A DNA stretch of 63,897 nt, filler included. It is 12 parts of 12 records of this genome, joined end to end, with 100 filler letters (N's around TTAATTAATTAA, not from the genome) between each part and the next. Parts side by side here need not be neighbours in the genome. Positions count along the whole stretch, not along the records: positions 24,751 to 38,030 come from SRR15195285_3218; 11 more parts are not named here. One strand, 5' to 3'. Below the pieces are notes generated by a model. The model worked only from the letters and a program-made list of their open reading frames with translations. It did not search any database and was not told the DNA's origin. Below are positions 1 to 63,897 of the stretch, in pieces. The translations under genes were made by a program, and so were the position numbers. The number at the start of each line of letters is the position of its first letter. Within the stretch, counting starts at the first letter, position 1.

Positions 1-2085
1 CAGCAGCAGCAGCAGCAGCAGCAGCACGCACCAAGTCGGTCTCAGGCCCCACCAGTCGTACCAGTCGATCCAGAGCTGATGGTTGGCATCGCGATGCGCC
101 TACCACCAGGCGAGTGGGATCTACCATTGGATCAGTTGGAGGCTTATGTGGCTGCGCTGCGAGGCGCGCCGCAGCGGACGGGGCATCTTGCCGATGATCT
201 GGCACACCACTTTGGCCTGTCACCGACTACAGCACCACGGCGGCGGAGGAGCACGACTGGAGACTGGCTTGAATCACTGCAACAGCTAGCAGCCGGGCAG
301 AAGGCAGCCACAATGGAGCCAGCAACAGTTGTCGAACAGATTGTGCCAGACTTAGTCCCGCCCGTCGTTGGCTCGCTGTTCGTTCGGGCTTTGCTACGGA
401 ATCCACGACGATACTTCACGCCAGCCATCGACGCCGCCGAGCTGCTGCGCTTTGAGTCACCATTCTCGGAGCTGTTGCAGGCCGACATTCTTAGAGCGTT
501 GCTGAAGCTTGCTACAACAGATCGAAGGGTATGCCGTTCCGCCGCTCGCAGGCTACTTGAGAGCGGTAGTGCTTTGCTGCCACCAGAAGTCCCCAGTGGG
601 GCGTGGAATGCAGCAGCTGACGCACTAATGTCAACGAAAGGTGATGCTGCCGCTGCCGCAGCTGAGCTGGCTGCGTCTGGATTGGTCGCTCAATGGCCGG
701 CCTGGACCGCGCTGACTACACCATCGCCGTCGGGTTCTGGTAGTGATTCTGAGCCCACTCTCACGTTGCCAACGGCTGTACGAGTCGAGCTGGTCGAAGA
801 TAAGGCTGCACTACAACGGTGCATGGAGGAATTCGCAGCCGAGCCGGCTATCGGTATCGATGCCGAATGGCCGCCTGGTGCACCTGGCCCCGCAACAGTC
901 CTCCAGTTGGCTGGGCGACAATGTGTCTACATTGTGGACCTGCCAAACCTGGCTGTTTTGTGTGGGGCCAAGCTGGCAGATGCTCTCAGTGCCCTATTAA
1001 GAGACGAATCCACGCTCAAGGTGGGTTATGGTTTTGCGAACTCTGATCTGCCTCGGCTAGCAGCGCTAGATGCTGCCTACGATCTGCGGGGCGCGAGCCT
1101 CTGCCATGCACGAGCAGTGGTGGACCTTGGCCGGGCTGAATCACAACTTGTCCAAGGCAAGCTTATATCTGGCGGTCTCAATTCGCTTGTCCGAGCGCGG
1201 TTGGGATGCCACCTAGACAAGAGCGAGCAATGTTCAGCTTGGGGGCGGCGGCCTTTGTCTGCAGCTCAGTTGCACTACGCCGCACTGGATGCCTACGTCG
1301 CCCTGTTGCTCTACGATAGAATTGTGGCGGAGCCAAACGGTGTGGCCGCTCTTGAAGCCGCGACCACCAATCCCGCTATTGAAGGCAAAAGCAAAGTGAT
1401 GGCAGATGAACTGGATGGGGCTCTGCTCGGGCGGACAGGTTCAGCGGGCGGTACCACCATCGTCGCGGCTTGCGCAGCCTTCGATCGACTAGACATTCGG
1501 GTCGCGACAGTGGTGACAGTGGCGCCGATTGCGATGGCACACACCCTACTGTGCTTGACAGTAGAAATGCCAGCGGTTTCGCTGGGCGCCAGTGAGGAGA
1601 TTCAGCAGACGGAACGAAAGCAAGTTGTCAGCGGCCTTGCCAAGGAGTACACACCAGCCGAGCTGCTGCAGAGGCCAGTGCTCGTGATTTGCAATGTCGC
1701 CCCAAGAGAAATCTGCGGCCTTCGCTCCGAAGCTGGGCTGCTGTGTGCATACTATGGCACATCTCCTGAGCATCGGGAACTGGTCCGCCCTGCTGCCACA
1801 GCGCAGCCAGGCGAGCCGCTCCGCATCAGTACGACGGCAGAAGCAACAAGTGACCCAGATGCTGCGCTCCGCGCCCCCACAGGACCACCGGACCTTCTCA
1901 TCGACCTCTCCGCCGGGCTTGCTGCCGAGGGTGGCGCTGCGAATGCTTGGGAGGACTGCGCGGCTATGCTTGCTGTGGCCCGCGACACTGGCGCCTTGCT
2001 TCTCAATGGAATGGAATTACGCACTGTTGGCGGGACTTGCTCAGTTGGCTCGGAGGCAGCGGCGGAAGGCTGCTCGTTCCGCTAA
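1..2085 (+). CDS. DEDDy 3'-5' exonuclease (EXD3/Mut-7/WRN-exo-like) fused to C-terminal EMAP II-like tRNA-binding OB-fold; probably 5'-truncated
   Basis: Frame is open from base 1 (poly-Q) through ATG 79 to TAA 2085. Exonuclease motifs IGIDAEW (~850-870), LQLA, VDL, LDKSEQCSAWGRRPLSAAQLHYAALDA. From ~1480: FDRLDIRV...KQVVSGLAKEY...VLVICNVAPREICGLRSEAGLLCA, typical of the tRNA-binding domain. Confidence 0.85.
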   Translation, partial: QQQQQQQQHAPSRSQAPPVVPVDPELMVGIAMRLPPGEWDLPLDQLEAYVAALRGAPQRTGHLADDLAHHFGLSPTTAPRRRRSTTGDWLESLQQLAAGQKAATMEPATVVEQIVPDLVPPVVGSLFVRALLRNPRRYFTPAIDAAELLRFESPFSELLQADILRALLKLATTDRRVCRSAARRLLESGSALLPPEVPSGAWNAAADALMSTKGDAAAAAAELAASGLVAQWPAWTALTTPSPSGSGSDSEPTLTLPTAVRVELVEDKAALQRCMEEFAAEPAIGIDAEWPPGAPGPATVLQLAGRQCVYIVDLPNLAVLCGAKLADALSALLRDESTLKVGYGFANSDLPRLAALDAAYDLRGASLCHARAVVDLGRAESQLVQGKLISGGLNSLVRARLGCHLDKSEQCSAWGRRPLSAAQLHYAALDAYVALLLYDRIVAEPNGVAALEAATTNPAIEGKSKVMADELDGALLGRTGSAGGTTIVAACAAFDRLDIRVATVVTVAPIAMAHTLLCLTVEMPAVSLGASEEIQQTERKQVVSGLAKEYTPAELLQRPVLVICNVAPREICGLRSEAGLLCAYYGTSPEHRELVRPAATAQPGEPLRISTTAEATSDPDAALRAPTGPPDLLIDLSAGLAAEGGAANAWEDCAAMLAVARDTGALLLNGMELRTVGGTCSVGSEAAAEGCSFR

Positions 2086-2183
2086 AAGTTCGTGGGCACC
2101 ACATAACACCAGATACTCGTGCCAACACGTGCGCGGGATGAAAGCCTGGCAAACAAATTCAACCTTTCTCTGATGACAGCAAT

Positions 2184-2217
2184 TATGACCGGGCATAAGG
2201 TCTTATGCCCGGTCATA
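2184..2217. repeat. Perfect 16-bp inverted repeat with 2-nt spacer between two convergent genes
   Basis: TATGACCGGGCATAAG-GT-CTTATGCCCGGTCATA read directly from the sequence. Confidence 0.95.
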
Positions 2218-2285
2218 TGATCATTGACGCTATGCTTCCAGCGACGGGGGCTACCCATTCACTGTGCATGACGTATCAACGCTCG

Positions 2286-4155
2286 CTAAAGGCGAGTCCC
2301 TTGCGACGCACCCCAGCAGCGGTCGGCACTGTCCAACATATGCTCCCAATCCTCAAGCGTTGTCCCATGCTTGCCTTCGCGCGTATGGTATGAGATGTCG
2401 CCACGAGTTACCTCCCCAACTGCTGGCATGGCCTCGTCACTTAAACCCTCGAATCCAAGCAGCCGCCAAACTTCGGATGCGGCAAGTGCGCTCGCAAACT
2501 CTCCAACAGGATCGGCCCAAGAGTCGTCTGCGGCTGTGGTTAAGTGCACTGCCCGAGGCGCGACCAAAGCAACGAGCATGTGGGCGTCGATCGGTGATTC
2601 GTGCTCCCTAGAATGGCAGTACAACACGATGAGTTTGGAATAGAAGCAAATCAAAACCGTGTTTTGAAAGGCACTGGCAGCTCTCACCTGCCACCAAGCG
2701 TGGCATAGTTTCCGCCTTGGTCAAACCAATGGGGATAGCGTGTGGCAGCGCTTGCAATCGTCTCTCCAATCAGCCGCCGCGACAGGCTCGCGCCAGAGTG
2801 ACCGGAGCAGCAAGGACACACTACACTAAACCTCGTGTCAGTAGCACCAGCCCACAAACAAGCCTTTCCAAGACGTGAGAGGCCTGTGACGCCAACCTTA
2901 GATGCATCAATTGCTGTACTTTGTTCACAGAAGTTGAGCATTTGACTCATTCCCCAGGCCCAAAGACCAAGCGCACCACAGCTATAAACCACTTTTGCTG
3001 CATCAAGCACCTTTTGAATAGCTGTTGTGCAGGACACCGAGTTGAAGTCACGATGGAATTCGCCCATCCTATCCGACGATTCACACGATTCAGCCGAGTC
3101 AGCTTGACAGCATGAAAATGCCTGTTCCGGCCAATCGCTTTGCAGCGCACGAGAAAACAGACGCACCAGACGGTCGCGATACCACACCCGCGAGCGATTG
3201 CGTGGCCAATCGCCCACCGACCTGCCGAGTGACCACGCTCCTCCTGAAGCGCAGCACGGGCAACGGTAGCGCGGACCCAGTGTCCTTCTTCTGTCTGCAC
3301 AGCAAGTTCACTGCCTTCTACAGCTACATCGTTGTCCAGATACACCCATGCGGAGAATCGGCAGTCTGTCCAAGGTTTTACCGGACACTCTCGGCCACCA
3401 GTCACACGGCCGCGTCGCACAAAGCCAACAGGATCACCATTGCGTGTTGAGTATACAGTTTCACCGCCGTGGATTGGACATGTGTGACCAATAGCTCCTG
3501 GGTCCCGGATCACAGCGATATCGTCGTCCGAGAGAAGTAGTGAAGCCACGCAGTGAGAGCTGCCAGCAGCGGCGGCACCAGTAGGAGTAGAGAGTGCCTG
3601 AAGCTCTTCCGAGATTGGCACCGACTGATCAGTGCAGATCGTGTGATTGCCATCGAAGTTGAGCCCGCAAACTACGCGGTGCCCAGCGGCGGCACCCAAT
3701 GCGCTGGGTAGGAAGAGCAGCAGGTTAACTCGAGCTGCCGTCCCAGAGGCTGCATGTGCGTATGTGATCACGACATCATGTCGTACAGCAGCACCGTTCA
3801 GGGCTGAATGCTGGCCAACCGTCTCGTAGTGAACCGTGATCCCAGACGAAGCAGGCAGCTGCAGCGGTGGAGCGAACCCCATCATTTCCTGCTCTACGAG
3901 TTGCTGCAGCTCGCCGCGGCGATGACGCTGCCACATGTCGGCACTAGTCACTGCGTCGCCGTCCGTGGTGGTCAGGAGTGGAGGCAGAGCATAGTCTGGT
4001 ACGTTCTCGTACTGAATTTCGCCACTGATGGCGCGGGTCGCCGCCATAGCAGCAGTGTCGTACTTTGTTGCCCGGGAGAGCAGAGCCGGCACACAGTCCC
4101 CTGGCACACCCTGCGTACGGTACGCCAACGCCTGTCTGTAGTCGCCGTCAGTCAT
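2286..4155 (-). CDS. CE15-family glucuronoyl esterase-like alpha/beta hydrolase, 3 exons
   Basis: Motifs VPDYALPPLL, RRGEL, GLNFDGNH, WAWG, GLSRLGKACLWAGATDTRF, SGHSGASLSRR..GET, PIDAHMLVALVAPR, DSWADPVGEF. GT-AG introns 3069-3166 and 2608-2687 join three ORF-track pieces in frame. Start ATG (4155) uncertain. Confidence 0.85.
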
Positions 4156-4422
4156 TTGTCGACAAATGGACACGAGGTGGCGCGTACTGTACAACTTGAT
4201 TTTATACGGTATCAATGCATTTTCATTACACTGGAATCGATTTCTCAGGGAGTGACCGGTGTCACGTCACGCGTTTCGTCATGGAGGATTTTGCACAGCT
4301 AGCGCAAACGTTTCTCACCGGCACGACATGCGACAACGTAGTCGCGGCCGCGTCCTAGGCGCAAGACAACTGAAAGGTTTTGCTAGCTTTCTGGCGCTAG
4401 CAATTTCACGCAAAACCAATAA

Positions 4423-4522
4423 NNNNNNNNNNNNNNNNNNNNNNNNNNNNNNNNNNNNNNNNNNNNTTAATTAATTAANNNNNNNNNNNNNNNNNNNNNN
4501 NNNNNNNNNNNNNNNNNNNNNN
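4423..4522. other. Artificial contig spacer (N44-TTAATTAATTAA-N44); first of 11
   Basis: Identical 100-nt spacers also at 9262-9361, 13433-13532, 20779-20878, 24651-24750, 38031-38130, 44039-44138, 47197-47296, 52828-52927, 56996-57095, 60567-60666. The 12-mer supplies stops in all six frames. Confidence 0.99.
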
Positions 4523-7500
4523 ACCTGCCGCGCAACAATGTCGGGGGCCGTCTGGTACGCACCGTGCACGACCGCAGGCTGCTGCGACAGGAGCATCAGG
4601 AACTATTATGCCACGAGCACTGAGGTATCCGGCCGGCCGCTCGAGTTCAAGCGCTGGAGAACCTACGATCCGCGGGTCCGCGGCTGGTACCAGCAGCTGC
4701 AGCTCGCGTGGCTTTCAAACGGCACGCGTGCAGTGTTCTCAAGCATGTACGAGTTCGCAACGAGCCAGGCGCTTGGGATATCAGCTACCGCCGCGATGCT
4801 GAACACGCAAAACGAGCTTGTTGGGGTGTACGCGGTTGATTATGACGTCGGTACCCTCTCGGCAGTCGTCAATCGCTCAATCACAGCTTCAATGGAGCAT
4901 ATTGCGCGAGCGTGGACCTTCGCGGTGGAGCGCGACAACGGCAAGCTCGTCGCGATATCTACCGGCGACAAACTGTATGATAAGCAGGCAATGATAGATC
5001 GAGGAGTGAGCTTTTCTGACAGTCGTCTGAACGCGGTCGACGCCAGCCATGCCTCGATCCGGGAGGTGGCCCGGATGCTCGCGGCTGACAACTGGCCGGC
5101 CGATGTGTTCTCGAGGATGCCAGTGCAGGAGCCAGCGTCTAACACCGATGGCTTTGAGTTTTACACGGCCGCTATCACAGTCCGCGGCTTAGATTGGCTG
5201 GTGGTTGCTGGCATTGATGTCCGCTGCCAGCGCAACGAGGTCTGGGATTCTGAAGCTGGACGCTGCAAGGCTTGTCGCGGAGGACAGCAGCCGCAAGGAC
5301 CTTCGTGTCAACCCTGCCCGCGCGGACATGCTGGCGTAGATGGTCTGTGCGAAAGGTGCCTGGACGGCACGCACCCAGTAGGCACGAGAACAGAATGTAT
5401 TGCTTGTCCGGCCGGGTTTGCTGGGACGCAGGGACATTGCACCGCTTGCAACGCAGGTGGTCAAGTGGCGTCACAAGACCGCAAGTCATGTGTATGCAAG
5501 TCAGGCACTTATGACAGCTGGTGCTCCCTTGACTCAGCGAGACTAGCGATTGGCTCAGGGGCTACGTGTGTGGCTAGTGAAACACGCCCTGCACAGCCGC
5601 TGCATGTGTTTGTGTGGCCGCACGGTGGGCGTACATGGAGCCACGAACCTGGAAGATTTGGTGGAGACGACATAAACCTGGAGTGGACCATGGCTGACGT
5701 CCCTGAGTTGGCAGTCGCAACTACAGCAAACGGTTGTCCGTGCCTGGCTTGGCCTTGGGCAGGAAGCTCAGACTTTCTCAGCCAGGAAAGTGGAATGCTT
5801 GATGTCGAGCTCGACGGCACCGTGTATCACTATCCTCAAGCGTATGGTATGGATAGCTGCGCCGCTCACGACAATATTCGTCAGCCATATTGTGCTGATG
5901 AGCAAGGAAATCCCTTGCCGGACTCCCCTAGCTTCTGTGACAGCCATTGGTGCTTCGTCGATGCGAACAACTGTGATGTAGCCTCTGACCCTAGCAGCTA
6001 CTTTATGGGATCTCGCCCTACTCTGCACTACAGTTACGAAGCGTGTTCATCCGTGAATGAGTTTGCGTGCACTGATTTCGATGAGCAGTGTGCTGAGGCG
6101 TCGGCAGAGACTGACCGAGACCGGTGCATCCAGTGCCCACGTGACGGTGTGGACTGTACAGATGGGGTAGCCCGTCCACTTGCAGGCTTTACAGAGGTCG
6201 AAGACGCATCCTCGCTTCGCTTCGATCAGCATTTTTTCGCCTGTACGGAGCCAGAGTACTGCGTCGGGATTTCAGAACACGGGAGAAATTCGAGCAGGAT
6301 CGGAAGCTGCATTGCAAATCATGACGGTGTTCTCTGTGCGTCATGTCTACCAGGATATGGCTTGTCAGACAACAATGCTCAGTGCTCAATGTGTACAGAT
6401 ATCACAGTCGGTCAAGTTGTGTTGGTGTGTGCCGGAGTGTTAGGAAGTTTTGTGTTGATGCTTCTTGCTGTGAGGCAGTGGATGAAAGTGGAGCATCGGC
6501 GTGACGTCATTCGCTGTGGTCTCCAGCCGTTGCGTATCACGATCAGCTACTTGCAAGTTGCCTCCCAGATTGGGCAAGTACTCAATTTTCGTTACCCTGG
6601 GTGGTGGGAAGATGTCATTGGCGCATTGCGATATTGGATGGAACCGTGGCGTTTGCTGTTTCGATTGCTCAAGCCAGCTGCTTGCATGGAGGTTTTTGGC
6701 GTGGGACTCGGAGGATTCCACTCGCGATGGGTACTAAACGTCGTGGCTTTACCAACCGTTTCCGTCCTGATTATCACCTTGGTGAAACTTATCGTTGACC
6801 GGAGGATTGACTTCAAGAATGATGCACAGACACACATCGACCTCAGAGGAGCCCTCTTCATGATCCTATTTTTCGTGTACCCTCTGATGATGTCCACATC
6901 GATAGCAGCTTGGGTGTGCACGCCGCTGGACGGGCCATCAGGGGATAGGACACTCCTAGATGCAGACGATCTAGTCTTTTGCGAAGATACAGCGCATGTT
7001 GTTTTTCAGTCCCTGTCGGTTCTCATCATCCTGATCGTCGGTTTACTAGTGCCCATGGGGTTGGGCTGGCATCTGATCATGACAAGTCGCAAGCACGCTG
7101 CGTCCATCCACGCTCTCCGAATCAAAGAGCTGGCAGACGCCCTTTCCACACGAGAGCAACGGATCTCATCAGAAGACGTTAGGCAGGTCGCGGCACATCT
7201 CAACATCGAAGGCTTTTCATTTTTGATTACATGTTACAAAACCAACCACGTCTACTGGGAGTCGGTTGAGATGGTCAAGAAACTTTCATTGGTTGGCCTC
7301 GTTCTTGTCGTCGGTCGAGGCAGTACAGCACAACTGGTGGTTGCCCTGGCGCTGTCAATCTTCTTTCTGATGCTCCACATGCGATATCTTCCGCATAAAG
7401 ACTACTTTGACAATTGCTACAAGGCTGCTGCTGACGTGCATATCCTTATTGTGCTCGTTGTTGCGATTGTGTTGAAGAGTGGCACGAGCCGTGCTCTCAA

Positions 7501-9261
7501 CAACGAACCACTGTCTCCGATATTCTACGAACAATTCCTGACAGCTTCCTTTGTAGTGCTACTCCTTCTCGGCTACCCCGCTTGCACACTGTGTAAAATC
7601 CGAGAACTGCGAGCTGTGAAAGAACGCTGGCGCTTCATACAGCATGGCGCGACGCACCACGTACAGGCGAGTTGTTGTATTGCAGAGCTTGCGGCAGACT
7701 CTCGACGGGTGACGCCAGAGCTCGGGCGAGCTTTTGATCTTTACAGGTGCGGAGCAGCTGTGGGAGCTGGGGAGCGCCAGGAGCTGAATTTCCTTCTTTC
7801 GAGTTACCTGGGTGGCTGGCAGTTCGGCAAGCGGTATGCGGCATTTCTCAGCCACTACAAAGAAGAGGGCGGTACCGTTGCGAGCTTGTTGCATGAAGCA
7901 CTTGTGAGATCGCTGCCTGGAGTCCACGAATCGCAAGTGTTCCTTGACTCCAACAACCTAAGGAACCTTAGACAGCTGGAAGAGCACGTCGTGGACTCCG
8001 AAGTGCTCATCCTTTTGCTGACCAAGAAAGTGCTGAGCCGTCCAATGTGCCTCTTAGAACTTTACACGGCAGCGCAGCACAAGGTACCGATTATCGTTCT
8101 GCGATGTGAAGGACCAGGTGGTGGAAAGGCCGACCAAATACCCGAGGCTCTGAAGGATATTCCAGCTCACTTGCGTCACCATGGATCTGCAGAGTGCGTC
8201 GATAAATCTGACAACATCAATCTCGGTTCTCTTCAGATCTCTGCAGCTGACCTCAGCCAGGTATTGCGGGGTGCGCTGATGGGACTCAACTGGAGGAAAA
8301 GAATCCTTTCATTTTCCTCTCATGCGTCCGGGAAGCTCAGACATGGACAGGCTGTGGTAATCGCTAAGGAGATGGTCCAGCACACTGGCGACGAGACGGA
8401 CAGGAAGACGAACTCTATAGTGCAAGAAAATGCGGCCTTGAGTGTTGAGCTGCTTTCCATTTCTGAGGCCACGATGACAGAAATGGGACTCGATCCCGAA
8501 CAGAAGCTATGCATTGTTCATTCAGAACAAGCGGATGATGAGGCCGTACGCCTTCGTCACGAGCTCATAGAAAGGACTGATCTAAAGGAGGGTCAGATCT
8601 ACCTCCGCGGAGAAGTCGAAGGAGGCCAAGATGCACTCTTTCAGAAGGTTGTGGTCGTGCTGATGTTGCAAACGCGGAATGTCCTCCGCGAAATTCATTG
8701 CATCAGCTTGCTCTACAAAGCTCTGGACCGCAACATTCCGCTCATCACAATCAACCTTGTTACTGATCATCCATCTATAGACAAAACTCCACAGCTACAA
8801 GAAATGCAGTACAAATACCGCGAGAGTGCAAATCTCATGAAGCACCTGAGTCTCCTAGCACTGCCCGAGGGGAAGCTCGAGGACGTGTGCGCACTGGAGC
8901 ATGGTTCTCATTCAATTCAGAAGATTCAAGACACGCTGTCAAACAACATCCCTGACATCATTTCCACGAATATATTGGCGGCGTCGGGCGGACATGAGAC
9001 AGGGAGTGGCGCTATAGAGTACAAGATGCAGATTGCTGAGGTCGTTCGTAGGCTTGAGGTCGTTTGCAAAGGAACAGTAGACGGAGCAAGGGTCAGGAGC
9101 TCCGCAGGAGAAGACTCTGACTCAGCGGAGCCTTGCACTGAGCAGCCAGATGTTGAGGAAGGAGAGTCGTTAAAAGCAGTCAAGGACTTGCCAGTATCAA
9201 GTGTTGAAGAAGAAAAAGAACCGGGCGCAGTAGAACCAGAACCAGAACCAGAACCAGAACC
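4523..9261 (+). CDS. Large membrane receptor, partial at both ends: Cache-like sensor, Cys-rich repeats, kringle-like module, multi-TM core, TIR plus degenerate TIR
   Basis: YDPRVRGWY Cache motif (4664-4690); CxxC repeats; WCFVD module (~5734-6045); hydrophobic helices with YLQV, YP, YWESVEMVKK; TIR AFLSHY...VFLDS..L..L...SEVLILLLTKKVLSRPMCLLEL (7835-~8110); second TIR-like unit from 8501. Frame open at both contig ends. Confidence 0.8.
9233..9261 (+). repeat. (GAACCA)n microsatellite encoding EPEPEP at contig end
   Basis: Direct reading. Other contig termini also end in simple repeats: (CAG)n 1-24, (CT)n 9362-9387, GCAC/GGAC-type repeats ~20725-20778, (GGC)n 47297-47326 and ~52928-52955, (GGCTCA)n ~60667-60695. 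Confidence 0.95.
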
Positions 9262-9440
9262 NNNNNNNNNNNNNNNNNNNNNNNNNNNNNNNNNNNNNNN
9301 NNNNNTTAATTAATTAANNNNNNNNNNNNNNNNNNNNNNNNNNNNNNNNNNNNNNNNNNNNCTCTCTCTCTCTCTCTCTCTCTCTCTGTCCTGCGCGCGT
9401 GCGCGCTGTTTCTCCATCCACCCACAACATTTCGTGCCTG

Positions 9441-12400
9441 TTAGCGCCCTTGCGTAGCACCAATGGCATCCGCAAAAGTAGCCTCCGCAGCGACGGTGCC
9501 TGCGCAAGTTTCCGCAGAGCAACTGCCCGGAGCCACACCGGGCCCACCACAGCAGGAGAAGGACTCCTGGCACCGCGCCGCTGTGCCAGAGCAAATGGCC
9601 TGGGTCTCGGTGATGCCCGCGGCCTCCGCACAAACCTGAGAGCTGCGTTACGCATCCGAACGACAGCGAGCAGGATTGAGTCAGTCGATGGGCGTTGCAC
9701 AAGGAATCATCGGCAAGTTTGGCCAGCAAAGCAGTCACGTACCTTTCTGTCTCAATAACTGCATCGGCAACAGTCGGGACGCCGGCGTAGTCGTCCGCTG
9801 AGCACATGTCGTGATCATACCAGTCATTCTTCGGCCTTAAGTCACCCGTTTCAGTGCACGCGGCGGGGTTTGTGCACATAGGGTATCGCGAGCCTGCAGC
9901 AGGCTGTGTCCCGGGAGGGTAGCCTTTCCTGTCGTCGTCCATGCAGCACGTGGAAAAATATCCAGCGTCCTCGACTGCCATTGAGTTTGCGAAGGAATCA
10001 GCGTCCCGCTCAGCCGCGTAGGCCTGGTCGTGTGCGTTGTTTCTGCCGGTGATGTCGATGCGCGTGCCGTACGTGTACCGCAGCCGTTCGAGCGTGCGGA
10101 GGTCACGCGACCGAGGGACGCAATTGCCGGAATGATCGTTGTCCGCAAGCGTCTCGAGCAGCGCGTTTCGTCGCGCTGTCTCGCCGTAGTCAAAAGACGA
10201 AACGAGCACCGTCATGCCGACTACGCCGACAAGCACTGGGTCATCCCCTGACGTGTAAACTGCCAGCGTTCCCGCAACAACTTCTTTGCCCGTAGACTCA
10301 TCTGTGTATATTTGGCTCCACCGAACTGTGTCGCTTGGCGCTGCTCGGCTCAAAAACTGGTAGTAGCTCGCCAATGCATCCTCTACCATGCTCGGGTCAC
10401 GAATGTGGGAGTAGATGCCGTGGTTCTGACAGGTGATTTTCTTCGCATACGGTGGGTTGTAGCGTGCTCCATTGAGACTCGCGAGGAAGGTGTTTCCCAT
10501 GAGGTCATGCCACGGCGTGCAGATATCGTTCTGACAGAACAGGTTGTCTTGATCATCCGAAGTAAACTCAGTGGGTGGGCGCGTCACGCTGTACCAGAAG
10601 ACGTGAGCCTGGTGCGGCCCAGTGGCACCGGTTGGCACACTGTCCTGATTCCGCGATTTAACCTCCCCCCAGGTGGCGTCATACTGTTGTATCACCACCT
10701 CTGCCTCGTCGGGGTTCGATGACCCCTCGCGTGGTCCGGCGCCGTCCGTAAAAAACAGCACGGCCTTCGTGCACCCGGCAGTTGCATCTGCGACAGAATT
10801 GTCCAGCACGTCGAAAGCCTTGCTAAATCCTTTTCTGAAAGAGTTTCCTGCACCGGCTGTGATGGTCATTTCGGTCAAGTACTGTTCCAATAGCGCGCGA
10901 TTACCGCTGGTCATTTGCAACATCTTGTTGTCCGCCGTTGCGCACAGGCCATCCACGTTGTATAAACCGCAGTCTGCAGTGCAACCTGGGTTGAAACAAC
11001 TTGCGAAATTCCCGAATGGAATGATTTGCGCGTAATCTCTCTCGCTGAGAGTCTCAAGCACCTTCCGGACGGCCACCTTGGCCACCTCAAGTCGTGTCTC
11101 GCATTCAACTGCAGATCCGGACCCCGCACACTGAGACATTGATGCGCTCAGGTCCACGACTATCACAATATCCTTCGGACCGGACACAGCTGAAACGTAC
11201 CAGCTCTCCTCGCGCGGATCGTGCCAGTTACAGTACTTCGCGTCCTGTACGAGTCTCTGCTGATTCGCTTGATCGCCGCTGCAGGTGTTGGTGCAGTCAA
11301 ACCCGTACTTAATGCACTGTCCGCACTGGAAGCCCTGCGCGACACAGTCTGCGCACGTCATCTCATCTGTGATTCTCTCGCCAGACACGGCGTTTACTGT
11401 CAGCCATGGAGCCGTGCTCTCGTCAGCCATCGAATAGGCAAGGTCTAACCCCCGGTTGTCCGGTCTGTCACCAGCATAAGATGGCAGCTGACGCGCGTCG
11501 CCTGGGAACGTCCTTAGGGGTCCCGCTTCGGAAGCAAACCACTGAAACTGTATTCCAGCATCGGAGACTACATTTTCTTGGAATTGGGAGTCTAATCCTT
11601 TCGAGAAGCAGACCGCCTCTTTGACTACAGGTGAGTCGCGGTCAACCCTCTTGTTGATGGTCACTGTACTGTGAGCTGCATCCATCTTACGTCCATCTCC
11701 GTCACATGTGCACAGATTGTTCGTGCCAAACACGTCAGAATGGAGGCAGCTGTCATTGCTATTCCACTCCGCCGATGGGTTACAGGCGTCATCGGTGCAG
11801 TGGTCGTTGCTGCTATCATCGCCACAGGTTGACGTGATGGTGGTGCACCTACTCTCGTACGCTGAACGGGCTCTATCCCGCATGGCCACTACCTTGGCAA
11901 CACGGCTTGCGATTGCATTTTCGAGCGTTGGTCGACAAACGCTGTTGGTCAGGTCGTACCCTGCGCCACATGAGCAGTGTGGTGTGGTACCTATTTCTGG
12001 TGGAAGCACCTCGTTGCATGCGTGATTGGTCCCTGGCAGTGGTCCCACAGTGTCAGTGCACGGATGAGGGGTGCCGGCACACTCATCGACGTTGACGCAT
12101 TCTCCGGACGCATCTCGGCGCGTGTATCCTGGAGCGCAGTCAGCGCACGTGTCTCCGTCGTATCCAACGTCGCAAACACAGGCCCCACCTACACACGTAC
12201 CCTCATCGCCACACACAACTCCGATACATGGGTCAAGGGTGCCGCATTCCAAGATGGAGCTGCTCCACGAGGGTAGTGCACCACCAGACTGAGAGCAGCT
12301 CGGAGTCTCTGTCTCCTGTACCATGCCCGTCGGGCAAGTTACAGTGATCGTACTGCCGACATCGCACCGACCATTGGCGTGACATCCTCCTGTAATTTGA

Positions 12401-13432
12401 GCGTCGTTCAGCGTCAGTAGGCTTAGGGAGCAGTAGTTATGTCGGCACGTTGGCGCTGGTTCCCAAAGGCCGGACTCAAGGCAGCGCAGCTGGGGCGTGC
12501 CGCTTAGTGTGTAGCCATCGTTGCAGGTGACCGTCAGTGGGCTGGGTGCGCCGAAATATGTGTCGCCTTCAACTGTGGCGCCACTCACAGCGAGCGCGCC
12601 ACAATCTTTGGCCACACACGTAGCGCCGCCGACCGGGCCGGGCTCGTATCCTAGCAAGCATTCATTGCACTGGACTCCAGTGGTATGCTCGGGGCACGCG
12701 GTGCAAGCGCCACCCGTAAACACATAGTCAGTAATGCAGGTGCACGTCGGGATGGTTCCTGGAGGAGCAGCGGGTATGCATCTGTCGACATATTCTGCGG
12801 GACCGCACGGTGGCGGATCACTCAAGCATTCATCTACGTTTTCGCACAACCTGCCAACGAGTGTATATCCTGGCTCGCACTCTGCGCACGTGTCTCCGCC
12901 ATCCGTGTAGCCGGTGGGACACTCGCAGGTGATGTTCTCCGACTCGCACCGGCCGGGGGCACAATCGATAGCTGCGCACGGATCGACCACAATAATTCCA
13001 CCAGTATCCGATGTCCCCGCTGCCCTGCCATTCGGCCCGGCTTGGATGACTGCTTCATCGTCTTCTGACAGCGCAACGACGGCCACTACGGCGACGGTTG
13101 CCAACACAAGCACAGCGACGATAGCCACTTTCATTGAGCTGGTAGCCGCGAGTTTCATGCTCGTGGTCTCCAGATCGATGTTGCTCATCGACGCTTGGCT
13201 CTTGCTGCCGCCCCCCATTTCCCTTTCGAAGCCGGTCCCAAGCTGCCCCGATTGGCCGCGTCCAGGGGACACACCGCGAGGTGCCCCGCCAAAGCCCGGA
13301 GGAGGTTGCCACTGTGTCTGCCCGGTACCGCGGTTGACATAGTAGGTTCGGCCTGACTGTGCGTCGACCATCGAGCTCCACTCGCCTCCCGGGGCTCGGC
13401 CGGGGCTCTGTCCTCGCGGCGGGCCGCGGCCA
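9441..13432 (-). CDS. WW domain, single TM, EGF/Sushi repeats, alpha2delta/CACHD1-like VWA_N-VWA-Cache protein; 5'-truncated
   Basis: WW: EWSSMVDAQSGRTYYVNRGTGQTQWQPP. TM: VAIVAVLVLATVAVVAVVAL. Ca-EGF NVDEC twice; CCP repeats. FQWFASEAGPLRTFPG and HDPREESWYVSAVSGPKDIVIVVDLSASM (MIDAS DxSxS), FFTDG, WSQIYTD. Intron 9643-9742 (GTACGT...GCAG) gives a final Cys-rich exon ending at TAA 9441. Confidence 0.8.
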
Positions 13433-14043
13433 NNNNNNNNNNNNNNNNNNNNNNNNNNNNNNNNNNNNNNNNNNNNTTAATTAATTAANNNNNNNNNNNN
13501 NNNNNNNNNNNNNNNNNNNNNNNNNNNNNNNNGGAGGCAACGATGTGATCGTTGCCCATCGCGAGCCTGAGGCGGTCAGGAAGCCGGCCAGAGGAAGCAT
13601 GTTTCAATCTCGTACTATATAGTAGAAATTGGTGAATAATGATTCATTACAATGATGTAATGAATACGAGATCTTAGGTAGTCGGCTGACAACGGCCAAA
13701 TCATCTCGAATCCTCGATCGGGCGCGGGTTCTGCGGGTGTGGGGGTGCCCAGATGCCGGTAGGCCGTTTAATCAAGGTGTGCCGCGGCATCGAGGCGTGG
13801 AGGTGAGCGTGGAAGCTGCTCTGCTGCTGCGTCGCGGTGCGCCGCCGGGTGCCATTGCGTGTGCCAACCTGCCATGTCGCATGTGCGTGATCTCCAGCAC
13901 GCAGTCGCCGCCCTGCGTCTTCGGTCTTGCGTCTGCCCGGCCTGCCCGTGGCTGGTGCCTATATAGTAGTGTTGTGCCTCTGTGCCATGACGCCGGGCTG
14001 ACCGCGGCGCGGGCGCCAGCTGGCGCAGAGGAGTGGTGAACGT

Positions 14044-17000
14044 ATGCCCTGGCAGCGGTCGAGGCGTGCTTATCTGCTGGCGGCATGGGCACTGCTGTGC
14101 TACTCGGCGCAGCCAGCGACTTCGGCGTCTTTGATGGACGGCGTGCTATATGCGTGGGGCGCGGAGGGCGTCCTCGGCGAGCCAGCCGATCCCGATGGGA
14201 TGCCGGTTGAGGTCACGGACCTCGACAACGCTGTGGCGCGCGTTGCAGCTGGCAAGGACCACAGTGTAGTCCTACGATCATCCGGCTCGGTATTTACGTT
14301 CGGGAGTGGCTCACGAGGCCAGCTCGGGCATGGCGATCGAGCCGCGCGGTCTGCAGCGACTCGTGTCGCCAGCAGCCTCGTCGGGTCGAACATAGCCCTT
14401 GTCAGCGCCGGCACGTACTTCACGACTGTCGTCAAGTTTGACAGCTCCAGCGCTTTGAGCAGCGAAGGAGGTCCCACGTGGCAGCTCTACGCATGGGGCG
14501 TTAATGACTGGGGACAATTAGGCATCGGCTCCTACTCGAACGCAGTGTACGACACGCCGCGGTCCGTGAGCAGCTTGTCCTCAATTGCGCTTTCTCACGG
14601 AGGCACCCCCGCGACGCATGTTGCAGAGCTAGTTTCTGGCGCGAGACACACTGTCGCGGTGATGCGAGATGGGCGTACCTTTGGGTGGGGGGCTAACCAA
14701 CACGGTGCTCTAGGACAGGCATGCCCTGCACCGCAAAGCGTTGCAACTCCTGGATGCGTGGTCATCCGCCCACAAGAGCTCTCGCTCGGTGATGTGCGTG
14801 TCGAGCGTGCAGCGCTGGGGCTAGATTATAGCATACTGCTTAGCCAAGGTGGAATATTATGGTCGACAGGGAGAAATTCTGCCGGGCAACTTGGACTGGG
14901 TGATAATGGCGACGATCGTTTCGCGTTCGAAAGGGTGCATATTCCAGGTGCCCCGCCAATCCTACAGGTCGCGACGGGACGGGAGCACACGCTCGCTATT
15001 TCCGCCTATGGTCAGATATGGGTGTGGGGATGCAACGAGTATGGTCAGCTTGGTCTTGGTGTGGACTACGGTGCAATCGAGAGCACCCCGACAGCGGTAG
15101 CCATGCACACCATCGCACCATCTGTGTATGAGTCGACAGACGCAGCCCAGGCTGCCTGGAATGCTCTATTCTCGTCGTTTGCCTCGGACGCGCAATCGAT
15201 CCAGGCAATGAGAATTACAGCAGGCGATGGTTTCTCCATCTTCGTCGTGAATAGTGGACACACGGTTGTTGGTGTGGGCAGAAGTGATAGTGGACAGCTT
15301 GGCGATAGCTGCTCGTATCCAGTGCTCATGTCTATCAATCCACGCAGGTCTCGCTGTCCTCCGTCAGTGATTTCTGGCGGTTGGCAACGTGACACAGTCA
15401 GCGACTGCGCTGACCTAGACCCAACTTGTGGCACGCGGAGAGATGAAGGGCACTGTGCTATCACGTCGAGTAATTTTGGTTTCATGGTGAATAGCTGCCA
15501 GCTCACGTGTGGTCTGTGTTCGTTGGCACCCCCCGTGGCTGGGTTGTTTGCTGGGCCTGAAGGGCAGCACGCATTCAGCCTCTTGGGTGGCGGCTGTGGG
15601 TCTGATTTTAGCAATCACCTGAGCGAAGGGACAGCAAGCTGCACCTGCAAAAAGTGTGCGGATGGTAGCTCATTCATCGTAGACTCGTGCATCCCGTGTG
15701 AAGCTGGCCGTTTTGGAGTCCCCGCCAGATGTCCTGTCTGGTGCAAAGAATGGCGCAAAGAAATCATGTGCACCGAATACAAGGCATCGTCGTCCAACTG
15801 TGCTGCCTGCCCGGCAGGTCGTGCTGGAGAAGGTGTTGGAAAAGTAGGAGAGCTTTGGTGTGAACAGTGCCAAACAGGTCGATACAGTACAGCTGATGGT
15901 TCGACAGAGTGTGATAGTTGTGAATCCGGCAAGTTCGCGGAGACCAAAGCTTCGACCAACTGCCAAACGTGCGGGGCTGGTCGTTGGGCGGCACCTGGAT
16001 CGGTTGAATGTACCCCGTGCACCGCAGGACGCAGCAGCGCACAACTTGCAGCAGCATCTATCGATGCGTGTATCCAATGTCCTGCAGGTACAGAGGCATC
16101 CCCTGGATCGGTCACTTGCGAAGCGTGCGCGGTCGGTTGGGCTGATGTCGACATGCAGCCAGCATCGCTGTGCATTCGATGTGCTGCAGGGCGATTTAGT
16201 GCTGTAAGGTCTACTGAGTGCACAGCATGCGCCAGAGGATGGGCAGACCTGGACAGTAATCCAACCACTGGTTGTACCAGCTGTACATCTGGCAGATACT
16301 CTCTCGTCAATAGCACTAGCTGTATACACTGCCTCCCTGGTTTTTCAGACCATGATGTGGACGCAGCAACATCGTGTGCGCAGTGTGCCCAAGGGCTTTA
16401 TACTTCGCTCATCAGCAGTACAGGACCATGCATTTCCTGTTCAATAGGACAGAGTACTGTCCCACTCGGCGCAGTCATCTGCGAAGATTGCTCAGCTGGC
16501 AAAACTGATGATGACAGGGATCCAAAAACATCGTGCGCCAACTGTAGCGTCGGAACGTACTCTCCTGGCGGCGTGTCCACTTGCCGTGATTGTGGAGACG
16601 GTAATCTGGACGACGACTTGGACCCATCGACGCCCTGTACTACGTGCTCTGCAGGTCGCTTTGAGTCGATTGTTGCATCTGTGCCAAGTTGTGTGGACTG
16701 TCCTGTCGGACGCCATTCGCCGGTGGTGGCCGCGGCATCAGTAAGTGTCTGTCAACCGTGCGAGCGTGGATTTGCTGACTTGGACCTGCGAGCAGAAACT
16801 CCTTGTTCAAGCTGTGAAGCTGGCAAATACGCGGTCGAGCTAGCAAGTACGGTTTGTACAGGATGCGTGGTTGGCACGTATTCAGAAACCTTGGAGGCCA
16901 CGTCCGCTGCCAGCTGCATTTCCTGCATGCCTGGGTTTTCGTCACTAGTCGAAGCGGCATCGACTGTCGATGCTTGCGTGCCGTGTCCACGTGGACAATA

Positions 17001-19203
17001 TTATGGCCAAACAGATCAAACAACTGCATTTGGGTGCGTCAACTGCACATTTGGACGGTTTTCCACGGAGCTAGGTGCTACTGATGACACAGCATGCCGT
17101 GCCTGTCCCGCTGGTACTATCAGCAAAGCAGGTGCTTCGATCTGCATTGATTGCCCTCGTGGATCATACGCTCCGACGGGTAGTGCAAATTGCCAAACGT
17201 GTCCACAAGGGCAGATGGCTACCACTGAGCTGGCAGCCACTGAATGTGTGGAGTGCCAAGCAGGTCAAGTTGCTGAAGTTGCGTCAACTGAGTGCAACTT
17301 ATGCATTCCAGGAAGGTTTGCCCCGCCAGCACAGGGCGCGTGCGGACTCTGTGCCCCAGGATCCTATGTGGAAACTTTTGGGGCTCCTGAATGCGTGCTA
17401 TGCGAAAATGGATACGCCTCCTCTACAGTGGGTGCATCGGCTGTGGGCGTGTGCATCTCGTGCGTCGCTGGCTTTTTTGCAGACGCACGAGTGATGTGTA
17501 CGGGGTGTGCCAAAGGCAAACATAGCCTGGACGTTGCTATGGCATGCGAAAATTGCGAGGTCCGAGACGCATGCATTGGCTATGGGAAATGTTTGAAAGG
17601 ATACGAATCAGATTTTTGTACGTCGTGCTCATCTGGGTTCTTTAAGATGAATCGGCGTTGCCATCGCTGCCCAGACAACTCCGTGTTGCTCATTGTCGTT
17701 GCCATCATCATTTTCTTTCTGGTTGCAATGCTGGTGTTGAAAATGGGGAGCAACTCACGAAAGACCAGCAGCCTCCAAGCATATGGGCAGTCGAGCGTCA
17801 GTGCGAGGCTGAGCGTGCCGCTCAGCATCCTTTGGGTGGAGCTGCAGTTCAACTTACAGTTCTTTGATCTGGACCTCCAGTGGCCATCATTTTTACTGGA
17901 TATTACAACCTTTCTCAAGGCCATTTTGGACTTCAATTGGGCAGCAATGACTGCGCCAGAATGCGCTGTTCGATTTTCTTCGGCAGGACAGGCATTTTTT
18001 GCTCGAACGCTGATCGTCGCGTCAGGGTTGCCGTTCTTCTGCATCGCAATATGCTTGCTGTATGTGGTGTTCAACTCGCTGATTGCGATTCAGTCCCAAC
18101 GCATCTGGCCAGCTTTCGTGCACTTGTTCAAGACTGTACCCCGAGAGACCGCGAATGCCTGCGTGATAGGTTTCACACTCCAATACGTTATGCTGACTAG
18201 GACAGCTGCCGAAGCTTTTGATTGTCGGCCATTAGACCGCGATGGTGCTCCGTGGCGCCTTGATAGCCAGAGAGAGGTGCGATGTGCATTCGGTGGTGAT
18301 TTCTGGTGGCCGAAGATCTTGGTTATCGGAAGTGTTCTAGCTGTTGTCGTCATGTGGCTGCCCCTCATGCTGCTGCGATATCTGCGTCGCAAACAAAGTG
18401 GTGTAATTTTCCGTGGGCGTATGCCTCATATCGCAGCCGTTTACACGGATCTACTGGTGTCTCCCGATGTGCCAAAAGAGTGTCCTGTTGAGTCCACTGC
18501 GGACGGATGCCAACAAGACCCGATGGAGATTGAGCTGGCCGATGAAGCATCATCAGTGATCCACCATGATCGGCACACGCTGACGGTGATGGGTTGGCTG
18601 TTCGTTCGCTTTCGCCCTGCATATTACTGGTGGGAGTTCGTGATCATGGCCAGAAAAGCAGTGCTCACACTCATTGTAGTGTTCCTTGGGACTGCAGGGT
18701 CGGTGGCTCTCAGTCTGACGCTTGGTGGCACTGTACTCACGTTGTTTCTGCAGAGACGCCACGCACCGTTCCGCGAAGATGCGCTGACGTTTGCAGCCGC
18801 GAGGCGTGCTGAAATACGCAGACGAAAGCGAGCCAAAAATGCCCCGTGGGAGAGCCGGCTTCGTCGAGCGTGGCGGCGCGTGAAGGAGAATTGGGATATG
18901 CCGAGCTTGAATGGGCTCCAATTAGTAGCCCTGTCCACACATCTCGTCACGCTCGCTTGCGGGCTCCTGTGTCTCATATCAGGCGACCCGGACAGTGGTA
19001 TTGCTCTAGCAGCCGGGTATGCAAGTCTGTTTGTGATGCTGATCTTCGTAGGCATGGTCATTCACTATATACGGCCACGATGTGGCTCCAAACATGAACA
19101 CAATGTGCGCGGTCAGACCAAGTCGATCCGTTCGAGATCGTCGAGGCGAATTCGACCAGCAGACGAAATGCCTCATGCAGCAAAGCGTAAGCCGTCTAGC
19201 TAG
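14044..19203 (+). CDS. Signal peptide, RCC1-like beta-propeller, ShKT domain, long Cys-rich repeat stalk, multi-TM core
   Basis: Intact 1719-aa ORF. RCC1 repeats (VAAGKDHS, WGVNDWGQLG, WGCNEYGQLGLG); ShKT-like CADLDPTC...C...MVNSCQLTCGLC (15406-~15519); many CxxCxxGx(F/Y) units; C-terminal TM helices with YYWWEFVIMARK. Confidence 0.85.
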   Translation: MPWQRSRRAYLLAAWALLCYSAQPATSASLMDGVLYAWGAEGVLGEPADPDGMPVEVTDLDNAVARVAAGKDHSVVLRSSGSVFTFGSGSRGQLGHGDRAARSAATRVASSLVGSNIALVSAGTYFTTVVKFDSSSALSSEGGPTWQLYAWGVNDWGQLGIGSYSNAVYDTPRSVSSLSSIALSHGGTPATHVAELVSGARHTVAVMRDGRTFGWGANQHGALGQACPAPQSVATPGCVVIRPQELSLGDVRVERAALGLDYSILLSQGGILWSTGRNSAGQLGLGDNGDDRFAFERVHIPGAPPILQVATGREHTLAISAYGQIWVWGCNEYGQLGLGVDYGAIESTPTAVAMHTIAPSVYESTDAAQAAWNALFSSFASDAQSIQAMRITAGDGFSIFVVNSGHTVVGVGRSDSGQLGDSCSYPVLMSINPRRSRCPPSVISGGWQRDTVSDCADLDPTCGTRRDEGHCAITSSNFGFMVNSCQLTCGLCSLAPPVAGLFAGPEGQHAFSLLGGGCGSDFSNHLSEGTASCTCKKCADGSSFIVDSCIPCEAGRFGVPARCPVWCKEWRKEIMCTEYKASSSNCAACPAGRAGEGVGKVGELWCEQCQTGRYSTADGSTECDSCESGKFAETKASTNCQTCGAGRWAAPGSVECTPCTAGRSSAQLAAASIDACIQCPAGTEASPGSVTCEACAVGWADVDMQPASLCIRCAAGRFSAVRSTECTACARGWADLDSNPTTGCTSCTSGRYSLVNSTSCIHCLPGFSDHDVDAATSCAQCAQGLYTSLISSTGPCISCSIGQSTVPLGAVICEDCSAGKTDDDRDPKTSCANCSVGTYSPGGVSTCRDCGDGNLDDDLDPSTPCTTCSAGRFESIVASVPSCVDCPVGRHSPVVAAASVSVCQPCERGFADLDLRAETPCSSCEAGKYAVELASTVCTGCVVGTYSETLEATSAASCISCMPGFSSLVEAASTVDACVPCPRGQYYGQTDQTTAFGCVNCTFGRFSTELGATDDTACRACPAGTISKAGASICIDCPRGSYAPTGSANCQTCPQGQMATTELAATECVECQAGQVAEVASTECNLCIPGRFAPPAQGACGLCAPGSYVETFGAPECVLCENGYASSTVGASAVGVCISCVAGFFADARVMCTGCAKGKHSLDVAMACENCEVRDACIGYGKCLKGYESDFCTSCSSGFFKMNRRCHRCPDNSVLLIVVAIIIFFLVAMLVLKMGSNSRKTSSLQAYGQSSVSARLSVPLSILWVELQFNLQFFDLDLQWPSFLLDITTFLKAILDFNWAAMTAPECAVRFSSAGQAFFARTLIVASGLPFFCIAICLLYVVFNSLIAIQSQRIWPAFVHLFKTVPRETANACVIGFTLQYVMLTRTAAEAFDCRPLDRDGAPWRLDSQREVRCAFGGDFWWPKILVIGSVLAVVVMWLPLMLLRYLRRKQSGVIFRGRMPHIAAVYTDLLVSPDVPKECPVESTADGCQQDPMEIELADEASSVIHHDRHTLTVMGWLFVRFRPAYYWWEFVIMARKAVLTLIVVFLGTAGSVALSLTLGGTVLTLFLQRRHAPFREDALTFAAARRAEIRRRKRAKNAPWESRLRRAWRRVKENWDMPSLNGLQLVALSTHLVTLACGLLCLISGDPDSGIALAAGYASLFVMLIFVGMVIHYIRPRCGSKHEHNVRGQTKSIRSRSSRRIRPADEMPHAAKRKPSS

Positions 19204-19311
19204 AGTAGAGAACGTTCTGAATAGCTAGTCGAGCACTGCTCCAGCTGGGTGGTGGAATTTGCGTGGAACTAATGCATTGTATCCATCAACCAGGCACAAC
19301 CGCAGCGCGTC

Positions 19312-20553
19312 TCATCGCCTCTTCCGCTTGCGTTTCGACTGTCGGCCGGGAGAGCTAGCGTCGACGTCAGCCGAATCATCCTGCTTTTTGCCCGCCGCCG
19401 CTGCGCCATTTGCCGACCCTGTTTCCTCTGTCGTCCCGCCCTCTTTTCCCGCTGTTGCTAAGGCTTCTGGCGCTTCGTCTGGGTCTTCCTCCGCCTCGCC
19501 ATCAGACGGCGGCTCTCCGGCAGGCGGCTGCGGTTGCAGGGGTGCAGATGCAGCCTTTGCTTTTGTGCCGTTCTCCTCCGCTTCGATGATCGGCAGTGGG
19601 TGAAGCTTCACCAGCAGAGGTGGCATCTTGGACATACACCCTGAGACCATAGCCAAACAATTGAGCACGTTGGACAGATTGGACCGGAACCGAATCATGT
19701 TCTCGATGATTTCACCGTCGACCGTGGCGCCCGCAGGCTCTTGTGCGGCGAGCGCCTCTTTCACCTTGTTGATAAAACCATCGTTCTCATCTAGGAGCCG
19801 CAACACTCCACTCTCGCTGGTGACTGTGTCCTGGCTATCTCGGGCCGCTCGCACGTGGGCTCCTGACCCTGCCACCCTGTTCGCTGCGGGCGCTTGCTTG
19901 GTGCTCCTGGAGCTGAGCACCGGATCGAGCTGGTCGCCGTTGGGGGCGAAGCTACCGCCGGTCGACTGATTCAGCGTCGACGACTCCGATGGGGACGCCG
20001 GTAGCTCCCGCCCGCCCTCGGAGTCATCCGAAAAGTTGATGGAGTTCAGGCGCTGTAACTCCACCATCCATTTATACCGCTTGGCCACATCGGTGATCGT
20101 TTTGTCGGGAAGGAAGGCGGCGATCTTGACGTACCGCGTCAGATTGTTGTACTGCGAAGCAGGGAAGCGCTTCAGCCCCTCTTCTAACACGATCTGTTCC
20201 TCTCGGGTCCACTCTGCCGCAGCGCAGTACGCGCCCAGAAGCGTCTGCTGCTGCTGCTTTATCCGCGCGAAGCACCGCGGGGACAGCCTTGGCGGCTGCT
20301 GAATGGGCAGCGGCATGGCGCACTCTATTATCGCGTTCGGGTGAATGATCTGCACCGGCTGGTTGCTGTACTGCTGCTCATGCATCGACATCAGCGACGC
20401 AGGCATCACCCCTTCGTGGTTAGTTGCCTCGAAGTACTCCTGGATGTGCTCCCGGGTCTCCTCTAGACTCCGCGACCCAACCGCCTCCGCAATCTTCCCC
20501 AGCCACTCCTGCGCCGGCATGGTCCGCCGTGCGTCGCCGTATTGCTGGAGCGC
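19312..20553 (-). CDS. Myb/SANT-like plus DUF3755-like protein; 5' exons not resolved
   Basis: WTREEQIVLEEGL...RYVKIAAFLPDKTITDVAKRYKWM and LLDEN...NMIRFRSNL..VLN...MSKMPPLLVKL resemble the plant Myb-DUF3755 family. A further SANT-like segment (W.KIAEAVGSRSLEETREH) lies upstream; basic NLS-like C-terminus. Probable acceptor CAG at 20554. Confidence 0.7.
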   Translation of the reverse strand, partial: ALQQYGDARRTMPAQEWLGKIAEAVGSRSLEETREHIQEYFEATNHEGVMPASLMSMHEQQYSNQPVQIIHPNAIIECAMPLPIQQPPRLSPRCFARIKQQQQTLLGAYCAAAEWTREEQIVLEEGLKRFPASQYNNLTRYVKIAAFLPDKTITDVAKRYKWMVELQRLNSINFSDDSEGGRELPASPSESSTLNQSTGGSFAPNGDQLDPVLSSRSTKQAPAANRVAGSGAHVRAARDSQDTVTSESGVLRLLDENDGFINKVKEALAAQEPAGATVDGEIIENMIRFRSNLSNVLNCLAMVSGCMSKMPPLLVKLHPLPIIEAEENGTKAKAASAPLQPQPPAGEPPSDGEAEEDPDEAPEALATAGKEGGTTEETGSANGAAAAGKKQDDSADVDASSPGRQSKRKRKRR

Positions 20554-20878
20554 CTGCGCCCGGCGGCAAGGCAAACACGGGCCGCGTGAGCCCAGAACGG
20601 ACACCAGAACGGCCGCTAGGCCGGGAATGGTAGGGGTGTGCGGGTGGCCCTCAACTCGCTCGGGGGGAGCTACATCTCGAATCGACCGCCCATCGGACGA
20701 CAAGCCGGTTTGGTCCCCGCGAGGACGGACAGACGCACGGACGCACGGACGCACGCACGCACGCACACACGCACACACNNNNNNNNNNNNNNNNNNNNNN
20801 NNNNNNNNNNNNNNNNNNNNNNTTAATTAATTAANNNNNNNNNNNNNNNNNNNNNNNNNNNNNNNNNNNNNNNNNNNN

Positions 20879-21214
20879 ATGAATCATACCATCGCGCCTG
20901 GCCTCACCAATATGATGAATTACTTCGGATCCAGTCTATACGCCAAGCGACCATCCGGCATTGCCACGTATTCAGCCGGCATGTGGGGCGGGGCGCGCTG
21001 CGCAGTGGCACTGCGAGCTTACTTGTCTGAGCTGGGGTGCCTACCTGTATCTGCAACATTCCAACAGGCAGGAGCGTGGAAGAAGAACGCGTTTGACGAG
21101 GACGGGATGCTTGACCCTGAGGGAGCAGCCGCAAAAAGTGCCAGTAGGATGATTGAGCAGCTTGAGTGGCACGCCCACGCAATGCGGAACGCACGCGCGC
21201 TCAACTCTTCATAG
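20879..21214 (+). CDS. NAD(P)H-dependent FMN reductase (flavodoxin-like), C-terminal part
   Basis: NHTIAPGLTNMMNYF...RPSGIATYSAGMWGGARCAVALRAYLSELG resembles the E(Y)NHS.P..LKN / GG.RA...LR motif region. Truncated at contig start. Confidence 0.8.
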   Translation: MNHTIAPGLTNMMNYFGSSLYAKRPSGIATYSAGMWGGARCAVALRAYLSELGCLPVSATFQQAGAWKKNAFDEDGMLDPEGAAAKSASRMIEQLEWHAHAMRNARALNSS

Positions 21215-21511
21215 CTAGTCCAGCTACGGCTGCCCGTGCAGGTGTGTCTTGTGTGCGCGGATGGTGCGACCTATATAAAATGTATGTGGGCGTGGTCAGA
21301 TTAGTCTCAGGCGGCCCATCAGCTGCGATGCTCTGACTCCGTGCCAGGCGCCTCTATTATCCTAGATACTGGCCAAGAGTAGAGAACTTTGGGTGCGTAG
21401 CCCACATAAGCTTGAAGACACGTCATGGATTCTGAATATGTACACTGAGACTGCACGCCACCTCTAGATGGGACCTCGAATTCGTGTGAAATGGACATAG
21501 ATGGCGACACA

Positions 21512-24262
21512 TCACAGCGTCCGATTTGTTCGGCAGATGATCATTTGCTCCGTCTGGTACTGTACCTTCTGTGTCTCCACCATGACCTCCATAAATTCTT
21601 CGAAGCAAAGCATGCCACGATCGCCTGCCACCTTTGTCGCCGTAGCCTCAAACGCTTGGATAGCTGAGCCGTTGAGCAGCAGCTTCTGCCTCGAACTGCA
21701 GTTCAGCGCCTCCAGGACTTCCGGCACTTGTCTCAACGGCAGCCGATTCAAAGAAACGCCTTCATCTGAAGTCTGCATCTCAGGGCCTCCCTCAGGCAGT
21801 TTTGAAGAGTCTGTGGTGGCAAACTGCTCAAAATAGTGGCGAATATCCCCAACGACTCTATCATCCTCTGCAGCAGTACTCAACAACTGTTCCAGCAAAC
21901 TATCGAGACGGTGTTGCTCGTGATAGCGATCGACTACATAAGCGACCAACAGGTTGACCAACACAACTACAACGCACACGTAGTAGACCAGGAAGAAGGC
22001 GTTAGCAAACCATGGGTGGCCGGACGCAAGCGACATGCCCTCCATCGTGACAATCCAGTTGTTCACAACCAAGAAGTCAAAGAGTACTACCTGCTCCACC
22101 AAAAACTAGGTTACAAAAGCGCCAGACAGGGCAGACATCCCTGGGATCTCAACCAAAACACAGACTGATTTTGCGCAGTTCGTTACCATCGCGCTTCCAA
22201 GATCATTGAAATTGTTTGGATAGTAGTGTAGTGCATCAAAACTTGAGTTATGGAGTACAGGATTTCCCTCATAGGTCTGACCCCCAAACATCAGAATCCC
22301 AAGTTGTGCAAAGAACAGCATGACGATCAAAAGCACCGAGCCCAACCGATTGAAAACTGGAGCCAATTCTGAGAGAGACTGGAAAATAAGCGAGAACTCG
22401 CGGATGTTTGTGAGGACTCGCAGCACCCGTAACGCACGCAGCAAGGTGCAAAAACGAGTCACTCCATGACCGGGACCCACGACTGTGTCGTGGACCAAGC
22501 CTTGTGGCAGGTGCAACATTATCTCACCAGCTACAGCAATGATGGTGATGACTCCGTCGAACTTGTTCCGAAAGGTGGACCAGTACGTGCGCAAGCTCAA
22601 AGTGCTGACCTTCACCAGCATTTCCAAAACGTAAATCACCGTGAAGGCAAGCTCGACTATCGGTATCGCCGTCTTTTGCCACCCGGAATCGATGTCGTCC
22701 ATATACACGACTTCGTACATGATGGTGCATGTGTTTATAATGATCACCACCATCATGCATCGCTCGATTTGCATATCGCGCTCCCTTATCGTGCGCCGCA
22801 GACGGTGGCGACTCAACGTGCTGGAAACCTTCGCTCCCGACGTGCTTCCATTCCGACTGTCGTCCATGACTCCGTTTGCATTGCTGCAATTCTGCACCGG
22901 GGGCTCTGTCGTACCGATTGATGCAGTAGCTTGATGCAGTCTTTGCATCGTTGCCTGGTTACCCAATGCGGCATCCTGCGCGACTGACAGCAGTCGACAC
23001 AGCTGCCTGAATTCATCGCAATTGATGTATTCATCGCCGTCCGCATCGATCATCTGAACTGTGTGCTCGATCACGTCTTCGTCAAGCTGCTGACCGTGCC
23101 AGTCGAGTGTGCGAACGAATTGTTTGAAGACACTGATAGGCAATGATCCGGTAGTCGCCGCGGTCGACCCACTGGCACTAGGCTCCATTGGCTGCGCACC
23201 TGCAAGAAGCAGCTGAAAAGCTCGGCCCAGTGAATCTTCTTGAACTGCTGTATCTTGATTGACCCGGCTTTCCATCCGATGTTTGTGAGAAGAGTACACC
23301 GATGCGAAGACGAGATTCAGCGATATGAAGATCCCAAACGACGCAAAGGCAATGAACGGCAAGGCAAAGACCCTGTGGTAGCCGTACGCTTCCATATAAA
23401 CATCCGGAAAGTTGGCAGTGGTAAGGATGGCAAAGGTTGACAGCAACGCTCGCGGTAACGTGCCGTAGTACGCCGACTCGTCGCACTCGGGAGGCTGACA
23501 GAAATTCCGAAAGAACGCAAACATGACCGCCCCAAACCAAAGAACGAAAAATGTAATCAGACACAGCATAGCCTTAATGTCCCAGAGAACTTCTACGGTG
23601 AGCAACATGCGCTTGCGCAAAGATTTGCTGCCGATCGTGCAAATCACTGGGCGCAAGATGGGTGCCAGCCGCCACGTCCGACCGTCAGACAAAGCGAAAG
23701 CGTGTTTGGCTCCCATGTCGAAGACACAGTCAGCCGCGCCAACCAGCACGACGAGCAGGCGAACTTTACGCCACGGATTGCCCCAAAAGTCGGCTTTGCC
23801 CCGATAGCACCGCATCACCACTAGCTCGGCCAATAATGCGGCGTAGCACGCAAGATCGACGCAGCCAGACGTGAAGGTTGGAAGAAGTGGCATCCCGCTC
23901 ATTGGGACTGCTTGGCCATCTGGAGAGGCACACGCCGTGTGGTAGCACCACGCTGGTCGCTCGAAGAACGATAGACCAAGGTATATGGCTGCAACTATCT
24001 GCATCGGCAGCCATGTGTACACTCGAAATGCCAACGTCTTTCTCGCCAGATCCTCCTGGCCATGTTCGACGTCGTCTGCTGTTGTCCGCAGTGGCTCGTA
24101 GAAACGGTCCAGGTCTCCAGTGGCCATCCGACCCACCTGTGACGCGACCGAGGTGACGTGGCGTAGCGGGTTGAATGAAGTCACCACGGCCGTTGCCGCT
24201 GCGGACTGCAGGGCTACGGTGCGGTTGCGTTCCCGCAGCGTGAGCGCGGGGTGTGGTTCCAT
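21512..24262 (-). CDS. TPC: Two-pore cation channel (TPC)
   Basis: Two 6-TM repeats; FFERPAWC; pore 1 LTTANFPDV; linker EF-hand DADGDEYINCDE; S4 LLRALRVLRVL; NNFND; pore 2 LVVNNW after removing intron 22091-22186. ATG at 24262; the 3' end may include a further intron. Confidence 0.92.
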
Positions 24263-25235
24263 AACTTTTCTCAACAGTGAGCTCGCGCAGTTTGGTGCTC
24301 AAGAATTGCGTTGTCGGACCACACGCTACGCAAACAGCGGACGCCGGCGATTCAATGAGGCAGCCTACTCACACTGCGGTGCTAGGCCGCGACTTTCCCC
24401 AGCTAGGCACCCAGCAGCGGCAGCCCCACAGCTTTTTACGCGCACCATCGCGACATTCGTGCGCACGAGTTCCCGCCCGGGGGCGGCGGCGGCCGCCGCG
24501 GCGCCCGCGCGCGGGGGCCGGCGCGCGTGTGCATGTATATACACGTACGCGTATATGCCGCGCACGCACGCGCTATGGTACACAGTACTACTCGAGTAAG
24601 TAAATTTGGGTCGCCGGTGCGCCCAGAAATCAGGTACCCCGGGAAGTGCANNNNNNNNNNNNNNNNNNNNNNNNNNNNNNNNNNNNNNNNNNNNTTAATT
24701 AATTAANNNNNNNNNNNNNNNNNNNNNNNNNNNNNNNNNNNNNNNNNNNNCCCCCCCATCAAGTTGTACAGAGTACACGCGGGACTTTGGATTCCTCAAG
24801 GTTTGATTCGATTGATGGACACCCACACGCAACTTGCGTGGCGAGGTTGAACCTGAAGGGGTTGCTTGGCAACCCCGCTGGCACCTGGCGTGCTCATACT
24901 AGACAAAAAGCGGGATTTACTCCTCGCTGTTGTCCCGAGTCCAGAAGGATCCGTCGTTGATGCTACACGCCTTAGGGATGGCGCAGACACCGGAGTCAGA
25001 CCCCGTGCGCGATGCGCTTTTTAAACTAGACGACATACCAAACGTGAGGGTGATGGGCCTGTTACGCGCGCGCGCGGGTCATTCAGATCTACCTGGTAGA
25101 TCTGATTTGATCAAGAATGGTCGAAAATGAAGACAAAAAAAGCTGTACTATCGCCGAATTTTACCTCGTCAGAAAGCTCTCGCCGAGAGGTTTCTGGCAT
25201 GGTGAGACTTGCCTGTGGGGCGCCCCGGCTCCGGC

Positions 25236-28200
25236 TCAAAGAATTCGATCAGGTTTTGCCGTCCTCTCTGCGCGCGATTCTGGCATCGAAACGGGGCGCT
25301 GCTCTTGCGCATAAATATCCTTCAGCTCCTCATGAAGGGCTTCCTCCTCCTTCCACTTTCTCCTCAGCGTCTCCTGGTGCTTCTCTCTCTCAAGTGCGTC
25401 CATAGCCGTAAGAGGCTGGACAAACTCGTCGCGCGCAATTTGGGCACGGAAAGCCTCGGCGCGGGCGTCGAAGATAGCCTGGCAGCACCATCTCATGGCG
25501 GCTGATGTCTTTTCGTCCCGGTACTGCGACTCTTCCACAATGTCATTCAGGCGTGTCCTTGCCTCACGGAAGACAAACAGCGCTGTTGTCCAGTAGATCG
25601 AAAGCGCTGGGGAGCAACAAAACCGGTGAGTTTGTGCAGGCACAAGCGTCTCTATAAGCTCTGGGGACGTACTACTTTGGTCTGCAAACTTAACGAGCAC
25701 CGCCCAGAGCGGCAGAAGTACCACAGCACCTTTGCCCGCAAACTTCCGCGCAGCCTGTTGTTGCCAGGAGGAGCCGCTATCCTGCGCCCGCATTTGCCGT
25801 TTCTCTTCCTGTTCCTCGCCTTCTCGCTTCCTCTGGTCTTCCAACGTGACGACAATCAGGTAGCTGCGTCGAACAAACCCAGGTTATCGTTGGGCATTGT
25901 TGAGCTCTGGGTGGGCAGGCTTACAGTTCTTCGACGCGGATGAAGTCTTTCAAAGACAGCGCAGTGTGTCCGCACACGGCGTGATGCACCCAGTCGATCT
26001 GAGTGGCAGCAACACAGACTCAGAGTGTTCTCGGCACCAAACGAATCCAGGGACGCGCACCATGTAGGCAAACTCCTTAAACGGAAAGAAGCTGCTGATG
26101 AAGCGGCCCCATTGGTTAAGCCGCCCTGCGTCGGTGCAGACGTGTCAACTCATGTGGGCCGTGCACAAAAACTTTGTGCCGTACCACTTTCAAGCAGCCA
26201 TCGTCGACGATGTATCGTGTCATCCGCGTAGCCATGCATGATTTGAAGCGCTGACTGGTGGCAGTATGCGCAGAATGCTACCGAGAAAAAACGTAGCACT
26301 GCACCACCACACTCGTTGAGGCTGGTTATTTCTTTACGTTCGCACTGGTTGATCAGCTTCGTTCGGGCCCAAAGGAACAGAAACGCCGCGTACATGGCAA
26401 TGGACACCAGCTGCATGACGAGCTTGAGTCGCCGTGCCTTGTGCAAATAGATCCATCTGTCCAAGACGGTCTGGAGCAGCAGTGCGGTGATATACACAAT
26501 CAGTCCAACTGGTGTTGCCTTGGCAGCATCCTGCGCACCTTGCAGGTCTCTGGCGCTCAACGAACTGCCAAGGCCCTTTACCAGGCCAATGATGTCGAGT
26601 GGTGGCTGCTTCTCACTAAACGTTGCCATGCACAATTCATGCCTCCCGCAAACATTCGGATCACGGTGCCAAGGCGAACTTCCAGGTGCGGTTTTGAAGG
26701 TTGAATCCAGATTCCATCTGGGGCTGACTCCAAGTGTCAATCCATTGTCATCGTCGCCAGCAGGTGACACAGTCAGTGTGACTCCATATTGCTGGTGTGC
26801 TGTCATGGCAGAATACTGCGCCTGGCCGATGTCTAGCTGCTTGGAGGCCAGCCTTGCAAACGCGGGGAAAGAAAAGCCTAAGAACAAGGACTCCGTCTTG
26901 TTTGCTCCATTCGACAGCTTCTTGCTGTCACGGAAACGAATTCACTTCAGCGTCGCGCAAAACAGCCTGCAGTTTGGGCGGGGACGTACAGCTGTTGGAT
27001 GTCATTTGGCCGCAGTCGCAAAACTTGAGGGTGAACGATGCCATCAGCGTCTCTGACACTAGTATCAGCTCTGACAAATGTAACCTTGAGATTGGCCTCC
27101 ATCCGAGGGGTCTCAGCCTCGGATATTGTATCAAGATGAGCACGAAGTCGCTGACGAGCTGCTGTCTCCTCCCAGCTGCGCACAGCAGACAAAGCGTTAG
27201 CATAGACAACGGTTGCACCTCGATGAAGCGCACCTCGCTTCAGCCGGTTGCCCAATCCGAATATTGGCAATCTGCTGCGGCCCATCGCTTAGGTCATATC
27301 CCTGGGACTTCATTCTTGCCTGCACTGCCTCCTTGCCCGTGCTGCTAGCGAGCGTCGAGGTGCACGTTTTGTCGGCGGAAGTCCACGTGCAATGGGTGAC
27401 ATCATCTACCGGGCACTGGTCTCCGTACCGCGGCCCTGAGCTCTCAGACTGATGGAGGAATGACGAGCAGAAGGCGTCGCTGCCACTATAGTCGTTGGTG
27501 TAAAACTTCTGTAAACTGTCCACGCTGTCGGGCCCGCTGTCCCACGAATCGCTAGGCGAGATTTTCGTTGCAGACGATCGATACACTGTGTACGTACAGC
27601 TCCCGCTCGGGCACTGTTCCATTGTGATATCGAGCTGGACCTCGACGCTCGTCACATCATTCAGTTGCATCTCCATTCCGAGATTGAGGTACAGCCATGG
27701 TGCGAGCAGAACACAAAGCAACTGCGCGCAGAGCATCTTTGTGTATGTGTCAACGCCTTTTCTGTGCCAGCTCGAACGCTTCGGCTCAAATGGCCAGCCC
27801 GAAAACAGTAGATGTCTGAGTGCTTTGAATCGCCTGAGGCTCAAGCCAGGTTGTTGTTCTGATATGAAACCATTAAACCAGGCCCGAACTTTGGAGGAAA
27901 ACCACGCGCGTGTTTTGCGTCCACGTTTTGGCAACGGCGGCAAGCCGCTCAATCTGTCTTTCAGCATTTCTGCATCCATCTGCAGGGCTTCGATAATGCC
28001 ATCTGCGAGAGGCGATTCTTGCCAACCTCGTGTCAATGGATCCCAGTAGCCTCGAGTCCACACAGAAGAAATGCCCCAGTGGTGCATGCCTGGTAGGCGC
28101 AGCTCTGATTGGTGAAGGTACCATACAAGGTCGGTGAAAACATCAACATCTTGCTGCTCGATCGACTTGTACAAGGCCGCTACAACACACCGGTCGAGCG

Positions 28201-31200
28201 TAGATGACGAGACCGTCTGCTGGTAGATCGCCCGTCCAGCTCTCTCCCGTACGGGCGCAGGTGCGTCTACGTGTGCCAAAAACAGATACGCATATCCCTC
28301 AGGCCCCACCACCTTCCGAGTCCGTCGGCCTCTAACTATTCCCGGGAGCTTAGCCAGCTTCTGATAAACATTCGCCGGTGTGACCCACTCGCCCTGGCGA
28401 ATGCATCGTCTCTGATGCAACAGCAGCATCAGCAGCAGAAACCAGTCCCAAACAGCATTTGCATTTATATCTATGAAACCGTCAAACTGACGCAGGTTAA
28501 CGCCGTAGAAGCCCTCATCTCCTGCATTCCAGCTAGGACTGGCCGGCCAGGCCGACATAAACTTGACGAAGATGATTCTGACCTCGACCAGCGTGATGCA
28601 AAATTGCCAGAAGTGAGCCTGCTGCCTTGTGGTACGGAACTCTTGCATGGCAACTGACTCAGAGTCGATCTGAGTCGCCGGCACCACCCCGCAATAAGCG
28701 AACCAGGCAAAGAACACGAAGAATGACGGCGTGTCCATGTGGACAACAAAGTTGACGCTAAGCGCAACAACACAAAGCACTGCTGTCTGCCCATAGCAGG
28801 CTAGCAGGGCGGCGCGAACCACGTCTGCCAGCCTTCCATCAAGCTGCTCCACCAGTCGACCAAGAAGGGGCTGGCCCTTGACGAGTTCCTTCACGGCTGC
28901 GTCGAGGCCTGACGCGCTGGGACCAGCATGCTTTGGCGATTGGGATGTGAACCATGGCTTAGTCGCCATAGTGGGGACAAACGAATGTGGGCATCCGCTG
29001 GCTCGGCTTTGCAGCCACCCAAGCAGAGCTGCACCTACTCCCCGCTCACTCGTTTGTGTCTGCAGCCAGCGTCGGTAATGGCGCTGAATCGAGCGGGCAG
29101 CATGGTCAAGGCGCGTCCCTGTCGGAGATGTGCTATGTGTCCGTGCGTCCGTACTCGTAAGCAGCCCTGTGAAGTAGAGTACCGCTTTGTCCCCGAACAT
29201 CAAAGCTTGTGTGCTGCCAAATGCTTCACAAAGATCCGAACGCTGACCATCGTAAGCCTTCGTACGTTGGAGATTAGCACACTGTTCGTCACGTGCGTTG
29301 AGATAGTTAGAACGATCCTCGGATCCTTGCTCGTCGTCACGCTGTTTCGCTTCTCTCTTCTCCGCCTCTAGAGCAGATCGGTACGTCTTTGTCTTCAGAA
29401 GAACCTTCAAGCAGATCGCGATGCACAAGCAAATGCCGGCTAGCCATATGCTAATCATACTTTTAACACTGTCACTTCGAAACTTGTGCACGCCCATCAC
29501 GCTCTGCCAGCTGCCTACGTTGCAGATATCGCTTTTCTTGGAGCCGTCTGCATTGAGGCAATTGCTGAATATCGGCATCTGGAACGCACATTGGACCAAC
29601 AGTGAACCTGTGGCAAAAGCCATCAGGGCTGCGATGCGCCCATCCGTGTGTTCAATCCGCCTGTGATCGTGCAGAAGCACTATTGCCGTGTACACGTAAG
29701 TCAGCGACAACAAATCGTTGTCAAACGGTTGGTAGGAAGCAAAAGCAAGGGATGCCACAAGCAATGTGACGACTCCGTCGTACACAGACAGCACACGTAT
29801 GCCCACAACGTCTGCAACTCTTTGCGATATCGACCGCTTAGCTGTTGCAGCCCCAAGCGGATCCTCGGTCTCTACCGTCTGATTACTCAAGACCTTCTTC
29901 CTTCGTCCTTTGAGCTTTTCAAATCTTTGCTCGCAATCGAGCTTTCCAGGAAACAGCAGATCGTCTTTATAAAATTTATGGTTTTCTGCCCGCAGGTACA
30001 TGTCATCCAGCAGGTGCGATTCATTGCTGGTGAAGTTCCGTGTATTCCAGCGTTCGGCGTGCTGTCCCAGGTCCTGCTCCAACGCCCACTTCGTTCCAAA
30101 CCGAACGCGTGCGAACGTACTGACCACGAACAGCACCAAACCATCGACAAGCAGCTTCCAGCCAAACATGTCCTCGGACGCTAACCAGTGACGCCAAGTG
30201 TGTGCGTTAGCTGCGCTGCTGCCGGCGCCGCATGGTTCGAAGCCAAGGCCTAACATGTATCTGACCACCAGCATAGCAGCCAGCATGCGGGAGGTGAAGC
30301 ACCAGTTTTTGGGGTCGTATGATGCGAAGCGTTGCTCTCCGATAAGAGACGGCGTGTTGAACCAGAACAGCAGCACTGCGTACGTGCCGCACATGATGTC
30401 ACCGCCTCCACCTGTGTCCGGCGCGCCACGCAAGCAGATTCCAAACAGAAATGCGAGGTAACACGTCGACCTTTGAACGTTTGCAAGTGTGATGTAATTC
30501 TCGATCGTGCGCCAATATTGTGCGTTCGACTCTGAAACAGATTCTGATGGTGGTTCTGGAACCGGTTCTGGTTCGGCTGTGGAATACGCTGTGGATGCAT
30601 ATTCTGCATCCAGAGCACGTTCCGTAGCCACCGTCATTTTATTCAGGGCCTTCCACTGACTGTAAGCATTGAGTATTAGAATCGCGATGGCGAGCAAAAC
30701 CAATATGCTTGATGACCCAGTGATGCTAAACGAGCTGCTGATCAGAAGCGTCGTTCCCACCAGGTACCGATTGATGGACGTGTATTGTGCGTCACTGTGC
30801 AACCCACGGTGCGTTCCTGTGACCAGATCGCAATCACGTGTGCTGCTGCCCAACGCTGTTAGCCAATGGACGTCAACGCGAAGCGCCAGTCGCGCCTGCT
30901 GAATTTCGCCGTGCACTGCCAATCCCAGCGTCACAAGGACAGGAGCCAGAATCGCCCAGTCTGCGACGGACGCCAATGACGAGGTACCTGTTGTTGCGCC
31001 CACCAGCCAAGGAGCACAACAGTACCACCATCGCACAGCCACATAGTACATCCCTTGGGCGGCTCCAACGGGCACAGACGCATTGTCCAGCTCGTCTGTT
31101 TTGTTGAAATGCTGCCCCGCACCAAACCACGTCGGCCCAGTCGATTCGGCCCAGCAAGTACCGGCAGTACCAGTGTTGCCGGAGCCAAACGAGAAGGAAG

Positions 31201-34200
31201 CAATGAAAGAAGACGAAGACCATGGGTCCGTTTTCACCAGGCGAAGCAATAACAACCAGGTCAGGTGCATCACGGCGACAAAGAACACGACGCCGATCCA
31301 ATTTGCTGGCACGAAGCTCCATGTCCGGACATGGCGAAGCGAATCATGCCGCCACTTTGCCATTGGCCAACCGTTCACATCCTGCTCACGACGCTGCGAC
31401 CCGTCCAGTCCAGCAATGCACACAAACACACCAGTGCAAAAGTAAACACCGCTGGCGATGGAGCCGCTCCATGCGCCGGCAATGATCATGCATGCGGCTG
31501 TGATCAGGTCGCCAAGTTGTGACTGCGTAATCACCCAGAGCGGTAGCTGCGCGGTCGACGGCCTGCGAATCTGGCTGCCGCGATACAACCACACAACAAC
31601 GAAAAAGGCAATTGCGTCCGGCCAGATGCTGGCCCATGGTCCGGGCGGAATGTTGGACGTGTCTTCCACCGCAAAGATTCGCAGCAGCTTCACAGTACAG
31701 TTAACGTTTTGTTCATCAATGAGGCGCGTCATATTGCGCAGTTCTTGGCAATCAGCATCGACCATCTGCGCCAAGTACTTCGCGCCGATCGTCACCCCCA
31801 GCCACACAATTGCAAGGACAATGATGCCGTCAATCCACTGCGTTCCGGTATGAACAGGCTCGGCTTCGGACTCGTGCTCGGGCTCAGGCTGGGGCTCGTG
31901 CTCGTGCTCAGGTTCAGGTTCAGGCTCGGGCTCGGGCTCAGGCCCCATCGCAGCTAGCAGTTTGTCCAGCGTCGGTCTGTCCAGCGTCTCCCTAACGCTG
32001 CAACTCACAATGCTCACCAGTGCCACGACCACAGGCACACCAAAGGGAGTCCAGCACTGGCGTAGAGTTGTCAGAAAGTCGGAATGGCCGTCATGCGCCG
32101 CACACGCTTCGTTTGCTGAAAGTCCAATGACATTTGCCCATCGAACAGCGGCTGCAGTGAGCCATTCGGGGCGACCCATACACTGCCACGAATACAATGC
32201 TAGCACCACGATCAAACAATAAAAGAGTGAGACACGGCCAGCCTTGGCCTGCCCATCCGTGGATGAGGTAGCACCCCACAATGCCACTGTAAGGTACAGT
32301 GCGTGTAGGAGATCAGCCTTCTTCTCAGCGGATTGGAAAAAAGACGGATTCAATCCGCTGATCAGCAACGCAGCCCACAACGGGTAGAAAGCACAACGCC
32401 TAATCCAGATCACAAGCAACTTTGCTCCCTTTATGCCGAGCTTCTCAGCTGCCGCTACAATCTCTGGGGACACCTCTGTGTCAGTGGCCTGCGAATGCTG
32501 CTTTGAATCCCGCTGCCGATTGTCAGCCTCCTCCGGGCCGTCCCTCGAAGCTACGTCCGCACTCTCCACAGACGTGACCATTCCCGCGGCAACTGCGCTC
32601 TTGAGCTGCTCCTGGTCCGTGGCATTGGAATCGCGGAGGGTCCGTGGCAGCTCAAATGTCACCGCATCTTCGGGCTCGGGCTCGGGCTCGATTGTGGCTT
32701 CGGGCCCCAAGTGACCATCGACAGGTGGATGCTCGGGCTCAGGTTCGGGCTCGGGCCCCGTCGCAGCTAGCAGTTTGTCGAGCAGACTCTTGGACAGATC
32801 AGGATTTTCGGAGAGGTTCTCTAGCGTTTCCCACAGCTCTTTAGCCGAATTGCGCAACAGACTACGCTTTGCTTCTGCCCATTGCTCGCCCTGTTTCAAA
32901 ATAGCCTCTACGCGTGGTCTTAGCTGTGCGATTGCGAGTTCCTTCGATGCTGTGCCTCCACTATCACGCATCCGCAGCAGCAGTTTTGCTGGCTCAGCAA
33001 TGCCGGAGCGGAGCTCGTCAATGCTAAACTCCTCGGCGTTGTCTAGCGCCGCTTTGACGTCCTCCCAGGCCATTGCCTGCTTACTTACAAGCTGCTTCAT
33101 CTTAGGACGCAAAGACGCGATGGCGAAATTTCTCGCAGCCGGGCTGCTGGGATGTTGCAGGCGCTTGAAAAACGCTTCAGGATCTTCTACTGCAGACTGC
33201 ACCTCGTCCAAGCTATCCAACGGCTCTAGAGCACCACGAATTTCATGCACCGACAAGTCCAGTCCTTGTGCCCCGAATAAAGGCACAAGCCTTTTGCTCA
33301 CAATTGTCTTCAGCAGCCGCAGGGCCAAATCTGCAGGCTGCTCGATGCCTGCCTGCAGCTCCTCAAGTCCGGCGCTGTCCACTGCAGGAAGGATAACCTC
33401 CCATCGCAGGCTACGCTCCTCTATCTGGCGCTGCAACTTCGCCTTCACACTGTTCCGGGTCAGCTGCTGTCGTGCGATGAACGCTTCTGGATCACGCATC
33501 ACGTCTTGGAGTTCGCGAATATCGTGAATTCTGTTGAGCGCTTCGCGAACGACCGTTTCGTCGAGACCCCGTTTCTTGGCACTTCTCTGGATAGCGTCCC
33601 GCATCAGCTGCAAACAGAGATCCTTCGGTGCTTGCCGCGCTTGGCTGAAGACGGCCTGAAGTTCCGACAAGCTGTTCTGTCGTCGAAGATAATCACTGAC
33701 CTCTCGGCGCGTGCTATCATCGCCGATATTCTTCATCACCTCCAGTTTTTCAATCTTGCTTGCAAGTGCGTTGCGGGTCGCCTTTACGCACAGATCTTTC
33801 GGCTGACGCAGGGCTTGCAGCAACTCTGTGCTTGAGAGTGAAGCTATGTGCGGCTGCAGATCGTCCCACATGATGCCGAATGGCGCTATGAGGGGTTTGA
33901 CAACCGGTGCCACCTGGTCGTTGATGATGGTAGTCTTTGTCTGGCCAAACTTTTTCATCACAGCCGTCCGTGCAGGTTCTATAAGGCCGTACAAATAGCG
34001 CACAGCTCTCGAAGATGCTTTGAACCTGGATGCCGATGCCGTTGCGACACGGGCGGTCCAGTCAGCAACCACACCCTTCGGATCCACTGCACCGGCAAAG
34101 CCAGCGAACGCCAGGCACTGGATAATGAATCGTCCACCGAACTTGCCGAACAGTGGTTTGCCTAACTTTGAACCGCCGCCAATTGCAGCGGACACCAGCC

Positions 34201-37200
34201 AGTGCATGTCACACCAACGCGTTGCGTTCTGTTTGACGTCCACCAGATCGCCCCAGGACCCTGAGGCCGAGCCAACGTCCGATGGGCACCGGTCATCCCA
34301 CAGTGTGTGCGTGCAGTCGTAGAGGTATTGAAACAATATCAAGGCTGCCACGATGCAGAATGTTGTGACCCACGCACACCGCAGGCACGCACACCGCAGG
34401 CTTCGTTGCGACTTGGTTGCATAGGTGAGACAAAATAGGTAGATGGGCACGACCATAGCCAGCAAACACTGCAATGCCATGATGAGCACCAGTGCGCATG
34501 CAGCAGACAGCGGTATGGTGGGCAGCTGGCTCCTTTCATCCCGTCGGTCCACCATCGCATCATTCTGGAGTGCAGAACCTTGCTTTCCATCAATCGCAGC
34601 CAAATCGTCCAGCTTCGGCTGCGACTGTGGCTGCGGTTCTGGCTGCGGTTCTGGCTGCAGATCCAGCTGCGGATCTGGCTGCAGATCCGACTCGAGCACA
34701 AGCTCGAGCTCGGAGCCGATGAAAAATTCGAGCAGCTTTCCGACGTCACTTTCATCAAGTCCGGGCTGCTCACGTTTGTACGCGCGGGCCACGCGGTCAT
34801 GCAAACCGGCCAAGTCTCGCCTTTCTTTGGCAGTCGGAACGCACTCGTACGAATCCTCCGTCTGCATCAATTTTTCCTCACAAGTCCTATCAGAATGGAA
34901 GACCGGCATAAAGCCTTGGATGTTGAAAGCCCAGTGGTGGTCCGCAACCTCTGTAGGATGCCGCCGCCCGAAAATGTATCGGTCGGACCCACCGGTTGGT
35001 CGATGATCCTGCAAGTACGCCTCCAGGAACTGGTGCTGCAAAAGTGCCGCGCAACAGGAAAGCAGTGCCAATCTAGCACCAATGTTGATAATCAGCTCAG
35101 CATGAAGCACACCTTCAGCTGGAAGGCTGAAGAACACAGCAGCTGTGCCGTTGGTGGGGATGTTGAAACTCAGAACAGCAAAGTCGACAAGCAGATGACA
35201 AGCGATGTATACGGTCAACGGCCACAAACATGATCCGCAAACCGGTGGAGTCATGGCGCTTGACTGCAGGTCGTTGATGTGGTCGGACTGGCGGAGCCAA
35301 AGTACATGCCAGCCAAGAAACCCGGCAGGCAGTAGAAGATATGGAACGTGCAAGAGTGTCCGCGAGGTACCACACGCAACAATTAATGCTGCCACTGCAG
35401 TAAGTTTGATCACAACTATTTTCGCGGGCGAGAACCTATCTCTCTTGCGCACATACTGCATGTGCGAGAACAGTTCCACCCTCCGTTTCGTTGAGCACTC
35501 TGGCTCCGGCTCGACATGTGCAGCGTGCACGAGGGCTGACCCACCGTTCCATATCTCAAAGGCCGCTATGACAAGGGCGACGGCATCGAAAACTGTGTTC
35601 AGCGCGCCCTGAGTGCTCCCGCCAAACCAGTCAGCCGGCCCAACAACGTGTGCCCACCATTCGTCGCCAGGGCGCTTCAAATGGATCATGAAGAGCGCGA
35701 TCACGCCCACAACAAATGGAGCGGTTACCACCACAGCATCGTAGCACCCAAGGCCACCTCGAAGACTGCGCAACGGCAACGTCGCGAGCACAAGTCCCGC
35801 TAGGACAGCTACCCATCCACTTTGGGCACCGCAGACAAGGGCCAAACTGACGCCTGCAAACACATCTCTCCACCCACGCTGCTTGTTGTCGACAAAAGTC
35901 AAGCGGTTCTCCATCCAAAATTCTAGCAGAACATTCTGAGCGTCAGGCAAGGGCAAGCGGTCTTCGTTAATCTTGTGAACCTTGTGCTGAAGGGCTTCCC
36001 GCACCTCAGCTTGAATCTCAGAATCACGGGTTTGTCTTGGGGATTTTTGAAGGGCCAACGAAGCCCGTTTCATGCTCATGCGCGGGCTTAGCATGTCCGA
36101 CAGCTTGGAAACTAGACCGGTGCTCTGAGTAGAGCTACTCAGATACATTTCCTCGGCCTTGGCCTTGGTGTTTGTGTCTCCAACGCGATGGTAATTTTCT
36201 TGCAGCAACGACCAGAGTGAAACTAGCACTAGCAACAATGTGCACAGACACGGCTTTCCAACGGCGCACACAGCAAGCTTGCTTGCCTGCGGCAGATGCG
36301 CCAGGAAATGGTACAGCACATATATAGCTATCAACAGAAACACCAGCAGAACGACGTCCGCAAGAAACAGGGACAAGCTGTCTTGTTGCATGAACGCTGC
36401 AACTAGTACGACGGCCACCAAAAGCGTACCAAGGTCGGCATTGCCTTGCTTTTTATCTGCTTTGTACAACGTCCACGCTATCGGAATGAACGCCATAAGC
36501 AGCGGGAAAAGGGCAAAACTCCAGAGGCAATTTGTGTGGCAAACAAAATCCACGAGCGACGAACAACTCCACATACATGCCTTGATAGTGGGATTGTAGA
36601 ACAACGACATAAATGTAATCATAATCGCTGGTACAGCAAGGTTGAACAGCAAGTCCACCGTTTGTGGCTCGTTCCCAAGCCTCCGCAACTGCCCCTTGCA
36701 ATTTGCGAGTGTGTCTGCGGCAATCATCCAGCGAAGAACCTCCTTTGCGTTCCACGCAGGATATAGAAGCCTCAACCAACGCGGCGCGGAACGGGCATCT
36801 GCTGCAAGATGTGATGACAGGTCGAGGAATTGGAGCATGTGGAGCCAGCTCTCGTTGATTTTGTATGGCACAATGTCCACTTCTTCTGTTGCCCACATCA
36901 CGAACCAGTAGAACGACGTCAATGCCACAAGCACGACGTCAAAGCCAAACCATACCCAGACACCGGAATCGAATGTCGCGGGCCAAGCAAGGTCCACTTG
37001 AAGCACCCCAAAAGCCCACGCCGCCACAGGCGGGGTTGCAACCAGCACCAAAAGCCGCACCACCCCCCACGCAAATGAGTACACTGCACTTCCGCAACTC
37101 TGTCCCGGCATTGGCCGCAGCGGGTGCCACTGAAATCGGTGGGCGCTTGCGAGAGTGGCCGCCCCCAAAGCAATGAATGTAGCTGGCGGAGCATGTCGAT

Positions 37201-37936
37201 AATACGATATCATTGCTGCGCAGAGCACGACCAGCCCAAGACCAAGTAAATGGACCCAGTAATCATGCTCGCGCGTGAGCCCGCATCGTGGCCCGCATTT
37301 AGCTCTAACCACATTTGCTGCCTCTGACAGCCAAAGCGCAGCAATCCACGAGACAGCTGTCACGCACAATAGCAAAACGAATGTCACATGGGCAGCGGCG
37401 CTCCAAATCGTCCGAAGCGAAGCACAGCCGCCGATGAGCATCAGCATTATACCAATGGCACCCACCCACTTCGCATTGGCACGACTTTTGTAGTAGTGGC
37501 GAATCTCAGGCTCAGTTCTGTTGGAGTAAAATCTCGCTACCGCGAATGACTCGAGCTCGCGATCGGCCCCTGTCCGTGGTTCGGGTTCAAGTTGGTTCTC
37601 CTCATCCCCTTGCCTCACACTTACCGGTATGCTCTTGGCATTTTCGGGGGAAGGTTTGGGCCCGCGGAGGTTACTGTCGTTTGGGTCTGAATCCGCGTTC
37701 GATAGGGCGGGCTGGACTGTGACCGTCCGCACAGGGGGGGAGCGGGGGGGAGCCACACCGGGGCCGTCTTCTCGAAGGGGCTGACCCAGCTCCTCGGTGC
37801 GTGACTGCGAAAACAGCCCAGGCGCCTGCCTAACCTTTGGCATGCTGTACGCGCCAGCCTTGACTGAGCTTGAGCTCGCGTTGCCGCCTGGGCTCCGGGC
37901 TCCAGGCTCCGGGCTCCAGGCTCCGGCTCCAGCCAC
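25236..37936 (-). CDS. PIEZO: Piezo-family mechanosensitive channel, ~4,100 aa, atypical architecture
   Basis: Exons 37936-27234, 27175-26990, 26924-26185, 26125-26061, 25998-25925, 25863-25673, 25606-25236 (all GT-AG, total 12330 nt, in frame). Hallmarks: DTYT TM, VLDRWIYL..ARRLKL, QSALQIMHGY, anchor FPFKEFAYMIDWV...TALSLKDFIRVEELY, inner helix LSIYWTTALFVFREAR, CQAIFDAR, EEEALHEELKDIY. Start uncertain (GTG 37936; first ATG 37843; may be truncated). Confidence 0.88.
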
Positions 37937-38130
37937 GACAGGTTGGCCACTTGGCCTCGGCCACTTTCGTCGCTCCCGGAGCGGCCGCGCGCGGTTCGAC
38001 CGCCGCCGCCGCGGGTTGCCGCCCGGCGCCNNNNNNNNNNNNNNNNNNNNNNNNNNNNNNNNNNNNNNNNNNNNTTAATTAATTAANNNNNNNNNNNNNN
38101 NNNNNNNNNNNNNNNNNNNNNNNNNNNNNN

Positions 38131-41100
38131 TGCATGCTATGCTTTCTCAGCAGGGGCTCCCAAAACAATCGCATCTCGTTTGTTATTGCCGAAGGCTTCA
38201 TGTCTGCATCCCTCTTGTCACTGTAAGCGTCTTCAAAGTCTAGGCACGAGTGCGTCTGACTAACCTGCTTGGTCGATTCATGTGAATCTGCAGTTGTCTG
38301 TGCAGTGCCATCAAATGTAGCCTGCTGAGTGTCAGCCTTCAAACGCCAGCACTTTGCTACTAGCTTGATACTTTGATGGATATATGCTCTACGAAACAGT
38401 CGCTGAACATCATCACGTCGCACTTCTGTAGACACTAGAAGTAGTTTTCGCCCACATATCGTTCGGTACTTGGTCGCATTGTGGCGGCCTGCTTGAAATG
38501 CATTCACCGTCGCAATTGCCTTTGTATGCATGCGCCATGTTTCCATTGCAGATGTGGAGGCACTCTGAAGCCCGTAGACCCGGCTGACAGGACGCGTCTC
38601 CTCCAGATCACCATCCGGGTTACCATCTGCGTGCGCAGCTGCGGTCCCAACACTCGATTCGATGTTCTGTTGTGCGGCCACAAAGGCCAATGCTATTCGC
38701 ATTTTTCTCGTGCGTCGAAGACGCTCGGTTGTCTCGTTGGTGAGAGCACTGGTGAGCGAACTATCGTCGACCTGATCACGTTTCGATGTTGGCAAAAGAA
38801 TATTCACTACAATGCGTTCGGATGCTCGATCACCACAACTATCTTCAGTCCAACGCTGTGATGACTTTACCACACCTGTGTGGCCAACGAAATCTGAGAT
38901 CTGGTGGTCTAAAATGCGGACCACATCGCCTTTCTTGAGTGGCTTCTTACTGCTATCGATCCATGTCGTAGCAATCCCCCGGGCTGTTGTAATTACTGCA
39001 AATATCGATGGAGCAACAGCAGATACAATATTGGAACCCACAAGCAGCTGATCATAGAAAGCGATCCCCATCTTCTCGCCGGCCAGGTTTATTTTTATCA
39101 TCAAGAGGCACAACATTGTAATGAAGAGATTTGCCTCGGATACAATTGCAATTCGATCGGTCGTTGCGGACTTGTATGGCGTAGTCTTAGCAAGAGCAGC
39201 AAAGAATAAGAACGAAACAACCAAGCCCCAAAACAGCTGGGTGATGCTGCCAGGTTCGACAAAAATTAGAACCCCCGTGAGCACAAGCTTTTTGACATAG
39301 ATCACTGGCTCCCACCAATAAAATTCCGGCTCGTACGCTCGACAAAGGAAGGCATAACGCTCAACAGCCGAGTTTCTATCGTCCACGCGACGCTGCAGAT
39401 CGTCTGCAATTTTTTGGCGCAGATGACGCTGTCGTTGGCTTTCAACCTCTGTGCGGCCGTGAAGCTCCAATATATTCGTCTGCACAAGTTTACTAGGACG
39501 ATGGTTCCGTGCTGTCCGCAGTGCGTATCTATAGAGTTCATCTAACGTCAAGAACCCGTTGTTGTCAAAGTCGATATCAGAAAATATTCGGCGAACCTCG
39601 GTCTCAGTCCACGGTATGTCACTGTCAATCGCACGCACAATTCTCGCGAACACCTGGGGGCTGATAGCGTTTGACACGTCGTCGGAATGTGATATGTCAT
39701 CTCGATTTTTATACAATAGGTATAAAAACCCAAGTGGCACGCCAAGGGGAATCGCAACAGTAAGCACAATAAAAATCACGAGGTACACCTTATAAGATGT
39801 ACTCGTGCAATCAATTGATGTGTCCCGTTCGTGCCAACGCTCGCCAAAATCCAACTGGTGGCATGAATAAACTGACAGTATTGTTGACGAGACTGTGGGA
39901 TACATCACAAAAGTTAGCAGCATAATCCACTGCAAGCCTGTTTCAATGCGTTTCTCGTACTCCTTTGCAACTGTTGTCTCACGAATGGTGCGCATGCCAC
40001 CTGTTGACGAATTTGCTTTGGCGTTGCTGAATCGTGTAACCCGAAGAACCATCAATCCAGCCATCACCTTCCTAGCCTGTAGTGCTCGATGTGCCGCGTC
40101 TTCATCCTCCATTGTCACGACAGCCCAGGAAGTGCCCTCGTCCTCCTTAGCCCTGACTGTTGCTTGAATTACCTGACCAAATTGTTTGAACAGATCTATC
40201 ACCGCCTTCTCGCTGGCAAATGTCCGTGGAAGTCCGTGTACGTGGAGTTTAGCCAAGTTTTCAGTTTGATCTGGGTGTATGCGCATACTATTCGGTCGTC
40301 GGTGTGAGTTCCAGTAAACGAACGCGCTTACAAGGACAGGCAGCGACACTATCAAGCACGATTTTTCGACGTATCCAATCCTGATGTTCATGCAGTCGAG
40401 AGACACCATACTGAACACATCGAGACGTACCCATGCCAGTGACTTTATCATTGCCTTCATTTTTGTGCATAGATGTACCGGGCAATGAAACTCAAATGTG
40501 ACAGGGAGTTGAATAATGATTTGCAGATTTCCTATAATGATTCTCAACGTGTCCATCAGTAGATCCAAAGAACCGTCCTCAATGATAGGTTTGGAGTCAT
40601 CTGTTTGATCTACCTTTTTGACGTGCTGGCGAGCGACTTGTGACACCAAGTACTGCTTTTGCATCTCAGCAATTCGTTTGCGTGCGATAGAGCAAGCTCC
40701 CCGCATGCGCCAGTAGAGCAAAACAATCCCCAAAATTATCAAGACGGATGCGATTGGCAGTGCCCATTTAGAGCTGGATCCACACTTTGTGCAAATCTCA
40801 TCAAACGATCCTTCAAAGCCTGGCGAACACGTTCCACATAATGCGCCCTCGTGTCCTTGAGTGCATGTTCCTGCAAGGGTAAAGTTACAACCTTCAGGCA
40901 CTGGGCATGAAAACAAAGAGCGATCAAGCACAGCTGTTTGACTGTCGAGACCAGCTCCAAACAGCTTCTTTCCTCGGTTTGAAAAACTCCAACCAGGTTC
41001 AACGCGTGGCTCCAGACCTGGTTCGTCGCATATGGTACATCGCGGGCACCTCAAGCACTCTAGGCCTTGACTTATCTGCTCGCGCGTGCCATCGTATTCA

Positions 41101-43748
41101 CTCTTCAGGATCTCTTCGGAGCTTCCTCCTCTAGGAAAGTCGCCGTCAATGCAAAGAATGAGTCCGAACGACGAATTATAGTGACCGCTATCACAGACGC
41201 ATACAGTACCGTCCAGTGACGGTGTTGTACCGATGCTGCACGCTGTGCATCCGGATTGTTCGTTGTTCGGAACCTCGTTGCCAGGGCACCGAGAACACTG
41301 TGCTGCTCCCAATTTCCGCATCGTTCCTTGCGGACACACAAACGAAAACGTCGGTCTTACATCAGGGTCGATCGTGCTTGTTATAGGACTACTAAGCAAT
41401 GGACTTTCTGAATCATTGAGTTGATCATCAAGATTTTGTAGGACAGCAACCGCATTTGATGAAACAATGACAAACGTCACAATGGCATCCTGACGTTCCG
41501 CCAATTGTCTGCGTCCGTCTGATTCCACCACGACGAGGTCTGTAACATATATATCTGATCTGTCAATGTCCAGGGAAGAAGCGAGCTCTGTGACAAACGA
41601 AGTGGCAAACCTGCTTTGTTGTACAGATTCTGCAGCCAAAGCCGCTGGATCAATAGATGCCAAACGGAGCGAGATCTGGGGTAGAAATTTTGAAGTTGAC
41701 GGATTTTCACCGACACCATCCCCAATGACAGCAGCAACAGTATGAACATCTGTTAAACCATCAGATTGGCTGATATCGTCACACCGAACCTTTGCATGGT
41801 TCGCAACAGTACCACTTCCACATTCTTGACAAACTCCGAACGTCGAGATGAAGTTGCCAGTACATGGTCTGCATTGCGTCCGACTGTCATTCGGCTCTGT
41901 ACCTGGAGAGCAAGCTGAGCACGTCTGATGAGCGTCACCTACAACGTTCGGTGCAGGACACTCTTGGCACTGACCCGTGATGCTGTACTGAGTGCCAGTG
42001 CACGGCTCGCACGCGGTGCTGTTTGCGTTCGGACCCTCGCCCGCTTGGCAGGTGATGCAGCTCGCAGCGTTTGGCCCGACAACGTCATTGCATTGCTGAC
42101 ACTGCACTCCAAACTGAGAGTACGTCGACCTCGTGCAGTCGACGCACGCACTTCGATCTGCGTTCGGCTCTTTGCCTGGGCCGCAGCTGTCACAGAACGT
42201 GTGCGCTTGATTCGCCACTTTCCCGAGATCGGTGCATTGCTCGCACGAACTCCCGTGAGTGCTCACGTAACCACTGCCACAGTCGAGACAACCACTACGT
42301 TCCACATTCGGCTCCTTACCAGACGGACAGCTCGAACAAGATAAGTGTGTATCGTCCACGATGTTTGGAGAGGCACACTCTACACACTGACCAGTTGTGG
42401 AGTAGTTGCGACCGATGCAGGTCTTGCATGCTCCGTTGGTCGGTCCCGAGCCTGGACCACAGTTGAACGTGCATGCTGTTCGAGCGACGTCGGAGTACTT
42501 GCCGGCGGGGCACTCGGCGCACGCCGTCGACGAATCGAGATCAAGATCGACCTTACCATCGACGCAAGGTGTACACGCTGTTGCGCCGATGTAGTTCGGA
42601 GTGTTCGTCGCGCTTCCGACTGGGCATACCAGACAGGGCGTAGACACATTGTCGTCGTGATCAAACTCGCCCAGAGGACATGAGGTTGTTGTAGTGCAGC
42701 CAACAGGATACGAGAACACTCCGCAGTTGGTCACGTTCCACTGGAACTGGTTGGAATAATGCGGAAAACACTCGGTGCACGTAACGATCGGGTAGCCGAC
42801 GTACCCGTCCGCACAGCGCCGTTTCAAGCCCGAAACTGTCGTGGCATTTGCGATGAGATCATAGCCTGTGGGGGAGTTGCCAAACGGTGTGCATTCCGCT
42901 TCGCAATGATAGGGACGTAATTCATGGCCATTGAAAAAGTCGTTTTCTAGCAAGACTGAAATTCTGTCGTGGTGTCGCCCTTGAGACATCTCACTCTGGA
43001 GGTATTCATCTATCCACAAGTCATCGAAGAGGCAGGATCTGTAGTAAAAACCACCATGGTTTCTAATGTCCATCGGCGCGTTCCATGGTGCAGCATTTAG
43101 ACAAATATTGTTGTAAAAGGTGAGGCTGTGTCCTGGGCAGTAGTTGATGCGCATTCCGGAAAGCGAAAACATGTACGACATGTCCGTGGCCGACGTTGGC
43201 GTCCACGAGCTTAAATCGACACCAAATGCTGTAGCCTGTTTGAATGTATCCTTGAAACTTTCGACATTCGCGACATTCCACGAAGATATATCGCCCGAAA
43301 AACTCGTTGCTATGTAAAACATCGCGTACATGTTGACGCAAGATGACGTGTCCCACCGGGAAATATCCTCGTTGAAATGGGTTGAAAGTGCAAACAAGCC
43401 TGCGTGCCAGATTTGGTATGGCGGATGATAATCCTGAAACGGGCACCAATCCAAGGCTTGATCCCCAGTTGGTGTATCCCAGCAGTTGAAGGTGGTCACA
43501 CCGCTAACATCCCACGTTGAAATGTGACCGTACGTTGCGTAGGTTTCTGGGCAATCGTAGGTGGCGTCACACAGACCACTCCACCCGGCACATTGCACTT
43601 CTGTGGAGAGCACTCTGGACTCTACTTTGCACTGACGAACCGCTGCAAATAGCAGTTCGTTTGTCATCACGAAGCCTGTCACAGCCGATGGCGGGTCGTC
43701 TTCTGCGCGAACGCTGATGAGGGTCACCAAGGCAGCAAGTGTGCGCAT
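38131..43748 (-). CDS. Signal peptide, DUF285/BspA-like repeats, Cys-rich stalk, SEA-like domain, multi-TM core with inserted RRM and EF-hand; 3'-truncated
   Basis: MRTLAALVTLISVRA signal (ATG 43748); FNEDISRWDTSSCVNMYAMF / FSGDISSWNVANVESFKDTF repeats; CxxC repeats; NLQI, YP, FYWWEPVIYVKK TM core; RRM 40029-40250; EF loop DFDNNGFLTLDE 39537-39572. Confidence 0.82.
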
Positions 43749-44516
43749 GGCGAGGCCGTGAAGAGCGGAACTGGACCGTTGCCTGAAGCAGCGCACCGGC
43801 ACCAGGGACACACGCTCAGCACATGCCACACAGAGCGAGCGAAAGCACGTGGCCAGACAAGCGGAGGGAGAGGGAGGCAAGCATCTGTCGTGACCTTGTT
43901 CGACTTTGTTCCCTTCGCGATCGTTTCTCGTTCTCGTTCTCCCCCCTCCCCCTTCCCTCCCTGTGCGTTGGCCTGTGCGCTAGCAGTTTCTTGGTGCCTT
44001 GCAAGGGCGTCCCCAACGAACCAGCGAACCGACTGGGTNNNNNNNNNNNNNNNNNNNNNNNNNNNNNNNNNNNNNNNNNNNNTTAATTAATTAANNNNNN
44101 NNNNNNNNNNNNNNNNNNNNNNNNNNNNNNNNNNNNNNGACAGATATTGCACCTACGCCCGTGATGCATTTTTTCATGCAAGCACTCACACAAATGGAAC
44201 ACTACTAGATCTAGTAGGATCCTAAGGAAGAAATGCAAATGCAAACACTAAACTCCGACTCGCCAGCGACGCATCCATGTAGGTAGCGCGCGCTATACTA
44301 TAGTATGTAAAAATGCAATGCTAGCATATCGAGCATACCATACTATGAATAGTATATAGGAATTCCTACATGTAGTAGCGCCGCGCGCGCGCGGCCTTGA
44401 TTTAAAGAGCGCGCCGCCGCCGCGGTATACTGCGTGACGGATCGCCGTGACGCGTACCGTCGGTACGCATCGCGACGCACGACGGCAACGGATTTTCGAA
44501 CCTCGAGGTAGCAGAC

Positions 44517-45536
44517 ATGTGGCGGGCTGTGCACTGGGTGAGCGACGACCCTGGTGGATCGGACAGCGGCTGCGCTGGTGGATTCTCACGTGATGCCGCG
44601 GTTGCGATCGAAAAGCCAGACGGTGGTGGAGTCTTCGGCACAAACACGCCAAACGTCATCAAGGTGGAGAAGGGCTGGCGAATGTACTATACGCTGATTG
44701 GACCGACACCTGAGAACCCGCTCGGCTGTAACGATTACACCTCTGCCACCAGTGAGATTCGCAGCGCGTTCAGCAGCGACGGGCACCATTGGGCAGCCGA
44801 AGATGGTGTTCGCTTGGCCCCACACACTGGCGGGGCGGAGCTTCGAGTGGTCTCCCCAGACGTGGTGCCGCTGGATGATAACGGTCAACGATACCGCATG
44901 TACTATGAAGGCGTTGCGGAGGCTGGAGACGAAGCCAGACACGACGCAGGTATTCGCTCAGCGATAAGCGTAGATGGTGGACTACAGTTCGCCCCCGAGC
45001 CTGGCTGGCGGTTCAAACCATCAGGCGCAGGTTCTGTCAACTCGCCTCGAGTTCTACCGCTGCGAGATGGTCTAAGCCATCGAATGTACGCATCATTGAA
45101 CGGCCCTAGTGGCGCCGGGATTATTTCGGCGATATCGACTGACGGTGGGCTGACGTTCGCGATCGAAGATGGAGTGCGGATCGCCAAAGAGACCGCGTAC
45201 GAGCGGCACAGTGTTTTTGCCCCTGAAGTTGTCTGCGTCGGTGATGGTAGCATGTACAGGATGTACTACGCCGCAATCCCGACCCCTGACAGCGCATTTA
45301 TTATGACAGCATCATCCGAAGACGGCCTGCATTGGCGTAAGGAGGAGCTGCCAGTGATTGCTCCAGGTGGGCAATGGGACCGTGTGAAGGCGTCGGAAAT
45401 GTGTTTGATGGAGTTGCCAGAAGGTAAGGGCTTCAGAATTCTCTACGAAGCCTGTGATGGCAGCTCGGAAGGCAAGCGAGGAATTTGGCGGGTTGCCACA
45501 GCGACGGCGTGGCTATCATCTGCGCCTAAACTGTAA
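44517..45536 (+). CDS. Five-bladed beta-propeller glycosidase-like protein (GH32/43/68/117-type fold), intronless
   Basis: Repeated blades xPxVV...(W/Y)RMYY...I.SA.S.DG..(W/F)..E.G.R; complete 339-aa ORF. Confidence 0.7.
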   Translation: MWRAVHWVSDDPGGSDSGCAGGFSRDAAVAIEKPDGGGVFGTNTPNVIKVEKGWRMYYTLIGPTPENPLGCNDYTSATSEIRSAFSSDGHHWAAEDGVRLAPHTGGAELRVVSPDVVPLDDNGQRYRMYYEGVAEAGDEARHDAGIRSAISVDGGLQFAPEPGWRFKPSGAGSVNSPRVLPLRDGLSHRMYASLNGPSGAGIISAISTDGGLTFAIEDGVRIAKETAYERHSVFAPEVVCVGDGSMYRMYYAAIPTPDSAFIMTASSEDGLHWRKEELPVIAPGGQWDRVKASEMCLMELPEGKGFRILYEACDGSSEGKRGIWRVATATAWLSSAPKL

Positions 45537-45708
45537 ACAGTGATGTGACTCCTGGTGACCTTGTAAGAGTTCCGTTTTGTTTGCAATCATTGTGTTGATC
45601 GTGTCTCACGCCCGGCCCGAAACCATGTTCGCAAGACTCAGTCGAAGGAAACTTTGACTGGGTTCATTACACACGCACGTGCACTCGCATATACACACGT
45701 GCAACTTT

Positions 45709-47070
45709 CTAGAAGTCTTTCTCATCGCACGTAGCCCGCAGCGTAGCACCAAGCGGCCAATCGAGACCAACACCGTTGATCGCCTCTGCCCAATGCAGTG
45801 GCGTTCGTGTCTTGTCGATCCCGTAGCCGTGGTGCAACAGCACGGTGAAGTACATCGACGAGAAGCAGTAGTTGGCTAGAAACTGCGGCGGTGTGTTTGG
45901 ATAGGCCATCTGGGCCGCCAACCAGTCCAGCGCACAGAACTCTTTACCCGCGTCTTCCAGCTGCCTTAGCGTCGCGGTCTCTGGAAGCCCGAAGAATTCG
46001 GCAGTGAAGAAAAACGCACTGATCTGAAAAAACGACTTTTTCAAGACGAGCCCGCCTTCGGTGAGGTCAGGCTGGTAGACTCCATCAAATGAGCACGGAG
46101 GGAGCGGACAAGGGGCTTCAGTATTGATCAGGGAGCGGCGAATCGCCGCTTTGCAACCCTCAGCATCACCACCACCCTCCAGCAGCACTTCCTCCCCACC
46201 CGGCCCGACCGGCCGAGAGACACTGTAGTCAACGAGCAGGCAAGGGTCGGTAACCTGTCGCGCCTGCACCTGGTCGGGGGCAGCGAGATAGCGCTGCAAG
46301 GAGTCCTGCGCCTCAGTTGCTCCAAGGCCTAGAAAGGAATGAACGTAAAGCTCGATCGGTTCCACGCCCTCGAATGCGATGGGAAACGCCCCTGCTTTGA
46401 GGTCTGTTCCCTCAAGTGGCTTGAACGCAATCTGTGTCGAGGCCCCGCCCATGCCGAGGACACCCGCAGGCGCCTCGCGTACTGAGACAGTGCTAGGAGA
46501 ATGACCGAGGGCTCCACGCAAATAGTTCACTGACGTCCACTCGTTGGCGCCCTCAGCTGAGCCACTGATCACGCTCGTCTCCTCCGGCCGTGCCTCGAAA
46601 GGGGAGCCTTTGAACACGTCGCGGACAGCCTCGAGAAGGGCCGTTTGCTGGTCCTCGGGGAGCAGCCGCATGCCGGCGGTTGCCTGCAAGTATATCGGCG
46701 TGGTTGCCTGTACAGCCTCGGGCACCACTGATTGGGCGAACTCAACGAGAGGCGCAAGGTAGGCCGGTACGCCACTGATGTTTCCTGGCGCCAAGAAGCT
46801 CAGGCCTGGCGTGATCTGCTCCCCCTGGCCGATTTCAACCACTAGCTGCTTGGCCAGACGGGACGCACAGTCTGAGGTCGACGGCCACCCGTAAACGTGT
46901 ACCCGCGTCCCACTGCTCCCAGCGTCCATCATGATCGCAAACTTGTCGTCAGCCAGCTCCACGTCCCGATGCAGGCGCGCCCGCAGGGGCAGGGCGTTGG
47001 CTGGGCCTGAGAGAAAGAGAAGAAGAGCCCATACACATATGAACCCCGCCGAACGCCCCGGCGACCCCAT
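45709..47070 (-). CDS. GDA1/CD39 family apyrase (NTPDase), N-terminal signal, no C-terminal TM
   Basis: ACR1 DAGSSGTR, ACR2 ATAGMRLL, ACR3 GSAEG..EW.SVNY, ACR4 GMGGASTQ, ACR5 DWPLG; CSFDGVYQP; hydrophobic N-terminus after ATG 47070. Confidence 0.92.
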   Translation of the reverse strand: MGSPGRSAGFICVWALLLFLSGPANALPLRARLHRDVELADDKFAIMMDAGSSGTRVHVYGWPSTSDCASRLAKQLVVEIGQGEQITPGLSFLAPGNISGVPAYLAPLVEFAQSVVPEAVQATTPIYLQATAGMRLLPEDQQTALLEAVRDVFKGSPFEARPEETSVISGSAEGANEWTSVNYLRGALGHSPSTVSVREAPAGVLGMGGASTQIAFKPLEGTDLKAGAFPIAFEGVEPIELYVHSFLGLGATEAQDSLQRYLAAPDQVQARQVTDPCLLVDYSVSRPVGPGGEEVLLEGGGDAEGCKAAIRRSLINTEAPCPLPPCSFDGVYQPDLTEGGLVLKKSFFQISAFFFTAEFFGLPETATLRQLEDAGKEFCALDWLAAQMAYPNTPPQFLANYCFSSMYFTVLLHHGYGIDKTRTPLHWAEAINGVGLDWPLGATLRATCDEKDF

Positions 47071-47298
47071 CTCGGACGGCGCTGGACAGACACTTCGGCG
47101 ATTCACATGCCCTCACGCGTGGTTCCCCGCCGAAATGCCTCTCTGTAGAGGCATTCTGACTCTCCGGAGGCGGCAAAATAGTGCCCAGGATGGCCCNNNN
47201 NNNNNNNNNNNNNNNNNNNNNNNNNNNNNNNNNNNNNNNNTTAATTAATTAANNNNNNNNNNNNNNNNNNNNNNNNNNNNNNNNNNNNNNNNNNNNGC

Positions 47299-50200
47299 GG
47301 CGGCGGCGGCGGCGGCGGCGGCGGCGTAGGAAGCAGCAGCGGCAAGATTAGTGTCTTCAGCACCAGAGCTGAGACAACGTTCGGGGCATGTGCCCTGGTG
47401 CTCTCACCAGATCACCCGCTTATCCTTGGAGACATCGTTGGCGAGGTTGGGTCAGAGGCGTGCAGCACCGAGGTGTTTCTCGCTGCCGACCAGCGTGATG
47501 AGGTCATATCTTTCTGTGCGGAAGCAGCGGCGGCACGGAGGGCAGGCAGTGGCAGTGCGAGAACAGCTAACGGAGATGCACCCGAACCTCGAGGTGTATG
47601 GACCGGGCGCTGGGCCACCAACCCAGTGTCTGGGCAGGCGGTCAGCGTTTGGGTTGGCGATTACGTGCTGATGGGGTTTGGTGCGGGCACGCACAGCAAC
47701 AATATGGCTTGCTTTGGACAAGTTTTCATTGCGTTTGGAATGGTAGGTACCGGCGCGGTGATGTGTGTGCCGGCTCACGACACGCGCGACCACGCATTTG
47801 CAGCTGCAAACGAGCTGCCCGTGGTACCAATCGTGATGCCAGACCCTGCCATGGACGACGGTGAGCGAGAGACCGTCAATACCTGAGGACCAATTTGAAT
47901 GGTGACAGATATTGAATTGTATTGCATTGTCCGATTGCGTGCAGCGGAGGCCGAAGCACTATTAGATGCTGGGTACGATCATGACGCGGGATGCTACACC
48001 GGACAGGGTGTGATGCGTTATATTGACAGCTCAGGGTGGGTTGCGGCATCGAAACTGCAGAAAGAGTTGGCAGAAAAGCTGCCAGGGGTACCAACAGACG
48101 TTGCACGCGATGCAGTAGTGTCGTGGCTGGAACAGCGTGATCTGGGACGTCAGAGCAATGCCTACAGGCTGCGTGACTGGCTCTTCTCCCGCCAGCGCTA
48201 CTGGGGAGAACCGTTTCCAGTAGTGTAACTGTCTGCTCAATTGCCACTATCGATGGCCCCGTTTGTATTTTGAAGCGAGAAGCCGCACCTTCTCAAGTCT
48301 TCGCAGCTAGCTTTGGCTCGTTGCCTCAATCAATCAGCCTCGCTGCGGAACAGGTATGATACAGAGGACCCGATTGGCACGCCACTACCGCTTGATGATA
48401 GTGCACTACCAGTTGTCCTGCCGGAGATGAGCTCGTATGCACCTGCAGGGGACGGGCAGCCACCACTTGCCTCTGCTAGCTCGGTATGGCTCTTTCTCCC
48501 GCATCAAACGCTGTGTTGTGTCAGACCAAGACTCGATCACGTAAAGAGATTCTTTTTGCTGTGGTAGGACTGGCTGGAGTATACCTGCAAGGAGACTGGC
48601 CGCCAGTTGCGACGCGAGACGTTGACAATGCCGCAGTGGGCAGGCTCGTGCTGGTACTACCTGCGCTTCGCCGATCCAACAAACAGTAACCGGCTGATCG
48701 GAACGGACGAAGAGAGGTGACTACGCTTTCTCAAATCAACATCATCTCATCGGATTGCGTGGCTGCTTGGTCTTGATGTTCAATCCTCGTACCTAAGGAC
48801 GCAGAGCAGGCTGATGGCTCGGCCAGCGCGCTGACTGGTCAATGGCGTTCGTGCTTGCCAGGTACTGGCTACCGGTTGACCTGTATGTCGGCGGAGGAGA
48901 GCATGCGACGCTTCACCTGCTGTATGCACGTTTCTGGCACAAGGCACTGCACGACATTGGTGTGGTAACGGGCACAGAACCCTTTCGAAAGCTCGTACGT
49001 GCTATGATTTTGTCTATCTCATCGCTCATGTGGTGATGGTACTCTGGATCTGTGTCAGTAAGCCGATTTGATTTCGTAAAGGGTTTGCCTGACGTGTCAT
49101 TACTTGATTCTGTTGGCCGTTGAGTGAATGCAGGTCTGTCAGGGGATGATCCTGGGACCCACGGAGTATACTGGTTTTCAGCGGGATGGCACCGGTCAGT
49201 GGGTCAGCGCGCACGAACTGTCAGAACTTTCTGCAGAGGAACGGGCCAGTGTGCGTCGGGTAAAAGTAGATGAAGCGGATGTTGTGAAAGCTCCCACTGG
49301 CGGTCGTGGTAGTGCTGGTCGGTTTGAACTGGTGGCAGCTCCAGGGGTGTCTGTCGAGGCAGCAGCGCACAAGATGAGCAAGTCGCGTGGCAATGTTGTC
49401 AACCCGAACACTGTGATTGACGAGTTTGGAGCAGATTCCCTGCGGCTGTACATTATGTTCATGGGTCCTGTCGACGCCGTCAAGCCGTGGGACACGTCCC
49501 GGGTCTCTGGCGTGCATCGGTGCGCCCCAAACGCATCTCTCTGTCGCGCCAGTGTAACCGAGAAAATATGTCCTCTTCGGTGTGGTAGGTTTCTCTCGCG
49601 AGTCTGGCGGTTATTCGAGCGGCACATGGACGGGAATGCAAAGGAGGAGATGAATGTGGAGCAGCATACAGAACTGTACAAGTGCGCAGAAAGAGTCACC
49701 GCTGAGCTAGAGGCCATGCGTTACAACACTGCGGTGAGTAGGAAGCACATGCAGGATCACACTGGCGTAGGATGCTATTCATTTATGATCGCCTGTGACC
49801 GGCGCAGATTTCGACTATGATGTCGTTTGTCAACACGGCTAGCAAGTGGGACAGCTTTCCGCTTGAAGGTCGCCGAATATTCACGCTGCTGCTTGCACCC
49901 TTCGCTCCCCACCTTGCCGAGGAGCTATGGCAAACACAGGTCAGTCAAGCGAAGGATTTAATCTGGTCTCGCTCCCCCTGTACATTAATAGCCACTACAG
50001 AACCTGAAGGTGCGCGCGAACGTTCTTCTGCACAGGTCGCGGTTGGAGAAGGCTCCGTTTCGTTGGCAGCGTGGCCGGAGGTGCAAGCTCCAGCTGCGGC
50101 TGAGGAAGAGTACTTAGCCGTGGCAGTGCAGTTCAATGGCAAGACTAGGGGCGTGCTGGAGCTTCCGTCGTCGCAGGCACAGGACGAGGCAGCGGTTCTG

Positions 50201-50353
50201 ACGGCTCTGCGCGGCGACGAGAAATTCTGTGAGATGAAGCTCGAGGAGGGCGCAGTGAAGACTGTATTTGTCGGCGGACGGGTGCTCAATTTTGTGCACC
50301 CCAAGGCCAACAAGAAGCACCAGAAGAAGAAGCCAGCGAGCGATCAGCAGTAG
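47299..50353 (+). CDS. leuS: Leucyl-tRNA synthetase, bacterial/organellar type, multi-exon, 5'-truncated
   Basis: [44 protein letters not shown] (intron 47681-47746), [91 protein letters not shown]; stop TAG 50353. Confidence 0.96.
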
Positions 50354-50368
50354 TGGAACCGTATTGAA

Positions 50369-51058
50369 TGGACTAGCAACACCCCGCTGGCACCGAGGTT
50401 CGCACACGAGGAGGGAGGGGATGCGACAGCCCCAGGACGCCAAGTATCGCAAGAGCGCGCGCACGGCAGGCACTGTCCTAGCAGGTGTAGGTATGTGATG
50501 GTGTTTGTACTGTGTACAGAACCTCCTTCTATAAAAGGACCTTCGAATGCATCAAATTATTATTGATCGCGGACGTTTTGCGGCAGCTCGCCATGGTTCG
50601 TGGATCACGTAATTTATGTCGGCCGTTGCGGATGCGAAAGTAAAGCCCACGTCGACACTGTTTACTATTATGCTGCGGGTTTGGCGTGACGTTGTTGTCG
50701 ACATCCGATGCACACCATGACTCGACGGTCACACGCGTAGCATCAAATGCAAAGCCATTTGCGGTGACACTGGCCGGACGCGTCACAGCAACGCTCCCGT
50801 TGATCCAGGGACGGTGCAGCGTTGGCGTGGTCGTGGAGTGGAGTAGCAACTATCGGCTGGCACAAGCAAGGTACGCGCGCGAGGAGATGCGACAGCCCCG
50901 GGACACCGCAGAGCTCGCACGAGCGCGCACGCGCGCGGCAAGCACTATCAATGCGGGTGTAGGCATTTGCTGGCGTTAGTACTGTGCACAACAGGCTTCT
51001 ACGCAAGGACCTTCGAACGCACCACAGAATGATTACAGACGCTTCGCGCCAGCTGTGC
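50369..51058. repeat. Diverged ~220-bp direct repeat (copies ~50369-50590 and ~50839-51058)
   Basis: Shared blocks TGGA.TAGCAAC, GCTGGCAC, GATGCGACAGCCCC.GGAC, GGTGTAGG, GTACTGTG, AAGGACCTTCGAA at a near-constant ~470-bp offset. Confidence 0.85.
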
Positions 51059-51326
51059 TCCTCTGTCACTGGCCCAGACTACGGCCTTGCACGTTCAATC
51101 GGAGACAGCGGCTGCAGCGGCAGCGGCCAGGCACACGCAAGGATGCCTAGCGATGGGCTCGGAAACCTCCCAGTTCATTGAAGTTTGCTCCAACGCTGTC
51201 TGCAAGCTGACATCTAATTGAGATACGAAAGCTGCCGGTCTCCGAATTGCCACGCGGGCGCCGGACCGACTGCGGCCCTGCGGCCCACCGCCTGCATCAT
51301 CCCTCGCGGCGGCGTGCCACGACTAC

Positions 51327-52002
51327 TTAGCGCTCCATGTCGGCGACCGGCGCTCCGTCGGTCCCTGGGTTCGCCACCGGCGCATCTCCTCCCACTGCGC
51401 CCGGCGAAACGAACTCCTTCGGCGGCTCCTTCAGGATACCCGCGCCACTCTCGCCGACGCACTGGATGAAGCAGATCGTGCACATTAGGCTCGGGACGAA
51501 GCCCTCTTTGAACGGGAACGACGCGGCAGACTTGATGCACAGGCACTCCCCGGTGCTAGCGGAGCACACGGACGGCTTGATGAGCCCATAAGTGCAGCAC
51601 GGCAGCGCGCACTTCACGATCGCCGCGGGGTCGTCCTTGACCATGCCGACGCCGAAGCCTTTCTTCCCCGCGGCCTGACGCCCAGCGAGTTTCATATCCC
51701 ATGTGAGATTCATATGTCTGGATGGTGAGAACGTAGTACGGCTGTCGCTCGAGCACGTGCGCGCACGAAGCCGTACGCACGCCGCACGCAGCGAGACAGA
51801 GGCAGAAAGCAGAAGGCAGAAGGCAGAAGGCAGAAGGCAAGGCAGCGAGTGCGCGTGGGGAGGCCGTCCTCACCAAGCAGACCTGCTGCTCAATGCAGAG
51901 GCAGGTGCCGTTCGACGCGCAGCCCGGCACGATGTCCGTCGTGAACGCCGTGTACACGCAGCACACCGCGCTGTACACGCACTCCTTGCCGCCCTTGCCC
52001 AT
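51327..52002 (-). CDS. Small Cys-rich hypothetical protein (158 aa, 2 exons)
   Basis: Exon 1 52002-51874 (MGKGGKECVYSAVCC...CLCIEQQVCL); intron 51675-51873 (GTGAGG...TCAG, contains a GCAGAAG heptamer array); exon 2 51674-51327 in frame (PCC...CLCIKSAASFP...CTICFIQC). GC3-rich codons. Confidence 0.75.
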
Positions 52003-52430
52003 CTTCGCGACAACCCTCTGCTCCTCAATGCAGCCCCGACAACAGACAGACAACGAATAACAACGAATTCCCGCTTGCTAAATCCCCATGCTAAATCCCC
52101 GTAATTCCCCAATTGTTTTAAATCACGTTAGGTTCATTGAATAGGTGAATCAATTACCGTGGAAGGCGGGAAATTCGGGGTGGGCGGGTGAGCGGATGGG
52201 TGAGAACACGCGATACCAGTTGAGGGTTCTGACGGGGCGGATCGTCATGCAGATCTTGCAAACAAACAGTTGATAAACGATATTCAAATCATATGACGTT
52301 ACCTGTGCAAAATATGTAATATTATGCGAATATGGATCCGAGATAGTGCATGCCGAGTCGCCAGCTGGCCGAGTCGCCAGCAATCCGGGAACTGCATTAT
52401 TTCAATGGGAGCATTCATATAAATCATAGT

Positions 52431-52541
52431 ATGAATCTTGACGGCAACAAAAAAGCTGTGTTTTGGCCACAGCGCACATGCCGGTCCCGTGGTGAATCTT
52501 GACGCAACAAAAGCGAAAAGTTGTGTTTCGGCCACAGCGCA
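52431..52541. repeat. Imperfect ~50-bp tandem duplication
   Basis: TGAATCTTGACG(G)CAACAAAA...G(C/T)TGTGTTT(T/C)GGCCACAGCGCAC occurs twice about 62 bp apart; GCCGAGTCGCCAG is also duplicated at ~52352-52380. Confidence 0.8.
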
Positions 52542-53231
52542 CGCACAGGTCAAGCAAGGTCAGGATGGTTAATTGGTTTTGGAAGAAGTCCCGCGGTGTT
52601 TGGCGCACCCGAATGAATACGCTGTCCTCATCGAAATTGAGACCCGGCCGCCCGGGGGCGAACCCCCAGTTCGCCGCGGGGGCACACCTCTTTCTGGACG
52701 TGAACAACGCATTTTTCTCAGGAACGCATTTCTCAGCATCGACTGTCACCCCCGCAGGACATGCCGCAGGAATCCCAACAATAGCCCCCCCAACCTCGGC
52801 AACGGAACGAAACCAAATAAAATAAAANNNNNNNNNNNNNNNNNNNNNNNNNNNNNNNNNNNNNNNNNNNNTTAATTAATTAANNNNNNNNNNNNNNNNN
52901 NNNNNNNNNNNNNNNNNNNNNNNNNNNGCGGCGGCGGCGGCGGCGGCGGTGGCGGTGCAGTCTGCGCGCTAAGTCGTACTTATTTTCTGTGCATGTTTGA
53001 CTTTTTCATACTGCATGCATAATCCCAATCTAACTCCTCCGTTGATCGTTCGAGTTTTCAGTGTCCTGCTGCAGTTCCTCTAGTACGCGTACGATACCCC
53101 GCTCGCGCACGCAGGTTGCATTTGCTGATCGCGCTGGTACGGTGGGACGACGACGGAGGAGCGCGAGGGACGGCGCCGGATCGCGCGGACAGCTCTCCCT
53201 ACCGAAGCCGCGTAGCTCCGCAGCGTAGAGA

Positions 53232-54658
53232 ATGCTGCCGCTCATGGCGCTCGGGCTCTTCGCCTGCCACGCTACTTTATACGTACACGCTGCCGCAGCC
53301 AGCCAGCCTGCCCCGCTTGTTGGAGCGATCCGATGGGACGCTAATTTCGATGCACCGGGCATGCCGGCTTTTGAAGACAAGAACTATGGCATCGTCGCAC
53401 GGACAACGACGTAGGTATGCCGTGTACTCTGATGGGTGGTTCTTGGGCTTCTTTGCTGGTTTGCCTGATGCCGAAAGATCTTGTTCACTGAGCAGGTACG
53501 ACTTGAGTGTAGAAAAGTGGCATTATCGAGTGCCGTTCTTCGGCGAGGAGATCAACGAAACCGCAATCGTAGCGAACGGCAACAGCGCAGAAGTGATGGG
53601 CAAGGAGCTGGCGTTTGCAGCCAAGGCTGGCATCAATTTTTGGAGCTTTTGCAATTATCCGATTGGCTGCAAGGACATGCACCCTCCTGATGCCAGCTGC
53701 AACAACATCCAGTGCTGCGCCGACAACGTGGGCTTGAGCTACGCGTGGAATCAGTATCTGGCTCACCCGGATAACCACAAGGTCAATTTTACACTGCTGC
53801 TCCAGCCCGGCTACTGGTTCCCGACCGCGCTCAAAGGCGGCAACGAAACGCTTGCGCAAGAGGTCGCCCGGTACGTCACCTACTTTCGAATGCCCAACTA
53901 CCAGAAAGTCGCCGGGGGTCGCCCGCTGGTGTTCTTGTTCGGCGGCAAAGCCGTAGCATCGGATTTGGACGCCTTGCGACAGGCTTGCAAGGCAGAGCTC
54001 GGGGTACTTCCTTACATAACTTCCATGAGCGGCCAAGCCCTGCCACAGATTGACGCAGTTAGCAAGTACGTCACAACAGGTGGTTCACCGAGTGGTGCCA
54101 CATTCGCGGAAGCGATTCAAGGGCCGGAGGCGAAGCAGTGGGACACTTGGGCTGCAGCAGGAAAGAAAGTCATTCCTACTGTGTCTGCAGGTACGTTGCT
54201 GTTCTTCCATGTGCTTCTAGAATCGGAACGCTAAGGCCATCCGTTGGTAGACCCCAGCCCATGAGAAAGCTATGATTTTCTTTGTATTTTAAACCACTTT
54301 GAACGCGTTGTACGCAGGATGGGACCCGCGCCCACGAGTGACTTATCCATGCACATACGGGAGCGAGAAAAATTGCAGCTGCCCTTGGGGCGGGGCTGGT
54401 GGCGAGAGCTTCACAATTGACCCGACTATGCAGGAGCTCACAGCGCACACAACAGCTGGGTTGGAATGGGTGACCAAGCACAGTGGTGATGCAGCAGAGG
54501 CAAATGCTATGATGCTTTCAGCATGGAATGAACATGACGAGGGTCACTGGATCCAACCCGCGCTGGAGAAATATGGTGGGACGCAGAAGCTCGATGCGAT
54601 CAAAAAGGCGATTGACACGGTCGAGCAGCGTCGCGCATCGTATTGGCAGCAGTTCTAG
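53232..54658 (+). CDS. Secreted glycoside-hydrolase-like TIM-barrel protein (GH99/WbsX-like), 3 exons
   Basis: Signal peptide; VGAIRWDA, AGINFWSF, YQKVAGGRPLVFLF, GWDPRPR, AWNEHDEG. Introns 53411-53495 and 54191-54317 join three ORFs in frame. Confidence 0.75.
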
Positions 54659-54845
54659 CTGCGGATGAGAGGTACATCTTGTGTGGTAGGAGGACGATGG
54701 GACGGCGAGACTAAACATAGCGCAGTGCTGGGAGATGCAAGTCAAGTCGACTTGATGATTCTTCGTTGTTGATAATTGCAGTATCAAGTGCAATGCTGCA
54801 GGCTAGCCACGAGGAGCTTCGGGGCGGGTCCACAGCCCAGCCAAC

Positions 54846-55490
54846 TCAGACCTTGTCCTCCCAGAGCGTACCCATCTTCCACAACACCTCAAGCCCAAGC
54901 AACGTCACCCCCGAAGGACCGTCACAGAACACCTTCACACTCAGTGCATCGTCTGTGAGATACACGCGCGAGGTGACGACTCCACGACCTCCCTGTGTGT
55001 AGGTTTCCAGCGTTGGTGTCAGTGCTGAGGATGGCGAAATTGAGCTCTTTCTGAGCACTTCCAACCGTGGTTCCACCAGCACCCCTTGGAAGGTCACCGC
55101 ATTTCGTGAATCTGGTGCTACCACTTCGAAAAAAGCTGTCCGTCCGTTGCGATCCATCCTCAGAGCAACGTGACGCAAGCCCAGCTCTGACACCCGCAGG
55201 CAAAGGCAGCGCAAAGGTCACGAGGATCTCTGGCTGCATGTCCTAGGCTTCCACCACTGCGGGGACGACAAGCTGCTTTTCGCACCACAGAGTGATTGCA
55301 TCGAAATGCTGGAATTTCGACTTGCGCAGCAACTTTTTCTGTGCTATTGGTGGCGCCATGTGCACTTTGGCAACGGGATCGTAGAAGAAAGGGCGCATCT
55401 ACGGCACTGACCGCGCTGGAGTACCTTCGCTAGCCGGGAAGTCCCCAGTTCACTTGGTTCGACAGGCACAATGATACGACCCGTGGGCGT
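54846..55490 (-). pseudogene. Decayed GH32 (beta-fructosidase-like) C-terminal fragment
   Basis: ETYTQGGRGVVTSRVY...VKVF...LWKMGTLW resembles the GH32 beta-sandwich end. Upstream RPFFYDP...PIAQ..LLR lies in another frame, with in-frame TAG at 55243-55245 and frame changes. Confidence 0.5.
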
Positions 55491-55519
55491 TGGTCGTAGC
55501 TGTCTCTATTGTGCTGCCA

Positions 55520-56569
55520 CTAAGAAACCTCGCCACTTTCGTCAATTGATAGCAACTTGTCGCCGTCCAAATCCCTCGAGCTAAACCGAGAGCGAATTGC
55601 GGCGATCTCGCCGTCTGTGGTCTTGCCCATATGTTTCAGCTTCATGAGCACATACTCAGCCTCGCTCACCACACCGTCTTGATCCATATCTGCGGCACGT
55701 AGATCGGCTGCACTGGCGCGATTAAACAACATCGCAATCTCACGCTGACGCTCGGCACCTTCGAGATTGATCAGGCAGTCTACTAGGACGCTCAAACACC
55801 ATGCGACTACCGATGTTGACACCAGACAGTAAACAGCCGCACCAGCCCGTTCACCGTCGCTCACGGGTTGAAAGTCGCCGTATCCAACCGTAGTTGCAGT
55901 TACCACCGCAAAGTAAACGCAGTCGACGATTTGCCGATCGTCCTTGGCACTCCAGTAAAACGTTGCACCTGCTGCGATGGTGACTGACAGCACGATCACC
56001 GCGCGCGCGGCGCGAAAGCTTCTCCGCGACGACAGCACTCGACTCGCCTGTGTGCGGTCTATTGCGTGCAAAAAGCTCTGCGCCTGCACCTCAAGCAGCG
56101 ACTCTACAGCGCTTGAGAGCACGTACCCCAGTGCCGAGATTCCGCAGACGATGTAGGCGCAAACGAAGATCTTCGCCGCCGGGTGAACCGGGACAATATC
56201 ACCGAAACCGACCGTGGTGAGTGTAACGACGGAGAAATACAGCGACAGGAGAACTCGGTCCCCCAGCTGCGATGGCGCTGCATCATCGTGATACACACTT
56301 CCCTCCCACGCTGACTCAAATGGCACAAACCCAACCATCCCAACGGCCAGCAGGGCAGCAACAACGGTGGCGCACTTCACAAGGCTGCTTTGGTAGCAGC
56401 CGCAGGAGCAGGAGTGCCAGCAGCGCCGGTGGTGGTCACGCGCGTGGGAGCGCTCAGATCGCTTTCCACCACCTGCTGTAGCTCTGGCAGGCGGCGCGAT
56501 GGTGGGGGATGCTCTGCTCTGGGTCGAAGCAGTGCGCTCTGACAAGCCCAGCAGCTCACTGGTGTCCAT
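55520..56569 (-). CDS. TPK: Two-pore-domain K+ channel with C-terminal EF-hands (plant TPK/KCO-like)
   Basis: Pores SLYFSVVTLTTVGFGDIVP and VYFAVVTATTVGYGDFQP; 4 TMs; ADMDQDGVVSEAEYVLMKLKHMGK and FSSRDLDGDKLLSIDE. ATG 56569; intronless. Confidence 0.92.
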   Translation of the reverse strand: MDTSELLGLSERTASTQSRASPTIAPPARATAGGGKRSERSHARDHHRRCWHSCSCGCYQSSLVKCATVVAALLAVGMVGFVPFESAWEGSVYHDDAAPSQLGDRVLLSLYFSVVTLTTVGFGDIVPVHPAAKIFVCAYIVCGISALGYVLSSAVESLLEVQAQSFLHAIDRTQASRVLSSRRSFRAARAVIVLSVTIAAGATFYWSAKDDRQIVDCVYFAVVTATTVGYGDFQPVSDGERAGAAVYCLVSTSVVAWCLSVLVDCLINLEGAERQREIAMLFNRASAADLRAADMDQDGVVSEAEYVLMKLKHMGKTTDGEIAAIRSRFSSRDLDGDKLLSIDESGEVS

Positions 56570-57130
56570 GGTAGACCAGTATATGCGCGCCGAGGCCAGC
56601 GCTGCGTGCACTGCCGGCGTAAATGCGCGGCGGCACCGGCGCGCGCGCCCGCGCGCCATGCCAGGCGAGCGCTTACCGCAAAATTCATCCAGAACTGTAC
56701 GCAAAACTCAGCCTTCGGCAGACACAACCAGTTCATTTTGATTTGACGGTGACATGTACCGTTATAGAATTCTGGCCAAATTAGGATTCTGTAGGTCTAT
56801 CCGAAACTCGTAGAAACTCCAGCAGTTTCCCCATACATGTACACGTCGTCGTCGCTGTGCGAACTTGCAGTTCTATGCATCTCTGCTCATTCAACAGTAT
56901 GTAATTTACGTTGAGTTTGCAGCGCAGCGAATCCACGTAGGATCCTACAAACTCGACCGCATTTGCCAGTGGAATTCCAGGAAGTCTGAGTTTGCNNNNN
57001 NNNNNNNNNNNNNNNNNNNNNNNNNNNNNNNNNNNNNNNTTAATTAATTAANNNNNNNNNNNNNNNNNNNNNNNNNNNNNNNNNNNNNNNNNNNNGTGCC
57101 GCCCATCTGGCCGCCACTCCGCACACGCAG

Positions 57131-60100
57131 ATGGCGGAAAATATGCAACTATGCGAGACGGCAGGGGAGGCTGGGGCGCGGCGGTGTAAGTACGTCGGGA
57201 CGAAGATCGGCGAGGCGCTGCGCTGGGTCGAGGATCGCGACTTGCTGACGATGATGCTCGTGTTCATGTGCAACACGCTGGTCTTCGTCTTCTCCGTGTC
57301 GCTGCGCTCGTCCGGCCACCGCTGCCAGCGAACGAAAGCGCACGAGGAGGACGACGGCGGCCCGCAGTTCGACGTCGCCAGCTTTGACTCGAACGCGTCC
57401 CTCATCCCTCTGGAGGCCGAGACAGAAGAAGTCGCGACACTACGGACGAAGGTCGTCGATGGCCTCAAGGTGATCCGCGAATCGCGCCGCCGCGCACAGG
57501 GTGACGGTTCCTTTGAGCTCGGCGACGGAATGGGGAGCGCGTATGCTGACGCGAATATCTTCGAGGCTGAGGCGCGCGGCTCCGTGTCAAGCCCGACCGC
57601 TGGCGCCGGAAAGCAGGCCGCCAATCAGCAGCAGGCGGACGAGGACTCAGACTTGGACCTGGCGAAGGTTAGCTTAGAGATGCTGGGGCTGGTCAATATT
57701 GTCCGCCAGCCGGATGAGGTCGTGTACGTGCACTGCGGCGCGGACGCATACCTGTACATGAAATACCAGAAGTACATGATCAACATGCTGTGGGTGATGT
57801 TCGTCACTAGCGTGCTGGTATTGCTGCCGAATCAGTACCGTAAGCGAGAGAGCAACGACGAAGACAGCAGGTTCATGAACACGTTTTACCTGTGGGCAAA
57901 CGCAGCGAACCTGCAGGGCAAGGACGAAGGCGGAGATCGAATGTACACGCAGCTGTATGGCACATTTTTCTTCTCGTTCCTCGTCCTTGTTTGGCTGACA
58001 GAGTTTCGGAAGCTCATGGTCAAGCTGACCGATCCTACTTACATAGCAGAGCTGAACAGTCAGGTGGTCGACGTGGAGCGCTGGGGTTCCGAGGACGACT
58101 CAGAAAAAGCAGCGGCGGCAGACCTGGTGCTGCAGGAGGCGCGCGCACGTACTCTCGAAGTCCAGAATATTCCGGTGCAATTATCGCGCCACGAGCTTCG
58201 CCAGGCAATCGAGACAGCTTGCCCGGATCAACTGCTCGAGGTGCATGTTCCCGCCCGGTGCGGTCGGAGCCTCTTGAGCAGGACGAACCTCGAGTTCTTC
58301 CAGCCGAGAGGCACAGGCAGTGGAACTGCATTCTTGACCTTCAAGCAGCGCGCTCACGCCCGAGCTTTCCGCGATACTTTCAAGAAGATGCGCGCCAAAT
58401 CAAAGAAGAAGCAAAGCCTGTCTGTCAATCTCGGTGCCGTAGGGACCTTTGGCGTTGACGTTGGTGTAGCGCTCCCAGAGTTTATGCAGGAGACGATCGA
58501 TCGGGTCACAGATGTTGACGCTCACCTGGAGATGGTGCTTAACCAGGTGGAGACAAATGTAGTCAGAGCAGAAGACGTCACAGACTCCGTTACAGACGCT
58601 GCACGAGGGATTCTGTGCTGTTGCAACAGGAACAGGTCATCTCGAGATGGATCACCTGATACCTTGCGGATGTCGGAATCTGATGGCAGAGACAGTTTCG
58701 CTGATGGGTCATCTCGCATGTCGTCATTCAAGCGACGCCATGCTGTAACAGGTCAAGATCTTTCGTCGGATTCACTTGCAAGCATGGCAGCGGGCCTGAC
58801 TGACAGGGATGGGTTCGGAGGATCATTCAGGACTGAAGATGTGATGTTGCTCTCGTTCCCAGAACATTTTCAATTTAAAAGCTGGAGGGTAAATTGGGCT
58901 CCTGAGGCCGGGGACATCCTCTGGGGGAATTTGCACATCTCAGGTAAAGAACGCAAGCTTCGGAAAGCCATCTGGAGCGTCATCATCGCGTTTTGCTTTT
59001 TCAGCATTGCCTATCTTTACAATAAGTACGCCATGGAGACGACGATGGTGTACTTGCTTACGGAGGCTACGAAAACCACTACAGGTATAAAGGAGGGAGC
59101 TATGTTCGACAATTCGCTGAACGGGAAGAGCTACCAGTTCGGCAAGCTCGTGTATGGGATGGTCACGATTTATGCTCCCGTGGTCGTGCTCTGCATGGTG
59201 AACTACGGGATCCTACCAGTTGTGTGTATGGTGTCGTCGACACTGGAGGGTCGGAAGAACAACAGTTCGATCCAAAAGGCAGTTCTGCGAAAGAACTACC
59301 TGCTGATGCTCATCAATATTCTGATCTTGCCCACGCTGGCGCTCAAGACGCCTGATGCCTTCATTGCCTCTTTCAAGCAAATGTCGGATAACATTCAGAT
59401 GACGAAGAGCTACGACTGGACGATTGGCTACTGCCACAACGGGTGCCAGTGCTATGGTGCAACGTCGGTCCACGTCTGTGACGATGCAGCATTCTCGCAA
59501 TGGGAGAAAACGAAGCTGGACGAGAGTGGGTTGCCCACCTTCCATGGGTGCCAGCGGCGACCGTGTGAAGACGGCGATGTGCCTGGTGACAATCGCAAAA
59601 CTCCAGGAATGGTCGGGCCTCGTGGCCAGGACGGCAACCCTGACCCTCATCTAATTCCTGGTCTCCACGACACCTGGGGGTGCTACAATGCAACGAAGGG
59701 GCAGGTCAATAACATTATGCCGTCGTGGCTACGAGCGCACAAGGTGCCAGACGGGATGACCTCCCCCCGAATCAACGGCTGTTCCCGGAATACGTCGAAC
59801 GACTTCGGCGAGCCTGCAGGGCCCGACTATTTTCACCTGTGGCCGGTTTGTCAGGAGAGCAAAATTTACTGCCACCACGTGTCTGTTCATTGCCAAGGGC
59901 AGTGTGAAACGAATGATTACTTGAAAATCGTCGGGAATTTCGTGCTTGCAGCGAACGCATCCTTTCTGTACTGCTTTGTGGTGTCAGCAGCGCTGCTTGG
60001 AACTGGCTGGCAACTTCTCAACTTGGCTTTCTACTGCTTCTGTTTACTGCAAGTGGCGTGCAAAAAGCGAAATAGCAGCAACAGTGAAGGAGACGACGGC

Positions 60101-60566
60101 CTGCTGTTTTGGGATATGGCTACCGACACAGAAAAGGTGCGTCTCGCGGCAGCATTGGGGCGCGCGTTAAGCCTGCGCTCTAGAGCCTCTCAAGATCTGG
60201 CTGATGCCCATGTTTTGGTCTCTTGATGCAGGTCCAAGCATCGATGAAGGAGGAAGGTTTCGCATTCGAGTTTGGGTATTACTACGCGGTTGGCCTCGTG
60301 ATTTTCGCCATCGTCATCTTTTACTCAGTTCATTTTCCACCAGTCTGTTTTGCTGGACTGCTCTACTTCAATTGCAAGGTAACGTCCAGGCCTATTTGGA
60401 GCGTCTCGGCGTCATGTCCACGTTTGAGTCGTTGGCCACGCATAATTGCTTACGACATGTGTTCGACGATGATTTTGCAGCACTTTGTGGACAAGTACAA
60501 CTTGCTTTACGTTTACCCTGTGAACGGATCGCAGCATGTGCGGAGTGGCGGCCAGATGGGCGGCAC
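57131..60566 (+). CDS. OSCA/TMEM63 (CSC1-like) mechanosensitive channel, 3'-truncated, possibly 5'-partial
   Basis: CGADAYLY, ARTLEVQNIP, GTAFLTFK, WRVNWAPEAGDILWGNL, FEFGYYYA...YSVHFPPV..AGLLYF..KHFVDKYNLLYVY after introns 60137-60231 and 60379-60480. Confidence 0.9.
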
Positions 60567-60666
60567 NNNNNNNNNNNNNNNNNNNNNNNNNNNNNNNNNN
60601 NNNNNNNNNNTTAATTAATTAANNNNNNNNNNNNNNNNNNNNNNNNNNNNNNNNNNNNNNNNNNNN

Positions 60667-63600
60667 GGCTCAGGCTCAGGCTCTGGCTCAGGCTCTAGTG
60701 CTAAATGCGGTTGGGGCTCTGGCTGAGGCTGCTGTGACTCTGCTACACAGCCAAGTCTGTTCCAGATCGCCAACTGCAGCCGCCTGCCATCTTCCACAGG
60801 CACTCCAACATCTTGCCAGTCCTCGTCATCTGCCTGGGCGCAGCTCAGACAGTCGTACCCACCGTTGCGCAAAGCTCTAAAGTGGTGCGTTTGATCGCAT
60901 TCGCGCAGGGCTGACAGAAGCTGCATAGCATCTTGCGACATCAGCACGACACCTGGTTCTGTTGGAGGACAAACGCCTACGTCACCTCGAGCTCCCTGCT
61001 CGGTCTGTCCCTCGTGTTGATGTTGATACTGCTGTTGTGGCCGGGGACTCTGTCGCTGCATCTCGTCGCGATGCACCGTCAATTCGTCGCCTTCCCTGCC
61101 AGAACTGGTTAACACTGTGGATGTCTGCGTGCCGCCCACATTCTTGTCGCCGTCATTTGCCACGAAAGCGGCGGCCACCAGCTTCGTGCCACTACTTTGC
61201 TGTCGCAACTGCTTGGCCTTCTTCCGAGTTTTCTTCGGCTGTGCGCTTGTTACTTTGGCATTATCCTGTGCCAAATCATCCACAAGCTCCGCTTCTAGCG
61301 CCGTCACTTCAGCTTGCAGCGCTCTAGCAGCTGTTTCCTTCTGTGTCTTCAGAGAAATCACCATAGAGTTTTGATCTAGTTGAGAATACTTGCAAATCTG
61401 CAGTGCCATGTCGCAATCCACAATGGCCTCGCGGTAGCGGCACACCTGCATGAAAGCTCGGGCTCGAATCTGTAGAGCCTCAAGATGCTGTCTGCTGCTT
61501 TCCATTTCTAGCTTTCGCACACCATCAACTTTGACCTGTGCTACGAGTCCGTCTAGGACTTGCGTGCAGTCGGCAGTCGCCTTTTCAGGTTGCCCGAGCA
61601 ATTCGTACAGTTTCGCCCGGAGTAGAAAAGATCTCAAGTGCCTTGAGTCAAGCTGGAGAGCCTTGTTCAAATCCTTCAAGAGAGAGCTTACCATATCGTT
61701 GTCGACTAGGATTTCCATGCCAGTTCGCTTCATATACTCGAGCGACGTATCCGCCCGCCGTGCAAGTGCATCAATGTGATCTACGCTCTGCTCGTCAGTT
61801 AGCCTCAAGATTTCCTGCTCGGCACTCATCGCATCATGAAAGATCGGTTCGATCCAGGTCGCCTTTCTTTTCAGCATTTCACCCAGAGCTGTTGCTCGGT
61901 ATCTTAGTGCCCCGGTGTGCCGCGGTGACAAATCAAGCAGGCGACTGGTAATGACAAGTGACTTTTCGTACTCGTACAGTTCTATGCTTTGAAGCGCATC
62001 TGCAAGCATTACCTTCTGATTCAAGTTTGCAAAGTCGGACTTGAATTCTGGCGCCTCTTTAAAAGATGGCTGGAACTCGAGGAGTCCCTGCATCGCGCTG
62101 AGCGCATCCCGTGCACAGGCCTCTTTGCCGTCAGTGTCACTAAGATGCGATAGCGCCTGGGCCTTCCACCAAAGTGCAGGCCAGCACTCGTTGTTGAGTC
62201 GAAGAGCGTGGTCGCAGTCCTCATTGCACACTTCCCAACAGCGCACAGCTGACTCGCCGTCGCAGCTGCTGCCCTCTGTGTACCTCACATGAGCCCGCAC
62301 AACAAAAATCTCAGCAATGCTAGAATTTTGCTTGATGGTCTTGCCGATCATCTCTTGCGCCAGCCTAAAGCGTTGCGCATGCGTATATGCCACGGCTGCT
62401 GCCAGCGAAACCAGGACTGGGCGTGACGCTGCTTTTGGGTAGATCAGCTGGATTCGTGACTGAATTGCCTCACGCACTCGCTGTGTGACTCCACTCGCAG
62501 CGTCCTTCCGCATTGTCGCTAAAGAACGCTTTGCGTTCTGCAAGAGAAGATGAGCCTCCGCTTGTGACTTGCCTGAGTTTGCATCATCGTCACTATCTTC
62601 CTGCATCGTCTCCATTCCCTGTTCTGGCTCTGGCGCACTGCCGTTCGAGGCATCGTCGCCACTCATACTCGCACCTTGCAGGTTCACCTTCAGCTTTTCC
62701 AAGTGCTGCACCACGTTTGCGACCTCTTTAATGGAGCACCCATCAGCCTTGAGGAGCTCAACTTTCTGGCAGTAGGAATGCCGGTACTGTGGGTGAGTAC
62801 GAATCAAGTCGTCTAGCACCCGGACCGCCGTTCGCAACTTGCCGCGCTTGATAAACACGGTAGCAAGAATCCACAACGCCTGCCGGTGATAATGCGCTTC
62901 TGCGCTCTCACGAAAAATGCAAATCGCGTAGTCCAAAATCGGTGTGATATCATCCAGCCGGCCTTGTGTCTCAGTCGTCATCGCCAGCTGCACAGCGTTA
63001 ATCTTCAGCTCCGCGTCAAAGCACATCAGCGGCCCACGGAGCATCTGGTTGCCAAGCTCGCGCAACTCCTTTACCTTGGCGAGAGCCTCCTTGAACTGGT
63101 GCTTTGACATACAGGTCAAGGCCGAATCCAGCGTCTCCTTGTGTGCATCGTCCAGTATGCATGAGGTTACCCCGTTCCCAAAATGGATGACACCTGTAAA
63201 CTGACCCTCTCGTAATAGCATGCCATGGAACAACCCCATTTGGTTCTCCTGAGCTGTCGAAGAGTTTGAACCTGACCCGTCTTTGCCATCGACCTGAGCT
63301 AACAGCCGCTCAGTCAGTTCGTCTGCCTGCAGCACAAACTGAGCGCCGACGCTGTGCTTCCGGCGAATCAACTCCTGCAGGTCGCTCTGGCGCCCTTCGT
63401 CACCACTTTCTGTGAACAGGTGTACTATCGAATCGAAATCGTTCAGCGCGCGTCGAAACAGCCGGAGCTCCACTAGCGCATCTCCTCGCAAACGCAGCAG
63501 CGGTATGTTGCGTGGGTGCGTCACGAGCCCCCTGTCACAGTCTGCAGCGCAGATCTCGTACTGACCCATCAGCCAGTGCACCCATGCGCGCCACTGCAGC

Positions 63601-63896
63601 GCCTCGTGATTGTCCGGATCTGATCTAAGCGCCTGGTTGAAATCTTCCAGTGCGAGGCGGACAAGGGAGTTTGGTTCATTTGCCTCCTGCATCTGCGCGC
63701 TATTGCTGCTGCCTGTCAACAAGTGCGGCTTCACGTGCGCCCTGTCCCGGTGCTGTTGCAACTCCCATCGCTTCACGTGCGCCCTGCCCCGGTGAAAGAG
63801 CCAGCACGTCTGCTCTGACTCGCTACTGGAGGCCTCAAGCAGCTGGGTGCAGAGCTGGGGGATCGTCTCGAAGCGCTCTGCGTGGGCCAGCAGCAC
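60667..63896 (-). CDS. TPR-repeat protein with C-terminal SAM-like domain, partial at both ends
   Basis: Many TPR units (ALEDFNQALRSDPDNHEALQWRA, YREAIVDCDMALQ); LLSALREC....F..L...GYD...A.DEDWQDVGVP..DGRRLQLAI is SAM-like; ends in an EP tract. Confidence 0.8.
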
Positions 63897-63897
63897 T

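Follow-up and report, generated by a model that had tools for sequence, protein, structure and literature searches.

The window analysed here is a 63,897-nucleotide stretch of 12 contigs joined end to end, in which 11 N...TTAATTAATTAA...N spacers are observed against 0 expected by chance; these artificial N/TTAATTAATTAA spacers border the receptor contig, positions 4523–9261, on each side. The whole contig (4523..9261, + strand) is a single ORF that is open from contig base 1, continues to the contig end at 9261, and corresponds to residues 231–1803 of the 1844-aa database protein P0002, with which it is 99% identical (11 differences over 1573 aa). Relative to P0002, the ORF is short of 230 aa at the N-terminus, comprising the signal peptide and the first part of the Cache domain, and of 41 aa at the C-terminus, where the assembly broke at an acidic low-complexity tail ending in (EP)n (9074..9261, +). 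An ATG at 4538 was rejected as the start codon because the ORF is open upstream from base 1. A preliminary description gave the extent of the receptor as 4523–9060, placing it correctly but ending it too early, as the ORF runs to the contig end. Colinearity of the ORF with P0002 and with relatives of 36–39% identity supports its assignment as a real gene.

The predicted product is a type-I-oriented, multi-pass protist surface receptor, in which a Cache sensor is followed by Cys-rich modules, a core of about nine helices, and a TIR domain (TIR1) paired with a pseudo-TIR (unit 2). In a Pfam search with the contig protein alone, all matches fall under the curated cut-offs (TIR_2, 18.1 bits vs. 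28; dCache_1, 16.3 bits vs. 45), and the significance of the domain calls comes from homologue profiles only. These profiles and AlphaFold models bear out the four domains named in the preliminary description, namely the Cache domain, the multi-TM core, the Glu-bearing TIR, and the Glu-less TIR-like unit.

The contig carries the C-terminal two thirds of the bacterial-type extracellular dCache_1 sensor (4523..5212, +), the first part lying beyond the contig start. The Pfam family dCache_1 (PF02743) matches the contig protein at E 0.0073, scores 25.4 bits in the relative P0003, again under the gathering cut-off of 45, and matches 7/8 ectodomain homologues at E ≤ 0.01 (best 8.2e-21). A profile of the eight homologues matched 11 solved dCache ligand-binding domains (PDB, E ≤ 0.0032), with PctA (5ltx) the best at E 3.8e-9 and PctB, PctC, and Mlp37 among the others, supporting homology of the ectodomain to solved dCache ligand-binding domains.

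The YDPRVRGWY Cache motif recognized earlier begins at residue 43 of the translated ORF (nt 4664). HMMER alignment to PctA delineates a dCache_1AA amino-acid-binding motif (4664..4840, +) consisting of Y43, R48, W50 (Y51), Y71, and D101, equivalent to Y121, R126, W128 (Y129), Y144, and D173 of PctA. The full amino-acid-binding motif is absent from the preliminary description. Its Y, R, W, Y, and D are complete in 10/10 family sequences, including one bacterial-type dCache-HAMP protein. The available text of PMC8915833, in which the motif was defined and the roles of its residues were tested by mutation, reports a 61-fold lower affinity for PctA R126A and abolished binding for D173A. The two motif halves are 19 residues apart in the contig protein, outside the 13–17 residues given for prokaryotes in the same text, and 13 residues apart in the relatives P0158, P0159, P0161, and P0164; the alignment also places a Phe where PctA has D146. 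Pfam finds no match to a VWA domain in P0002, and the motif halves are contiguous, without an insert. An amino-acid-type ligand class is predictable from the ectodomain sequence, with binding itself a prediction.

Both the Cys-rich stalk and the multi-helix hydrophobic core described earlier between Cache and TIR1 are present. Cys-rich modules totalling about 400 aa separate the Cache domain from the membrane. The stalk (5222..5527, +) is made up of CxxC-type repeats, seen directly in the translation and of the Ephrin_rec_like kind as in the paralogues; Ephrin_rec_like matches were obtained in paralogue P0005 and relative P0089, and Pfam returned nothing at E 1 or better for this segment of the contig protein. 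Further Cys-containing extracellular modules (5528..6301, +) are conserved in P0003 and P0004, with a different order in P0003, and could be assigned to no family, giving no Pfam match and no usable Atlas match. They are followed by a juxtamembrane Cys knot (6302..6394, +) that is DUF7630-like (PF24633, E 0.0029, 18.1 bits vs. a cut-off of 27), a family found above cut-off in P0005.

The membrane core (6407..7642, +), assigned by hydropathy and AlphaFold (pLDDT 73.9, pTM 0.75), contains about nine helices (7 to 9) and a cytosolic helical insert, and is distantly like PF06011 (TRP), a family of fungi and algae. PF06011 gives no match to the contig protein at E ≤ 0.1 (gathering score 28.5 bits), and 6/19 relatives match at that threshold (best 7.4e-6) over profile positions ~270–367; a paralogue within the window scores 26.2 bits, under the cut-off of 28.5. 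The Atlas score of 0.92 for PF06011 likeness is a lead only. BFVD matches of the core include a Megaviridae protein annotated as "Transient receptor potential ion channel" (E 2.7e-3, probability 1.00); a search of the PDB gave no solved relative, and no pore motif was identified in the core. We take fission-yeast Pkd2 and the Flc type to be members of PF06011. The window paralogue carries EF-hands in its cytosolic loop, and P0008 has them between its two TIRs. The relative P0156 has the same membrane core followed by an NAD:arginine ADP-ribosyltransferase (ART) instead of TIRs (34.7 bits vs. a cut-off of 22.3), making NAD+ output a recurrent theme. That the core is coupled to different enzymes as output, TIR or ART, suggests that it acts as a transducer.

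TIR1 (residues 1098–1283; 7829..8386, +) is classed as a catalytic-type TIR from TIR_2 matches, AlphaFold, and PDB fold matches. It falls in a large protist family of TIRs whose motif is FLSHYK...RPWCLLEL. This family comprises 1211 representative proteins at E ≤ 1e-3, including many short TIR-only proteins. TIR_2 (PF13676) scores 22.2 bits on TIR1 alone (E 2.1e-4), under the cut-off of 28, exceeds it in P0003 (29.2 bits), and matches 30/38 family members at E ≤ 0.01 (best 1.4e-9). The AlphaFold model of TIR1 (pLDDT 84.8) has a TIR fold, its best single-domain PDB matches being the TIRs of RPV1, RUN1, RPS4, and SARM1 (probability 1.00, TM-score on target 0.55–0.66), with Foldseek E values of 6e-3 to 1.4e-2, none of which reaches 1e-3. 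At the sequence-profile level, TIR1 matches solved TIRs weakly, with E values of about 0.1.

The Glu noted earlier in SRPMCLLEL is present as E1174 (codon 8057..8059, +), at an alignment position occupied by Glu in 189/203 domain hits, invariant in alignments A1 and A2, and located within helix 115–126 of the model (helix C). In the family consensus a Trp precedes this Glu by four residues, matching the spacing of W96 and E100 in RUN1 (positions from the available text of bioRxiv 10.1101/2021.10.02.462850); the proposed equivalence of E1174 to RUN1 E100 is based on this W-x3-E spacing and the fold match, not on residue-level superposition. Conserved alongside the Glu are Arg (175/204) and His (148/167), together with Pro, Lys, and Asp, and their joint conservation points to an active-site pattern, not an interface. 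Recent work has demonstrated NADase activity for protist TIRs bearing this Glu (bioRxiv 10.64898/2026.04.20.719644, in its available part). The designation of TIR1 as "intact" holds for the catalytic-type Glu, but not for the conserved Trp, present in 152/204 family hits and replaced here by M1170 (codon 8045..8047, +); besides the query, only P0002 among the 204 domain hits has Met at this position. The substitution could weaken catalysis or alter the product.

Unit 2 (residues 1317–1512; 8486..9073, +) is identified by hhalign, AlphaFold, and conservation as a diverged, Glu-less duplicate of TIR1. Its profile aligns with that of TIR1 over 115 columns (hhalign 99.7%, E 1.4e-25), and the Leu pointed out earlier, L1391 (codon 8708..8710, +), aligns column for column with the TIR1 Glu. 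This position is non-Glu in 22/22 relatives (R in six, L in five including the query and P0002, Q in four, A and S in two each, and V, C, and K). In the RPW motif, Arg and Trp are replaced too, and the second TIR loses exactly the conserved residues that TIR1 keeps. AlphaFold modelling of both units, a check proposed with the preliminary description, gave a TIR fold for TIR1 and the same strand-helix order for unit 2, and among PDB structures the unit-2 profile matches the TIR of TRAM (E 0.02). Unit 2 is 41% identical to P0003, whereas the linkers on either side reach 24% and 21%. Because it is Glu-less in 22/22 relatives and more conserved than the linkers, unit 2 is a maintained pseudo-TIR, a TIR1 homologue that fits the earlier designation of a "built-in pseudo-enzyme partner". 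The tandem-TIR layout is common within TIR1's protist family.

Membrane-anchored, TIR-containing receptor-like proteins of Gephyrocapsa huxleyi have been proposed as receptors making signalling molecules (PMC12489294, New Phytol 2025). According to the available text of that report, they share with the contig protein an extracellular region or several TM helices followed by an intracellular Glu-bearing TIR resembling RPS4/SARM1, but the example protein has a single TM helix vs. about nine here, and the descriptions given there mention no Cache domain, second Glu-less TIR, or PF06011-like core. Published work already covers haptophyte receptors of the membrane TIR kind. Bacterial dCache_1AA chemoreceptors (PctA, PctB, PctC, Mlp37, and Tlp3) have the same sensor fold and the full Y..R.W(Y)...Y...D motif with no insert, but in them a TM helix directly follows the sensor and an MCP, kinase, or cyclase domain forms the output, whereas in the receptor described here the Cache domain has a signal peptide before it and the long Cys-rich stalk after it, and a TIR pair is the output. 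The α2δ/CACHD1 type is likewise eukaryotic, with an extracellular dCache_1 domain and the amino-acid motif. All eukaryotic dCache_1 proteins found in PMC8915833 have one of their dCache_1 domains interrupted by a VWA domain, as far as its available text states, and the contig protein is an exception to that statement. The absence of a VWA match in P0002 and the contiguous motif halves are at odds with an α2δ/CACHD1-type identity.

Plant TIR NADases (RUN1, RPP1, ROQ1, and RPS4) and SARM1 share with the TIR1 family the helix-C Glu and, in the consensus, an aromatic residue four positions earlier. The contig protein differs from them in its Met for Trp, in having a second TIR without Glu, Arg, and Trp fused in cis, and in lacking an NB-ARC/LRR or ARM/SAM context. 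Members of the PF06011 "TRP" family resemble it in their N-terminal extracellular domain, multi-helix core, and cytosolic tail; here, in contrast, scores are under cut-off and the cytosolic tail carries TIRs. Toll-like receptors are also surface receptors with cytosolic TIR(s), and tandem TIRs occur in mollusc Tolls (PMC4929906, from the text available). A Toll-like identity was rejected, as Pfam gives no LRR match in the contig protein or P0002, the TM helices number about nine instead of one, and there are two TIR units, of which TIR1 is of the enzyme type bearing Glu.

Our preferred reading, to which we assign about an even chance, is a ligand-gated receptor whose TIR1 cleaves NAD+, partnered by the non-catalytic pseudo-TIR. 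In this mechanism, an amino acid or a close amine/acid would bind the membrane-distal Cache pocket. The signal would most likely pass by ligand-dependent association or rearrangement of receptors, because a Cys-rich stalk, not a continuous helix, separates the Cache domain from the membrane. The TIR modules would then be arranged such that TIR1 cleaves NAD+, yielding an ADPR-type messenger or lowered NAD+. The active site of TIR NADases is complete only once a second TIR has joined asymmetrically, and in plant TIRs and SARM1 the partner TIR gives the surface completing the NAD+ site (bioRxiv 10.1101/2021.10.02.462850, in its available text); the pseudo-TIR would act in cis as the non-catalytic partner, a role otherwise filled by a second identical TIR subunit.

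The TIR pair could instead be purely a Toll-like scaffold, with TIR1 and the pseudo-TIR recruiting soluble family TIRs in a ligand-dependent manner and no catalysis by TIR1. Such recruitment would be consistent with the very large TIR family and its many short TIR-only proteins as potential adaptors, with the adaptor TIRs MAL/TIRAP and TRAM as the best sequence-level PDB matches, and with the Trp-to-Met change near the Glu that is found in this gene alone among the 204 hits. The active-site pattern of Glu, Arg, His, Pro, Lys, and Asp, and the loss from unit 2 of just those residues that TIR1 retains, argue against it, and we consider a scaffold role unlikely. Quite unlikely, in our estimation, is a receptor whose PF06011-like core is itself the effector, a Cache-gated, Ca2+-permeable channel like Pkd2 that the TIRs modulate or report on. 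Reconstituted Pkd2 passes Ca2+ in a stretch-dependent manner (PMC9727806, in the text available), PF06011 matches of the core are weak but repeated, the core matches the giant-virus protein annotated as a TRP channel, and EF-hands are present in the paralogue and in P0008; however, the PF06011 scores are all under cut-off, there is no solved structure with which to compare the core, no pore motif was identified in it, and its junction to both TIR and ART outputs suggests a transducer.

A further alternative is that the Cache pocket serves another small molecule or adhesion, with the motif kept for structural reasons. The spacing of 19 residues and the Phe at the D146 position are compatible with this, as are the variability permitted within the motif (PMC8915833, available text) and the title of a later preprint, which names amine-sensing derivatives. 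Retention of the five defining residues in all ten sequences, the bacterial-type dCache-HAMP protein among them, and the effects of R126A and D173A on PctA speak against it, and a ligand outside the amino-acid class seems rather improbable. A long shot is a self-contained "chanzyme", in which an extracellular amino acid would gate a PF06011-type cation-permeable core and the receptor's TIR1 would make an ADPR/cADPR-isomer messenger. The pseudo-TIR would complete TIR1 in cis, standing permanently on its "E-side", and the messenger would act in turn on the core or on stores of Ca2+. If true, a single protein would connect nutrient or kin signals with NAD+/Ca2+ signalling in marine protists, and the bacterial-type, VWA-free dCache_1AA domain would mark a separate, later transfer of the sensor into eukaryotes.

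Immune defence in bacteria, plants, and animals relies centrally on TIR enzymes, whose usual activators are pathogen effectors or large protein assemblies. Here, a sensor of predicted ligand class, amino acids, and an enzyme-type TIR are joined in one chain, which would make small-molecule control of a TIR directly testable, and the receptor may offer a way to test how a small molecule outside the cell switches on a TIR enzyme. The "TIR plus Glu-less TIR" tandem is a conserved module in a large, barely studied protist TIR family and may represent, in naturally fused form, the asymmetric TIR pairing from which plant resistosomes and SARM1 build their active site.

The receptor fills one entire contig (4523-9261), on which a single frame is open from the first to the last base; we analyzed the translation of 4538-9256 (P0001, 1573 aa). 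The 12 contigs of the window are joined by N-runs flanking TTAATTAATTAA, and this spacer word was counted 11 times (0 expected by chance), at 4467, 9306, 13477, 20823, 24695, 38075, 44083, 47241, 52872, 57040, and 60611, with the spacers at 4423-4522 and 9262-9361 bounding the receptor contig. Because the window consists of joined contigs, gene adjacency across spacer sites is artificial, and neighbors in the window are not necessarily neighbors in the genome. The database protein P0002 (1844 aa) is 99% identical to the frame (11 differences), and relative to it the contig lacks 230 N-terminal and 41 C-terminal residues, the missing N-terminal part comprising a hydrophobic signal-type segment (41-59) and the beginning of the sensor domain. 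Two more distant relatives, P0003 (1878 aa, 39% identity) and P0004 (a fragment, 36% identity), are colinear with the frame save for two ectodomain modules in swapped order. Colinearity with database proteins identifies the frame as a real, intron-free coding region, and since P0002, P0003, and P0004 are colinear across its entire length, an assembly chimera or a non-coding frame is ruled out. The receptor contig ends inside an (EP)n-coding repeat, and the following contig starts with a (CT)n run.

All Pfam matches of the window protein alone are sub-threshold (TIR_2, E 0.0038; dCache_1, E 0.0073; MCP-like_PDC_1, E 0.033), so that homologue profiles were needed to support the domains assigned in the preliminary description. 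For the ectodomain, eight shorter relatives (P0157-P0164) were collected as a profile set; seven of them match dCache_1 at E ≤ 0.01 (best 8.2e-21), and P0164 is a bacterial-type dCache-TM-HAMP protein. Against the PDB, the eight-relative profile matched 11 solved dCache ligand-binding domains at E ≤ 0.0032, among them PctA (3.8e-9), PctB, PctC, Mlp37-type proteins, and a diguanylate cyclase sensor.

The Cache motif YDPRVRGWY, already noted in the preliminary description, lies at residue 43 (nt 4664). In the PctA alignment, where the PDB chain numbering is offset by 8, receptor residues Y43, R48, W50, Y51, Y71, and D101 correspond to PctA Y121, R126, W128, Y129, Y144, and D173. According to Gumerov et al. 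(PMC8915833), Y121, R126, and W128 form the carboxyl-binding half of the motif and Y144 and D173 the amino-binding half; the R126A substitution in PctA lowers binding affinity 61-fold, and D173A abolishes binding. The five motif residues are all kept in 10 of 10 family sequences. The motif halves are 19 residues apart in the receptor and 13 in relatives such as P0158, the prokaryotic spacing reported in the same paper being 13-17. While every eukaryotic dCache_1 protein found there bears a VWA insertion, none was found in the receptor's Cache domain. The Cache domain thus resembles a dCache_1AA of bacterial type within a eukaryotic protein, and the sequence of its pocket predicts an amino-acid-type ligand. 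A large ORF elsewhere in the window (9363-13371, minus strand) matches WW, Sushi, EGF, VWA_N, and VWA_2, an alpha2delta/CACHD1-like layout that contrasts with the VWA-free Cache domain of the receptor; in its translation the first motif half, HDPREESWY, directly before the VWA, is apparently degenerate.

Downstream of the Cache domain lie CxxC-rich repeats followed by more Cys-containing modules, for which Pfam found no family; an Atlas search with the middle ectodomain gave no usable match, and the juxtamembrane Cys knot is weakly DUF7630-like (E 0.0029). The membrane core has at least seven hydrophobic segments by hydropathy. In an AlphaFold model of residues 575-1075 (19 sequences; pLDDT 73.9, pTM 0.75), about nine long helices are accompanied by a beta-hairpin loop on the extracellular side, which contains two Cys, and by a helical insert on the cytosolic side; the odd helix count of the model would agree with an N terminus outside the cell and cytosolic TIRs. 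Foldseek found no solved relative of the core in the PDB (best E 0.19), and the GPCR, CLC, and NHE folds are unlike it (TM-score ≤ 0.24).

The sole family link of the core is Pfam PF06011 (“TRP”), matched by P0003 and P0004 at E 0.02-0.035 and by 6 of 19 relatives at E ≤ 0.1 (best 7.4e-6). In BFVD, the core matches two giant-virus proteins at a probability of 1.00, and one of these bears the annotation “Transient receptor potential ion channel”; the Atlas look-alikes, at 0.92, serve as no more than a lead. We describe the core as PF06011-like, not as a PF06011 member. A word-index search with the core returned only P0002 and P0156, and one other contig of the window bears the same core, in a paralogue at 38130-43979 on the minus strand (tblastn E 4e-11) that scores 26.2 bits against PF06011 (cut-off 28.5). 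This paralogue carries DUF285 repeats, DUF7630, Cys-rich repeats, and EF-hands in a cytosolic loop, and its C terminus is cut off by the contig end. The core also occurs with other ectodomains: LRR (P0027), PMP repeats (P0041 and P0005), and CUB (two relatives). After the core of P0156 (1123 aa), the place of the TIRs is taken by an NAD:arginine ADP-ribosyltransferase, which exceeds the cut-off at 34.7 bits, and a WD40 propeller; judged by these domains, the core here has a second output that uses NAD+.

A HMMER search with residues 1055-1520 retrieved 1211 representative proteins at E ≤ 1e-3 and 399 at E ≤ 1e-10, with the family consensus FLSHYK..EA...AR / FLDSD.L.DLR / T..VL.RPWCLLEL.TA...VPIV. 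Among 38 short members, TIR_2 is matched in 30, PF01582 in 10, and ThsB_TIR in 10, and P0003 scores above the TIR_2 cut-off. The whole cytosolic module was modeled with AlphaFold from 27 sequences (pLDDT 84.8, pTM 0.75). Its best single-domain PDB matches in Foldseek are the TIRs of RPV1, RUN1, RPS4, and SARM1 and the RPP1 resistosome TIR (probability 0.96-1.00); TM-scores on the target are 0.55-0.66 for the four single-domain TIR entries, and the E values of the TIR matches are weak (2e-3 to 1.4e-2). The top Foldseek ranks were taken by two-Rossmann glycosyltransferases and epimerases (TM-scores 0.15-0.19, rmsd about 20 Å), which we rejected as artifacts of a two-domain alpha/beta query. Searching the PDB with phmmer from single sequences was uninformative, giving E of about 1 for the C-terminal region and unrelated top matches for the first TIR (TIR1) alone. 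The A1 profile, whose long rows yield 1573 positions, matched the TRAM TIR at E 0.02, and otherwise gave only sub-significant dCache and mGluR Cys-rich matches in the PDB.

The glutamate in SRPMCLLEL is residue 1174 (codon 8057-8059), as previously described. It lies in helix C of the model, and 189 of 203 domain hits have Glu in its column. The consensus Trp of the TIR1 family sits four residues ahead of this Glu, the same spacing as W96 and E100 in RUN1 (bioRxiv 10.1101/2021.10.02.462850). In the receptor gene Met replaces this Trp, and of 204 hits the only one with Met is P0002, its 99%-identical copy. TIR1, which had been called intact, keeps the Glu, and its intactness is uncertain given the loss of the conserved Trp.

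The second TIR-like unit (unit 2) carries Leu at the Glu position, again as first noted (residue 1391, codon 8708-8710). A profile of 23 unit-2 segments aligned with a TIR1-type profile of 167 segments over 115 columns (99.7% probability, E 1.4e-25), placing L1391 on E1174, and the strand-helix order of the two units is identical in the AlphaFold model. At this site all 22 relatives that cover it have a residue other than Glu (six R, five L including the query and P0002, four Q, two A, two S, and one each of V, C, and K), and the Arg and Trp of RPW have mostly become Glu/Gln and Arg/His. Most of the 26 aligned relatives retain unit 2, and identity to P0003 is 56% in TIR1, 24% in the linker, 41% in unit 2, and 21% in the tail. 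Because it is retained and more conserved than its flanks, unit 2 is, by sequence, a pseudo-TIR that is maintained rather than decaying. In the wider family tandem TIRs are common: among 50 retrieved proteins in which two TIR1-type hits span the Glu column, Glu is present in both units in 36, in the first only in 13, and in the second only in 1. A complex prediction for two TIR1-unit 2 modules scored 0.00 with the alignment unused, and argues neither for nor against self-association.

Of the ligand-gated, NAD+-cleaving receptor proposed in the preliminary description, the domain order and conserved residues are borne out, and the mechanism is a proposal. TIR NADases require self-association, and in plant TIRs and SARM1 the DE surface of an asymmetric second TIR completes the NAD+ site of the catalytic TIR (bioRxiv 10.1101/2021.10.02.462850). 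Unit 2 could serve as a dedicated non-catalytic partner of TIR1, for which a fused, conserved, Glu-less second TIR would be the expected form. An amino-acid-type ligand would bind at the Cache pocket and, given the long stalk, the signal would more likely pass by clustering or rearrangement than by a helix piston. NADase activity is reported for protist TIRs bearing this Glu, as is production of 3′cADPR by a green-algal (Chlamydomonas) TIR (bioRxiv 10.64898/2026.04.20.719644). In P0008, a 762-aa relative, the two TIR units are separated by EF-hand motifs, a hint that Ca2+ controls the pair in some members; together with the EF-hands in the core loop of the window paralogue, these motifs hint at a Ca2+ link.

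The receptor is of the same kind as known protist membrane TIR receptors. In G. huxleyi proteins for which a receptor role has been proposed, a Glu-bearing TIR comes after several TM helices or an extracellular region (2025, PMC12489294). A 2026 preprint assembles 7,432 TIR domains of eukaryotes in EukProt into an atlas with 13 clades, reports uncharacterized eukaryote-only clades, and describes a Dictyostelium protein with diverged tandem TIRs (PMC13142454); tandem TIRs are also reported in mollusc Tolls (PMC4929906). We found no description in the literature of Cache with TIR in a eukaryote, which the supplements Dataset S3 (PMC8915833) and Table S9 (PMC12489294) may list, nor, supplements aside, of a conserved Glu-less partner TIR. 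A further feature of the window is an uninterrupted 3625-aa ORF across almost a whole contig (27197-38074, minus strand).

What is new relative to known protist membrane TIR receptors is the VWA-free dCache_1AA sensor, the PF06011-like core, and the conserved TIR/pseudo-TIR pair. The same TIR type occurs in relatives with various ectodomains, including Laminin_G with a Venus-flytrap-type ANF_receptor (P0114), LRR (P0027), Ephrin_rec_like (P0089), and PMP repeats (P0041), a variety that points to a large, modular receptor-TIR repertoire in protists.

What the first reader, a model, noticed from the sequence alone, without database searches (positions are those of the whole stretch)
26600..27661. 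Domain-permuted Piezo: the cap (CED) sits inside the last blade unit instead of on the pore helices
Seen: after removing introns 27176-27233 and 26925-26989, a ~310-aa soluble domain lies between the DTYT helix and the VLDRWIYL helix, i.e. the first extracellular loop of the last THU, a short loop in known Piezos. Established (recalled by eye): its segments track the Piezo CED in order: NDVTSVEVQLDI ~ NQPIDVTVTLKL; IANIRIGQPAEASWE..ARQRLRAHL ~ IVTAQIEGSSGALWR..SRAQMKQEL; LKVTFVR ~ FTWNFQR; IQQLKKLSNG ~ RRQLAQLLEG; SLFLGFSFPAFARL ~ SVVIPHLFPKYIRA; MATFSEKQPP ~ MVIFSDKVSP. In the Piezos I know, the CED connects outer and inner helix and controls gating and inactivation. Inference: the cap was transposed onto the blade, implying a rewired force-to-gate coupling. 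The ORF track hides this because introns split the gene.
Basis: partly seen in the sequence, partly recalled or inferred. Interest (0 to 1): 0.93.

Follow-up and report, generated by a model that had tools for sequence, protein, structure and literature searches.

The report
Piezo channel with blade-borne ectodomain, no cap
A very divergent Piezo-type gene of a marine protist (probably a picozoan) has almost nothing where the channel's outer cap normally sits, and instead carries a conserved 345-residue outer domain four helices earlier; whether that domain is the moved cap could not be tested here.

Summary
The gene lies on the minus strand of a 13.3-kb contig (24751-38030). It is a Piezo: Pfam THU9_anchor scores 48.6 bits against a cutoff of 28. 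An RNA contig confirms intron 27176-27233 exactly. Intron 26925-26989 is inferred. A 345-residue hydrophilic stretch with 8 Cys lies between a hydrophobic helix (27677-27748) and the helix that profiles map to TM34 of the last blade unit. Three other assemblies, one labelled Picozoa, also show its last third joined to TM34-36. Downstream, the last two hydrophobic segments are only 27 residues apart, or 5 in a spliced RNA form. No cap-sized domain fits there.

The claim that the insert is the cap domain (CED) has no tool support:
- Pfam Piezo_cap gave no hit in any piece, nor in a read-through of parts 1 and 3.
- PDB and ESM Atlas searches found nothing relevant.
- The AlphaFold2 model was unusable (pLDDT 37).
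- No canonical Piezo sequence could be fetched for a profile test.

The anchor, pore helices and blade are equally undetectable, so this negative result is weak. I rate it a new variant of a known kind, interest about 0.6.

The parts
27234..38029 (-). Exon A: a 3598-codon open frame, cut at its 5' end by the contig end. It holds the blade helices, a long PE-rich and repeat-rich soluble region, the TM33-like helix and the first part of the insert.
   Evidence: ORF 27197..38074. Hydropathy peaks. Weak PF23188 THU_Piezo1 hit at residues 3081-3215, 20.9 bits, below the cutoff of 27.2.
27677..27748 (-). Hydrophobic helix before the insert (TYTKMLCAQLLCVLLAPWLYLNLG). Read as TM33, the first helix of the last blade unit. 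The basic stretch KRSSWHRKG precedes it.
   Evidence: Hydropathy peak at 3432-3448 of the model; coordinates. It follows a group of four peaks (3082, 3103, 3143, 3188) and about 215 soluble residues. No profile hit of its own.
27234..27676 (-). Insert part 1, about 148 residues with 6 of the 8 Cys.
   Evidence: Only weak chance-level matches: Beta-lactamase2 E 0.012; the N-terminal domain of ferulic acid esterase E 0.1.
27176..27233 (-). Intron 1, 58 nt, GTGCGC...GCGCAG.
   Evidence: RNA contig X16 record 11 joins 27175|27234; sequence.
26990..27175 (-). Exon B: insert part 2, 62 codons counting the split ones.
   Evidence: RNA contig X16 record 11 covers 27009-27175. That variant carries 2 synonymous and 2 non-synonymous changes and an in-frame 3-nt insertion.
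26925..26989 (-). Intron 2, 65 nt, GTACGTCC...GACAG. Inferred.
   Evidence: It restores the frame. Its first 8 bases equal those of the RNA-supported 66-nt intron, and its size lies within the 58-66 nt range. No RNA contig bridges it. Alternatives are listed.
26519..26924 (-). Insert part 3, about 135 residues. It holds the conserved blocks LGFSFPAFA, QQYGVTLT and DPNVCG.HELCMATFS.KQPPLDII.
   Evidence: Alignment A3 with P0001, P0004 and P0003. Identity to P0003 (labelled Picozoa sp. COSAG04) is 90 of 132 here. RNA contig X16 record 10 covers 26688-26882.
26207..26524 (-). TM34-TM36 of the last blade unit: the only part of the gene that scores above a curated Pfam cutoff.
   Evidence: PF24874 E 9e-13; 9uoy_A 1867-1957; Atlas score 0.90. 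Identity to P0003 is 97 of 111.
26126..26184 (-). Intron 3, 59 nt, GTACGG...CGACGCAG. Inferred.
   Evidence: All three relatives lose similarity right after ...RRWLLESGT.
26037..26087 (-). Anchor-like stretch FPFKEFAYMVRVPGFVW: a loose form of the Piezo PF..E......W motif.
   Evidence: Seen in the sequence. There is no profile match to the anchor half of PF24874. The motif as a family feature is named in a figure legend of PMC12124754.
25686..25736 (-). Outer-helix-like hydrophobic segment GKGAVVLLPLWAVLVKF, after a K/E-rich linker.
   Evidence: Hydropathy peak at 3994-4010. Covered by X18 and X16 RNA contigs and an X1 DNA contig. The label rests on position and recall, not on a profile hit.
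25607..25672 (-). A 66-nt in-frame, stop-free optional intron inside the loop between the last two helices.
   Evidence: It is spliced out in X16 record 9. The tool reports this as 69 skipped with 3 letters between; I read that as the GTACGT donor plus one base change. It is retained in the X18 oligo-dT contig 25545-25787 with 0 differences. Sequence.
25569..25604 (-). Inner-helix-like hydrophobic segment LSIYWTTALFVF, followed by a charged helical tail. The stop codon is at 25236-25238.
   Evidence: Hydropathy peak at 4034-4050. The X16 variant has 3 of 3 synonymous changes in this exon. The AlphaFold2 model is all-helical but at pLDDT 55.

Best explanation
This is a very divergent Piezo-family gene of a marine or estuarine protist, probably a picozoan.

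Shown:
- The usual cap position, between the last two membrane helices, holds only a short loop of 27 residues, or 5 in a spliced form.
- A conserved 345-residue ectodomain with 8 Cys and a conserved N-x-T site is inserted in the outward-facing TM33-TM34 loop of the innermost blade unit.

Inferred:
- In a Piezo-like trimer the three ectodomains stand next to the central axis.
- They act as a blade-borne lid over the pore entrance.
- Blade motion would therefore move the lid directly rather than through the pore helices.

The origin of the domain is unresolved. I put about 40% on descent from the canonical cap by duplication and deletion. Otherwise it is a new acquisition after loss of the cap.
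For: Family membership and position: PF24874 scores 48.6 bits against a cutoff of 28, but only after the insert, on profile positions 40-135. The same residues align to PEZO-1 TM34-36 and fall in Atlas THU9_anchor clusters at 0.90.

Topology: hydropathy shows a group of four peaks, then one helix, 345 hydrophilic residues and three helices. Basic residues flank the cytoplasmic ends of both bordering helices. The insert has 8 Cys and an NKT sequon, which is NRT in P0003.

The gene is real and expressed: intron 1 is spliced in RNA, and RNA contigs from 3 runs lie on the gene.

Not a misassembly at the TM34 end: P0001, P0004 and P0003 come from 3 other assemblies, and all join insert part 3 to TM34-36.

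Conservation: identity to P0003 is 90 of 132 in the insert part and 97 of 111 in TM34-36.

No room for a cap downstream: one open frame (25239-25883) holds both terminal hydrophobic segments. An X1 DNA contig (25616-25942) and an X18 RNA contig (25545-25787) cover it without a break.

Plausibility of a lid role: in known Piezos the cap contacts extracellular blade loops, and cap-blade coupling matters for gating (abstract of PMC7021530; passages of PMC12951647). THU9 lies 'below the cap' (passages of PMC12337661).
Against: No tool supports the anchor, outer helix, inner helix or C-terminal domain labels. Pfam and PDB gave no hit for the last 295 residues, and Foldseek on a pLDDT-55 model gave only noise.

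The two terminal hydrophobic segments are short, about 13-17 residues, which is unusual for pore helices.

Nothing shows that the ectodomain folds, forms a trimer or reaches the axis. AlphaFold2 gave pLDDT 25-30 over it.

No PF12166 signal appeared in any piece, nor in the read-through of parts 1 and 3.

Intron 2 and the intron between exon D and the last open frame are not confirmed by RNA.

Function is untested.
Confidence: 0.5

Rival explanations
1. One reading: the insert is the canonical cap domain (CED), moved from between the pore helices into the THU9 loop. It keeps the CED fold and still forms the trimeric cap.
For: The cap position is empty, and a domain of cap-like size sits four helices upstream on the same, outward-facing side of the membrane.
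Against: PF12166 gave no hit in 3 insert pieces, nor in the 387-residue read-through holding parts 1 and 3. phmmer found no Piezo hit for the pieces. When exon C or its 4-sequence profile hit PEZO-1, no second match fell on that protein's cap. The Atlas gave no usable hit for insert residues 7-139. If the anchor and pore helices, usually the best-kept Piezo parts, are unrecognisable here, motif-level likeness to a vertebrate cap would be surprising. Short colinear blocks are easy to find by eye.
Confidence: 0.4
2. The cap was simply lost, and the THU9-loop domain is an unrelated lineage-specific ectodomain, for example for adhesion, ligand binding or prey sensing, with no lid role.
For: No similarity to the cap was detected by any tool. 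Part 1 gives a borderline match to the N-terminal domain of ferulic acid esterases (E 0.1, 47 residues). Large extra loops are common in divergent protist membrane proteins; this last point is general knowledge.
Against: The esterase match is not significant, and Pfam does not back it. The insert sits on the blade unit nearest the pore. It is conserved at 68% identity with a picozoan relative.
Confidence: 0.3
3. The helices flanking the insert are the true outer and inner pore helices. The order would then be canonical, and what follows would be an extra Piezo-like tail.
For: The last 295 residues have no Piezo profile hit. By eye, the helix before the insert looks somewhat like the later outer-helix-like segment (SSW...LL.P.W..L).
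Against: The helix after the insert, and the two after it, match THU9 TM34-36 above Pfam's cutoff and align colinearly with PEZO-1. The by-eye likeness is not above chance: score 24 against a shuffled mean of 21.9, reached by 29% of 500 shuffles.
Confidence: 0.05
4. Artefact: a misassembled contig, a wrong gene model or a decaying pseudogene.
For: The window is a string of metagenome-type contigs. Positions 26883-27008 are covered by no laid contig. Intron 2 and the intron after exon D are only inferred.
Against: Exon A carries the four-helix group, the bordering helix and insert part 1 in one open frame. RNA links part 1 to part 2. Three other assemblies link part 3 to TM34-36. Base changes in the RNA variant are 5 of 7 synonymous, and its length change is in frame.
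Confidence: 0.05

Closest known systems
Animal PIEZO1/PIEZO2 and C. elegans PEZO-1 (solved structures; 9uoy_A was the only Piezo family hit here)
   Same: It is a very long protein with about 40 hydrophobic segments, and the last ones fall in groups of four. TM34-36 are recognisably homologous. After them come an anchor-like stretch, two hydrophobic segments and a charged helical tail, in that order.
   Different: No domain lies between the last two helices: 27 or 5 residues where a cap would be. A 345-residue ectodomain sits in the TM33-TM34 loop, where the Pfam THU9 profile leaves fewer than 40 positions for TM33 plus the loop. The blade, anchor, pore helices and C-terminal domain are not detectable by HMMER.
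Protist and plant Piezos (Trypanosoma cruzi TcPiezo1/2, moss and Arabidopsis PIEZO)
   Same: These are divergent Piezos of unicellular or non-animal lineages. TcPiezos share under 19% identity with mouse Piezos yet keep the fold (passages of PMC12124754).
   Different: In that paper's figure legends, TcPiezos keep the order TM34-36, anchor, outer helix, cap, inner helix, C-terminal domain. This gene does not.
Engineered PIEZO1 cap mutants and cap-blade crosslinks (Lewis and Grandl 2020, PMC7021530; abstract read)
   Same: They address the same question: how the cap is coupled to blade and pore.
   Different: Those are point changes, chimeras and crosslinks in a canonical channel. Here the ectodomain is covalently part of the blade, and the pore helices are joined by a bare turn.

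Membership tests
Piezo family (Pfam PF24874, PF23188, PF12166) | Profile match to the last blade unit (THU9, TM34-36) | tested here: met
   PF24874 E 9e-13, 48.6 bits against a cutoff of 28. PEZO-1 9uoy_A E 0.00097. Atlas THU9_anchor clusters at 0.90.
Piezo family (Pfam PF24874, PF23188, PF12166) | Blade built of repeated four-helix units, about 36 helices | tested here: inconclusive
   68 hydropathy peaks merge to about 40 segments, and the last ones are grouped in fours. PF23188 scores only 20.9 bits, below its cutoff of 27.2. phmmer of the 3610-residue ORF finds no Piezo chain.
Piezo family (Pfam PF24874, PF23188, PF12166) | Anchor with the PF..E......W motif after TM36 | tested here: inconclusive
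   Profile positions 136-238 of PF24874 are unmatched. A loose motif, FPFKEF...FVW, lies at about the expected distance.
Piezo family (Pfam PF24874, PF23188, PF12166) | Cap domain between the outer and inner pore helices | tested here: not met
   27 residues (unspliced) or 5 (spliced RNA form) separate the last two hydrophobic segments, all within one open frame. No PF12166 hit.
Piezo family (Pfam PF24874, PF23188, PF12166) | Trimeric, mechanically gated cation channel | not testable with these tools
   Needs expression and patch clamp, or a structure.
Piezo cap / CED (PF12166; beta-rich fold of the solved caps) | Profile similarity to PF12166 | tested here: not met
   No hit at E up to 10 for the insert pieces or for the read-through of parts 1 and 3. 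Exon B could not be put in the same frame, and hits above about E 0.1-0.25 are filtered out.
Piezo cap / CED (PF12166; beta-rich fold of the solved caps) | Fold similarity to solved caps | tested here: inconclusive
   AlphaFold2 on exon C plus one relative gave a mean pLDDT of 37, and 25-30 over the insert, so no fold search was worth running on it. The full spliced insert could not be handed to the fold tool.
Piezo cap / CED (PF12166; beta-rich fold of the solved caps) | Flanked by the outer and inner pore helices | tested here: not met
   It is followed by TM34-36 of THU9.
Piezo cap / CED (PF12166; beta-rich fold of the solved caps) | Extracellular, between two membrane helices | tested here: met
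   Hydropathy, basic residues on the far side of both bordering helices, 8 Cys, and a conserved N-x-T site. This is inference from sequence, not an experiment.
Ig-like N-terminal domain of ferulic acid esterases (considered for insert part 1) | Significant sequence match | tested here: not met
   Best PDB match E 0.1 over 47 residues, and E 0.43 in the read-through. No Pfam family.

The most novel reading that the evidence does not exclude
A natural, non-circular domain permutation in Piezo, fixed in Picozoa. The cap would have left the pore helices, probably by duplication and deletion, and now hangs from the first loop of the innermost blade unit, still forming the lid over the pore. The 66-nt optional intron would give isoforms with a 27- or 5-residue pore turn. 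That would be a natural experiment showing that the cap need not be covalently tied to the pore helices in order to gate.
Probability: 0.35. Interest if true: 0.85.

Novelty: new variant of a known kind. Interest (0 to 1): 0.62.

Why it matters
Current Piezo models give the cap a gating role. According to the abstract of PMC7021530, subdomains of the cap set inactivation kinetics, their flexibility is required for mechanical activation, and electrostatic contacts couple the cap to the blades. PMC12951647 (passages) shows that cap-blade contacts differ between species.

A natural Piezo whose pore helices are joined by a bare turn, with a large conserved ectodomain built into the innermost blade unit, would make a direct test possible. 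One could ask whether a lid must be wired through the pore helices, or whether a cap is needed at all.

It would also be a Piezo from Picozoa, a lineage known from single-cell genomes (PMC8599508; search listing only). Three full-text searches listed no paper describing a Piezo with the cap outside the pore helices. That is not proof that none exists.

Tried and rejected
- Long relatives: the search for homologous proteins on residues 3050-3610 of the big ORF (1985-6318 aa) and on exon C against longer proteins (462-2000 aa) found nothing.
- The search of protein representatives on exon C gave 2 hits. P0001 is a real fragment. P0002 is a 4132-aa junk repeat and was dropped.
- The metagenome scan gave 3 loci, L001-L003. 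All three share only the scanned peptide pattern (45% identity over query residues 151-192). I checked L002, found that nothing more is shared, and dropped all three.
- The Atlas gave no usable hit for the insert.
- AlphaFold2 on exon C plus P0001 gave pLDDT 37, and on the last 208 residues pLDDT 55. Foldseek on the latter gave 10 matches, all with E above 3 and none a Piezo. These are meaningless.
- The test for an internal duplication (helix before the insert against the outer-helix region; stretch after the insert against the inner-helix region) was at chance level.
- No whole genome is held for this window. PDB sequences cannot be fetched.
- Earlier notes of this scan held nothing on this gene.
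- Read cover: no laid contig covers 26883-27008, nor most of 25943-26244. This says nothing either way.
- Complex prediction was not used, because without alignments a result would not have changed my odds.
Full report
WHAT THE WINDOW IS. The 63,897-base window is a chain of contigs joined by N44-TTAATTAATTAA-N44 spacers; there are 22 N runs, in 11 pairs. The finding lies in the contig 24751-38030. One gene fills nearly all of that contig on the minus strand. It starts as an open frame of 3610 codons that runs off the contig's 5' end (27197-38074) and ends at the stop at 25236-25238.

IS IT A PIEZO? Yes, but a very divergent one. Pfam PF24874 (Piezo THU9 and anchor) matches residues 140-245 of the ORF 26153-26941 at E 9e-13, 48.6 bits against a curated cutoff of 28. 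phmmer aligns the same 100 residues with C. elegans PEZO-1 (9uoy_A 1867-1957 of 2442; E 0.00097), and a 4-sequence profile does the same. The ESM Atlas places residues 135-263 in clusters named for that Pfam family, with a best score of 0.90. Nothing else in the protein is detectable:
- The blade gives only a sub-threshold PF23188 hit (20.9 bits against 27.2).
- The 3610-residue ORF finds no Piezo chain in the PDB.
- The last 295 residues find nothing in Pfam or the PDB.

CHECKING THE OBSERVATION. A 255-nt contig from metatranscriptome run X16 joins 27175 to 27234, skipping 58 nt with GT..AG ends on the minus strand. The second intron (26925-26989) restores the frame. It is 65 nt, and it begins GTACGTCC like the RNA-supported 66-nt intron further on. 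No RNA contig bridges it. One search lists 66 frame-keeping GT..AG pairs. By my reading, the unbroken RNA contigs over 27009-27175 and 26688-26882 leave six, which differ by a few residues. With both introns removed, the protein reads as follows:
- a group of four hydrophobic peaks, then about 215 soluble residues;
- one helix (27677-27748);
- 345 hydrophilic residues (8 Cys, one NKT sequon, mean hydropathy -0.51);
- three helices, which are the Pfam-matched TM34-36.
Pfam's match starts at profile position 40 right after the insert. The family profile therefore leaves fewer than 40 positions for TM33 plus its loop, so the loop is short in the family and 345 residues long here. Basic residues lie on the far side of both bordering helices. 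Together with the cysteines and the sequon, that places the insert outside the cell or in a lumen; this is inference.

IS IT AN ASSEMBLY ARTEFACT? Unlikely.
- Exon A carries the preceding four-helix group, the bordering helix and insert part 1 in one open frame.
- RNA links part 1 to part 2.
- Three other assemblies link part 3 to TM34-36. P0001 and P0004 are ENA contigs of 1074 and 687 bp, with 88% and 93% identity. P0003 has 77% identity and is labelled EP01045 Picozoa sp. COSAG04.
- All three relatives lose similarity right after ...RRWLLESGT, where I place intron 3.
- Against P0003, the insert part keeps 90 of 132 residues and TM34-36 keeps 97 of 111. The blocks LGFSFPAFA, QQYGVTLT and DPNVCG.HELCMATFS.KQPPLDII are the best kept.
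- The X16 RNA variant differs by 7 base changes in the exons it covers, 5 of them synonymous, and by an in-frame 3-nt insertion.
- The only stretch of the insert with no independent cover is 26883-27008.
The P0003 label suggests the organism is a picozoan or a close relative. The COSAG assemblies are those of PMC8599508, of which I saw only the search listing.

WHAT LIES WHERE THE CAP SHOULD BE. After TM36 come, in order:
- an inferred 59-nt intron;
- a stretch with a loose form of the Piezo anchor motif (FPFKEF...FVW, 26037-26087);
- an intron whose donor I could not fix (5 single-intron candidates, all using the acceptor at 25864);
- a K/E-rich linker;
- a hydrophobic segment (25686-25736), 27 residues, and a second hydrophobic segment (25569-25604);
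- a charged helical tail of about 110 residues.
Both segments and the loop lie in one open frame. An X1 DNA contig (25616-25942) and an oligo-dT RNA contig of X18 (25545-25787, no differences) cover it without a break. In X16, an RNA contig skips most of the loop. The tool reports 69 nt skipped with 3 letters between. I read this as a 66-nt intron (25607-25672, GTACGTCC...CCCCAG) plus one base change. That intron is in frame and free of stops, so both forms could be translated, with a 27-residue or a 5-residue turn. Either way, no cap-sized domain fits there. One caveat is important: the labels 'anchor', 'outer helix' and 'inner helix' rest on order, hydropathy and recalled resemblance, because no profile or structure search recognised them. 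Both hydrophobic segments are also short.

IS THE INSERT THE CAP? This could not be settled.
- PF12166 (Piezo_cap) gave no hit at E up to 10 for the insert pieces. It gave none for a 387-residue read-through in which parts 1 and 3 share a frame and stops are read as X.
- phmmer against the PDB gave only chance-level hits: ribosomal protein L3 at E 0.89 and the N-terminal domain of ferulic acid esterase at E 0.1.
- When exon C hit PEZO-1 through TM34-36, no second match fell on that protein's cap.
- The Atlas gave nothing for insert residues 7-139.
- AlphaFold2 with a 2-sequence alignment gave pLDDT 25-30 over the insert.
- The full spliced insert could not be handed to the Pfam, PDB or fold tools. 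No canonical Piezo sequence could be obtained.

Weighing it. Against: short colinear blocks are easy to find by eye. It would also be odd for the cap to keep vertebrate-like motifs when the anchor and pore helices, usually the best-kept parts of a Piezo, are unrecognisable. The Pfam negative is itself weak, because that same library sees almost nothing else in this protein. I put homology at about 40%.

HOW IT MOST LIKELY WORKS (inference). The protein would be a Piezo-like trimer in which the pore helices are joined by a bare turn. The innermost blade unit carries a disulfide-bonded ectodomain next to the axis. In solved Piezos, THU9 lies below the cap (PMC12337661, passages), and the cap touches extracellular blade loops (PMC12951647, passages). 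Cap-blade coupling and cap flexibility matter for gating (PMC7021530, abstract). A blade-borne domain could therefore act as the lid and be moved directly by the blade. The rivals are listed with their odds: strict transposition, an unrelated ectodomain on a cap-less channel, canonical order with an extra tail, and artefact.

NOVELTY. Three full-text searches and passages of two papers on Piezo diversity (PMC11283329; PMC12124754) turned up only the canonical order. I rate the finding a new variant of a known kind. The architecture is well supported. The origin and role of the domain are open.

Noticed in passing
whole window; spacers at e.g. 24651-24750 and 38031-38130: The window is not one piece of DNA. 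It is about 12 contigs joined by N44-TTAATTAATTAA-N44 spacers, so genes on different contigs are not shown to be neighbours.
   Followed up: yes
25607-25672 (minus strand): A 66-nt in-frame, stop-free intron lies inside the loop between the last two helices. It is spliced out in one RNA contig (X16) and retained in an oligo-dT RNA contig (X18). Two isoforms with a 5- or 27-residue pore turn are possible; DNA carry-over in the RNA library is not excluded.
   Followed up: partly
22106-24298 (-), 38079-43979 (-), 57044-60226 (+), 9310-13476 (-): Other contigs in the window also carry ion-channel-type genes. They are an Ion_trans pair with EF-hands (two-pore-like), a TRP-like protein with DUF285 and EF-hands, an OSCA/TMEM63-type protein (RSN1_TM and RSN1_7TM), and a VWA_N/VWA/Sushi/WW protein that recalls calcium-channel alpha2delta subunits by recall.
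   Followed up: no
about 31800-34200 (minus strand), residues ~1330-2060 of the big ORF: The Piezo ORF holds a soluble region of about 600 residues between membrane segments. By eye it contains repeated helical modules of about 45-50 residues, and it has PE/PEPE runs that give a spurious Trypan_PARP hit. Its side of the membrane and its role are unknown.
   Followed up: no
14002-19203 (+): A 1733-codon ORF combines RCC1-like repeats with Ephrin_rec_like and NCD3G cysteine-rich modules. This is an unusual pairing.
   Followed up: no
27058 (exon B): The X16 RNA variant has an in-frame CTG insertion and two amino-acid changes within a few codons of each other in insert part 2. This suggests a tolerant surface loop there.
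   Followed up: partly

Follow-up and report, generated by a model that had tools for sequence, protein, structure and literature searches.

A Piezo-like gene in the window (the whole stretch of 63,897 nucleotides analysed, made of joined contigs) probably carries its cap at an unusual place. A cap-like ectodomain and the block running from TM34 to the outer helix appear to have exchanged order within the C-terminal third of the protein, a reading to which we assign a probability of roughly 0.6. The canonical order is TM33, the block of TM34, TM35, TM36, anchor and outer helix, then the cap, the inner helix and the C-terminal domain. The order here would be TM33, the cap-like ectodomain, the block of TM34, TM35, TM36, anchor and outer helix, then the inner helix and the C-terminal domain. 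To our knowledge, all Piezos studied to date have their cap suspended between outer and inner helix. In the published alignment of 28 homologues (PMC3681921, Fig S1), comprising mouse and human PIEZO1 and PIEZO2 as well as plant, amoebozoan, Naegleria, trypanosomatid, Entamoeba and Trichomonas proteins, the cap follows the outer helix in every sequence covering the region. In the T. cruzi Piezo paper, it likewise follows the outer helix (TM37) and precedes the inner helix (TM38). As judged by sequence alignment, the arrangement described below is absent from the 28 published Piezos compared. No literature report of a Piezo with a cap outside the outer-helix/inner-helix loop was found, in a search whose coverage excluded most subscription journals and which was swamped in part by papers on piezoelectricity.

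The gene product is, by its sequence features, a very divergent member of the Piezo family; it is transcribed, and its source is an uncultured marine protist. The gene ends with a stop codon at 25236-25238, and its reading frame is still open at the contig edge (38030), contig borders in the window being marked by 44N-TTAATTAATTAA-44N spacers. The six introns of its 3' part are all of the GT..AG type and measure 58-66 nt. Five of them are not multiples of 3 and are taken as required, because the 4140-codon frame stays open only when they are removed. Hydropathy analysis of the whole protein delineates about 37-39 hydrophobic segments. The Pfam, PDB and ESM Atlas queries were unspliced translations of single exons or pieces. 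Among the Pfam profiles, THU_Piezo1 reached 20.9 bits against a cut-off of 27.2, and the N-terminal Piezo models yielded no match with the gene's translations. The features of the gene are collected in Table 1.

Table 1. Features of the Piezo-like gene, in window coordinates, from the whole gene and then along its 3' part in the direction of transcription.
Feature	Position	Strand	Basis
Piezo-like gene, up to contig reach	25236..38029	-	7 exons, 4140 codons, spliced model without internal stop
TM33 (aa 3432-3451), V-D-T-Y just before	27677..27736	-	hydropathy
Cap-like ectodomain, ~345 aa (aa 3452-3797), 8 Cys, three exons	26516..27676	-	gene model and motifs
Intron, 58 nt, GT..AG	27176..27233	-	spliced in RNA contig X1 record 3
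Intron, 65 nt, GTACGT..CAG (predicted)	26925..26989	-	gene model
Pfam PF12166 Piezo_cap stretch with SFPAFAR, FSEKQPP	26567..26911	-	profile positions 113-218 of 298
TM34-TM36 of THU9 (DRWIYL, SALQIMHGY)	26210..26524	-	Pfam PF24874, PDB match, relative P0001
Intron, 59 nt (predicted)	26126..26184	-	gene model
Anchor, two small exons (26061-26125 and 25925-25998)	25925..26125	-	PFKEFAYM/IDW and TALSLKDFIRVEELY
Intron, 62 nt, splitting the anchor	25999-26060	-	gene model
Intron, 61 nt (predicted)	25864..25924	-	gene model
Outer helix (aa 3994-4018, KFAGKGAVVLLPLWAVLVKFADQS-T)	25673..25745	-	hydropathy; first hydrophobic segment past the anchor
Intron, 66 nt, in frame, stop-free	25607..25672	-	removed in X1 record 1, retained in X3 record 8
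Inner helix without outer end (aa 4019-4034, LSIYWTTALFVFREAR)	25557..25604	-	motif in register with family
C-terminal domain-like helical tail (..IVEES.., CQAIFDAR)	25239..25556	-	gene model and motifs

The family placement comes from the THU9-anchor region. The exon before the anchor matches Pfam PF24874 (Piezo_THU9_anchor) with 48.6 bits, above the curated cut-off of 28 (E 9e-13, profile positions 40-135). This match was repeated in a second Pfam run (E 1.2e-12) and is also obtained for the relative P0001 (see below). The TM34-TM36 region matches a Piezo chain of the PDB, 9uoy_A, with an E-value of 9.7e-4. The anchor exons themselves went unrecognised in the Pfam, PDB and ESM Atlas searches. 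The PFEW motif of the anchor, PF(X2)E(X6)W, is conserved without exception among the 28 aligned homologues (PMC3681921). Its strict form is absent from this protein, in which PF(X1)E(X6)W is found once, at the expected place (aa 3922). This PFEW-like motif crosses a predicted splice junction, whose donor, GTGCGC, is the same as in an RNA-verified intron. The 15-residue anchor motif occurs in 0 of 2000 shuffles and stands in canonical order with PF-x-E-x6-W. Along the protein, the landmarks are DRWIYL (aa 3816), SALQIMHGY (3885), PFKEFAYMIDW (3922), TALSLKDFIRVEELY (3941), the outer helix (3994-4018), IYWTTALFVFREAR (4021) and CQAIFDAR (4059). The motifs DRxxYL, Q-I-x-x-G-Y, PF-x-E-x6-W, anchor, inner helix and CQxIF are each present in one or two copies in the 4140 residues, and the matching copies stand in canonical order. 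Each pattern recurs in 0 to 84 of 2000 shuffles, counts that overstate significance, the patterns having been taken from the published 28-sequence alignment (PMC3681921) and composed after viewing both sequences.

Like canonical Piezos, the protein possesses a predicted many-helix blade, a long variable cytosolic stretch ahead of TM33, a THU9 with DRxxYL and Q-I-x-x-G-Y, and an anchor with a PFEW-like motif and T-x-L...V-E-[DE]-[IL]-Y, followed by a 25-residue outer helix ending with S-T, the pattern Y-x-[ST]..L...[KR]..R and a C-terminal CQxIF..R. In contrast to them, it harbors a cap-like domain in the TM33-TM34 loop and none between the outer and inner helices, its inner helix is shorter by ~9 outer residues, it displays PF(X1)E instead of PF(X2)E, and its length exceeds 4100 residues, with large inserts.

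The two helix peptides quoted in an earlier, sequence-only reading of this DNA are indeed encoded there: frame 1 of the minus strand reads ...RKFAGKGAVVLLPLWAVLVKFADQSSTSPELIETLVPAQTHRFCCSPALSIYWTTALFVFREAR..., the K of KFAG occupying 25745-25743. Their proposed identities as Piezo outer and inner helices are supported by the Piezo anchor that precedes them, by family motifs in register and by the CQxIF that follows. The alignment of outer helix, inner helix and C-terminal domain to Piezo homologues, which that reading had called for, was made by eye against the published alignment, as was that of the cap, and brings the motifs into register. Counted from its K through S-T, the outer helix is 25 residues long, a length shared with the published family alignment. 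The inner helix matches in register the family pattern [LIF]Y.[ST]..L...[KR]..R, found in 0 of 2000 shuffles, and the CQxIF..R motif comes after it at a 24-residue distance, identical in mouse Piezo1. The hydrophobic gate of mouse PIEZO1, L2475/V2476, aligns with L4027/F4028, and the gate-bearing part of the inner helix is retained. About nine outer residues of this helix are missing; its mean hydropathy is 1.6 over 12 residues, below all thresholds used. With 12-14 apolar residues only, the spliced form of the inner helix may be too short for a full span of the bilayer. The outer-helix, inner-helix and tail exons were not recognised by Pfam, PDB or ESM Atlas sequence searches: the C-terminal ORF and the inner-helix/tail piece retrieved no Piezo from the PDB, and the C-terminal piece had no usable match in the ESM Atlas. 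The AlphaFold2 model of the C-terminal 208 aa, calculated without alignment, displays a mean pLDDT of 55, too poor for use.

No cap is found between these two helices. They are 2-5 residues apart after splicing and 27 if the 66-nt intron is retained, as compared to a canonical gap of ~250 residues. The short outer-to-inner helix distance, already noticed from the sequence, is thereby confirmed by the window DNA and by two RNA contigs. One of them (X1 record 1, 231 nt) passes from 25606 to 25676 through just three intervening letters, which corresponds to the removal of 25607-25672 together with a single-base difference at 25675 that changes Ser to Asn. The ends of the skipped stretch are CT..AC on the plus strand, hence GT..AG on the gene strand. 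The in-frame 66-nt intron predicted earlier is thus borne out by RNA; it starts with GTACGT, ends with CCCCAG, is a multiple of 3 and contains no stop. The spliced product reads ...VLVKFADQS/TLSIYWTT..., as anticipated in the proposal of a residual linker of about five residues. The second contig (X3 record 8, 243 nt, 0 differences) is collinear with the window over 25545-25787 and is either unspliced RNA or carried-over DNA. The RNA check proposed for this region therefore returned one contig with the 66 nt removed and one with the 66 nt kept. Because both span the junction and were assembled independently, no further sequence is present at this point, and the concern of a collapsed assembly is excluded by the same two contigs, assembled independently of the window. 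The intron lies at the exact point where the cap begins in canonical Piezos. One in-frame, stop-free intron among six is within chance.

The cap-like sequence is located between TM33 and TM34. TM33 aligns by eye without gap over 25 residues to the published TM33, including the D-x-Y start of the family. The loop that follows, about 20-25 residues long in canonical Piezos according to the published alignment, is here the large ectodomain of Table 1. For the last third of this ectodomain, Pfam reports no family other than Piezo_cap (E 0.29 in the first run), with E-values of 0.2-0.37 and 10.8-11.7 bits against a cut-off of 26.9. The match is found in five of nine query variants, with an unchanged alignment to profile positions 113-218, and it is lost in the other four (first 5-20 exon residues cut) or with TM34-36 appended. 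Among 24736 Pfam families, weak matches were obtained for three of eight pieces, one being Piezo_cap, and its alignment ends ~20 residues ahead of a transmembrane helix. The cap motifs SFPAFAR and FSEKQPP occur in 18 and 1 of 1000 shuffles, respectively, and are separated by 84 residues, against 77 in mouse. Four other blocks are also collinear with the cap, as judged by eye. Neither of the first two ectodomain exons had a Piezo-like match in Pfam or the PDB, the cap-like piece found no usable match in the ESM Atlas, and its AlphaFold2 model without alignment (138 aa) has a mean pLDDT of 33, too poor for use. The junction from the cap to TM34 lies inside a single exon, and is also present in the relative P0001, from another assembly. 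A further RNA contig, X1 record 3, connects the first ectodomain exon with the second. Altogether, the relocation of the cap suggested from the sequence finds weaker but specific support in the borderline Piezo_cap match and the two cap motifs with their canonical spacing.

Such a swap would leave the membrane topology unaltered, because both blocks start and finish extracellularly. The outer and inner helices would form a tight hairpin. The protein would presumably still be trimeric and function as a channel, its pore being lined by the shortened inner helices and the C-terminal domain. Tethered to THU9, the cap-like domain would still be located over or beside the pore mouth, and might relay the movement of the blade via THU9, not via the pore helices. 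A general mechanism can change the order of segments in a protein: they are duplicated in tandem, and the outer copies are then lost. In the present case, duplication of the segment from TM34 to the outer helix plus cap, then loss of the first helix block and of the second cap, could have led to the order seen; we know of no intermediate with two caps. By eye, the protein seemed to contain an internal duplication, either of anchor and outer helix, with another copy ahead of the ectodomain, or of the inner helix, with TM34 as its copy. This idea was dropped upon Smith-Waterman shuffle tests, in which the scores of the candidate repeat pairs were equalled or exceeded by 798 of 2000, 1340 of 2000 and 197 of 500 shuffles. 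The idea that helices where the blocks meet are chimeric was also dropped, TM33 and TM34 each aligning gapless to their canonical counterparts.

The site of the ectodomain corresponds to a cap-contacting loop of mouse PIEZO1. According to a preprint (bioRxiv 10.1101/2023.09.28.559900), the TM33-TM34 loop of this channel contacts helix alpha2 of the cap in an intermediate state, and its partial deletion abolishes mechanical activation. This speaks for the structural feasibility of a relocated cap. The same preprint, together with another report (Lewis and Grandl 2020, PMC7021530), indicates that movement of the PIEZO1 cap is required and that the cap is coupled to the blades. These mouse PIEZO1 studies used engineered deletions, crosslinks and chimeras of a canonical channel, whereas the attachment of a cap-like domain to the TM33-TM34 loop would here be natural, with its covalent attachment to the pore helices removed. 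A more elaborate proposal, which we regard as unlikely, is that the cap, detached from both pore helices, was re-attached to THU9 in a channel that still works, cap and gate being coupled via the blade instead of the linker from cap to inner helix, and that the 66-nt intron is a remnant of lost cap exons, now acting as a splicing switch. The pore-mouth loop would then count ~5 or 27 residues, and one gene would give two channel forms.

The low score of the Piezo_cap match would also be expected if the cap had been lost and the TM33-TM34 ectodomain were an unrelated, lineage-specific insertion, resulting in a capless Piezo with an extra THU9 domain. The first two ectodomain exons resembling nothing from Piezo, the length of the ectodomain, ~100 residues above that of a canonical cap, its eight cysteines and the outcome of the ESM Atlas search point in the same direction. 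It is, however, unlikely by chance that Piezo_cap should be one of just three weak matches and should end so close to a transmembrane helix, and the two motifs at canonical spacing and the four other collinear blocks also argue for a cap; loss with insertion is thus quite improbable. An assembly artefact, a collapsed or chimeric contig having dropped the cap or misplaced exons, might be suspected in a window made of short contigs from a fragmentary assembly. This is extremely improbable, since the outer-helix/inner-helix junction is covered by two RNA contigs of different studies, a single exon holds the cap-to-TM34 junction, which is seen again in P0001, and X1 record 3 links the first ectodomain exon to the second.

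Two other explanations accept the order of the segments and bear on the protein made. The intron-retained mRNA may be the productive form, the 66 nt coding for part of a 27-residue linker and the spliced form being minor or regulatory. A contig from an oligo-dT library (X3 record 8), identical to the window, crosses the intron, which is stop-free and in frame, and retention would give the inner helix an apolar outer end (..RFCCSPALSIYW..), with 18 apolar residues instead of 12. We hold this to be possible but rather doubtful, as X1 displays splicing, the donor GTACGTCC is the same as that of intron 26925-26989, the size is typical of the gene, the third-position GC of the stretch is 0.45 against 0.61 in coding sequence (over 22 codons only), the collinear contig may be pre-mRNA or DNA, and one such intron in six fits chance. 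The protein might also be a decaying or non-conducting paralogue, its hairpin too short for the membrane and a canonical Piezo elsewhere doing the channel work. An inner helix of 12-14 apolar residues under every hydropathy threshold used, the broken strict PFEW spacing and the extreme sequence divergence would suit this improbable alternative; on the other side stand a 4140-codon frame open over six introns, transcription and splicing of the gene, 7 of 12 variants being synonymous, and the retention of the gate-region residues of the inner helix and of the CQxIF motif.

Current models of Piezo gating and inactivation assign a role to the covalent link between cap and pore. If true, the exchange of blocks would provide a natural test of this link against cap position and blade contacts, and would indicate that a topology-neutral block swap is possible within a 38-helix membrane protein. 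The case is limited to one uncultured organism and a borderline cap homology.

A phmmer search for relatives against 1.84 billion proteins returned two matches, of which P0002 was discarded as a tandem-repeat artefact. P0001 is a 227-aa fragment with 88% identity, in a cluster of one member on a single 1074-nt contig. Nothing was retrieved by word-index searches, whether the query was the C-terminal ORF, the final 660 residues of the large ORF or the THU9 ORF. A metagenome scan yielded three loci: one (L002), rejected, belongs to an unrelated gene and has only the word DRWIYLHK in common, and at the remaining two an identical stretch of 42 query residues is matched, with 45% identity in both. 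No relative outside 88-97% identity emerged from the protein, word-index and metagenome searches, which thus lend no support to an old or widespread arrangement. The RNA contigs matching the gene originate from three studies and cover parts of the 5.2 kb searched. Seven of the 12 listed variants are synonymous; in the pore-helix stretch, three are synonymous and one changes Ser to Asn, in the linker.

The 63.9-kb window comprises at least 12 contigs in a row, separated by 100-nt spacers (44 N, TTAATTAATTAA, 44 N). Since its 11 spacers are identical, it is a concatenation of short contigs placed end to end, and gene neighbours are therefore no evidence for linkage. The contig at 24751-38030 carries one very long minus-strand gene, the Piezo-like gene, with its stop at 25236-25238 and a frame open at the contig edge. 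The gene appears as a large ORF (27197-38074) followed by small ORFs in shifting frames, which six GT..AG introns of 58, 65, 59, 62, 61, and 66 nt join into an uninterrupted frame of 4140 codons. This open frame depends on the introns, because the length of five of the six is not a multiple of three. Their donors are GTGCGC (twice), GTACGT (twice, both GTACGTCC), GTACGG, and GTAAGC. Splicing of two of the six, 27176-27233 and 25607-25672, is observed in records 3 and 1, respectively, of X1, a set of estuary metatranscriptome contigs.

The exon 26185-26924 matches the Pfam family Piezo_THU9_anchor (E 9e-13, 48.6 bits for a cut-off of 28, profile positions 40-135 of 238), and the PDB Piezo chain 9uoy_A matches the same stretch (E 9.7e-4). 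The exons 3' of it, short and very divergent, have no match in Pfam, PDB, or ESM Atlas. The protein was compared by eye with 28 Piezo homologues as aligned by Prole and Taylor (2013; Fig S1 parts 16-19 of PMC3681921), and short patterns derived from this alignment were counted in the spliced protein and in shuffled sequences (see the table). The strict PF(X2)E(X6)W motif is not found in the spliced protein. Despite the flattering shuffle counts, such a collinear set of patterns would be hard to obtain by chance. The outer helix (OH) counts 25 residues from K3994 to S4017-T4018, equal to the family length (K...S-[ST] in the published alignment), and the inner helix (IH) arginine precedes the CQxIF cysteine by 24 residues, equal to mouse. 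In this register, L4027/F4028 align with mouse L2475/V2476, the hydrophobic gate of mouse PIEZO1 in passages of a preprint (10.1101/2023.09.28.559900), and T4024 aligns with S2472. Judged from these sequence patterns, the OH and IH assignments are very probably correct.

Spacers and sequence patterns (aa, residues of the spliced protein); pattern shuffle counts overstate significance because the patterns were written after both sequences had been seen
Feature	Position	Sequence	Occurrence
Spacers, 11 identical, 100 nt	4423-4522, 9262-9361, 13433-13532, 20779-20878, 24651-24750, 38031-38130, and five more		
Cap motif [FY]P.[FY].[RK]	aa 3679	SFPAFAR	one; 18/1000 shuffles
Cap motif [FIVM][SN][DE][KE]..PP	aa 3763	FSEKQPP	one; 1/1000 shuffles
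DR..Y[LV]	aa 2905 and 3816		84/2000 shuffles
[AS]x.Q[ILV]..G[YFL]	aa 3885		58/2000 shuffles
PF.{1,2}E.{6}W	aa 3922		45/2000 shuffles
Anchor pattern, 15 residues	aa 3941		0/2000 shuffles
Inner-helix pattern	aa 4021		0/2000 shuffles
C[QTED].[IL][FY]..R	aa 4059		16/2000 shuffles

The sequence-only reading had placed the two pore helices nearly side by side with a 66-nt in-frame intron between them, and both helix peptides and the intron are indeed present in the window sequence. In record 1 of X1, three letters connect 25606 to 25676, which corresponds to the removal of 25607-25672 and one base change. In the OH/IH/tail stretch, the sole amino-acid difference between window and RNA contig is Ser4017Asn (window 25675), inside the 2-5-residue linker; the three other differences listed are synonymous. 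Record 8 of X3, a second set of matched RNA contigs, comes from an oligo-dT library and is unspliced across the same intron (243 nt identical to the window); the unspliced form thus exists as RNA, as pre-mRNA, or as carried-over DNA. These two RNA assemblies, independent of the window, bear out the absence of further sequence between OH and IH and rule out a collapsed assembly at the junction, with or without the intron.

The spliced protein reads ..LWAVLVKFADQS followed directly by TLSIYWTTALFVFREAR.. across the junction. Two residues lie between the OH-terminal S-T and the I-Y of the IH motif, compared with ~250 in mouse (published alignment); the entire cap, the extracellular domain canonically found here, is absent together with ~9 residues of the IH outer end. 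The remaining IH has 12-14 apolar residues with a mean hydropathy of 1.6 and passes none of three hydropathy thresholds. Retention of the intron, with its 66 nt read as coding, would add 22 residues, giving the IH an apolar outer end (..RFCCSPALSIYW..) and a loop of ~20 residues. This is rather unlikely, as the donor is shared with another intron, the size is typical, and third-position GC is 0.45 versus 0.61, a value from just 22 codons; that one intron in six is stop-free and in-frame is compatible with chance.

TM33 (3432-3451) can be aligned by eye to its canonical counterpart with no gaps, shares the D-x-Y start of the family, and follows a long variable cytosolic stretch, as in canonical Piezos. 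The TM33-TM34 loop, in contrast, spans ~345 residues with 8 cysteines, instead of ~20-25 residues in the PMC3681921 alignment. For the C-terminal 138 residues of the ectodomain there is one Pfam match, PF12166 Piezo_cap (E 0.29, 11.1 bits), pairing residues 5-119 of the piece with profile positions 113-218 of 298. This match, at the HMMER filter limit, recurs with identical alignment in five of nine overlapping variants (E 0.20-0.37), and is lost in the four without the first 5-20 residues and upon appending TM34-36. Three of the eight pieces scanned gave any weak match, and the chance of Piezo_cap being among three such matches would be roughly 1 in 10,000. The two cap motifs follow each other in the published-alignment order, 84 residues apart versus 77 in mouse. 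By eye, collinearity extends to further blocks: the first strand downstream of the helix, the conserved Trp, and a D-I-Q..L..N-G block resembling the Arabidopsis sequence. The first two ectodomain exons have no match in Pfam or PDB searches, and a fold model of part of the ectodomain was of too low quality to be informative. Homology of the ectodomain to the Piezo cap is probable (about 80%); the proposed relocation draws on one uncultured organism, a borderline domain match, and by-eye alignments. The cap-to-TM34 junction lies within a single exon and recurs in P0001, an 88% identical phmmer-matched fragment from another assembly. Another phmmer match, P0002, was rejected as a relative: its 4132-aa tandem-repeat translation, with 25 weak query matches, is an artefact.

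The canonical order 33-[34,35,36,anchor,OH]-[cap]-IH would here have become 33-[cap]-[34,35,36,anchor,OH]-IH, a swap that preserves the orientation of each helix because both blocks begin and end extracellularly. Tandem duplication of both blocks, then loss of the outer copies, could have led to this order; local alignment of candidate repeat pairs against shuffles found no trace of such a duplication. The intron at the exact former cap site would fit loss of cap exons between two introns.

According to the same preprint, an intermediate structure of mouse PIEZO1 shows the TM33-TM34 loop touching cap helix alpha2, and deletion of K2000-P2017 in this loop abolishes mechanical activation; another study (PMC7021530) reports that gating requires cap mobility and cap-blade contacts. 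A cap anchored on the TM33-TM34 loop could therefore sit near its canonical location. RNA contigs come from runs of three studies, and seven of the 12 listed variants are synonymous; from this, family membership, and the kept gate region, we infer that the protein trimerises and conducts.

The canonical layout extends from animals to trichomonads in portions of a T. cruzi paper and in the 28-sequence alignment (PMC3681921). No report of a Piezo with its cap outside the OH-IH loop was found in the literature covered, which excludes most subscription journals, and others may exist unseen in protist proteomes beyond the search scope. A relocated-cap Piezo would surprise a specialist, and points to a clean experiment.

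Around aa ~1560-2060, the Piezo ORF 27234-38029 (minus strand) has Pro-Glu dipeptide runs, which give a spurious Trypan_PARP Pfam match, and also a long insert resembling repeated helical modules between transmembrane blocks. A hydropathy scan found no hydrophobic segments at aa 1240-1927. On a different contig, the ORF 57098-60223 (plus strand) is OSCA/TMEM63-like, as it has RSN1_TM and RSN1_7TM domains, and represents a second mechanosensitive-channel family within the window. The ORF 22109-24298 (minus strand, 730 aa) contains two stretches of Ion_trans plus a pair of EF-hands and resembles a two-pore cation channel. The ORF 38133-43979 (minus strand, 1949 aa) combines DUF285 and numerous Cys-rich repeats with a membrane part that is TRP-like.
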